Shown here: positions 1 to 32,000 of the stretch, piece by piece
Numbering within the stretch: the stretch's first letter is position 1
How the letters are laid out: each line of letters opens with the position of its first letter
Assembly: GCF_003324675.1 (NCBI RefSeq)
Contig: NZ_CP030918.1
Coordinates: forward strand, 3,090,001 to 3,122,000
Length of the DNA stretch: 32,000 nucleotides
Source of the DNA: Paracoccus suum
GTDB taxonomy: Bacteria; Pseudomonadota; Alphaproteobacteria; Rhodobacterales; Rhodobacteraceae
Direction of reading: 5' to 3'
Program-made: the position numbers and the translations under genes
The notes under the pieces: generated by a model
What the model saw: only the letters and a program-made list of their open reading frames with translations
Databases searched by the model: none
What the model was told of the DNA's origin: nothing

Positions 1-946
1 CGGGCTCAGCCTCGGCTTTCGCTGCGAGCAGTGCGGCGCGGACGTGATCGAGGTCCGCATCGCTTTCCAGAAAACGCCCGGCCATCTGCGGCTGTCCGGC
101 CAGCCGGCAGAGATCGACGACGGCGCGGGCGTGCGTGATGGCCTCGGCGCGGATCGCCGCGGGATCGGGCGGTGCGCCGCCGGACGGTGGCGTCTCGGCC
201 GGCGGGTGTTGGGCGTTCGTCCCGGCGATCTCGTCTTCGCCGGCGCCAGAAGCCTCATCGCTCTCCGCGGCCGCGCCTGTGGCCTCGTCGGCATCGGCGC
301 CGGCGCCGTCGTTGTCGTCACCGTCGTCGCCGCCGCTGTCGGTTGCAGCCGCGACCGCTTCCGCCAGCGCCGGCGGCGCGTTGCGGAAGCGCGCGAAATC
401 GAAGCGCGCAGCGATCCGCACCGGTTCGGCAAGCCGGTCGGCAAAGCCGAGCGCCAGCGCCTCGCGCGCATCCAGCCAGGTCTCGGCGGCCATCAGCGCC
501 GCAATCTCGTCGATCGAGCGGCCGGATTTGGCGGCATAGCCGGCAGCGAGGCTGCCACCCACCTTGTCCAGCGCCTCGGCCATGGCCCGCATGTCGGCGG
601 CCGTGCCCATCACGAGGCCGGCGGGGTCGTGGATCATCAGGAAGGCATTTTCCGGCATGACGATCTCGTCGCCCGCCATGGCGACATAGGAGGCCGCCGA
701 GGCGGCGACGCCGTCGATCCAGACGGTGACCGTGCCCGCATGCCGCTTCAGCGCGTTGTGGATCGCCACGGCGTCGAAGACCGAGCCGCCGGGGCTGTTG
801 AGCCGCAGATCGATGGGCGTGCCCTCGGGCAGCGCGCCGAGTTCCGCAAGGAACCCCTTGGCCGAGACCCCGCAGGCCCCGATCTCGTCATAGATCGCCA
901 CTTCCGCGCCGGTGGCCCGGGCGCGGATCGCATACCAGCTTGCCAT
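1..946 (-). CDS. Phage prohead (head-maturation) protease, ClpP/S49-like, with acidic linker and C-terminal extension; partial, gene 3' end lies beyond the left edge
   Basis: Absent from the ORF track because there is no stop inside the window. Manual minus-strand translation from ATG at 946 gives MASWYAIRARATGAEVAIYDEIGACGVSAKGFLAELGALPEGTPIDLRLNSPGGSVFDAVAIHNALKRHAGTVTVWIDGVAASAASYVAMAGDEIVMPENAFLMIHDP... This is the ClpP-fold prohead protease pattern (NSPGG ... AASAAS). It lies 5 nt after the portal stop, matching lambda B-then-C order. Confidence 0.8.
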   Translation of the reverse strand, partial: MASWYAIRARATGAEVAIYDEIGACGVSAKGFLAELGALPEGTPIDLRLNSPGGSVFDAVAIHNALKRHAGTVTVWIDGVAASAASYVAMAGDEIVMPENAFLMIHDPAGLVMGTAADMRAMAEALDKVGGSLAAGYAAKSGRSIDEIAALMAAETWLDAREALALGFADRLAEPVRIAARFDFARFRNAPPALAEAVAAATDSGGDDGDDNDGAGADADEATGAAAESDEASGAGEDEIAGTNAQHPPAETPPSGGAPPDPAAIRAEAITHARAVVDLCRLAGQPQMAGRFLESDADLDHVRAALLAAKAEAEP

Positions 947-950
947 GCTC

Positions 951-2495
951 TCACTCCTGTTCGGTGGCGGACTCGGTCGCAGCGGCGTCGCCGTGCTCAT
1001 GCTCGCGGGCCCCATCACCGGGATCCGGCTGCGTCGCGGGCGTCGCCCGTGCCCCCTGCGTCTCGCCGGAGCCGGTGCGGTAGCTGAGACCGAGCGCCGC
1101 GGCGCGTGCCGCATCGGCCGCGTTCTCGCGGTCCACTTCCTCGATGTCGTAGCCGGTGGCCTCGACCACCTTGCGGCGCGAGGTGATGCCCGCCCCCATC
1201 GCCAGCACCTGTGCCTGGATGTCCTTCAGCGGATCGACCCAGTCCCAGCGCGGCGGGATCCACTGCACCGGCCGCGCCGCCGCGGGATCGTCGAGACCGA
1301 GCGCGCCGGAGAGCGCGGCCGCCTCCAGCCATCGCCGCCAGACCGCCCGGCAGAGCTGGTGCACGATCACGCCATGCTGCAGCTGGCCGATGCGGCGCCG
1401 GAACTCGACCAGCTCCGCCCTGAGGCTCGAATAGTTCGCCTGCCGGACATCCCCGGTGACCAGGTGATACGGCAGCCCCAGCGAGGCGGAGACCGCGAGC
1501 AGCGTCCGGTACTGGAACGCCTCGTAGCCGCCGCCCACGTCGGCGGGCGCGGAGAACTTCACGTCCTCGCCTGGCAGCAGCACCTGCATCGTCCCGGGCT
1601 CGAGGCTGGCGATGGCCGCGCCATTGAGGTCCGCTTCGACCTCGCCCAGCATCGGCTCTTCCGGGGCGGTCTTGGTGATGAAGCCCGCGAACATCGCCGC
1701 GGTCTTCTTCCGGTCCAGCTCGGCGTCGTCATACTGGTCGAGCAGGAACAGCCGCACCATCGCCGGTGCGACATGCGGCAGCCCCCGGATCTGGCCGGCG
1801 TCGATGGGCCGATAGATGTGCAGCACATCCGCGGCGGGTACGCGCACCGTCTCCGGGATCACGTCGCCGATGACCCGGCCGCCCTGATCGGTGCTGTCGC
1901 CCGGGTGACGGCGGCGGAAGTGATAGGCCACGCGGCGGCCGATGCTGTCGAACTCGATCCCGCAGCGGATACGGCTGCCCGATGGCAGCACCTCCGTCTT
2001 CTCGAAGGGCAGCATCTCCGACTGCAGCAGCTGCAGTTGCAGCGGGACCATGAGCCCGTCCTCGGCCCGGCGCGGGCGCAGGCGGACGAAGCATTCGCCC
2101 GCCACGAACATCTCGCGCGCCACCATGGCCTGCAGGCCGTAGAAGTCGGTCAGCCCGTCGGCATCGGCCTCGTCGGTCCAGGCGAGCCAGAGCCGCTGAA
2201 CGTAGTCGCGAACCGCCGCATCCTCGATCAGCGAGGATGGCTTGATGCCGTCTCCGACGAGGTTTGACGCAAACGCCTCGCAGGCATTCGCCGCGTAACC
2301 GTTGGTGACCACCAGTTCGCGCGAACGCGCCAGCAGCCGCGGGCCGCCGGAGGCGACCAGCGCGTTGATGTTCTCGAGCGGCGGGTTCCAGCCGCGCAGG
2401 CGGCGCTTCGCCATGGCGCCCTCGAGGCGGGCGCGCACCGCCGCTGGTCCAGCGCTGCCCGGCGATGGGCGGCGAAAGCGGTCGAAGAGGCCCAT
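951..2495 (-). CDS. Phage portal protein, lambda (gpB) family
   Basis: 514-aa ORF. The N-terminal block RLRGWNPPLENINALVASGGPRLLARSRELVVTNGYAANACEAFASNLVGDGIKP is typical of lambda-family portals. It sits between gpW and the prohead protease. Confidence 0.9.
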   Translation of the reverse strand: MGLFDRFRRPSPGSAGPAAVRARLEGAMAKRRLRGWNPPLENINALVASGGPRLLARSRELVVTNGYAANACEAFASNLVGDGIKPSSLIEDAAVRDYVQRLWLAWTDEADADGLTDFYGLQAMVAREMFVAGECFVRLRPRRAEDGLMVPLQLQLLQSEMLPFEKTEVLPSGSRIRCGIEFDSIGRRVAYHFRRRHPGDSTDQGGRVIGDVIPETVRVPAADVLHIYRPIDAGQIRGLPHVAPAMVRLFLLDQYDDAELDRKKTAAMFAGFITKTAPEEPMLGEVEADLNGAAIASLEPGTMQVLLPGEDVKFSAPADVGGGYEAFQYRTLLAVSASLGLPYHLVTGDVRQANYSSLRAELVEFRRRIGQLQHGVIVHQLCRAVWRRWLEAAALSGALGLDDPAAARPVQWIPPRWDWVDPLKDIQAQVLAMGAGITSRRKVVEATGYDIEEVDRENAADAARAAALGLSYRTGSGETQGARATPATQPDPGDGAREHEHGDAAATESATEQE

Positions 2496-2499
2496 GGAG

Positions 2500-2715
2500 T
2501 CAGAGCCCCTTCACCGTCGTCACGCGCACCTGCCGCACGATGCGGCGCCCCTCGGCCGCCGCGATCTCGCGGTCCAGCGCCTCGATGGCCCGGTCGATCT
2601 CGGCGACGCTGCGATAGTCCACCGTCTTGCCGTCGTAGCTGACCCGCGCCACGCCCGAGGCGCGCTGCACGGCCAGTGCCTCGCGGCGGGCACGGAGTTC
2701 TGCGGCCGTGGCCAT
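2500..2715 (-). CDS. Head-tail joining protein gpW family
   Basis: 71-aa ORF (MATAAELRARREALAVQRASG...VSYDGKTVDYRSVAEIDRAIEALDREI) located between TerL and portal, exactly as lambda W. Size and sequence pattern fit gpW. Confidence 0.8.
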   Translation of the reverse strand: MATAAELRARREALAVQRASGVARVSYDGKTVDYRSVAEIDRAIEALDREIAAAEGRRIVRQVRVTTVKGL

Positions 2716-2718
2716 GGA

Positions 2719-4722
2719 TCACCTCATGTAACTGGAGTGCACGGTCCGGCGTTGCGGGCTTCGTCGAGGCGCGGCCGGCCTCGCCAGCGGGCTGTCCGCA
2801 ATTGTCGCATCCGCGGCCGACACGCCCAGCTGCGCTTCCAGATCGGCCCAGCGTGCCTCCGGCCAGCGATCCGCCCCGAGGATCCATGCGGCGGCACGGG
2901 CGTAGACGCGGGTGTCGAGCGCCTCGTTGCGCTCGCGCAGCTTCTGCCATTCGAGCCTGGAGAAGCCGCGCCTCGTGCGGACCGTCACCAGCTGCTCGGC
3001 GGTCAGCTGCTTCAGCCATTCGCTGGCCGCCCAGTCCGGCAGGTGGATCGTGCCGGCCGGAAAGACCGCGCCCTCGGCCCGTTCCTCTGCCGTCGGCCGC
3101 TCCTGCCGCAGGAAGCGGTAGGTCTCGGCCTTGAAGGTCGAGGTGGCGACGGTCCAGAGCCGCGCCCCGCGCCGGAGCCGCTTGCCCGCAACGGTCGCAT
3201 CGACATAGCTTGGCCCCGTCACCGGGCTCGTCCGGGCGAAGCCCTCGACGCCTTTCACCGGCGCCACCTGCGCGAAGCCGACCTTGCGCGCCCAGGCATA
3301 GACGGCGCTGGTCTCGAAGCCCGAGTCGATCGCGAGCCGCGCCAGCGTCATCGGCTGGCCGGAGGCGTGTTCCCATGTCCGCCCGAGCAGGTCGGTCAGC
3401 TCCTGCCAGCAGGCGGGATCGCCGGGCCCGCCCTCGATCACGAGGTGATCGACCAGCCAGCTTTCCAGACCGCGGCCCCAGGCCCAGACATCGACCTCGA
3501 TGCGGTCCTTCTGGACATCGGCCCCGGCCGTCAGGAACAGCCCGCCCGCAGGGACGGTGCCCGGCTTCCACGCCTCGCGACGATCATAGAGCCGCTGCCA
3601 GTCCGGGGCTTCGCCGGTCTCGACCCATGTCTCGCCGAGAATGGTGTTGCGGAACGCCTTGATCGCCTCGTCCGACCCCTGTGCCGCGTCCCATGCCCGC
3701 ACGATCCGCTCCCAGCTCAGCCAGCCGATCGGCGAATAGAGCGCCGAGAGGTGATACCCGACCGTTGTCGGATCGGCGGCCGTCGCGGTCGCCCGCCATT
3801 CGCCCCCCTCCAGCATTGCCGTCTTGTGGTGTTCCGCGATTGCCGCGTCGCAGCCCTCGCAGTGATACTCCGCCGTCTCCGGGCGGCCCTTCTGCCAGCG
3901 CAGCCGGTCGAACTTCAGCCACTGCATCGCCCCGCAATGCGGGCACGGCACGAAATACCGGCGCTGGTCGCTGGCCTCGAACTCCCGCTCGATCCGGCTC
4001 AGACCCCGGATCGTCGGCGTCGAGACCAGCAGCACCTTGCGCCGATGGGCGAAGGTCAGCGACCGAGCTTCCGCCAGCGTCACCGGATCGCCTTCCTCAT
4101 CGGCCGAGGCGGGATACGCGTCGACCTCGTCGAGGAAGATGTAGCGCGCCGGTGTGGACCGCAGTCCGACCGCCGAGTTCGCGCCGGTCATGATCAGGAT
4201 GCCGCCCGCGAACTCCTTGGACAGCATGGTGTTGCCCGCGTCGCGCGACCTGGCGGGCTTCACCCGCTCCCGCAACTCGGGGCTTTCGTCGATCAGCGGG
4301 TCGATCCGCTGCCGCGAGTTGCGCTTGGCCAGTTCCACCGTCGGCTGGACCGCGAGCATCGGCCCCGGCGCCTGGTGGATGGCGAACCCGATCCAGTTGT
4401 TCCCGGCCTCGGTCGCGCCGACCTGCGCCGCCTTCATGAACACGATCCGCTGCGTGGGATCGCCGGGGCTCAGCCGGTCCATGATCTCGCGCATGTAGGG
4501 CGTGCGCACCGTGCGATATCGTCCGGGCTCGGCCGAGGCGCGGCCCGAGAGCATCCGGTGCTGGTCCGCCCATTCCGAGACGGTCAGGTCCGGGTCGGGT
4601 CGGAGCCCGTTGCCCCAGGCGCGCAGGATCTCGCCCGCGCCGTCGAAGTCCGTCAGGCCATCGCCGCTCTCATCGGAAGTCGGGCCGAACCTCGGCGAGT
4701 TCGTCGAGGTGGGCGCGTACAT
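2719..4722 (-). CDS. Terminase large subunit, GpA family
   Basis: 667-aa ORF with a Walker A-like FMKAAQVGATEAGNNW, a Walker B-like IFLDEVDAYP and a Cys cluster VPCPHCG...HCEGCD, as in lambda gpA-type terminases. Confidence 0.9.
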   Translation of the reverse strand: MYAPTSTNSPRFGPTSDESGDGLTDFDGAGEILRAWGNGLRPDPDLTVSEWADQHRMLSGRASAEPGRYRTVRTPYMREIMDRLSPGDPTQRIVFMKAAQVGATEAGNNWIGFAIHQAPGPMLAVQPTVELAKRNSRQRIDPLIDESPELRERVKPARSRDAGNTMLSKEFAGGILIMTGANSAVGLRSTPARYIFLDEVDAYPASADEEGDPVTLAEARSLTFAHRRKVLLVSTPTIRGLSRIEREFEASDQRRYFVPCPHCGAMQWLKFDRLRWQKGRPETAEYHCEGCDAAIAEHHKTAMLEGGEWRATATAADPTTVGYHLSALYSPIGWLSWERIVRAWDAAQGSDEAIKAFRNTILGETWVETGEAPDWQRLYDRREAWKPGTVPAGGLFLTAGADVQKDRIEVDVWAWGRGLESWLVDHLVIEGGPGDPACWQELTDLLGRTWEHASGQPMTLARLAIDSGFETSAVYAWARKVGFAQVAPVKGVEGFARTSPVTGPSYVDATVAGKRLRRGARLWTVATSTFKAETYRFLRQERPTAEERAEGAVFPAGTIHLPDWAASEWLKQLTAEQLVTVRTRRGFSRLEWQKLRERNEALDTRVYARAAAWILGADRWPEARWADLEAQLGVSAADATIADSPLARPAAPRRSPQRRTVHSSYMR

Positions 4723-5266
4723 GTTTCTCCAGCACCTTCTGCATCGCGGCTGGCTCCACGGCGATCTGCTGGCCCGTCGCGTCGCTGCACGAGGCCGAAA
4801 GCTCGGCCGCCATCAGCGCCGCCGCGCGCGGGGGCCAGTTCACCCATGCGTCCCGTTCCTCCCGCGCCAGCCGGAACACCAGCGCCAGCGCGCGGGCCCG
4901 CTCGATCAACTCCCCCTTCAGCTTCTGGAGCCGGATGCGCCGCTCCTGCGCCTTCAGCACCTCGTTCGCGGTCTTGGCCTGCAGGAAGGTCGTCCCGCCA
5001 CCCACCGCAGGGACCGCCAGACCCTGTTCGCGGAGCGTGTCGCCGACGGCGGCGACCGCCGCCTCGGGGACAGGCTTCAGCTTCGGCGCGGGCGGCTTGC
5101 GGGTCTTGGACGGGTCGGTGGTGTCCGCCCGCCGCGCGTCGCTGGCGGCAGCGTTGATGCTGCCGTCGGGATAGAGGACCAGCCGCTCGGCCGTCTTCGC
5201 CTTCTGGATCGCGCCCCGCGACAGCCCGACATGGGCGGCGTACTGGCGCTCGCTCATGCCCCGCAT
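4670..5266 (-). CDS. Putative terminase small subunit (N-terminal HTH)
   Basis: 198-aa ORF directly upstream of TerL, overlapping it by 53 nt. N-terminal HTH-like MSERQYAAHVGLSRGAIQKAKTAERL, coiled central region. Assigned by position and architecture only. Confidence 0.6.
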   Translation of the reverse strand: MRGMSERQYAAHVGLSRGAIQKAKTAERLVLYPDGSINAAASDARRADTTDPSKTRKPPAPKLKPVPEAAVAAVGDTLREQGLAVPAVGGGTTFLQAKTANEVLKAQERRIRLQKLKGELIERARALALVFRLAREERDAWVNWPPRAAALMAAELSASCSDATGQQIAVEPAAMQKVLEKHVRAHLDELAEVRPDFR

Positions 5267-5297
5267 CGACGGCTCCGATTATCATTCAAGATCATGT

Positions 5298-5316
5298 GCT
5301 TATCGAGTTGATAAGC
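5298..5316. promoter_or_regulatory. Perfect inverted repeat GCTTATC-N5-GATAAGC in the AT-rich divergent intergenic region upstream of terS (operator or cos-related candidate)
   Basis: Read directly: gcttatc gagtt gataagc, embedded in the AT-rich tract gattatcattcaagatcatgtgcttatcgagttgataagc. Confidence 0.4.
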
Positions 5317-5379
5317 GCGGCGGACAGAGGGAACGTGCCTCCAGAAGGACGATGCAACTCGACCCAAGGAGCCAGCCCG

Positions 5380-5640
5380 ATGACCCGCCGCGCGACCGAC
5401 AGTGAGACCGCTCCCGCCACCGGTTCGAGGGAGCGGTCGAACAAAGCCCTCGACGCCTTCATCGCCGCGAAGACGGAGATCGACGCGATGCTGGAGCGGC
5501 TCGCCGCCCTCAGCGCCGACCACTTCGAGACCAGCCCCGACGAGATCAACTGGGGCCATGTCGGCACCCTGAACCACTACCGCGCCAAGCTGCGCGAGAT
5601 CACCGACATGGCCTTCAGCGAAGGCGAACACGCCGAGTGA
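5380..5640 (+). CDS. Hypothetical small protein (86 aa)
   Basis: The track ORF is 5296-5640. I place the start at ATG 5380 because AAGGAG (5366-5371) lies 8 nt upstream. Sequence MTRRATDSETAPATGSRERSNKALDAFIAAKTEIDAMLERLAALSADHFE...; no family recognised. Confidence 0.55.
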   Translation: MTRRATDSETAPATGSRERSNKALDAFIAAKTEIDAMLERLAALSADHFETSPDEINWGHVGTLNHYRAKLREITDMAFSEGEHAE

Positions 5641-5730
5641 GACGACCCGCTCCCGGTCCCGCCCGCCGACTGGCGGGCTCGACCTCGTAGAAGGGCCCGC
5701 ATTCCGCGCGCCCCGATACGGGAGACGACG

Positions 5731-6315
5731 ATGACCAAGCTTTCCGACACCCAAGCCCTGATCCTGAGCGCTGCCGCGCAGCGCGAGGACCGCAACGTCC
5801 TGCCGCTCCCCGGCTCGCTCCGCGGAGGCGCCGCCGCCAAGGTGGTCGGCGCGCTGCTCTCGCGCGGACTGATCGCCGAGACGACGATTGCCAGCGAGAC
5901 CAAGGCCGACGCCGCGCTCAACCGCATCTGGCGCAACGACGAGGACGGCCGTGCCATCCTCCTGCACATCACCGACGCAGGGCGCGCCGCCATCGGCGTC
6001 GAGCCGGAGGGCGGCGACAGCGCGCCCGCGGGCGCCGACGCGGCGCCGAGCGCCGTAGCCGCGCAGGACGCTCCCGGCGAGGCCGACGCCGCGCCCAAGG
6101 CGCGCACACCGCGCACGGGCACGAAGCAGGCCAAGCTGATCGAGATGCTCCGCGCCGAGGGCGGCGCCACCATCGACGAGATCGTCACCGCCTTGGACTG
6201 GCGGCCGCACACGGTGAGGGGCGCGCTTGCCGGCGCGCTCAAGCAAAAGCTCGGCCTGACCATCACCTCCGAGAAGGTCGACGGAAGGGGCCGCGTCTAC
6301 TCCATCCGCGACTGA
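5731..6315 (+). CDS. DUF3489-like winged-helix protein
   Basis: 194-aa ORF. The C-terminal TKQAKLIEMLRAEGGATIDEIVTALDWRPHTVRGALAGALKQKLGLTITSEKVDGRGRVYSI matches the DUF3489 pattern as I remember it. GGGAG lies 8 nt upstream of the ATG. Confidence 0.7.
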   Translation: MTKLSDTQALILSAAAQREDRNVLPLPGSLRGGAAAKVVGALLSRGLIAETTIASETKADAALNRIWRNDEDGRAILLHITDAGRAAIGVEPEGGDSAPAGADAAPSAVAAQDAPGEADAAPKARTPRTGTKQAKLIEMLRAEGGATIDEIVTALDWRPHTVRGALAGALKQKLGLTITSEKVDGRGRVYSIRD

Positions 6316-6341
6316 CGCTCCGCACCGAAACGGACTGAAGG

Positions 6342-6365
6342 CCGCCGTCCACCCTCGGGCGGCGG
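6342..6365. terminator. GC-rich hairpin between convergent genes (possible bidirectional terminator)
   Basis: ccgccg (6342-6347) pairs with cggcgg (6360-6365) and the loop also has internal pairing. There is no clean U-tract. Confidence 0.35.
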
Positions 6366-6369
6366 TGTC

Positions 6370-6594
6370 TCATTCTGCACTCCGGATCCGGATCGCCTCG
6401 AACAGTCGCCGCAGCAGGTAGCCGCGCGCCAGCGAGACACCGACGAAGGCGAGGCCGATGGTCAGATGCTCCGCGAGCCCGGTCTCGATGCCGAACCACG
6501 GGAACACGATGATCTGCGTGGCGATGGCCAGTACGTAGCCGACCACGACATTCGTCGCTGCCTCGACCATCGACATGGTCCGGGATTGTCTCAT
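6370..6594 (-). CDS. Small two-TM membrane protein (74 aa), last gene of the phage methylase operon
   Basis: MRQSRTMSMVEAATNVVVGYVLAIATQIIVFPWFGIETGLAEHLTIGLAFVGVSLARGYLLRRLFEAIRIRSAE has two hydrophobic helices and a basic tail. Its ATG overlaps the upstream stop (ATGA at 6591-6594). Confidence 0.65.
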   Translation of the reverse strand: MRQSRTMSMVEAATNVVVGYVLAIATQIIVFPWFGIETGLAEHLTIGLAFVGVSLARGYLLRRLFEAIRIRSAE

Positions 6595-7592
6595 CGCAGC
6601 CCCTCCGGCAGGGATCCCAGAAAGGCCGTCACGAACTCCGCCGCGAGCGGCGGCACGATCGCATTGCCGTAGCCCCGCAGCAGCCCCATGCGGCCGGATA
6701 TCCCATCAGCCAGCGGGAATGTTCCGGGCTCAACCGGTCGCCAGCGCCCATCCCGGCAGAAGAGCCAGTCAGGATTTCGCCAGACGCCGTCCGTCGCGCA
6801 GGTCCCGGCGGGGTCGGTGACTTCGACCAGACGACCAGCTTCAGCGTCCTGCGGCTCGCATCGGTGTTGCCGGCCGCGTTGTATCGCTTCGTGGCGGGCG
6901 AGCCCGCCATCGCCGTCGGCCAACCCGCCAGCCAGACCTGTCGGCCGAGCAGCGCATTGATCGGCACCGACCGGCATTCCGATCCGTCCTTGTGATCCCT
7001 CGCCGAGGCCGTCGCCCAACCCGCGAGTGACTGCGTCCAAGGCGACGGCGCCGAAGAACAGGCGTTGGCGGATGTGCGGCGCGCCGATGCCCGCAGCCGG
7101 CAGATCGGCCGCCGCGACGGCGTAAGATGCCGCTTCCAGGTCAGCCGCCAGAGCGTCGAACCACGCCCAGCCAGTCGGGCCCTCAACTGCCGCGCGAGAC
7201 TTTCTGCCAACCGGTCCGAGCACTGCCGCGCTCGCGACCTGCTCGCCGAAGACGAGCTCCGGGCGGCAGGCTGCGACGAGCCGCAGGAATGCCGGGGCGA
7301 GATGGCGGTCATCGTCCTGTCCCTTGCGCTGCCCGGCCTGACTGAAGGGCTGGCAGGGCGGCGAACCGGTCCAGACGGACAGATCGTCCGCTACGCCCGC
7401 GAGTCGCAGCGCATATGGCCAGCCGCCGATGCCGGCGAAGAAATGACATTGCGCGAAGCCGCGCAGCTCGGTGGGCTCCACCTCGAGGATGGACCTTTCG
7501 TCCACTTGGCCCGCGGGCAGAAGCCCGGCCGCGATCAGTTCCCGCAGCCAGGCGCAGATCGCGGGATCGGCATCGTTGTAGTAGACGGCCAT
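6591..7592 (-). CDS. DNA (cytosine-5) methyltransferase, 333 aa
   Basis: Motif I FFAGIGG, motif IV GSPPCQPFS, motif VI-like FGEQV, motif VIII-like HIRQRLFF, motif X GNAIVPP. The true start is MAVYYND at 7592, which overlaps the upstream stop as ATGA. The 591-aa track ORF is an artefactual 5' extension. Confidence 0.9.
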   Translation of the reverse strand: MAVYYNDADPAICAWLRELIAAGLLPAGQVDERSILEVEPTELRGFAQCHFFAGIGGWPYALRLAGVADDLSVWTGSPPCQPFSQAGQRKGQDDDRHLAPAFLRLVAACRPELVFGEQVASAAVLGPVGRKSRAAVEGPTGWAWFDALAADLEAASYAVAAADLPAAGIGAPHIRQRLFFGAVALDAVTRGLGDGLGEGSQGRIGMPVGADQCAARPTGLAGGLADGDGGLARHEAIQRGRQHRCEPQDAEAGRLVEVTDPAGTCATDGVWRNPDWLFCRDGRWRPVEPGTFPLADGISGRMGLLRGYGNAIVPPLAAEFVTAFLGSLPEGLR

Positions 7593-8914
7593 CAGGCGGC
7601 TGCATCGGCCTTGTCGCCCAGCCGCTCGGCCTTCACCTCGGCGAAAATCCGGCCGTCGCCGTCGAGGATCGCCTCGCGCCCGGTGTCGGCCTGCCAGCGT
7701 TCGACGGCGACATCGACGTAAGCCGGGCTGATCTCCATCGCGAAGACGCGTCGGCCGTTCGCCTCGCCCGCCATGATCTGCGAACCCGAACCCGAGAACG
7801 GCTCGTAGCAGAGCCCGCCCCGGGCCACATGCTGGCGCATCGGGATGCCGAACGCATCGAGCGGCTTCGGTGTCGGATGGTCGGGCCGGTCGTCCTTGGC
7901 GAAGCTGGGCAGCGCCCACGTCGATGCGAGGGTTTCCTCGGCCACCTTCGGCGGCCGGTTCGGGCGGCGCCAGCCCATGAAGCAGGGCTCGTGCTTCCAG
8001 AGGTAATGGGACCGGGTCAGGACACCGCGGTCCTTGACCCAGATGATCTGCTGGTGAACGAACGCGCCGGCCTTGTCCCAGCAGGCTTCCAGCATCGCCT
8101 GGCGGCGGGAGGCGTGCCAGCAATACCAGGCGGCATCTTCGGCGATGGCTTCCGCCACCGCGGCGGCAATGAAGCCGTCGTAGAGTTCCGCGCCTTGCGA
8201 GGAATCGTCCCAGGTCACGCCGTAGCTCTGACTCCAGTCCTTGTTCCGCGTCGGATGGTTCGAGCCATCGTAGTCGACGAGATACGGCGGGTCCGTTGCG
8301 AACAGGATCGCCCGCTCGCCATTCATCAGGCGGCGCACCTCGGCAGCGCTGGTGCTGTCGCCGCACAGCAGCCGGTGGTCGCCGAGGATCCAGAGATCAC
8401 CCGTCCGCGAAGCCGGGTTGCGCGGTGGCTCGGGGATGGTGACCGGCGGCACGGAGCCCCCGGCGCCACCCTCTTCCTCGCCGTCCCCCTCCGGCACGAA
8501 GGCCAGTAGCTTGTCGAGTTCGCCGTCCGAGAACCCGACCAGCGACAGGTCGAAGTCTTCGGCCAGCAACTCGTTCAACTCGGCCGAGAGCAGCGCCTCG
8601 TCCCATGTCCCGAGTTCGGTCAGCTTGTTGTCCGCGATCCGATAGGCCCGGCGCTGGGCCTCGGTCAGATGGCCGAGCACGATGACCGGTGCCTCGGTCA
8701 GCCCCAGTTGGGTCGCGGCCAGAACGCGCCCATGGCCTGCGATCAGCTCCCCGTCCTCGCCGACGAGGCAAGGCACGGTCCAGCCGAACTCGGCCATGCT
8801 GGCGGCGATCTTCACGACCTGGTCGGCCCCGTGCACCTTCGCGTTCTTCGCGTAGGGCTGCAGGCGCGACAGCGGCCAGGTCTCGATCCGATCCGGGGCA
8901 AAGCTCAGCGTCAT
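7592..8914 (-). CDS. ParB-like nuclease domain fused to a beta-class DPPY DNA methyltransferase (N6-A/N4-C family)
   Basis: 440 aa. The N-terminus LQPYAKNAKVHGADQVVKIAASMAEFGWTVPCLV...IAGHGRVLAA is ParB/Srx-like. DPPY motif in LFATDPPYLVDYDG, followed later by the AdoMet motif EPFSGSGS (order IV then I = beta class). GAAGGA RBS lies ~11 nt upstream. Confidence 0.9.
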   Translation of the reverse strand: MTLSFAPDRIETWPLSRLQPYAKNAKVHGADQVVKIAASMAEFGWTVPCLVGEDGELIAGHGRVLAATQLGLTEAPVIVLGHLTEAQRRAYRIADNKLTELGTWDEALLSAELNELLAEDFDLSLVGFSDGELDKLLAFVPEGDGEEEGGAGGSVPPVTIPEPPRNPASRTGDLWILGDHRLLCGDSTSAAEVRRLMNGERAILFATDPPYLVDYDGSNHPTRNKDWSQSYGVTWDDSSQGAELYDGFIAAAVAEAIAEDAAWYCWHASRRQAMLEACWDKAGAFVHQQIIWVKDRGVLTRSHYLWKHEPCFMGWRRPNRPPKVAEETLASTWALPSFAKDDRPDHPTPKPLDAFGIPMRQHVARGGLCYEPFSGSGSQIMAGEANGRRVFAMEISPAYVDVAVERWQADTGREAILDGDGRIFAEVKAERLGDKADAAA

Positions 8915-9033
8915 CTGCGGGCCGGTCCTTCAGGATCAGGGTGGATACCCTCGGCTCCGGACTCCGGGGGCCAGGCTAGACTCCACGCGGGGTCCAGCGG
9001 CCACCAGGGGTGTCCAGCTTCAAGGGTTTGATT

Positions 9034-9049
9034 TTTCGATGTTTCGATG
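9034..9049. repeat. Perfect tandem octamer TTTCGATG x2; a third copy lies at 9357-9364
   Basis: Read directly in the lower-GC intergenic region upstream of the methylase operon. Confidence 0.5.
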
Positions 9050-9164
9050 GGGTTCAGGCGGCGCTGGCTTCTGGGTGGCTTCCCAAAAAATCGGCCCTGT
9101 CGCTGGCGATGCGTCGCGCTTCGCCCGCCAGCATACGAATATCGTCAGGAAGGAACCAAGAACT

Positions 9165-9210
9165 CAATGGGTTAGCCCATTGGACCCCCACTGGACCCTT
9201 CGCTGGACCC
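9165..9210. promoter_or_regulatory. Palindrome CAATGGG-TTAG-CCCATTG followed by three direct TGGACCC repeats at 11-12 bp spacing (operator/iteron-like)
   Basis: Palindrome at 9165-9182. TGGACCC at 9181-9187, 9192-9198 and 9204-9210. An inverted copy GGGTCCA lies at 8990-8996. Confidence 0.45.
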
Positions 9211-9321
9211 CGGAAGCCAGCGGCGCGGCCTCTGCCTGCGCGCTCCTCTCCCGAGCATATTCGTTTTCTAACGGCCTCGTCGAAATGTGTAAGGGCCTGC
9301 GATGTACACCCGAAAATTTCC

Positions 9322-9768
9322 TCAGAGGACGATTTTTCTTGACAGCCGATTGGCGTTTTCGATGACGAACTGCTGTGACCGCCGGGGCGACGGCACGCGA
9401 CCGTTCAGCCGCCAAGTGATCACCGCCAGACCGTATTGCCAGCGCTTGGTCGCGGCCGTGCGCGACAGGCCGAACTGCCAGCAGATCGGCTTCCACGCCA
9501 TGCCGTCGGCGCGGGCCCAGACGAGGCGCCCATCCTCGGGCTCGAGCCAGCGCAGCCAGAGCATCGCCTCCTCGGCCTCCGTGATCTGTCGCGGGCTGGG
9601 CCTCGGGCGACGCATCTGCGGCTCCTGACCGACCTTGTCGGCGAAGCTGTGGAAATACTCGGGCCATGCGTTGAAGAAGCCCTGCGGCATCACGCCCGGC
9701 ATCTGCCGCATCACGCCCGCCGCAAGTTCAAGCCGATCCTGCACCTGCGCTGTGGTCCACTCACCCAT
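9322..9768 (-). CDS. Phage-associated hypothetical protein with C-terminal HTH-like segment (DUF6362-like, from memory)
   Basis: 148-aa ORF that overlaps the upstream gene by 8 nt. Contains ...WPEYFHSF...EAMLWLRWLEPEDGRLVWARADGMAWKPICWQFGLSRTAATKRWQYGLAVITWRLNG. Confidence 0.6.
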   Translation of the reverse strand: MGEWTTAQVQDRLELAAGVMRQMPGVMPQGFFNAWPEYFHSFADKVGQEPQMRRPRPSPRQITEAEEAMLWLRWLEPEDGRLVWARADGMAWKPICWQFGLSRTAATKRWQYGLAVITWRLNGRVPSPRRSQQFVIENANRLSRKIVL

Positions 9769-9964
9769 GACGCGCCTCCCGTTCCCGCTTGCCGTAGAGC
9801 CGCTCGCCGAGCTGGCGCACCAGCTCGCGCTCCGGCCAGGTCAGGCGGTCGTCGTCTATGGCGACGGCCAGCAACCCCTGTTCCTTCCAGCCGTCGCGCT
9901 TGACCTCGTCGGGGTTGCGGCGGTGACCGCCATAACCCTTGGGCGTGAACCGCATGCCGCTCAT
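9761..9964 (-). CDS. Hypothetical phage protein (67 aa)
   Basis: ATGA overlap with the RuvC-like gene stop (9961-9964). Charged, non-GC-artefact composition (MSGMRFTPKGYGGHRRNPDEVKRDGWKEQGLLAVAIDDDRLTWPERELV...). Confidence 0.5.
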   Translation of the reverse strand: MSGMRFTPKGYGGHRRNPDEVKRDGWKEQGLLAVAIDDDRLTWPERELVRQLGERLYGKREREARHG

Positions 9965-10497
9965 TGCACACCTCCCCGGGTCTCCAGCGCCCAGAGCAGG
10001 ATCGCGATGGCGTCGGCCTCATTGTCGTCGGCGGGGCTGAAGCCGCGCGCCCGGGCGGCCGCCATCACGGCGTCCTTGTTCGCGTTGCCCTTGCCGGTGG
10101 CGTGGCGCTTGATGGTGCCGACGGGAACGCCCTCGTAGGGAATGCCGCGCAATTCGGCCCATGCCGTCAGCGTGGCCATCAGCCCGCCATAGACATGGGC
10201 GGCATCGGTCGCGGCATGGCGGCGGACCTCTTCGAACCAGATGGCGGCGACGGGCCCGGACAGCCGGTCGATCTCGGTGAGCCAGTTCGTGAACCGCAGA
10301 TACCGCATGCCGCCACCGTCGAAGCGGCCGGGGCGGAAGGACGCCGTGCCGGAGGTGATCAGCCCGTCGATGCCGTGCAGCGCCCAGCCCGTCATGGTGC
10401 CGAGGTCGAGCGCCAGCGTCACCCGGTTGGCGCGGACGACGGGTCGCAGATCGGGGATTGCCTCACGGGCGGAGGTGGCGAGAGTCAGGTCAGCCAT
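9961..10497 (-). CDS. RuvC-fold Holliday-junction resolvase (phage type), 178 aa
   Basis: The true start MADLTLATS is at 10497. Catalytic-acid pattern LALDLGTMTGWAL ... IWFEEV ... DDNEADAIAILLWAL, as in RuvC-like nucleases. The 507-aa track ORF is a 5' extension. Confidence 0.8.
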   Translation of the reverse strand: MADLTLATSAREAIPDLRPVVRANRVTLALDLGTMTGWALHGIDGLITSGTASFRPGRFDGGGMRYLRFTNWLTEIDRLSGPVAAIWFEEVRRHAATDAAHVYGGLMATLTAWAELRGIPYEGVPVGTIKRHATGKGNANKDAVMAAARARGFSPADDNEADAIAILLWALETRGGVQ

Positions 10498-10617
10498 GGG
10501 TGGTCTCCTCTTCTGGTTGGCTGCTCGGGTGGAAGACGACGGTGGCCTGGTGCTTGGCGGTACGGGGCCGCCGTCGTCGGATCGGAATGTGCAGGGTGCG
10601 TCGGAGCCCGCGCGCGG

Positions 10618-11826
10618 ATGCCCTCGACGTATGGAAGGCGAGCCAGCCAGCGGTCTGAGGGCTGGGTACTCGTCCGCGATCAGTATGACGACGGCGGCAT
10701 CTCCGGCGGCACGCTGGATCGCCCCGGCCTGCAGCGGCTGCTGGAGGACATCGAGGACGGGCTGGTCGAAGTGGTGGTGGTCTACAAGATCGACCGCCTC
10801 AGCCGCTCCCTGGCCGACTTCGCCAAGTTGGTCGAGGTGTTCGACCGCAATGGCGTGACGTTCGTCTCGGTCACGCAGTCCTTCAACACGACCACGTCGA
10901 TGGGGCGGTTGACCCTGAACATCCTGCTCAGCTTCGCCCAGTTCGAGCGGGAGGTCACGGCCGAGCGGATCCGCGACAAGGTCGCCGCCAGCCGGAAGAA
11001 GGGCATATGGATGGGCGGGGTGCCGCCTTTCGGCTACCGTGTCGAGAACCGGAAGCTGGTGGTCGACGAAGAGCACGCTGCGCATGTGCGCTGGATCTTC
11101 GCCCGCTTCCTCGAGATCGGGTCCTGCACGGAACTGGCGCGGGAGGTCGGCACGCGGGGACTTCGGACGCCCCGCGGCAACCGGATCGACAAGAAATACA
11201 TCTATCGGATGCTCAGCAACCGCGCCTACATCGGCGAGGCGGTCCACAAGGGCGACAGCTATCCCGGCGAGCACCACGCCATCATCGACCGCGAGCTGTG
11301 GGACAAGGTTCACGCCATCCTGCAGGAGAGCCCCCGGAAGCGCGCCGCGCGCACGCGCGCCGACACGCCCGCGCTGCTGAAGGGGTTGCTCTACGGCCCC
11401 GACGGCGCGGCCTTCTCGCCGACCCACACGCGCAAGGCCGGGCGGCTCTACCGCTACTACGTCAGCCAGACGGTGCTGAAGCATGGCGCGGCGTCGTGTC
11501 CCATCGGCCGCGTGCCCGCCGGCGAGATCGAAGCGGCCGTCATCGAGCAGTTGCGCGCCGTGTTCCGCCAGCCTGAGATTGTCGCGGGCACATGGAAGGC
11601 GGCGCGGGTGCAGTACGGTGAGATCACCGAGGCCGACGCGCGCGCGGCGCTGATTCGGCTCGACCCGCTGTGGGACGATCTGTTCCCGGCCGAGCAGGCG
11701 CGCATCGTGGCGCTGCTGGTCGAGCGGGTCGAGATCGTCACGGAAGGCCTGAACGTCCGGCTGCGTATGGACGGACTGGCCGGGCTGGCGCGCGAAATCA
11801 CCGCCGACATAGGAGCAGCCGCATGA
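10618..11826 (+). CDS. Large serine recombinase, N-terminally truncated (catalytic Ser region missing); likely inactive remnant
   Basis: Strong resolvase/recombinase-domain blocks: EGWVLVRDQYDDGGISGGTLDRPGLQRLLEDIEDGLVEVVVVYKIDRLSRSLADFAKLVEVFDRNGVTFVSVTQSFNTTTSMGRLTLNILLSFAQFEREVTAERIRDKVAASRKKGIWMGG. The first in-frame ATG (10618) lies only 13 codons before the EGW block. No Y-x-R-x-S-S/T segment is present in frame. Confidence 0.75.
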   Translation: MPSTYGRRASQRSEGWVLVRDQYDDGGISGGTLDRPGLQRLLEDIEDGLVEVVVVYKIDRLSRSLADFAKLVEVFDRNGVTFVSVTQSFNTTTSMGRLTLNILLSFAQFEREVTAERIRDKVAASRKKGIWMGGVPPFGYRVENRKLVVDEEHAAHVRWIFARFLEIGSCTELAREVGTRGLRTPRGNRIDKKYIYRMLSNRAYIGEAVHKGDSYPGEHHAIIDRELWDKVHAILQESPRKRAARTRADTPALLKGLLYGPDGAAFSPTHTRKAGRLYRYYVSQTVLKHGAASCPIGRVPAGEIEAAVIEQLRAVFRQPEIVAGTWKAARVQYGEITEADARAALIRLDPLWDDLFPAEQARIVALLVERVEIVTEGLNVRLRMDGLAGLAREITADIGAAA

Positions 11827-12221
11827 CCCGCGCCACCCCGGTCCCCGATACTGTCACCATCCATGTCCCGTTCCGCCTCGTGAAGCGTGGGGGGCGGAAG
11901 GAGATGCAGTTGCCCGAAGGCGCGTCCACCCCGCGCCGCCCCGATGACGCACTCGTCAAGGCACTGGCCCGCGCGTTTCGCTGGAAGCGGATGCTGGAGT
12001 CTAGCGAGTACGCAACGGTCGCCGAATTGGCCGAGCGCGAGGGGATTGCGCCCTCTTACATGACCCGCGTCCTGCGTCTGACACTGCTCGCGCCCGACAT
12101 CGTCGAGGCGATCCTGGACGGGAAGCAGGGGCCATTGGTGACGCTGGTGCGGGTGATGGAGCCGTTCCCGGTGGAGTGGAACGACCAGTTGCCTTCCCTT
12201 CGCAATAGCCGCATGACGTAA
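11823..12221 (+). CDS. Recombinase-associated HTH protein (132 aa)
   Basis: ATGA overlap with the recombinase stop. Contains PFRLVKRGGRKEMQLPEG...LARAFRWKRMLESSEYATVAELAEREGIAPSYMTRVLRLTLLAPDIVEAILDGKQ, a block I recognise as a frequent companion or C-terminal extension of such recombinases. Confidence 0.65.
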   Translation: MTRATPVPDTVTIHVPFRLVKRGGRKEMQLPEGASTPRRPDDALVKALARAFRWKRMLESSEYATVAELAEREGIAPSYMTRVLRLTLLAPDIVEAILDGKQGPLVTLVRVMEPFPVEWNDQLPSLRNSRMT

Positions 12222-12230
12222 GAATACGAC

Positions 12231-12262
12231 TTGCTGACCGTTTTTTGCTGCACTAAACACAC
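12231..12262 (+). promoter_or_regulatory. Candidate promoter/operator of the RHH-MTase operon: TTGCTG direct repeat (12231-12236, 12245-12250) and a TAAACA -10-like element
   Basis: TTGCTG, then a 17-nt spacer, then TAAACA, ending ~7 nt before ATG 12266. No SD is visible, so the mRNA may be leaderless or nearly so. Confidence 0.3.
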
Positions 12263-12265
12263 ATC

Positions 12266-12478
12266 ATGGCGCGACCGAAGGGACGAACGAAGACAGCCAG
12301 GGTCACGATTAACCTGGACGAACGAGCGTACGCCCTGTTGCTCGCCTTCGCGGAGCGTGACGACGCCCCGGTGGCGCAGGTTGCTCGAAAGGCGGTCGTG
12401 GACTTCCTCAATCGCGTCGAACCAACAATAGATCAAGGCTCGCTCCCGTTCGTGCGCCCGCAAAGAGAAGACCACTAA
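12266..12478 (+). CDS. Ribbon-helix-helix (CopG/Arc/MetJ-type) DNA-binding protein, 70 aa; putative controller of the cassette
   Basis: MARPKGRTKTARVTINLDERAYALLLAFAERDDAPVAQVARKAVVDFLNRV shows basic N-terminal beta-strand (VTINLDE), helix, helix. Its stop overlaps the M1 start (TAATG). Confidence 0.75.
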   Translation: MARPKGRTKTARVTINLDERAYALLLAFAERDDAPVAQVARKAVVDFLNRVEPTIDQGSLPFVRPQREDH

Positions 12479-13662
12479 TGGCGCACGGAACACACGAACC
12501 CACCCCCCAAAAGACGGATAGCTGGTCAGCTTCGCTAGATCCGGAAACAGCAGCAAGGTCGTCTTTGTCAGAGGTTGATTGGGGCTTCCCCGATCGGCGC
12601 AGCCATAGCGAGATCGAAGGCGTCCACCCTTATCCTGCCAAATTCATTGCGGAAATCCCGCGAGCACTCATCAACTGCTTGCCACTGCCTCCCCACAGCG
12701 GTGTGCTGGACCCGTTCTGCGGGAGCGGTAGCAGTTTAGTTGAAAGCCAGCGACTAGGCATTCCCGCTGTCGGAGTCGACCTGAACCCAATCGCTTGCCT
12801 AATGTCTCGCGTTAAGACCTCGGCCTGCCCGACCGATATCGAGCAGCTTGCTGCTCGGATTGTAGCGAGCTCAGAGACAGCTTCTGATGGCGAGATTCCT
12901 GAAATTCCTAATCTTGATCACTGGTTCCAGCCAAATGTCCAGGTGGAGATCAATAAGATTGCTCGTTCTATCGCGACTTCCCCAAGTGAGGCTCGCGATG
13001 CGCTGAAGCTAGCACTTTCGAGTATTATTGTCAGAGTCTCTAATCAGGAAAGCGATACCCGATATGCGGCGGTACAGAAGGATATCGATCCTTCCGCCGT
13101 CCCCACGCTTTTTTTGCGCGCGGTCAACCGCATCAACGCCGCTCTCCAAAATAGACCATATCCCTTGACCTCCGTGGATGTAATTGAGAACGACATCCTG
13201 AAGGTAGAGCCGAGCATGATTGGGCGACCGATTGGATTGGTCGTAACATCTCCTCCATACCCGAACGCATATGAGTATTGGCTTTATCACAAATACCGGA
13301 TGTGGTGGTTGGGGTATGACCCATTGAAGGTGAAAGCTGACGAGATTGGTGCGCGGGCTCACTTCTTCAAGAAGAACCACCACACGGCCGAAGATTTTGC
13401 ACGGCAAATGAGACAGACGCTAAAGCTTCTGGGAAACGTGTTGGTGAAGGGGGGCTTTGCAAGTTTCGTGGTTGGCCGCTCGAAGATCCATGGGAAGATT
13501 TACGACAACTCGGAAATCATCACAGATGAAGCTGCACCGCTTGGCTTCACTCCGTTCTTCGTAACAGAGCGGGAACTGTCAGCGAACCGAAAATCATTCA
13601 ACCTTTCTCATGCAAACATTAAGACAGAAACCGTCTTGGTGCTGCGGAAGGAGGTCGAGTGA
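12478..13662 (+). CDS. DNA methyltransferase M1, N4/N6 family, SPPY motif (predicted N4-cytosine), motif I before motif IV
   Basis: 394 aa. HPYPAKF...VLDPFCGSGSSLVESQRLG (FCGSG at 12715-12729), DLNP, and VVTSPPYPNAYEY (SPPY at 13249-13260). Lies in the low-GC region. Confidence 0.85.
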   Translation: MAHGTHEPTPQKTDSWSASLDPETAARSSLSEVDWGFPDRRSHSEIEGVHPYPAKFIAEIPRALINCLPLPPHSGVLDPFCGSGSSLVESQRLGIPAVGVDLNPIACLMSRVKTSACPTDIEQLAARIVASSETASDGEIPEIPNLDHWFQPNVQVEINKIARSIATSPSEARDALKLALSSIIVRVSNQESDTRYAAVQKDIDPSAVPTLFLRAVNRINAALQNRPYPLTSVDVIENDILKVEPSMIGRPIGLVVTSPPYPNAYEYWLYHKYRMWWLGYDPLKVKADEIGARAHFFKKNHHTAEDFARQMRQTLKLLGNVLVKGGFASFVVGRSKIHGKIYDNSEIITDEAAPLGFTPFFVTERELSANRKSFNLSHANIKTETVLVLRKEVE

Positions 13663-15146
13663 TGCGGCTCCGTTGGCATAACTACAAGTACTACCCCTAC
13701 GAGAAAGAGCTCGCTTCTCGGGAGGTGACTTCACTGATCTGCCCGTCAGGAGCCAATGAAGTACAAGATGGCCTGGATTTGCGCGAAGCAAGGCCCGGTT
13801 CCGGAGCGGAACGCCTGACCTATTTCAAGGGCTACGAGAATGGCTCTGGGTTTACTTCAACGGTGCAAGCTGAGCTGGAGGAAACGGCACGAAACGGAAA
13901 AAACCGCCAGGCGACACGTTATTCAGTTCATGGCCTGCATGAATACAAAGGGAAATTTAATCCGCAAGTCGCCAAGGCGCTTCTTAATATTTTCAAGGTT
14001 GAGCCTGGGCAGACTGTCCTTGATCCGTTCTGTGGTAGCGGCACGACTCTCGTTGAGTGTTGCCATTTGGGTGTCGACGCGGTCGGCACTGACATAAATC
14101 CACTCGCAGTCTTCTTGTCGAACGCAAAGCTACTTGGCTTGTCGGTCCCGCCCTGTGAACTCCGAAAAGCGCACAAGAACATTTCGGCCCAGCTTCGATC
14201 TTTTGATGGAAGGAAAGCCCCTCAGTCTTCTGCTGCGCGTCGCGAATACCTACTGAAATGGTTTGATCCTGAAATCTACGACGAAATCGAAGGCGTTCGG
14301 GCCATCATCCTCGACATTGCCGGCGAGATGTCGCCAATTTTTCTATCTGTAGCTAGCAACCTTCTTCGTGAGTATTCCCAGCAGGACCCACGAGACTTGC
14401 GGATCAGGAGGAGGACCTCGCCACTTCCGTCGAATTCGTTCACATCTGCGCTCTTGGATGCGCTTCCACAAATTATTGATCGGATACTTTCCGCGCGAGA
14501 ACTCATTGGTTCACGGGCACCTCTCGGTCGAGCGGTACTCTGTGACGTATCCGAGTTGACGGCAGATAGCGCAATGCGGAAGTTCGATGCCGCCATTACC
14601 AGCCCGCCATATGCCATGGCACTCCCGTATATTGACACGCAACGCCTTTCGTTGGTTTGGCTTGATCTCCTGGCGCCCAATCAAATTCTCGAACTCGAGG
14701 CATCACTGATCGGAAGTAGAGAGCTTCGTGGAAACTCAAAGCGGGAACTGCCTCAATTGCTCGCATCAAACGAGGCAGAATTGCCGGATCAAGAGTACGA
14801 ACTTTGCATCAAGCTCGAGGATTTGCTCGGTGAAGAAGACGGGTTTCGCAGGCGTGCCGTTCCGTCGCTTCTGTATCGATACTTCGCGTCGATGAAAGCA
14901 AACTTCAGCTCAGTGAACAGGCTGATGAGAGAGGGAGCTCCCTACGCTTTGATTGTTGGCCACAACCACACTACAATCGGGGGCGTTCGTCATGACATCG
15001 ATACCCCCGAACACTTGTCGCGACTGGCTACTGCGGTCGGCTGGAAAGTAGAAGAACTCATTCCGCTGCAAACCTACCGGCGCTACGGATATCATGTGAG
15101 TAATGCGGTTGCAGCAGAAACGCTGATCATACTTCGGAAAGAATAG
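13662..15146 (+). CDS. DNA methyltransferase M2, paralogous to M1, SPPY motif (predicted N4-cytosine), with an extra ~45-aa N-terminal segment
   Basis: 494 aa from ATG 13662 (the track starts at GTG 13659). The start overlaps the M1 stop (TGATG). LHEYKGKFNPQ...VLDPFCGSGTTLVECCHLG (14028-14042), DINP, AITSPPYAMALPY (14601-14612). Confidence 0.85.
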   Translation: MRLRWHNYKYYPYEKELASREVTSLICPSGANEVQDGLDLREARPGSGAERLTYFKGYENGSGFTSTVQAELEETARNGKNRQATRYSVHGLHEYKGKFNPQVAKALLNIFKVEPGQTVLDPFCGSGTTLVECCHLGVDAVGTDINPLAVFLSNAKLLGLSVPPCELRKAHKNISAQLRSFDGRKAPQSSAARREYLLKWFDPEIYDEIEGVRAIILDIAGEMSPIFLSVASNLLREYSQQDPRDLRIRRRTSPLPSNSFTSALLDALPQIIDRILSARELIGSRAPLGRAVLCDVSELTADSAMRKFDAAITSPPYAMALPYIDTQRLSLVWLDLLAPNQILELEASLIGSRELRGNSKRELPQLLASNEAELPDQEYELCIKLEDLLGEEDGFRRRAVPSLLYRYFASMKANFSSVNRLMREGAPYALIVGHNHTTIGGVRHDIDTPEHLSRLATAVGWKVEELIPLQTYRRYGYHVSNAVAAETLIILRKE

Positions 15147-15170
15147 CACGCCGATCTTCAATCGTTGTTT

Positions 15171-16565
15171 TTACCAGTTCGGCGAAATACCTGCGGGTAA
15201 CCAGCACGCACCTTGACCCACGAGCGCACCACCGGCTGAAGCAGTGGCGAGCATCCCGTCTACCGTGGCGAAGAGTGGGTCAGCTGGATCGATGAATGTT
15301 GCCTTGAAAGTTGGATCGGCTGGCGTCGGCCACTCTAAGATCATTGGGTCGTTTGCTGTCGGGACATGGAATCCGTGTGCTGCGGCATGATCGCGAATGG
15401 CACGAGCAGGCGCGGCCGGCACGACCATCCTCACGTCACCATGGCCAGATTCACCAGGAGCGTATCCGTAGACCATTACATTGGTGCTAGAGGATGCTAC
15501 TTCGTAGGCTCCCAAGTTTGAGACATAACGCATGCGAAGGTCGAACTCGGCGCGAGGCCTCTGATACTTTCCTTGAAATACGCCGAACCTCATCGTGCCG
15601 ATGGTCGCAACTGGTACGCTTACGTTTGCTGTGCCACTGCCTCCGGAGAAGTGCCTTGCACTGTCTCGGTTGAGGCGAATGACCAATCCAGCAGCGCCGC
15701 CCGCTAGCGTGGATCCGGTCAAGGCTGCTGCCCCGAGTGTCGGTGTCGCGATGCCTGGTGCGAAGAGTACATATGGGGGGAAGGGCGGGCGCGGGCTTGA
15801 GGTAAGCGGTCCGGCAGATGGAGCAACCGTCGCTGTGCTGGGCGGGGCGGAAGGCGCTGCTGCCGCTGAACCCAAAGCTGCTACAGTGCCGCTCTTAACC
15901 GAGACAGGGGGGAACTTGATTAGCGGCTTGAGTCCGATTTTGCTTGATGCCGCCCCGCTGCTTCCAGAAATGGATTGCGTTGTACGTGGCGTAGGGGCCA
16001 CGCCAAGCACTCCGGCGGCGACTAGAGGTGCGAGGTCGGCAAGTGCCGTCACAGTTGAGAGCCCGGGCCGAGGTCCATTGAACCAAGCGTCAATTGCTGC
16101 CGCGACGTCTGAAAGGACGTGATCGGGATCGCCGGTCGATGAATCCAAGAGCAAACCTGCCTCGATGTTCATCCCAGAAATGCCCGGCGTAGTCAGATTT
16201 GCCGATCCAACATAGGCGGCCTGAGTGCCGTCCTGCCTTGTGAAGTGATATACCTTTGGGTGAAATAGCCCCGCAGAGAAGCTAACAACCCCGATCCTTG
16301 CGTTTGCTCTTGGGGTTCCAACGAGATTAACCAGCGTTTCGATATCTGGCTCTCCGGTTTCTCCGCCGTTTGACCCAATTACACAATTCGTCAATCTATC
16401 TTGCGACTTCAGCTCATTTATTACTGGCGCCAAAGGAGCCAGTCCGTCTGCACTAAAGTATCCCGTTTGCCAACGTAGGGCGTCGACAGCCAGGGGACTG
16501 AAGCTGGCGAGCCATTCTCCAAGAACGTCAGACGTGTTTCGAGATGCTGAGTCGATGTATCTCAA
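15171..16565 (-). CDS. Single-HKD phospholipase-D-superfamily nuclease (putative restriction endonuclease/effector), 464 aa, TTG start
   Basis: HKD motif LFHPKVYHFTRQDGTQAAYVGSANLT (aa 100-125, nt 16197-16262). A/S/P/G-rich linker spans aa ~185-295. C-terminal ~170 aa have no family I recognise. The start is TTG at 16565, with an in-frame TGA 2 codons upstream and GGAG 9 nt upstream. Convergent with M2, 24-nt gap. Confidence 0.8.
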   Translation of the reverse strand: MRYIDSASRNTSDVLGEWLASFSPLAVDALRWQTGYFSADGLAPLAPVINELKSQDRLTNCVIGSNGGETGEPDIETLVNLVGTPRANARIGVVSFSAGLFHPKVYHFTRQDGTQAAYVGSANLTTPGISGMNIEAGLLLDSSTGDPDHVLSDVAAAIDAWFNGPRPGLSTVTALADLAPLVAAGVLGVAPTPRTTQSISGSSGAASSKIGLKPLIKFPPVSVKSGTVAALGSAAAAPSAPPSTATVAPSAGPLTSSPRPPFPPYVLFAPGIATPTLGAAALTGSTLAGGAAGLVIRLNRDSARHFSGGSGTANVSVPVATIGTMRFGVFQGKYQRPRAEFDLRMRYVSNLGAYEVASSSTNVMVYGYAPGESGHGDVRMVVPAAPARAIRDHAAAHGFHVPTANDPMILEWPTPADPTFKATFIDPADPLFATVDGMLATASAGGALVGQGACWLPAGISPNW

Positions 16566-16955
16566 GGGTACTCACTCCGGTCGGGGGATGTGGTACGAAT
16601 AACAGCCGCTTATGTTAAAGCACAAGCAGCAAGAGATAGTGTGGGGGCTGCCTCAACCGGGAAGTGGGCCTCGCGGGCGGGCCGCTATAAGAAAACCTTC
16701 TCCGCGCGCTTGGTATCATGCGTTTGCATCGCGCTGCGAAGGGTTTGATTTCAGTTCCATCTAACGAACACCCCTGTCGTCGAAGTGTTCGGAACTTGGT
16801 CGAAAACTAACAAGTAATTTCAATCTGTTGCAAGCTATTCACCAAATTCGCGCAGTCATGAGGTCCGGAGAATATCGGCCCTGAGAGACCGCTTCCGGCC
16901 CGCCCGGTGCCAGGGCCAGTGCTCAGCCCCTCCCGCATAACCCTCGAATACAACG

Positions 16956-16978
16956 GAAAAATCCGGCCGCAGCCGGAT
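16956..16978 (-). terminator. Rho-independent terminator of tRNA-Ser
   Basis: On the minus strand: ATCCGGC-TGCG-GCCGGAT followed by TTTTT, 27 nt downstream of the tRNA 3' end. Confidence 0.75.
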
Positions 16979-17004
16979 CAAGAGAACGCTTTCGCGAGGG
17001 CAAA

Positions 17005-17094
17005 TGGCGGAGTGGAAGGGATTCGAACCCTCGAGACGGTTTCCCGCCTGCACCCTTAGCAGGGGTGTGCCTTCGACCACTCGGCCACCACTCC
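17005..17094 (-). tRNA. tRNA-Ser (anticodon GCU), CCA encoded
   Basis: Minus strand: GGAGTGGTGGCCGAGTGGTCGAAGGCACACCCCTGCTAAGGGTGCAGGCGGGAAACCGTCTCGAGGGTTCGAATCCCTTCCACTCCGCCA. The 7-bp acceptor GGAGTGG pairs with CCACTCC. Anticodon stem CACCC/GGGTG carries loop CT-GCT-AA. Long variable arm and GGTTCGAATCC T-loop are present. Confidence 0.95.
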
Positions 17095-17267
17095 GCCGCG
17101 GGGTCTAGCAGTCGGCGCGCGGGGGAAACAAGGGTAAAATCGTTGGGTGAGGGTTGGATTCAGCTGTAGTTGAGGGAGCCTTCGCGGAGAGAGGGCGACG
17201 GCCTGCTGCCAAGCGGCGCGGCTCCTCTCGCAGAAGGGCGCGGTTACGGCCCGACCTGCCCTGCGCC

Positions 17268-18233
17268 CTACTTTTCGCTCCCGACTCCCGCCAGCATTTC
17301 CGCGGTCGGTGCAAAGAACCTCGCCCCCGTCACAGCACGCGAGGCGTCCAGGATTTTATCGTAAAGTCCGGGCGGATCACCGATGAACATCCGCTCGAGC
17401 ATCTTTTGCGTGACGGCGGGATCGCGGCTGTAGCCGATGAAATAGGTCCCGAACTCGCCCGCGCCGGGGCGACCGAACGGCATGTTGTCGCGCAGGATGT
17501 CATGCTCGGTGCCGTCCGGATCGGTGATTGTGGTCAGCGTTTTGTGTGATTTCTGGGCATCCGCGGGGGCATCGGCCAGTTCGATATTATCGGCCTTGGT
17601 CCGGCCGATGACGGCCTGCTGTGCCTCGGTGCTCTTGGCGTTCCAGACGCCCAGATCATGCAGGTATTTCTGCACCGTCACATGGCTGCCGCCGGCGAAG
17701 TGCCGGTCCTCGTTCCCGACGAGGGTCGAGGCCGGCAGCTTGTCCCCCGTCGGATTCGCAGTGCCATCGATAAAGCCGAGCAGATCACGCGCATCGTAAT
17801 AGCGAAAGCCGAACACCTCGTCGGCGACGGCGACTGCGCCGCGCAACCGGTCGAGGATCAGCGTTTCCAGCGCAAAGCACAGGTCCTGCCGCTCGGCGCG
17901 GATGTGGAATAAAAGATCACCGGGCGTCGCCGGGGCCCGGTGCGGGTTGCCGATGACCGGCTGGAAGGGCGCCAATGCCTTGGGCCGGCGGCGCGGCGAC
18001 AGACGGTCCCACAGGTCCGAGCCGATGGCGACGACACAGCTCAGCTTGGCGTCCAGATGCGGAAAGCTGACTGATTTTACCAGATCGTCGAGGCCGGACA
18101 GCAGGTCGCGCACGGGGGCCAGCGGGCCATCGCCCGCCTCAACGGTCAGTGTCAGAAAGATCGCTGCCCGCGACAGGGGGGCGTCGATGCTCTGTATTTC
18201 GATGGGGACACGGTCCCAGTTCGCTTGGCGCAT
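17268..18233 (-). CDS. Dyp-type (dye-decolorizing) peroxidase family protein
   Basis: 321 aa. Contains [11 protein letters not shown] (the DyP GxxDG motif) and C-terminal [12 protein letters not shown]...MFIG. Confidence 0.85.
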
Positions 18234-18285
18234 GGCGAGCTCCCTTGCCGCGCAGGGAAACGCGGCGGGCCGCCCGGGTCAACCC

Positions 18286-19383
18286 TCAGCCGTTGAAGAG
18301 GAAGTGCAGGACGTCCCCGTCCTTGACCTCGTAGCCTTTGCCTTCGACCCGGAACCGACCCGCCTCGCGCGCGCCCGCCTCGCCATTGCCTGCAATGTAA
18401 TCGTCATAGGCGATGGTCTCGGCCCGGATGAAGCCACGCTCGAAATCACCATGGATGACGCCCGCCGCCTGCGGGGCCATGGTGCCGCGCGTGATGGTCC
18501 AGGCGCGCGCCTCCTTGGGGCCGACGGTAAAATAGGTCTGCAGACCCAGCAATTCGTAGCCGGCGCGGATCAGCCGGTCGAGGCCGGCCTCCGTCAGCCC
18601 CATCTCGCCCAGGAACTCGGCGGCCTCGTCGGCCGGCAGTTGCGACAGCTCTTCCTCGATCCGGGCCGAGATGACCACATGGCCCGCGCCCTCTGCCTCA
18701 GCCCGTTCGGCGACCGCGGCTGTCAGGGCGTTACCCTCGGCCGCCTCGGCCTCGGCGACGTTGCAAACGTAAAGCACCGGCTTGGCGCTCAGCAACTGCA
18801 GCATGTCCCAGGCGCGACGATCATCCTCGGCAATGGTAAGGCTGCGGGCGGGACGCCCGGCCTCAAGCGCCACCAGTGCCGCCTTCAGCAGCCGCTCTTG
18901 CGCGACGGCATCCTTGTCGCCGCCCTTCACCTTGCGAGACAGGTTCGCCAGTCGCCGCTCGATCGATTCCATGTCGGCGATCATCAGCTCGGTCTCGATG
19001 GTCTCGGCATCAGCCAGCGGGTCGATCCGGCCCTCGACATGGGTGATGTCGCCGTCCTCGAAGCAGCGCAGCACATGGGCGATGGCATCGACCTCGCGGA
19101 TGTTGGCGAGGAACTGGTTGCCGAGCCCCTCGCCCTTGCTGGCGCCCTTCACGAGGCCGGCGATGTCGACAAAGGTGATGCGCGTCGGGATGATCTGCTT
19201 GCTGCCGGCGATAGCCGCCAGCTTGTCGAGGCGCGCATCCGGAACGGCCACGTCGCCGACGTTCGGCTCGATGGTGCAGAACGGAAAGTTGGCCGCCTGG
19301 GCGGCCGCGGTGCGGGTCAGGGCGTTGAACAGGGTGGACTTGCCGACATTCGGCAGCCCGACGATTCCCATGCGAAAGCCCAT
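18286..19383 (-). CDS. ychF: Redox-regulated ribosome-binding ATPase YchF
   Basis: 365 aa. [20 protein letters not shown]-loop, [21 protein letters not shown], and the C-terminal TGS-like [13 protein letters not shown]. Confidence 0.95.
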
Positions 19384-19506
19384 GTTGCACCCCTTTTGCG
19401 ATCAGCCCCGGCTAATAGGGCCCGGCCGGCCGGCTTGCAACGGGTGTGCGGTTGCGGCGCAGAACCGGGCGGGCTAACCCTTTGGCATTCGCGTACAGAG
19501 GCTGCC

Positions 19507-20417
19507 ATGACCCGCATCGATGCCACTTTCGACCGCCTTCGGGCCGAGGGCCGCAAGGCCTTCGTCTCCTATGTCATGGCCTGTGACCCGGACCCCGAAA
19601 CCTCCGCGGCGATTCTGGCGGGCCTGCCGGGCGCCGGCGTCGATGTAATCGAGCTGGGGATGCCCTTTACCGATCCGATGGCCGATGGGCCGACTGTCCA
19701 GGCGGCCGGCCAGCGGGCACTCGCAGCCGGCGGCTCGGTGGCGCGGACGCTGGACATGGTGCGCAACTTCCGGCGCCAGGATGACGCGACGCCCATCGTG
19801 CTGATGGGCTATTACAATCCGATCTACGCCGGCCCCGGCGGGGTCGAGGGCTTTCTGTCCGCCGCGGCCGAGGCCGGGATCGACGGGCTGATCGTCGTCG
19901 ACCTGCCCCCGAGGAGGACAGCGAGTTGTGCCTGCCGGCCCGCGCCGCTGGTCTGAATTTCATCCGCCTCGCCACGCCCACGACCGACGCCGAGCGCCTG
20001 CCCAAGGTGCTGCAGAACACCTCGGGGTTCGTCTATTACGTCTCGATGACCGGGATCACGGGGACCGGCGCGGCTGACGCAGCCGTCGTCGGCCCCGAGG
20101 TTGCGCGGATTCGCGAGGCGTCCGGCCTGCCGGTGGTGGTCGGCTTTGGCATTACCACGCCCGAGGCTGCGCGTGCCGTGGCCGAGGTTGCAGACGGCAG
20201 CGTTGTCGGCAGCGCCATCGTGCGCCTGATCGGCGAGGGTCGTCCGGTGAACGAAATCCTCGCCTTCGTGGCGGAGCTTGCGGCCGGGGTGCATGGCGAG
20301 GCCATGACGTCCGGCGTCACGGCGCCCGCCGTTCCGCATACGACCGATACCCCCCTTCCCGATGCCGAGGCGCAGGCGGCGGCGGAAGCCGACGCGGACG
20401 CGCCCGGCCAGGGCTGA
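19507..20417 (+). pseudogene. trpA: Tryptophan synthase alpha chain, interrupted by a -1 frameshift in a C5 run (19906-19910) as the sequence is given
   Basis: The N-terminal part ([29 protein letters not shown]...[12 protein letters not shown]) is the tail of track ORF 17902-19956. The C-terminal part (..[24 protein letters not shown]...[13 protein letters not shown]...GFGI) is ORF 19926-20417 in another frame. Adding one C restores the canonical [14 protein letters not shown]. Confidence 0.85.
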
Positions 20418-20441
20418 TCGCGCGGCGCAGGCGGCCAGCGA

Positions 20442-21644
20442 TCAGTTGCTGACGCCGGTTCCCTGCCCCTGCCCTGCAAGCGCCGCTGCGGCGGCGCCCT
20501 GCTCGGCCTCGATGGCGCGCCACTTGGCGACATTGGCCTCGTGATGCTCCAGCGTCGTGGCAAAGGCGTGCCCGCCGGTGCCGTCGGCGACGAAGTACAG
20601 GTAATTCGTGTCGGCGGGGGCCAGCGCCGCCTGGATCGCGGCCTTGCCCGGGTTGGCGATCGGCGTCGGCGGCAGCCCGGGGATCTGGTAGGTGTTGAAC
20701 GGCGTGCGCGCAGCCAGTTCGGACCGACGCAGCCCGCGATTGAGGACCTCGCGGCCCTTGGTAATGCCATAGATCACGGTCGGATCGGTTTGCAGGCGCA
20801 TGCCGTCGCGCAAGCGGTTCACGAACACGCTGGCGATCTGCGGACGCTCGGCCGCGATGCCGGTCTCTTTCTCGATGATCGAGGCCATGACCAGCGCCTC
20901 CTCGGGCGTCTTGTAGGGCAGATCGAAGGGGCGCGCCTCCCATGCCGCCGCCAGGATCCCCGCCTGGCTCTTTTCCATGTCGTCCAGCAGTTTGCGACGC
21001 TCGAGGCCCTTTTCGATGGCGTAAGTGTCGGGCGCCAGCATCCCCTCGGGGGGCACGCTGCCGGTCTCGCCCGCCAGCAGAGAAATCTGCCGCAGGCCTT
21101 GCACGACCTGGTAGCTGGTCACACCCTCTGCCACCGTCAGCCGCATCCGGGTGCCGCGCTGCGCCTCGGCGCGGGTGATCGCCTCGGGGACCTCGCCGGT
21201 TGCCGGGTCATATTTCACCTGCTCGACGTATTCGCCCGTGGTCGGATCGACATCACGCAGCACCACGCTGTTTTCCCGCACGCCCACGCGGTAAGTCACC
21301 TCGATGCCGCAGGTGGACGGCCCGCCCGCGGTGATGACGCGCAGGATCTCGTCCATGCTGGCGTGCGGCCGGACCAGATAGCTGCCAAATTTCAGGTCGC
21401 GCGACTTGCCGGCGTAATCGGCGCCGGTCCGGAAGATGTAGCTGCTGCTGACGGCACCCTGCTCGGACAGTTGCTTCGAAACCGAATCGAGGCTCGCACC
21501 GGGGGGCACCTGGACGCATTGCGCGATGGCCGAGGGGCCCGGTCCCGAATATTGCCGCTTGCCCCAGGCCACGGCGGCGGCAGCGACGATCAGAATGACC
21601 ACCGCAACCGTCAGGAAGTTCGAGGCGATGTTGCGCCAGATCAT
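20442..21644 (-). CDS. mltG: Endolytic murein transglycosylase MltG (YceG-like)
   Basis: 400 aa from MIWRNIASNFLTVAVVILIVAAAAVAW (N-terminal TM). YceG blocks LVMASIIEKETG and RTPFNTYQIPGLPPTPIANPG. ATGA overlap with the fabF stop at 21641-21644. Confidence 0.9.
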   Translation of the reverse strand: MIWRNIASNFLTVAVVILIVAAAAVAWGKRQYSGPGPSAIAQCVQVPPGASLDSVSKQLSEQGAVSSSYIFRTGADYAGKSRDLKFGSYLVRPHASMDEILRVITAGGPSTCGIEVTYRVGVRENSVVLRDVDPTTGEYVEQVKYDPATGEVPEAITRAEAQRGTRMRLTVAEGVTSYQVVQGLRQISLLAGETGSVPPEGMLAPDTYAIEKGLERRKLLDDMEKSQAGILAAAWEARPFDLPYKTPEEALVMASIIEKETGIAAERPQIASVFVNRLRDGMRLQTDPTVIYGITKGREVLNRGLRRSELAARTPFNTYQIPGLPPTPIANPGKAAIQAALAPADTNYLYFVADGTGGHAFATTLEHHEANVAKWRAIEAEQGAAAAALAGQGQGTGVSN

Positions 21645-22903
21645 GCGTCGACCCGGCCCAGAACCAGGCTGGCGTTGGTGCCGCCAAAGCCGAAGCTGTT
21701 GGACAGCGCCAGGTCGATCTTGCGGCGCACCGCGGCGTTTGCTGCCAGGTCGATCCGCGCCTCGACCGCGGGATTGTCGAGGTTGATGGTCGGCGGCGCG
21801 ATCTGATCGCGGATGGCGAGGATCGAGAAGATTGCCTCGATCGCCCCGGCGGCGCCCAGCAGGTGACCGGTCGCCGATTTGGTCGAGGACATGACCGCCC
21901 CCGAGGCCGCATCGCCCAACAGCCGTTCGACGGCGCCCAGCTCGATGGTATCGGCCATGGTCGAGGTGCCATGGGCGTTGATGTAATCGATTTCGTCGGG
22001 CCGCTTGCCGGCGTGCTTCAGTGCCGCCGACATGCTGCGAAAGCCGCCGTCGCCATCCTCGGACGGCGCTGTGATGTGATAGGCGTCCCCGGACAGGCCA
22101 TAGCCGAGCACCTCGGCATAGATCTTCGCACCGCGGGCTCGGGCATGCTCCAGCTCCTCCAGCACGACGACGCCTGCGCCCTCGCCCATGACAAAGCCGT
22201 CGCGGTCCACGTCCCAGGGACGGCTGGCACGCTTGGGATCGTCGGCGAACTTGGTCGACAGGGCCTTGCAGGCGTTGAAGCCCGCGATGCCGATCTCGCT
22301 GATGGGCGCCTCGGCGCCGCCGGCGAGCATCACATCCGCATCGCCCGCGCGGATCAGCCGCGCCGCGTCGCCGATGGCGTGCGCCCCGGTCGAGCAAGCA
22401 GTCACCACCGCGTGGTTCGGACCCTTGAAGCCAAAGCGGATGCTGACCTGCCCGCTGACCAGGTTGATGAGCGAGCCGGGGATGAAGAACGGGCTGACCC
22501 GCTTGGGCCCGCGCTCCTTGATAAGGACCGCAGTCTCGGCGATCGTGGTCAGGCCGCCGATGCCGCTGCCGATCATGACGCCGGTGCGCTCGCGATCCTC
22601 CTCAGTGGCGGGTTGCCAGCCGCTGTCGGCGACGGCCTGCGTGGCTGCGGCCATGCCATAGAGGATGAAGTCGTCGACCTTGCGCCGGTCCTTTGCCTCC
22701 ATCCAGTCATCGGGATTGAAGCTGCCGTCGCTGCCGTCCCCGAACGGGATCTCGCAGGCGTATTTCGTCACCACGTCGCTGGCGTCAAACCGGGTGATCG
22801 GTCCTGCGCCAGACTGACCGGCGATCAGGCGCGACCAGGTCTCCTCTACCCCCGAGGCCAGTGGCGTGACCATTCCCAACCCGGTGACGACGACCCTTTT
22901 CAT
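21641..22903 (-). CDS. fabF: 3-oxoacyl-ACP synthase II
   Basis: 420 aa. MKRVVVTGLGMVTPL..., active-site VVTACSTGAHAIGDA, NAHGTSTMADT, SNSFGFGGTNASLV. Confidence 0.95.
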   Translation of the reverse strand: MKRVVVTGLGMVTPLASGVEETWSRLIAGQSGAGPITRFDASDVVTKYACEIPFGDGSDGSFNPDDWMEAKDRRKVDDFILYGMAAATQAVADSGWQPATEEDRERTGVMIGSGIGGLTTIAETAVLIKERGPKRVSPFFIPGSLINLVSGQVSIRFGFKGPNHAVVTACSTGAHAIGDAARLIRAGDADVMLAGGAEAPISEIGIAGFNACKALSTKFADDPKRASRPWDVDRDGFVMGEGAGVVVLEELEHARARGAKIYAEVLGYGLSGDAYHITAPSEDGDGGFRSMSAALKHAGKRPDEIDYINAHGTSTMADTIELGAVERLLGDAASGAVMSSTKSATGHLLGAAGAIEAIFSILAIRDQIAPPTINLDNPAVEARIDLAANAAVRRKIDLALSNSFGFGGTNASLVLGRVDA

Positions 22904-22993
22904 ACGCGCGATCCTTAAACGATGCAGGTCGCCGCGTGATACACGGGCGATCCCGCTGGCGCAACGCAGCCCGCAGGGGCACGGCGCGCGGCA

Positions 22994-23031
22994 CCAGAAA
23001 CGAGAAACGGCGCCCGCTGGGGCGCCGTTTC
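22994..23031 (-). terminator. Stem-loop/attenuator downstream of acpP
   Basis: A 12-bp perfect stem GAAACGGCGCCC (23004-23015) pairs with GGGCGCCGTTTC (23020-23031). On the minus strand it is followed by TCGTTTCT. Confidence 0.65.
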
Positions 23032-23054
23032 AGAATTTCCCGGACAGGGCAGGT

Positions 23055-23288
23055 TCAGACCGCGGCCTGGATGAACTTCACGGCATCGCCGAAGGTCTGG
23101 ATGGTTTCGGCGGCGTCGTCGGGGATCTCGATCCCGAACTCTTCCTCGAACGCCATCACCAGCTCGACCGTGTCGAGGCTGTCGGCCCCGAGATCGTCGA
23201 TGAACGAGGCGGTTTCTGTCACCTTGTCCTCGTCGACGCCAAGATGCTCGACGACGATCTTTTTCACGCGATCCGAAATATCGCTCAT
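23055..23288 (-). CDS. acpP: Acyl carrier protein
   Basis: 77 aa with the [21 protein letters not shown] phosphopantetheine-attachment motif. Confidence 0.97.
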
Positions 23289-23499
23289 GTCAATTCCTTC
23301 AGTTGGCGGGCCTCCGCCCGGTTCCCCAAGCCGCCGCGCGGCAGAAGCCTAAACGGTCAGCCAACGGCCTTCAGGTCGCGGCATATAGCATCCGCCGCGG
23401 CTCGCGCAAGTGTGCGAGGGGCGTGTGCGCCGCGTGTATCCGCCTGCCCGCGCCACCGCGCCCTGTCCCTGTTGGCCGCGGCGGCGCAGGCGCGCGGGG

Positions 23500-24240
23500 T
23501 CAGAGCATCGCCATCCCGCCGTTCACGTGCAGCGTCGCGCCTGTGACATAGCCCGCCTCGGGGCTGGCAAGGTAAAGGGCTGCGGCCGCGATCTCGTCCG
23601 GGGTGCCCATGCGGCCCATGGGAATCGCGCCAAGGATGCGGCCCTTCTGCTCGTCGTTCAGCGCGCCGGTCATGGGCGTTTCGATGAAACCGGGGGCGAT
23701 GCAGTTGACGGTTATGCCGCGGCTGGCCAGCTCTGCCGCGAGGCTTTTCGACATGCCGACCAGCGCCGCCTTGGCCGCGGCATAGTTCGCCTGCCCCGGA
23801 TTGCCGGTCGCGCCTACAACCGAGGTGACGGTCACGATCCGTCCCCAGCGCGCCTTCATCATGCCGCGCATCACCGCCCGCGACAGCCGGAAGGCCGAGG
23901 TCAGGTTGACCTCCAGTACCTGCGACCATTCTTCGTCCGACATGCGCATGGCCAGGTTGTCGCGGGTGATGCCGGCGTTGTTGACCAGGATGTCGATGCC
24001 GCCGCCCAGCGCCTCGGCCGCCGCCTTGGGCAATGCCTCGACCGAGGCAGCGTCCGACAGGTTCGCAGTGACCACATAGGCGCGATCGCCAAGACTGCCG
24101 GCCAGTTCAGCCAGGGGCGCCTCGCGCGTTCCGGACAGAGCCACGCTGGCGCCGGCCGCGTACAGCGCCCGCGCTACCGCCCCACCGATTCCGCCCGAGG
24201 CGCCCGTCACCAGTGCCCGCCTGCCGGTCAGATCGAACAT
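23500..24240 (-). CDS. fabG: 3-oxoacyl-ACP reductase
   Basis: 246 aa. ALVTGASGGIGGA, NNAGITRD, YAAAKAALVG, C-terminal ATLHVNGGMAML. Confidence 0.93.
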   Translation of the reverse strand: MFDLTGRRALVTGASGGIGGAVARALYAAGASVALSGTREAPLAELAGSLGDRAYVVTANLSDAASVEALPKAAAEALGGGIDILVNNAGITRDNLAMRMSDEEWSQVLEVNLTSAFRLSRAVMRGMMKARWGRIVTVTSVVGATGNPGQANYAAAKAALVGMSKSLAAELASRGITVNCIAPGFIETPMTGALNDEQKGRILGAIPMGRMGTPDEIAAAALYLASPEAGYVTGATLHVNGGMAML

Positions 24241-24400
24241 CCAATACCCTCCGCTTTTTAATCACTTGCCTGCCGCGACCGGGTGCGGCCCGCACGCCTT
24301 TCCTTTGGCGTCCCACAGCACCGGCCGCGATTCAAGCCATGCTGCACCGCGGCGCGGCACTGGACAGGCTGCGTGCCGGGGACTAACGGAGGTGCCGTAA

Positions 24401-25384
<984 letters not shown>

Positions 25385-25407
25385 ACCCGCAAAATACCTA
25401 CAGATCG

Positions 25408-25436
25408 GGCCGCCCTTCCGGGCGGCCTTTTCGTTT
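25408..25436 (+). terminator. Rho-independent terminator after mdh
   Basis: GGCCGCCC-TTCC-GGGCGGCC followed by TTTTCGTTT. Confidence 0.8.
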
Positions 25437-25461
25437 GGACTTTCGGGCCGCAATCGACCGT

Positions 25462-25492
25462 TGTGATCACAGTTTTCGAGAGCGTGATCACA
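25462..25492. promoter_or_regulatory. Two copies of the palindrome GTGATCAC (TGTGATCACA at 25462-25471, GTGATCACA at 25484-25492), ~22 bp centre to centre, upstream of sucC
   Basis: Read directly. Located 113-143 nt upstream of the sucC ATG, in the only sizeable non-coding stretch before the suc operon. Confidence 0.4.
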
Positions 25493-25604
25493 AGCGGTGC
25501 TATTGCTGGCCCGATCCCGCCTATGGGACAGATTTGCTTGGCCTTCCGCGTGAAAGCGCGCATACAACCGCGCAAATCCACCACCCTCGGGGGGCGATCG
25601 GGCC

Positions 25605-26798
25605 ATGAACATCCACGAATACCAAGCCAAAGCCTTGCTGCGCCAATACGGCGCGCCGGTCAGTGACGGGCGCATCGTCATGCGCGCGGAAGAGGCAAAG
25701 GCCGCCGCCAGCCAGCTGGCGGGCCCGTTGTGGGTGGTAAAATCCCAGATTCACGCCGGCGGCCGCGGCAAGGGGCACTTCGTCGAGGCCGAGGCTGGCG
25801 AAAAGGGCGGCGTGCGGCTGGCGAAATCGGTGTCCGAGGCCGAGGAGCTGACCCGCCAGATGCTGGGCCGCACTCTCGTGACCCACCAGACCGGCGAGGC
25901 CGGCAAGCAGGTCAACCGCATTTACATCGAAGACGGCAGCGACATCGCGCGCGAGTTGTACCTGGCGCTGCTGGTCGACCGCGGCACCTCTCGCGTCAGC
26001 TTCGTCGTCTCGACCGAGGGCGGCATGGACATCGAGGAGGTCGCCCATTCGACCCCCGAGAAGATCGTGACCTTCAGCGTCGATCCGGCCACGGGCCTGT
26101 CGGACTTCCACGGCCGCCGCGTCGCCTTCGCCCTTGGGCTGGAGGGCGCGCAGGTCAAGCAATGCGTCGCCCTGGTCAAGACCCTCTACAAGATGTTCAT
26201 CGAGCGCGACATGGAGATGCTCGAGATCAACCCGCTGATCGTCACGCCCGACGGCACGGTCAAGGCGCTGGACGCCAAGATGGGCTTTGACAACAACGCC
26301 CTCTATCGCCAGCCCGAGATCATGGCCCTGCGCGACGAGACCGAGGAAGACCCCAAGGAACTGGCGGCCAGCAAGTTCGATCTGAACTACATCGCGCTGG
26401 ACGGCGAGATCGGCTGCATGGTCAACGGCGCAGGCCTTGCCATGGCGACCATGGACATCATCAAGCTGTACGGCGCCGAGCCGGCCAACTTCCTCGATGT
26501 GGGCGGCGGCGCCAGCAAGGAAAAGGTGACCGAGGCGTTCAAGATCATCACCTCGGACCCGAACGTCAAAGGCATTCTGGTCAACATCTTCGGCGGCATC
26601 ATGCGCTGCGACATCATCGCCGAGGGCATCGTCGCCGCGGTGAAGGAAGTCGGCCTGAAAGTGCCGCTGGTCGTCCGGCTGGAAGGCACCAACGTCGAGC
26701 AGGGCAAGCAGATCATCCGCGACAGCGGCCTGAACGTGATCGCCGCGGACGACCTGAAGGACGGCGCCGAGAAGATCGTGAAGGCGGTCAAGGGATAA
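25605..26798 (+). CDS. sucC: Succinyl-CoA synthetase beta subunit
   Basis: 397 aa. [43 protein letters not shown]. Confidence 0.96.
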
Positions 26799-26946
26799 GT
26801 TGACAGTGCGACTCGCTGAAGAAGGTTTGCCAACGCTGATAGCGATTGGACGACTTATTCATAACTCGGCAAATCCCGACCTCCACACTGGCACTTTCAA
26901 AGTTTGCCAAGCCGAGGCCGACAAAGAGAATAGAGGGAACGCTTAA

Positions 26947-27831
26947 TTGGCCATTCTCGTCGACAAGAACACCAAGGTTATCTGCCAGGGCATCACCGGC
27001 AGCCAAGGCACCTTTCATACCGAGCAGGCGATCGCCTATGGCACGCAGATGGTCGGCGGCGTGACCCCGGGCAAGGGCGGGTCCACGCACCTGAACCTGC
27101 CGGTGTTCAACAGCGTCCATGAGGCCGTCGAAAAGACCGGCGCGAACGCAACCGTCATCTATGTCCCGCCGCCCTTCGCGGCCGATTCGATCCTCGAGGC
27201 GATCGATGCCGAGGTGCCGTTGATCGTCGCCATCACCGAGGGCATCCCGGTCCTCGACATGATGCGCGTCAAGCGCGCCCTGATCGATTCGAAATCGCGC
27301 CTGATCGGGCCGAACTGCCCAGGCGTCCTGACCCCTGACGCCTGCAAGATCGGCATCATGCCCGGCAGCATCTTCAGCCCCGGCAGCGTCGGCGTCGTCT
27401 CGCGCAGCGGCACGCTGACCTATGAGGCGGTCAAGCAGACCACCGACGTTGGCCTCGGCCAGTCCACCGCGGTCGGCATCGGTGGCGATCCGATCAAGGG
27501 CACCGAGCATCTCGACGTGCTCGAGATGTTCCTCGCCGACGACGCGACCCAGTCGATCATCATGATCGGCGAGATCGGCGGCGCCGCCGAGGAGGAGGCC
27601 GCGCAGTTCCTCGCGGACGAGAAAAAGCGTGGCCGCTGGAAGCCGACAGCCGGTTTCATCGCCGGCCGCACCGCCCCCAAGGGCCGGCGCATGGGCCATG
27701 CAGGCGCCATCGTTTCGGGTGGCCAGGGCGATGCCGAGAGCAAGATCGAGGCAATGAAAGCCGCCGGGATCGTCGTGGCCGACAGCCCCGCGGGCCTCGG
27801 CGAAGCGGTGCTGAAGGCGATCAAGGGCTGA
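26947..27831 (+). CDS. sucD: Succinyl-CoA synthetase alpha subunit (TTG start)
   Basis: 294 aa. The conserved N-terminus [24 protein letters not shown] needs the TTG at 26947. GAGGGA lies ~10 nt upstream. Contains SRSGTLTYE and the phosphohistidine region MGHAGAIV. Confidence 0.93.
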
Positions 27832-27957
27832 TCCGCGGCCCACGTTCCCGGCCAGCGTTCACGATTCCTCAAGGGTCTGAACGATCGTCGCCAGGGGACG
27901 TTGGGCCGGAATGGCATCGGGGGATGACGGATGGAACGGGGCAGGCAGGTGGGCATC

Positions 27958-28296
27958 ATGAGGGCGGGTCGGGTTGCGCTCGTTGGCCTCTGCCTCGCGC
28001 TTGCCGCCTGCGGCGGCGGCCCGACCGAGGACATGCTGCGCGGCGGCGTGCCGGCGCGGACCGACCTGCACCGCGCCTCGACCCTGCCGCCCCAATCGGT
28101 GCGGACCGTCAACCGAAACGACGCGGGCTGGCGGGTGATCTATCGCCCCGGCGCGGCCCCCGCCAACGCCGAGCAGGGTGCCGCCAAAGCCCTGTGCGGG
28201 CTGGAGCACAAGCGCGCGGTCGAAATCCGGCAATTGCCGCTTGACGGGCCGGGGGATGATCCTGGCGCGCGCAAGATCGACATTATCTGCGGGTGA
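27958..28296 (+). CDS. Small putative lipoprotein (112 aa) between sucD and sucA
   Basis: MRAGRVALVGLCLALAACGGGP is a signal peptide with lipobox LAAC. The track ORF starts at 27931; I prefer the ATG at 27958. Confidence 0.55.
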   Translation: MRAGRVALVGLCLALAACGGGPTEDMLRGGVPARTDLHRASTLPPQSVRTVNRNDAGWRVIYRPGAAPANAEQGAAKALCGLEHKRAVEIRQLPLDGPGDDPGARKIDIICG

Positions 28297-28530
28297 GATG
28301 GTGGTCAGCTTCCTCCAACCTCGGGCCAACCCCGCCCCGTCGCGCCCGGACTGGCCGCCGCGCCTTGGTTCCCTTGTCCTTCGCCGGATGCCCCGCGCCT
28401 TCGCCCTGCCCCACGGGCTTCGCGAGACGTGCGCACCCGTCGCCCGCCCCCTTTCTTTCATCGTCCAATCAGCGCGCTGCGGAACCGCTGGACCGAAGCT
28501 GCTCGGCCCGAACCCGCTCGAGGTGACCCT

Positions 28531-31503
28531 ATGAACGACCAGACCCCCAACGCCGATTTTCGCGACAGCAGCTTCCTGCAGGGCACCAACGCCGCCTATG
28601 TCGAGCAGCTCTACGGCCAGTGGGCGAAAGACCCGGCCGCGGTCGATTCCGCCTGGAGCGAGTATTTCCAGGGCCTTGGCGAGACCGAGGCGACCGTCTC
28701 GCGCGAGGCCAAGGGGGCATCCTGGCGCCGGGCGGACTGGCCACCGATGCCGACGGACGAGACGACCGCCGCCTTGACCGGTGAATGGCCCATGGCCTCC
28801 GAGGCGACTGCTAAGGCGGCCATCGCCACGATCACCGCCAAGGCCGAGGACAAGGGCGTCAAGTTGAGCGACGACATGCTGCGCCGGGCGGTGCTGGACA
28901 GCGTGCGCGCGATCATGCTGATCCGCGCCTTCCGCATCCGCGGCCACCTGTTTGCCGATCTCGATCCGCTCGGGATGCGCGAGGTTCCCCCCTTGGGCGA
29001 ACTGGACCCGGCGACCTATGGCTTTACCGCCGCGGACCTCGACCGGCCGATCTTTATCGATAACGTCCTCGGCCTGCAGATTGCGTCGATCCGCCAGATC
29101 ACCGAGATCATGAAGCGCACCTACTGCGGCACCTTCGCGCTGCAGTTCATGCACATCAGCGACCCCGAGCAGGCCGCGTGGCTGAAAGAGCGGATCGAGG
29201 GTTATGGCAAGGAAATCGCCTTCACCCGCGAAGGCCGGCGCGCGATCCTGAACAAGCTGGTCGAGGCCGAAGGCTTTGAAAAGTTCCTGCATGTCAAATA
29301 CATGGGGACCAAGCGGTTCGGCCTTGACGGGGCCGAAGCGCTGATCCCGGCGATGGAGCAGATCATCAAGCGTGGCGGCGCCCTCGGCGTACGGGACGTC
29401 GTGATCGGCATGCCGCACCGCGGCCGCCTGTCGGTGCTGGCGAACGTCCTCAGCAAGCCGTTCCGCGCCATCTTCCACGAGTTCCAAGGCGGCAGCTTCA
29501 AGCCCGAGGATGTCGATGGCTCGGGCGATGTGAAATACCACCTCGGCGCCTCGTCGGACCGCAGCTTTGACGACAACACCGTCCACCTGTCGCTGACCGC
29601 TAACCCCAGTCACCTCGAGGCGGTGAACCCGGTGGTGCTGGGCAAGGTGCGCGCCAAACAGGACCAGATGTCTGACCAGGAGCATCGCACTGCGGTGCTG
29701 CCAGTCCTTCTGCATGGCGATGCGGCCTTTGCCGGCCAGGGCGTCGTCGCGGAATGCTTTGGCCTGTCGGGCCTGCGCGGCCACCGCACCGGCGGCACCA
29801 TCCATGTCGTGGTGAACAACCAGATCGGCTTTACCACGGCGCCGTCCTTCAGCCGCTCGTCGCCCTACCCGACCGACATCGCGCTGATGGTCGAGGCGCC
29901 GATCTTTCACGTCAACGGCGACGATCCCGAGGCCGTGGTCCACGCCGCCAAGGTCGCCACCGAATTCCGCCAGAAGTTCCACAAGGACGTGGTCATCGAC
30001 ATCTTCTGTTATCGCCGCTTCGGGCATAACGAAGGCGACGAGCCGATGTTCACCAACCCTTGCATGTACAAGGAAATCAAGGCGCACAAGACGACCCTGC
30101 AGCTCTATACCGACCGGCTGGTCAAGGATGGCCTGATCCCCGAGGGCGAGATCGAGGACATGAAGGCCTCGTTCCAGGCCCACCTCAACGAGGAGTTCGA
30201 GGTCGGCAAGGCGTTCAAGCCGAACAAGGCCGACTGGCTGGATGGCAAGTGGCAGGGGTTCGAGCGCGAGGGCGAGGAATACACCCCCGGCAAGACCGGC
30301 ATCCCGGCGGCGACCATGGCCGAGATCGGAACTGCGCTGACCCGCATCCCCAAGGACATGGCGATCCACAAGACCGTCGCCCGCCTGATCGAGGCGAAAA
30401 AGGCGATGTTCGACAGCGGCAATGGCTTTGACTGGGCGACCGCCGAAGCGCTCGCCTTCGGCAGCCTGCTGGTCGAGGGCCACCCGGTGCGCCTGTCCGG
30501 TCAGGACAGCACGCGAGGCACCTTCAGCCAACGTCACTCGGCCTTCATCGACCAGGAGACCGAGCACCGCCATTACCCGCTGAACCACATTCGCAGCGGC
30601 CAGTCGCGGTTCGAGGTCATCGACTCGATGCTGTCGGAATATGCGGTCCTCGGCTTTGAATACGGCTATTCGCTGTCCGAGCCGAACACTCTGACCATGT
30701 GGGAGGCGCAGTTCGGCGACTTTGCCAACGGCGCGCAGATCCTGTTCGACCAGTTCATCTCGTCGGGCGAAAAGAAATGGCTGCGCATGTCGGGCCTGAC
30801 GCTGCTGCTGCCGCATGGGTACGAGGGCCAGGGCCCCGAGCACAGCAGCGCCCGGCTGGAGCGCTGGCTGCAGATGTCGGCCGAGGATAACTGGATCGTC
30901 GCCAACGTGACGACACCGGCCAACTATTTCCACATCCTGCGCCGGCAGATTCACCGCCCGTTCCGCAAGCCCTTGGTGCTGATGACGCCGAAATCGCTGC
31001 TGCGTCATCCGCAGGCGATCTCGACCGCGGCCGAGTTCCAGACCGGCTCGACCTTCCACCGGGTTCTGCCGGACGACGCCGAGCGGCTGAACGAGGCCAG
31101 CATCCTGGCCCCCGACCCCGAGATCAAGCGAGTCGTGGTCTGCTCGGGCAAGGTCTACTACGACCTGCTCGCGGCGCGCGATGCTGCCGGGGTGAAGGAC
31201 GTCTACATCGCCCGGCTGGAGCAGTTCTATCCCTTCCCGCAGCAGTCGCTGCTGAAGATGTTCGACCGCTTCAAGTCGGCCGAGTTCGTCTGGTGCCAGG
31301 AAGAGCCCAAGAACCAGGGCGGGTGGAGCTTTGTCGAGCCGAACCTCGAATGGGTGCTGACCCGCATCGGCGCCGATCACAAGCGCCCGGTCTATGCCGG
31401 CCGTCCGGCCTCGGCCTCACCGGCGACTGGCCTTGCCTCGCGCCACAAGCTGGAACAGACGCGGCTGGTGGATGAGGCGCTCGGCTTCGAGACCTCGAAA
31501 TGA
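28531..31503 (+). CDS. sucA: 2-oxoglutarate dehydrogenase E1 component
   Basis: 990 aa from MNDQTPNADFRDSSFLQGTNAAYVEQLYGQW (canonical E1o N-terminus). Contains HRGRLSVLANV and GDAAFAGQGVV. The track ORF start at 28429 is a 5' extension. Confidence 0.96.
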   Translation: MNDQTPNADFRDSSFLQGTNAAYVEQLYGQWAKDPAAVDSAWSEYFQGLGETEATVSREAKGASWRRADWPPMPTDETTAALTGEWPMASEATAKAAIATITAKAEDKGVKLSDDMLRRAVLDSVRAIMLIRAFRIRGHLFADLDPLGMREVPPLGELDPATYGFTAADLDRPIFIDNVLGLQIASIRQITEIMKRTYCGTFALQFMHISDPEQAAWLKERIEGYGKEIAFTREGRRAILNKLVEAEGFEKFLHVKYMGTKRFGLDGAEALIPAMEQIIKRGGALGVRDVVIGMPHRGRLSVLANVLSKPFRAIFHEFQGGSFKPEDVDGSGDVKYHLGASSDRSFDDNTVHLSLTANPSHLEAVNPVVLGKVRAKQDQMSDQEHRTAVLPVLLHGDAAFAGQGVVAECFGLSGLRGHRTGGTIHVVVNNQIGFTTAPSFSRSSPYPTDIALMVEAPIFHVNGDDPEAVVHAAKVATEFRQKFHKDVVIDIFCYRRFGHNEGDEPMFTNPCMYKEIKAHKTTLQLYTDRLVKDGLIPEGEIEDMKASFQAHLNEEFEVGKAFKPNKADWLDGKWQGFEREGEEYTPGKTGIPAATMAEIGTALTRIPKDMAIHKTVARLIEAKKAMFDSGNGFDWATAEALAFGSLLVEGHPVRLSGQDSTRGTFSQRHSAFIDQETEHRHYPLNHIRSGQSRFEVIDSMLSEYAVLGFEYGYSLSEPNTLTMWEAQFGDFANGAQILFDQFISSGEKKWLRMSGLTLLLPHGYEGQGPEHSSARLERWLQMSAEDNWIVANVTTPANYFHILRRQIHRPFRKPLVLMTPKSLLRHPQAISTAAEFQTGSTFHRVLPDDAERLNEASILAPDPEIKRVVVCSGKVYYDLLAARDAAGVKDVYIARLEQFYPFPQQSLLKMFDRFKSAEFVWCQEEPKNQGGWSFVEPNLEWVLTRIGADHKRPVYAGRPASASPATGLASRHKLEQTRLVDEALGFETSK

Positions 31504-32000
31504 CCGAGGTTCGTGTCCCGGCCCTGGGCGAGAGCGTCTCGGAGGCGACGGTTGCCACCTGGTTCAAGCAGGCCGGCGATCGCGTGAGCGCCGACGAGAT
31601 GCTGTGCGAGCTGGAAACCGACAAGGTGACGGTCGAGGTGCCGGCCCCGGCATCCGGCATCCTGACCGAGATCGTCGCGCCCGAGGGCGCGACGATCGGC
31701 CCCAACGCGCTGCTGGCGCAGATTACCGAAGGGGCGGGCGCCGATGACGCCGCGACACCCGGCAAGGCGGGGGCCGACACCCGCACCCCGCAGGAAGGAA
31801 AACCGATGAGCGGCAAGAACGTGGACGTGATGGTGCCGGCGCTGGGCGAAAGCGTGACCGAGGCGACCGTTGCCACATGGTTCAAGAAGGCGGGCGACCA
31901 GGTCGCCGCCGACGAAATGCTGTGCGAGCTTGAGACCGACAAGGTGTCGGTCGAGGTGCCCGCCCCCGCCGCCGGCGTTCTGGCCGAGATCCTCGTCCCC
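31500..32000 (+). CDS. sucB: 2-oxoglutarate dehydrogenase E2 (dihydrolipoamide succinyltransferase), partial, two lipoyl domains
   Basis: Absent from the track because there is no stop in the window. ATGA overlap with the sucA stop. Manual translation gives MTEVRVPALGESVSEATVATWFKQAGDRVSADEMLCELETDKVTVEVPAPASG...; a second copy VDVMVPALGESVTEATVATWFKKAGDQVAADEMLCELETDKVSVEVPAPAAG starts at 31821. Confidence 0.9.
   Translation, partial: MTEVRVPALGESVSEATVATWFKQAGDRVSADEMLCELETDKVTVEVPAPASGILTEIVAPEGATIGPNALLAQITEGAGADDAATPGKAGADTRTPQEGKPMSGKNVDVMVPALGESVTEATVATWFKKAGDQVAADEMLCELETDKVSVEVPAPAAGVLAEILVP

Follow-up and report, generated by a model that had tools for sequence, protein, structure and literature searches.

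Prophage cargo at the integrase end: a probable BfiI-like restriction-modification cassette

We suggest that a low-GC cassette of four genes in the 32-kb window (the whole stretch of DNA that we analyzed, to which all positions refer) constitutes a Type IIS-like restriction-modification system that is self-contained, has the build of BfiI, and rides as cargo on a prophage, at the end that bears the integrase. We place the probability of this reading at about 80%. A restriction module of BfiI architecture had been proposed in an initial annotation of the sequence, and the domains, catalytic residues, predicted fold, and synteny in 17 of 17 informative loci all agree with that proposal. The system is intact, and it is a known kind of bacterial defense, not a new one. 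The initial annotation did not recognize it as any named system, but the nuclease already goes by the NCBI name "NgoFVII family restriction endonuclease."

Gene layout and prophage context

The GC content is 0.51 to 0.61 at positions 12001-17000, compared to 0.64 to 0.74 across most of the remaining window (500-nt windows). In 100-nt steps, the onset of the low-GC stretch falls at 12200 and its end at ~16900. The GC3 values of M1 (0.58), M2 (0.55), and the nuclease (0.55) also differ from those of the neighboring genes for the recombinase (0.90), ychF (0.86), and a Dyp peroxidase (0.79). These measurements bear out the abrupt drop in composition that had been noted at ~12222-16850.

The plus strand of the cassette encodes an RHH-like regulator (12266-12478; 70 aa) and the DNA methyltransferases M1 (12478-13662; 394 aa) and M2 (13662-15146; 494 aa). 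For M2, an alternative start at 13659 would give 495 aa, compared to 494 aa from 13662; its homologues are called as 494 aa by gene callers. The stop codon of the regulator gene overlaps the start codon of M1 (TAATG, 12476-12480), and the stop codon of M1 overlaps the ATG of M2 (TGATG, 13660-13664). Both overlaps were exact on re-examination, as were all other coordinates of the initial annotation among those that we checked. The nuclease gene (15171-16565, minus strand; 464 aa, TTG start) is convergent to M1 and M2, with 24 nt (15147-15170) between the stop codons of M2 and the nuclease. This gap had been described as free of an obvious terminator; it holds just a weak 9-nt imperfect inverted repeat, and our scan of it found no terminator-like site.

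A large serine recombinase (Pfam Resolvase, Recombinase, and Zn_ribbon_recom) and a small accessory protein are encoded at 10642-12221 on the plus strand, the recombinase extending to 11826 and the accessory protein occupying 11670-12221; this context matches phrog_14161 "recombinase" (E 6e−38). Prophage genes lie to the left of the cassette, and a tRNA-Ser(GCU) gene (17005-17094, minus strand; ARAGORN) borders the element on its right side. The cassette is prophage cargo located between the serine-integrase module and tRNA-Ser. The block from 10642 to ~17000, in which the recombinase and accessory protein travel with the cassette, recurs in four other Rhodobacterales genomes (6.3-6.5 kb, 74-83% nucleotide identity), and a viral contig in IMG/VR encodes a nuclease that is 80% identical. 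The atypical composition and the shared block agree with the horizontal acquisition that had been proposed for the cassette.

Two tandem methyltransferases

Motif I (FCGSG) is followed by motif IV (SPPY) in both methyltransferases, exactly where the initial annotation had placed them: at 12715-12729 and 13249-13260 in M1 and at 14028-14042 and 14601-14612 in M2 (all on the plus strand). In M1, the two motifs and the distance of 178 residues between them do not vary across 18 loci. Both proteins match Pfam N6_N4_Mtase (M1, 47.3 bits, cut-off 26.7; M2, 42.1 bits) and, over their full lengths, the REBASE-derived MTase_II profiles of PADLOC (M1, PDLC03364, E 1e−127; M2, PDLC03377, E 5e−146). They are 29% identical over 269 aa and, as judged from sequence, are paralogues of each other, in line with the earlier claim of two same-family methyltransferases in tandem.

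SPPY/F marks N4-methylcytosine (m4C) enzymes, while D/NPPY/F/W is usual in N6-methyladenine (m6A) enzymes. SPPY is invariant in M1 and M2 at every locus; it is a typical m4C signature and suggests, but does not prove, m4C chemistry in these two proteins. We consider it unlikely that M1 and M2 make m6A instead, or that both act on one strand or on different sites. The Pfam family spans both chemistries, and there is weak similarity to the adenine methylases HmaB, MAD2, DpnA, MboIIA, and CcrM, but JGI calls M2 homologues "cytosine-N4-specific" (NCBI calls them "TRM11 family" or "RNA methylase"), and the PDB matches of the methyltransferases include m4C enzymes (PvuII 1boo, 8s9m, and 8s9n). Because motif I precedes motif IV, whereas the two are reversed in the PF01555 profile, M1 and M2 are not textbook beta-class m4C enzymes. 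This order, with a good PF01555 match for the motif-I half only, leaves some room for m6A; the invariant SPPY argues for m4C, which we retain as the preferred chemistry.

Nuclease domains and their conservation

Residues 1-185 of the nuclease (16011-16565, minus strand) form a single-HKD PLD catalytic domain, as supported by PF09565 (RE_NgoFVII, 36.7 bits, cut-off 23.8), the alignment with BfiI, and model confidence (pLDDT 87-98). The domain has one HxK, at H102, followed by GSAN at 120-123, which is the single HxK...GSxN motif seen initially. H102, K104, N123, and E135 (within 16161-16262, minus strand) are invariant across 32 homologues and align with H105, K107, N125, and E136, the catalytic residues of BfiI (PMC4267654; residues and mechanism also in PMC4081073). 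BfiI is the top PDB match of the nuclease by sequence and by fold: it is the best Foldseek match (2c1l) of the full-length model (pLDDT 86; E 1e−11, 446 columns). With PF09565 passing its cut-off, these matches uphold the assignment to PLD nucleases of the restriction-enzyme kind.

The PLD domain is followed by a disordered Ser/Ala/Pro-rich linker at residues 186-258 (15792-16010, minus strand), recognized from pLDDT and composition. A low-complexity linker of ~110 aa had been proposed, but the stretch that is disordered by pLDDT comprises ~73 aa, with pLDDT of <50 at residues 191-209 and 224-250 and of ~81 at 211-220. The linker varies in length and sequence among homologues and has one short conserved motif (L212-K-P-L215-I-K-F-P), in which L212 and L215 are nearly invariant.

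The C-terminal domain (residues 259-464; 15174-15791, minus strand), which the initial annotation could not place, matched no Pfam family at E ≤ 0.1 and belongs to a family confined to PLD fusions. Modeled alone (mean pLDDT 95.2, pTM 0.91), it has BfiI as its top PDB match (2c1l, E 1.4e−3, probability 1.00), followed by the N-terminal domain of LlaJI.R1 (6c5d, probability 0.96) and the DNA-binding domain of ARF2. These three best matches are all of the B3-like pseudobarrel fold. We therefore predict that the domain is a B3-like pseudobarrel and presume that it is the recognition domain; its Foldseek TM-score is 0.42 (query-normalized), and it exceeds known B3-like domains by ~50 residues.

Seventeen loci, spanning Alpha-, Beta-, and Gammaproteobacteria, were informative, in that they have a full-length nuclease homologue and enough flanking sequence. 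In all 17, the order of R, M2, and M1 is identical, with the methyltransferases convergent to the nuclease. A neighborhood survey had been named beforehand as a refuting test of the proposed system, and it linked the nuclease to two methyltransferases at each of these loci. No other gene family, including helicases and ATPases, is common to the 17 loci. Because no helicase is conserved, we suggest that the system resembles the stand-alone BfiI and not NgoAVII or CglI.

In our view, an ATP-dependent system of the NgoAVII and CglI kind, in which the R-protein would be inactive alone and would rely on a DEAD-helicase-like N/H subunit from another part of the genome, is very unlikely. In its favor, the fourth-best fold match of the full-length model (E 3.8e−7) is R.NgoAVII, which is likewise built as PLD-linker-B3, the Pfam family of the nuclease is named for NgoFVII, and structure alone leaves unexplained why BfiI stands alone while R.NgoAVII is dependent (PMC4267654). 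Since R.NgoAVII needs a helicase despite its identical build, stand-alone activity is argued only by the missing neighbor ATPase gene. In NgoAVII and CglI, however, the ATPase gene is one of the three genes that make up the system (PMC4267653), and the nuclease is paired with one methyltransferase, not with two of the N6_N4 type. Moreover, the third catalytic residue of the cassette nuclease is Asn, like N125 of BfiI, and not Asp as in R.NgoAVII (D124).

The specificity modules, C-terminal domain and methyltransferases, co-vary: one locus combines a diverged C-terminal domain with diverged M1- and M2-like genes. At sister loci, a PLD domain that is 40-46% identical is joined to other C-terminal domains, and the methyltransferases are M.Eco57I-like or single beta-class enzymes. 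Sister families thus reuse the PLD domain but combine it with different recognition domains and methyltransferases.

Regulation and expression

The initial annotation had called the first gene product an RHH regulator. The 70-aa protein matched no family above threshold, but its sub-threshold matches to Pfam RHH_9 (E 0.11; best family member, 0.0063) and to the RHH region of ParG (PDB 1p94, E 0.059) give weak but consistent support for an RHH fold. Orthologues occupy the equivalent position in 9 other loci.

Upstream of the regulator-M1-M2 operon lies a promoter-like element (12231-12259, plus strand) composed of TTGCTG (12231-12236), a 17-nt spacer, and TAAACA (12254-12259). Because the regulator ATG starts 7 nt past TAAAC and a Shine-Dalgarno sequence is absent, the transcript is probably leaderless. 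The element was missed by our consensus promoter scan, and it is conservation that suggests a promoter function: eight loci among which the flanking sequence is unalignable retain TTGnnn-N17-TAAAC and its constant spacing of 7 nt from the ATG. A 19-bp near-palindrome, GTTTTTTGCTGCACTAAAC (GTTT-N3-GCWGC-N3-AAAC; 12240-12258), lies in part over the spacer and in part over the −10 element, at a constant distance of 7 nt ahead of the ATG. The pattern has a single match in the window (0 expected, 100 shuffles) and exact matches in 9 loci, each equivalently placed upstream of an orthologous regulator gene; loci without a regulator orthologue lack it upstream of M1. We consider the palindrome a candidate operator of the RHH-like regulator and read the operon as autoregulated.

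The TTG start of the nuclease, listed as unusual in the initial annotation, is supported because homologues all begin with M/V-R/Q-Y-I/V-D at the equivalent column and a 464-aa NCBI protein is identical (100% identity, 100% query coverage). An SD-like GGAGTGAG is found 7 nt upstream of the TTG, and the position of the TTG or GTG start is conserved. The low-GC region upstream of the nuclease (16566-16900, minus strand; GC 0.48-0.56) presumably carries its own promoter; the 19-bp operator pattern has no match there, and our scan found no sigma-70 consensus promoter upstream of the gene. We give hardly any credence to the cassette being a decaying or silent remnant with an unexpressed nuclease and only the methyltransferases active, an idea to which the TTG start, the negative promoter scan, and decayed copies elsewhere (M2 split at one locus, truncated nucleases without methyltransferases at two) lend some color, but against which stand four full-length ORFs with all catalytic and motif residues intact, the conserved start with its SD-like sequence, and the 79-94% identity of the nuclease to full-length homologues in other genomes, which indicates purifying selection.

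Proposed mode of action

In the BfiI-like system that we propose, the N-terminal PLD domains of two nuclease molecules would dimerize to form one metal-independent active site and cut via a covalent phospho-histidine intermediate, as BfiI does. In the predicted structure, the flexible 73-aa linker connects the PLD domain to the pseudobarrel; the latter would read an asymmetric DNA site, so that cleavage would occur at a distance from it. M1 and M2, whose genes are translationally coupled through their overlapping codons, would each guard one strand, probably as N4-methylcytosine. The RHH-like protein would bind the 19-bp palindrome over its own promoter, as the conserved geometry suggests, and thereby autoregulate the operon. 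The nuclease would be expressed separately from its weak TTG start, so that methylation would precede restriction in a new cell. The lysogen may be guarded against other phages, and the prophage stabilized.

Comparison with known systems

The cassette shares with BfiI/BmrI (Type IIS, ACTGGG 5/4; PDB 2c1l) a single-HKD PLD domain with the same H/K/N/E set, a linker, a B3-like C-terminal domain, the absence of an ATPase partner gene, and two methyltransferases alongside the nuclease; BfiI is also the best PDB match both for the whole nuclease and for its C-terminal domain alone. As Sapranauskas and co-workers are said to have described in 2000, the two methyltransferases of the BfiI system are N4-methylcytosine enzymes, one per strand. 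However, identity to BfiI is 13-14% in structural alignments, and the phmmer match (E 0.16) is confined to the HKD motif; the nuclease is therefore no isoschizomer of BfiI but belongs to a distinct sequence family. The cassette also differs in having an RHH-like regulator gene ahead of the methyltransferases and in its linker of ~73 aa with Ser/Ala/Pro-rich disorder, whereas the R.NgoAVII linker spans residues 165-187 and contains acidic Glu, and that of BfiI is called similar (PMC4267654).

With NgoAVII (NgoFVII) and CglI (PDB 4rct), the cassette has in common an R-protein made of PLD and B3-like domains, and both PF09565 and the NCBI name match. The R.NgoAVII protein has a two-domain build and requires a helicase partner, a difference from BfiI that its published structures leave unexplained, and its B3-like domain has 158 aa (residues 188-345; PMC4267654), compared to ~206 aa in the cassette. 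Two N6_N4-type methyltransferases, the lack of a helicase gene in 17 loci, and the Asn in place of Asp set the cassette apart.

The predicted regulation resembles that of C proteins, in which a small DNA-binding protein heads the operon, a palindromic site lies over its own promoter, and the leader is short or absent. Several C-gene transcripts are leaderless. C.BclI is a precedent for a C protein that represses methyltransferase genes (PMC2094064). Known C proteins bind DNA by a helix-turn-helix, and a review of them brings up RHH solely in connection with toxin-antitoxin regulators, Omega and PaaR among them (PMC3874152); in contrast, the regulator of the cassette is RHH-like and heads the methyltransferase operon, not the nuclease gene.

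A low-GC cassette encodes a probable BfiI-like restriction-modification system

We consider the cassette to be, with a probability of roughly 0.8, a stand-alone, metal-independent Type IIS restriction-modification system that resembles BfiI. Its composition sets it off from its surroundings. GC content is approximately 0.64 to 0.74 across most of the window and 0.51 to 0.61 at positions 12001-17000, and the low-GC stretch, when delimited in 100-nt steps, begins at 12200 and ends near 16900. GC3 values are 0.58 for M1, 0.55 for M2, and 0.55 for the nuclease gene, against 0.90 for the upstream recombinase gene, 0.86 for ychF, and 0.79 for the downstream gene of a Dyp-type peroxidase.

On the plus strand, the ORF list places a gene for a 70-aa regulator (12266-12478) ahead of the methyltransferase genes M1 (12478-13662, also read directly) and M2 (13662-15146, with an alternative open GTG at 13659). 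Consecutive genes overlap at their stop and start codons, as TAATG between the regulator and M1 (12476-12480, plus strand) and as TGATG between M1 and M2 (13660-13664, plus strand). A minus-strand nuclease gene (15171-16565; 464 aa, TTG start, single HxK...GSxN motif) converges on M2 across a gap of 24 nt. The ORF list and direct reading agree with every coordinate of the initial annotation, including the ORFs, the overlaps, the FCGSG and SPPY sites, the gap, and the HxK...GSxN motif. The sole number that needed correction is the length of the nuclease linker, which is about 73 residues instead of about 110. The TTG start claimed for the nuclease is real: in the alignment, homologues start in this same column, and NCBI lists the identical protein with 464 aa as well. 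Scans of the cassette surroundings for inverted repeats and for consensus promoters and terminators returned nothing exceeding background.

The nuclease joins a PLD catalytic domain to a predicted B3-like domain

The assignment of the nuclease to PLD-type restriction enzymes holds at several levels. Residues 30-142 match Pfam RE_NgoFVII (PF09565, the N-terminal PLD domain of restriction endonucleases) with 36.7 bits, above the cut-off of 23.8 bits. A PLD-superfamily signature of the HxK(x)4D(x)6GSxN type is formed by H102-P-K104, followed by G120-S-A-N123 and E135, and H102, K104, N123, and E135 do not vary among 32 homologues with 42-88% identity to the window nuclease. The only sequence match in the PDB is BfiI (phmmer E 0.16, over 47 residues only). 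When the two proteins are aligned, these four residues fall on H105, K107, N125, and E136 of BfiI, its published catalytic residues (PMC4267654; PMC4081073).

A full-length model (AlphaFold2 from the 32-sequence alignment, mean pLDDT 86) consists of a PLD domain modelled with confidence (residues 1-185), a stretch of disorder with pLDDT below 50 at residues 191-209 and 224-250, and a C-terminal domain that is again confident. Among PDB structures, BfiI matches this model best (E 1e-11); because the alignment covers 446 columns, both nuclease domains align. Next come SauUSI, which aligns through the PLD domain alone, and the NgoAVII R-protein (E 3.8e-7); the PLD-type fold matches also include NucT and Zucchini. 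By its likeness to BfiI, the nuclease would bring two PLD domains together into a single active site and may cleave at a distance from an asymmetric site.

Two other identities for the nuclease were considered and rejected. A methylation-dependent Type IV enzyme of the SauUSI kind, prompted by the second rank of SauUSI among the fold matches, is discounted because the PLD domain alone matches and because the gene is strictly linked to methyltransferase genes. Similarly, a lipid-metabolism PLD is rejected because phosphatidylserine synthases and phospholipases rank only low among the fold matches (E of about 1e-3 to 1e-4) and because the gene is always accompanied by those of two DNA methyltransferases.

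The otherwise variable, disordered linker contains a conserved motif in its middle, L212-K-P-L215-I-K-F-P (nuclease residues 213-220; window positions ~15906-15929), in which L212 and L215 hardly vary among homologues and pLDDT rises to about 81. By analogy with a proposal for the BfiI linker, this motif could dock on the PLD cleft.

A separate model of the C-terminal domain, which the initial annotation had been unable to place, reaches a pLDDT of 95 and a pTM of 0.91. In the PDB, the domain resembles BfiI most (E 1.4e-3, probability 1.00), followed by the LlaJI.R1 N-terminal domain (probability 0.96) and the DNA-binding domain of the plant auxin response factor ARF2; we take all three to contain B3-type DNA-binding pseudobarrels. 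Because these three best fold matches are all B3-type, the domain is most likely a B3-like recognition domain, enlarged and diverged beyond the reach of sequence methods. Such a pseudobarrel is reported for BfiI and for plant B3 factors (PMC4267654, PMC3973309). A Pfam search with the domain gave no sequence-level support for a B3-like fold; the predicted assignment is well supported by the fold matches but not proven, as their scores are moderate. A profile of the domain retrieves only 119 clusters among 1.84 billion representative proteins, and nearly all of these are PLD fusions of 440-500 aa or fragments thereof.

M1 and M2 are paralogous SPPY methyltransferases

M1 (47.3 bits) and M2 (42.1 bits) both exceed the gathering threshold (26.7 bits) of Pfam N6_N4_Mtase (PF01555), the profile against which the initial annotation had proposed to check them, and each matches one REBASE-derived PADLOC "MTase_II" profile from end to end (E 1e-127 and 5e-146, respectively). 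The two proteins are paralogues with 29% identity across 269 residues. Motif I (FCGSG) precedes motif IV (SPPY) by 178 residues in M1 and by 191 in M2, and both motifs and their spacing are invariant across all related loci. The PF01555 profile has the two motifs in the opposite order, which is why good alignment is limited to its motif-I half. The methylation product would be N4-methylcytosine, with one methyltransferase probably serving each strand of the recognition site. An alternative in which the methyltransferases modify adenine and not cytosine is unlikely, and it concerns only this one step of the mechanism.

Public annotation of such methyltransferases is inconsistent: M2 homologues (e.g., proteins P0122, P0128, and P0189) are named "TRM11 family SAM-dependent methyltransferase" or "RNA methylase" by NCBI and "site-specific DNA-methyltransferase (cytosine-N4-specific)" by JGI. 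PADLOC recognizes both methyltransferases strongly and the nuclease only at E >= 1e-3 with REase profiles. Given that PADLOC barely detects the nuclease and that NCBI gives M2 an RNA methylase (TRM11) name, systems of this family are likely scored as orphan methyltransferases.

The nuclease gene is linked to both methyltransferase genes in all informative loci

We detected 323 homologues of the nuclease. The closest, a Paracoccus suum protein with 100% identity, bears the NCBI name "NgoFVII family restriction endonuclease." To compare gene neighborhoods, loci were gathered by exact look-up of homologues and by scanning one genome for each species, and their six-frame ORFs were searched with the four window proteins. 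Seventeen loci, the window included, were informative in that they hold a full-length nuclease homologue and sufficient flank; they come from Paracoccus, Tropicibacter, Mesorhizobium, Erythrobacter, Zavarzinia, Nitrosovibrio, Pseudomonas, and several MAGs. In all 17, the nuclease gene faces a convergent M2 orthologue, behind which comes an M1 orthologue. Nuclease homologues that are never linked to methyltransferases would have spoken against the initial annotation; the survey shows the reverse. The SPPY pair accompanies the nuclease in every related locus. All-against-all clustering of the flanking ORFs of the 17 loci yielded no further common gene family and no helicase or ATPase.

The genome scan also returned sister loci (L022-L039, e.g., L025 8001-10901 and L027 7956-10662), whose match is confined to nuclease residues 1 to ~220 (40-46% identity). 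Their nucleases have other C-terminal regions and other adjoining methyltransferases. An M.Eco57I-like gamma-class methyltransferase gene adjoins the nuclease gene in L024, L025, L026, and L033, a single PF01555 (beta-class) methyltransferase gene adjoins it in L027, and two strongly diverged M1- and M2-like genes are retained in L023. As judged from these sequences, a single cleavage domain has been joined to different recognition domains, and the modification genes match in each case. Such modularity is the pattern expected of Type IIS enzymes. The pairing of the PLD domain with varying C-terminal domains and matching methyltransferases also speaks for a specificity common to the C-terminal domain and the methyltransferases.

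Some copies are decaying. M2 is split into two ORFs in L015 (9435-11055), and the nuclease gene is truncated in L021 (7968-8891), where ample flank contains no methyltransferase matches, and in L009 (7983-9191), where the locus ends just beyond the gene and thus does not cover the methyltransferase flank. Both L021 and L009 keep tRNA-Ser-proximal sequence in common with the window.

The gene ychF (window 18286-19383), whose product is a ribosome-binding GTPase, is found 1.7 kb beyond the right side of the cassette. In two actinobacterial genomes (L025 6835-7992; L026 6762-7964), it is situated directly upstream of the gene for the sister PLD nuclease. This adjacency could be due to chance or to a shared integration hot spot.

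An RHH-like regulator and a conserved upstream element precede the methyltransferase genes

The 70-aa regulator displays the strand-helix-helix pattern RVTINLD / ERAYALLLAFAER / VAQVARKAVVDFL, in keeping with the ribbon-helix-helix (RHH) identity first proposed for it. Family and structure scores for this identity are all sub-threshold: Pfam RHH_9 reaches E 0.11 with the window protein and 0.0063 with the strongest of seven orthologues, and a profile search matches the regulator to the RHH region of ParG at E 0.059. A family search for an Xre-like helix-turn-helix (HTH) fold in the regulator returned only HTH_IclR, with E 0.14 over 24 residues. The regulator thus departs from classical controller (C) proteins in showing an RHH-like pattern in place of their HTH fold; the known controllers of restriction systems are HTH proteins (PMC3874152).

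Orthologues of the regulator lie upstream of M1 in nine other loci. In the DNA upstream of the regulator starts, a block of TTGnnn, 17 nt, TAAAC, and exactly 7 nt to the ATG is conserved, and the remainder is unalignable. Within the block lies a 19-bp near-palindrome, GTTT-N3-GCWGC-N3-AAAC (window 12240-12258), which is unique in the window, where none is expected by chance. The palindrome occurs at the same position in nine loci and is absent upstream of M1 wherever an orthologous regulator is absent. This candidate operator was detected solely by comparison of loci, not by consensus scans. On the strength of this conservation, we infer that the block is a promoter with an overlapping operator for autoregulation, through which the regulator would repress its own operon. 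The regulator transcript would be leaderless, since its start codon lacks a Shine-Dalgarno sequence and the constant spacing of 7 nt between TAAAC and ATG suits transcription starting at the ATG. A precedent for repression of a methyltransferase gene by a controller is C.BclI (PMC2094064). The palindrome has no match upstream of the nuclease gene, and therefore the regulator probably controls only its own operon. The weakly initiated nuclease gene may give a timing advantage.

In L011, L015, and L016, small non-orthologous ORFs within 450 nt upstream of M1 also have an RHH-like strand-helix-helix pattern ("RIVIEVEPETKRELYAALARDGLTLKDWFL" in L015 and "ISVLLTDAEEERFDAYCREKGFKKSTLAARLIREHL" in L011), and the 19-bp palindrome is absent there. 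Their presence in the same slot suggests that the arrangement is recurrent.

The cassette is carried at the integrase end of a prophage

Positions 1-12221 belong to a prophage whose left end lies beyond the window. On the minus strand, it carries genes for the portal (951-2495), the large (2719-4722) and small (4670-5266) terminase subunits, a ParB-domain DNA methyltransferase (7592-8914), and a RuvC-like resolvase (9961-10500). On the plus strand, its integrase module is represented by a large serine recombinase (~10642-11826), followed by a small accessory protein of the phage "recombinase" family phrog_14161 (11670-12221). This phage region has nucleotide similarity to Acidithiobacillus and Rhodobacter phages. 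To the right, the cassette is flanked by tRNA-Ser(GCU) (17005-17094).

The block from 10642 to ~17000, comprising the recombinase, the accessory gene, the regulator, M1, M2, and the nuclease, is shared with four other Rhodobacterales genomes at 74-83% nucleotide identity. Related recombinases are found alongside the cassette in 8 of the 17 loci, and an 80% identical nuclease is found on an IMG/VR viral contig. Given the phage genes to the left, the shared recombinase block, and the viral-contig nuclease, the cassette is cargo at the integrase end of the prophage, between the integrase module and tRNA-Ser. Its GC content is far below that of the prophage itself. We found no relatives of the nuclease among sequenced phage genomes, and a search of the plasmid collection gave one weak PLD match only; thus, in those collections the nuclease is not a plasmid-borne family. 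Comparison of the tRNA-Ser end with the left part of the element for att-type direct repeats yielded only short, chance-level repeats. Serine recombinases leave no long duplication, and the absence of long att repeats fits such an enzyme.

In L001 (5160-7619; Rhodobacteraceae bacterium PD-2), an extra insertion of ~2.2 kb, encoding a DUF5131 protein and a 382-aa protein, lies between the tRNA-proximal sequence and the nuclease end of the shared block, which are contiguous in the window. Elsewhere in the prophage, 149 nt (window 6657-6805) are 85% identical to a "DNA methylase" gene of Rhodobacter capsulatus phages such as RcPescado and RcPutin; no Pfam family matches the 227-aa ORF at 6629-7312 (minus strand).

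Significance and comparison with known PLD-type restriction systems

PLD-type restriction enzymes were described in a 2014 review as "far from rare," with more than 40 putative enzymes of other organization or specificity in REBASE (PMC4081073). Together with the existing NCBI label of the nuclease as a restriction endonuclease, this means that the finding is not a new kind: the system is uncharacterized, but its kind is already known. The general picture of bacterial defense is unchanged by it. The modest points of interest are its unassigned specificity, the long disordered linker with a conserved motif, the RHH-like controller with its well-defined candidate operator, its carriage by a prophage, and the inconsistent naming of M2 as an RNA methylase. 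We tentatively suggest, as a possibility that falls somewhat short of an even chance, that the cassette represents a metal-independent Type IIS family with an uncatalogued recognition sequence, in which the long linker gives a longer or more variable reach than in BfiI and an RHH autorepressor of a leaderless methyltransferase operon forms a controller class distinct from the HTH C proteins.

PLD-type restriction enzymes are metal independent, and their cleavage domain has been reused as an engineered-nuclease module (BmrI, PMC2094064). Catalogues and engineering would gain a new specificity from a second, widespread PLD/B3-like family whose recognition domain differs, and the study of how B3-like domains read DNA would gain a further example. 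The sister families, with one PLD domain, several recognition domains, and matching methyltransferases, offer a clear natural example of modular evolution of restriction systems.

Of the systems with which the cassette can be compared, NgoAVII and CglI possess a gene for a DEAD-family helicase-like subunit and need ATP (PMC4267653, PMC4267654). This defining helicase-like N/H gene is absent from the window cassette, and because no helicase or ATPase is conserved in the 17 loci, the cassette is set apart from both systems. An NgoAVII-like dependence of the nuclease on a distant ATPase is, accordingly, quite improbable. Still less credible is a silent remnant, and the HxK...GSxN motif of the nuclease is intact.

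The BfiI-like reading remains the preferred one, and the architecture first claimed for the cassette is upheld by the PLD domain with a predicted B3-like domain, by BfiI as the top fold match, and by the two linked methyltransferases. BfiI itself reportedly has two N4-cytosine methyltransferases, one per strand of its asymmetric site, according to the 2000 paper on its genes. It needs no ATPase or helicase subunit. Its metal-independent cleavage, at a fixed distance from an asymmetric site and through a covalent intermediate, has been described (PMC4081073). Around the cassette, no extra gene is conserved in the 17 loci. Identity in the fold alignments is 13-14%, so that the likeness of the window nuclease to BfiI is one of predicted working and not of sequence-level relatedness; formally, the nuclease is a member of Pfam RE_NgoFVII and of the PLD superfamily.

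Follow-up and report, generated by a model that had tools for sequence, protein, structure and literature searches.

A probable BfiI-like PLD-B3 restriction endonuclease from Paracoccus suum with a long, conserved tether between its domains

An open reading frame that begins with TTG, encodes 464 aa and contains a single HKD motif lies on the minus strand at positions 15,171..16,565 of the stretch of Paracoccus suum DNA analysed here (32,000 nucleotides; hereafter, the window). It raises the question of what kind of nuclease it encodes, as an earlier note on this DNA had described the product, here called R, as a nuclease of unusual architecture in which one PLD/HKD unit is followed by a low-complexity linker and an orphan C-terminal domain. 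The frame and its motif are present as claimed. It is not a chance frame, since a sequence search returned 323 homologues at E ≤ 1e-3, and nearly all of the 120 listed among them match R over its full length and are ~445–495 aa in size. R is already labelled an NgoFVII-family protein at NCBI, where a 464-aa entry identical to it, start included, is listed as 'NgoFVII family restriction endonuclease [Paracoccus suum]'. The order of parts in R, a PLD domain (N-domain), a tether and a predicted B3-like domain (C-domain), is the known arrangement of BfiI and R.NgoAVII, and the descriptions "unusual" and "orphan" were thus not borne out.

Upstream of the start codon, the minus strand reads ...CCGGAGTGAGTACCC-TTG, with GGAG 9 nt upstream of the TTG, which had been read as a sign of deliberately weak translation of a toxic product. 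Both elements are there; as for weak translation itself, the family offers a mild hint, as a non-ATG codon (GTG, TTG or GTA) stands at the conserved MRYIDS N-terminus in 17 of 29 distinct R-family genes (ATG 12, GTG 9, TTG 7, GTA 1). The corresponding counts for relatives sharing only the N-domain of R are ATG 25, GTG 9, TTG 2 and GTC 1. To judge from these counts, starts other than ATG are common, which would fit low translation of the nuclease but is no proof of it. An open frame of 175 aa on the opposite strand (15,595..16,122, plus strand) also exists, and the earlier suspicion that it is spurious held up: all 20 homologous genes examined contain antisense open frames (92–202 aa), and since the position and length of these vary from gene to gene, we attribute the frame to the composition of the coding sequence.

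The N-terminal part of R (aa 1–187; 16,005..16,565, minus strand) was assigned to the PLD/HKD nucleases on the basis of Pfam, Foldseek and an AlphaFold2 (AF2) model with pLDDT values of 86–98 in this region. Pfam PF09565 (RE_NgoFVII, N-terminal PLD domain) matches aa 30–142 with a score of 36.7 bits (cut-off 23.8), and both this match and the Foldseek results indicate the PLD alpha/beta fold; a helix at 175–183 forms part of the domain. The single motif, H102-x-K104 ... G120-S121-x-N123 (16,197..16,262, minus strand), reads H102-P-K104 ... G120-S121-A-N123 in R and is followed by E135, while no other HxK occurs in the chain. Residues H102, K104, G120, S121, N123 and E135 are invariant among the 115 homologues, so that R displays the one HxK...GSxN motif and the conserved acidic residue of one-HKD PLD nucleases. 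The sole sequence match of R in the PDB is BfiI (2C1L), at the HKD motif, with HxK...N...E aligned.

The AF2 model of full-length R has a mean pLDDT of 90.9 and a pTM of 0.54. In a Foldseek search with this model, BfiI was the best match (E 1.6e-11, 448 columns) and R.NgoAVII the fourth-best (E 8e-7, 486 columns), each of these two alignments covering both domains; the PLD domain of SauUSI (rmsd 3.0 Å over 185 columns), NucT (TM 0.67) and Zucchini (TM 0.54, both values normalised to the target) were also found, and PLD3/4 and Tdp1 were among the further matches. The rmsd of the model to BfiI and R.NgoAVII is high (18–19 Å), which, given the pTM of 0.54, we ascribe to a differing or uncertain orientation of the domains and not to another fold. 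Pfam, the PDB sequence match and Foldseek thus agree with the view that each chain contains one PLD/HKD unit akin to those of BfiI and Nuc.

The C-domain (aa 257–464; 15,174..15,797, minus strand), which includes a family-specific N-terminal extension (aa 257–292), gave no such signal at the sequence level. Pfam searched at E ≤ 1 with aa 255–464 returned no match, NCBIfam contained nothing covering the domain, searches of the PDB with the single sequence and with a profile of 115 sequences found nothing over it, and sequence profiles provided no link to B3, EcoRII-N, BfiI-C or NgoFVII-C. From a loose pattern, the earlier note had ventured a weak guess at a B3/BfiI-C pseudobarrel and had proposed structure prediction followed by Foldseek as a check. 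Run on residues 255–464 alone, AF2 produced a model with a pLDDT of 97 and a pTM of 0.92, whose Foldseek matches point, at modest significance, to a seven-stranded, helix-capped pseudobarrel. The best match of this model in the PDB was BfiI (prob 1.00, E 2.4e-3, 158 columns), followed by the B3 domains of ARF5 and ARF2; the B3-like N-domain of LlaJI.R1 was also retrieved (prob 0.97, TM 0.60 normalised to the target). These four top distinct structures, which comprise all matches with E < 0.05, are B3 or B3-like, two of the four coming from restriction enzymes, and the remaining matches are noise. The likeness is significant but modest, with E-values of 2e-3 to 4e-2 and a TM of 0.43 when normalised to the 210-aa query. 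Because only B3 or B3-like structures are found among the significant matches, we conclude that the predicted fold of the C-domain is a B3-like DNA-binding pseudobarrel as defined in PMC3973309. A B3-like DNA-binding fold being predicted, the earlier guess proved right.

The C-domain of R therefore has the same predicted fold as plant B3 domains, EcoRII-N and LlaJI.R1-N, but it has no detectable sequence homology to them, contains extra N- and C-terminal elements, and is fused to a PLD nuclease, whereas the others are fused to a PD-(D/E)XK nuclease or a transcription-factor module. The segment RLNRDS...GTANVSVP of the C-domain echoes KxLTxSD...RLxIP, which we take to be the plant B3 pattern. 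Among 115 homologues, the polar residues D301, R304, T312, N314, R336, H375, D377 and R379 are invariant and R338 is ~90% conserved; these residues are candidate DNA contacts. When the C-domain profile was compared with 1.84 billion representative proteins, 119 matches were obtained, all of which had the same architecture as R, were fragments, or belonged to a sister PLD family of ~400 aa, with no other fusion partner among them. Residues 257–292 are lacking in this sister family.

Having found nuclease and predicted DNA-binding domains in one chain, we turn to the neighbouring genes. Two methyltransferase genes lie on the plus strand, M1 (12,478..13,662, 394 aa, Pfam PF01555) and M2 (13,659..15,146, 495 aa, Pfam PF01555/PF01170). 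Each of the products contains DPFCGSG (FxGxG) and, ~175 aa further on, SPPY, and the two are paralogues with 29% identity over 269 aa. M1 matches the PADLOC model PDLC03364 (a Type II methyltransferase model) over its full length (E 1e-127), as does M2 the MTase_II model PDLC03377 (E 5e-146); for R, PADLOC provided no restriction endonuclease model, only weak generic PLD matches. The SPPY motif suggests N4-cytosine methylation.

The association of these genes with R is strict. Homologues of M1 and M2 adjoin R in 24 of the 24 R-family loci that have enough flanking sequence, which come from Alpha-, Beta- and Gammaproteobacteria, Gemmataceae, Myxococcota, Leptospirillia and Verrucomicrobiae. The methyltransferase genes are convergent to R in 23 of these and co-directional with it in one (L064); in another (L001), an IS21-type insertion lies between R and the methyltransferase pair. 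Upstream of M1, an ORF of 70 aa (12,266..12,478, plus strand), whose stop overlaps the M1 start, encodes a putative ribbon-helix-helix (RHH) regulator, as suggested by weak Pfam hints to RHH_9/ParD/RelB (E 0.05–0.1). Using tblastn, we found homologues of this ORF upstream of M1 in nine closer loci (L001, L005–L010, L012 and L015) and a partial match in L014, and L002 and L004 have a small ORF at this point as well, with only 15–22% identity to it. We consider it probable that these four genes constitute a restriction-modification (R-M) cassette, in which the putative RHH regulator, M1 and M2 share a strand and R runs towards them on the other, and, as part of the same reading, that R is a nuclease of the BfiI/NgoAVII class, that is, a PLD-B3 restriction enzyme with two cognate methyltransferases.

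Within this class, BfiI (Bacillus firmus; PDB 2C1L) and its isoschizomer BmrI are metal-independent Type IIS PLD-B3 enzymes, and R shares their domain order. Like BfiI, R has a single-HKD PLD N-domain and, in the model, a B3-like pseudobarrel as its C-domain, and for both the C-domain and the full-length chain BfiI is the closest structure; sequence identity between R and BfiI is ~13%, and the C-domain of R is larger (~208 aa) owing to its conserved N-terminal extension at aa 257–292. BfiI has more than one methyltransferase, and these act on cytosine N4 (PMC3973309). The R locus, with two SPPY amino-methyltransferase genes beside that of a predicted PLD-N/B3-C nuclease, resembles the BfiI type in this respect.

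The alternative within the class is that R is of the NgoAVII/CglI type, recognising its site but being inactive alone, and depending on a DEAD-family N/H helicase-ATPase and on ATP hydrolysis. [quoted passage not shown] However, neither the window nor three independent loci (L001, L002 and L004), in which the genes flanking R outside the cassette differ from one locus to another, contain a helicase or ATPase gene beside R, and specifically no DEAD-family N/H helicase in the operon. Moreover, as described in PMC4267653, NgoAVII/CglI systems consist of three genes, encoding one methyltransferase, R and a DEAD helicase, whereas the present locus contains two PF01555 amino-methyltransferase genes, as in BfiI, and not a single cognate one. 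R also differs from R.NgoAVII in having a linker ~3 times as long and a C-domain without a match to any Pfam family. Because there are two methyltransferases and no conserved helicase or ATPase by R, we regard the organisation as nearer to that of BfiI than to that of NgoAVII/CglI, and consider dependence of R on such a helicase unlikely.

The feature that sets the BfiI-like nuclease proposed here apart is the region between its domains. The earlier note had described an Ala/Ser/Pro/Gly linker of ~110 aa, and a low-complexity middle is indeed present, residues 185–295 consisting of A 19%, P 15%, S 14%, G 13% and T 10%. The length, however, was overestimated: residues 257–295 are conserved (P263, Y265, L287 and G293 do not vary in 115 sequences) and ordered in the model (pLDDT 87–97), so we assign them to the C-domain. 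What remains is a Pro/Ala/Ser-rich tether at aa 188–256 (15,798..16,004, minus strand), of which ~50 residues are predicted to be disordered, in two blocks at ~191–210 and 221–250 with pLDDT values of 42–61. An alignment of homologues, which had been proposed as a check on whether the linker length varies, determined that it does: the distance between the anchors L187 and P263 is 75 aa in R and 56–107 aa (median 71) in 115 homologues. Across the R family the tether contains P 20% and A 15%. By comparison, the linker of R.NgoAVII comprises residues 165–187, i.e. 23 aa (PMC4267654), and it is this enzyme, not BfiI, in which the length used for comparison was measured; a short extended linker of ~20–25 aa packed on both domains is not what R has, with its 75 aa and ~50 residues predicted to be disordered. 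Since the anchors lie 56–107 aa apart throughout the 115 homologues and the R.NgoAVII linker has only 23 aa, the long Pro-rich tether is, as judged by alignment, a conserved trait of the R family and not local drift.

Between the two disordered blocks lies a short conserved motif, L212-K-P-L-I-K-F218 (15,912..15,932, minus strand; consensus LxPLxxFP), followed by P219. This segment has a fixed length of 7 aa in 115 of 115 sequences, conservation at L212 and L215 reaches 90% or more among the 115 homologues, and the block 211–220 is modelled with a pLDDT of 92 in the midst of disordered predictions on both sides. Relatives that have only the N-domain in common with R, and whose C-domains are different, retain the motif too, from which we infer that it docks onto the PLD module. 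The tether and its motif are the sole real departure of R from BfiI.

The cassette was not always part of this genome. Its GC content is 51–58%, compared with ~70% in the genome, and the block of DNA homology (10,642–17,020) starts within the 3' end of a tRNA-Ser(gct) gene (17,005..17,094, minus strand) and includes, at its other side, a 5'-truncated gene for a large serine recombinase (10,642..11,826, plus strand) with the Pfam domains Resolvase, Recombinase and Zn_ribbon_recom. The N-terminal segment of the recombinase with the catalytic serine is missing here and present in other loci. We rejected the idea that the recombinase ORF is split across an element junction, as in other loci it runs on into a canonical N-terminus and the copy in the window is thus truncated. 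No direct repeats of the tRNA-Ser 3' end that could serve as att sites were found in the window or in related loci. For the conserved non-coding DNA that separates R from the tRNA gene, Rfam identified only the tRNA and sub-threshold noise, and the RNAalifold covariation term was ~0 except at a terminator hairpin. We conclude that the R-M cassette is a horizontally acquired, low-GC insert beside tRNA-Ser.

Acquired DNA may decay, and R could be a decayed or silenced remnant in a cassette reduced to its methyltransferase pair, with relaxed constraint accounting for the low-complexity middle; the truncation of the recombinase in the P. suum genome, the weak TTG start of R and the failure of any PADLOC endonuclease model to match it would be in keeping with this. 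The ORF is intact, however, no variation is seen among 115 homologues at any of its catalytic residues or in 29 columns, both domains are modelled at pLDDT > 90, and the Pro-rich tether with its motif is a family-wide conserved feature, which is not the signature of local decay, and so we think it very unlikely that R is a remnant. That the C-domain binds a non-DNA ligand, making R a PLD-family toxin or phosphodiesterase outside restriction, is highly improbable: the domain lacks a sequence match to any DNA-binding family and Foldseek yields E-values of no better than 1e-3 to 1e-2 for it, but the four top distinct structures are all B3 or B3-like DNA-binding ones (two from restriction enzymes), two DNA methyltransferase genes strictly accompany R, and among the 1.84 billion representative proteins the domain is confined to the R architecture or fragments.

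Taking R to be a PLD-B3 restriction enzyme, we used the BfiI mechanism as a template for its action (PMC4081073). By this analogy, two R chains would dimerise via their PLD domains to form one composite active site, and the B3-like domain of each chain would read an asymmetric site. The single active site would then cut both strands sequentially, a short distance from the site, in a metal-free reaction through a covalent phosphohistidine at H102. Of the asymmetric site, M1 would modify one strand and M2 the other, which would protect the host. Their target is probably cytosine N4, judging by the SPPY motif, with N6-adenine as the alternative.

The tether is where this template may need to be extended, as its motif may position or gate the nuclease relative to the bound site. 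In a gating version, which is rather doubtful, the motif would keep the PLD dimer plugged or clamped for as long as the B3-like domains are not bound to their sites. In an equally doubtful version based on reach, the ~50 flexible residues would let the single active site cut over a much wider or variable range, or in trans, as compared with BfiI. If true, either version would amount to a new coupling of recognition to cleavage in Type IIS enzymes.

The relatives that have only the N-domain in common with R, with 41–50% identity over aa 1 to ~222, extend the picture. Their different C-domains start with W-x-K-K-L-S-x-S, a sequence presumably similar to strand one of the plant B3 fold. Two such loci (L039 and L045), which encode the same PLD module and motif with other C-domains, have a single Eco57I-like gamma-class methyltransferase adjoining. 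One cleavage module is thus paired with different recognition domains and with matching methyltransferases. It is a tentative and rather doubtful extension of this that the LxPLxxFP tether is a regulatory device found throughout a broader superfamily of PLD restriction enzymes, among which recognition domains are exchanged.

We thus place R in the known PLD-B3 Type IIS class, as a member not characterised before, with the conserved long tether as its one distinctive trait, and the family does not overturn current understanding. In the literature since 2015 we found nothing on NgoFVII-type PLD restriction. PLD-B3 restriction enzymes are few, and the R family, which occurs across several bacterial phyla and always with two dedicated methyltransferases, would add a probable new specificity to them. 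The swapped recognition domains and methyltransferase sets illustrate the modular evolution of restriction enzymes. Furthermore, the family would offer a natural experiment in which tether length and docking motif can be set against cleavage geometry, a comparison that is relevant to the engineering of PLD-based programmable nucleases.

The cassette of restriction-modification genes and a large serine recombinase gene lie in one block of DNA homology, which spans 10642–17020 in the window when this is compared with four related loci from other genomes (L006, L007, L008 and L010). Identity over the block is 82% for Paracoccus shanxieyensis, 74% for Tropicibacter and 69% for Devosia; the block is also found in an HGW Alphaproteobacterium. 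Judging from this shared DNA, the cassette and the recombinase gene look like a single mobile element.

The homology between loci begins inside a tRNA-Ser gene, at its 3' end (CTCCGCCA). We located this gene at 17005–17094 in the window, and at 5472–5561 in L007, 5473–5562 in L009, 5520–5609 in L010 and 6055–6142 in L012, while L006 and L008 hold just a stub resembling the same 3' end. The anticodon of the tRNA-Ser gene at which the element sits differs between genera (gct, cga, gga). Searches of the window and the related loci gave no att direct repeats. Between the start of the nuclease gene R and tRNA-Ser (approximately 16743–17004), about 260 nt of non-coding DNA are 79–86% identical across genera; Devosia, whose R protein shows only 57% identity, is among them. 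This stretch, which contains a terminator-like hairpin directly past tRNA-Ser, matched no Rfam family and had no covariation support as a structured RNA; it may serve as an end of the element to which the recombinase binds, or have a regulatory role.

Comparing the region 10540–10760 with other loci, we determined that the recombinase gene in the window is 5'-truncated at about 10642. In those loci the gene runs on into a canonical N-terminus, which includes the catalytic serine (CAVYTRKSSEEGLEQEF...) and is missing from the window. Because of this truncation, the element is probably immobile in P. suum. In one homologous locus (L001, 7586–9834), an IS21-type insertion (IstB and transposase) lies between the nuclease gene and the pair of methylase genes that belong to it.

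In all loci inspected, an ORF of 67–83 residues lies directly 5' of the first methylase gene, M1 (window, 12266–12478; L001, 12660–12911; L002, 10077–10283; L004, 10160–10363). The product is probably a ribbon-helix-helix regulator, although Pfam comparisons gave only weak matches (E 0.05–0.1). It differs from classical C-proteins in being co-transcribed with the methylase genes rather than with the nuclease gene. Another ORF, of 440 residues (7592–8914, minus strand), about 3.5 kb off the cassette, has an N6/N4 DNA methylase domain (PF01555) and no obvious nuclease partner.

Relatives that share the PLD domain and the LxPLxxFP tether motif of R are 41–50% identical to it from residue 1 to about 222 and have different C-terminal domains. 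This was observed in L039 (5992–8811), L045 (6001–8821) and some 35 further loci. The ychF gene directly adjoins the relative in the Corynebacterium locus L039 (4762–5967) and lies about 1.7 kb from R in the window (18286–19383), which is probably coincidence. In L039 and L045, the two loci examined, the relative is paired with a single Eco57I-like gamma-class methyltransferase; together with the differing C-terminal domains, this pairing points to a recognition domain and methylase that are swapped as modules.
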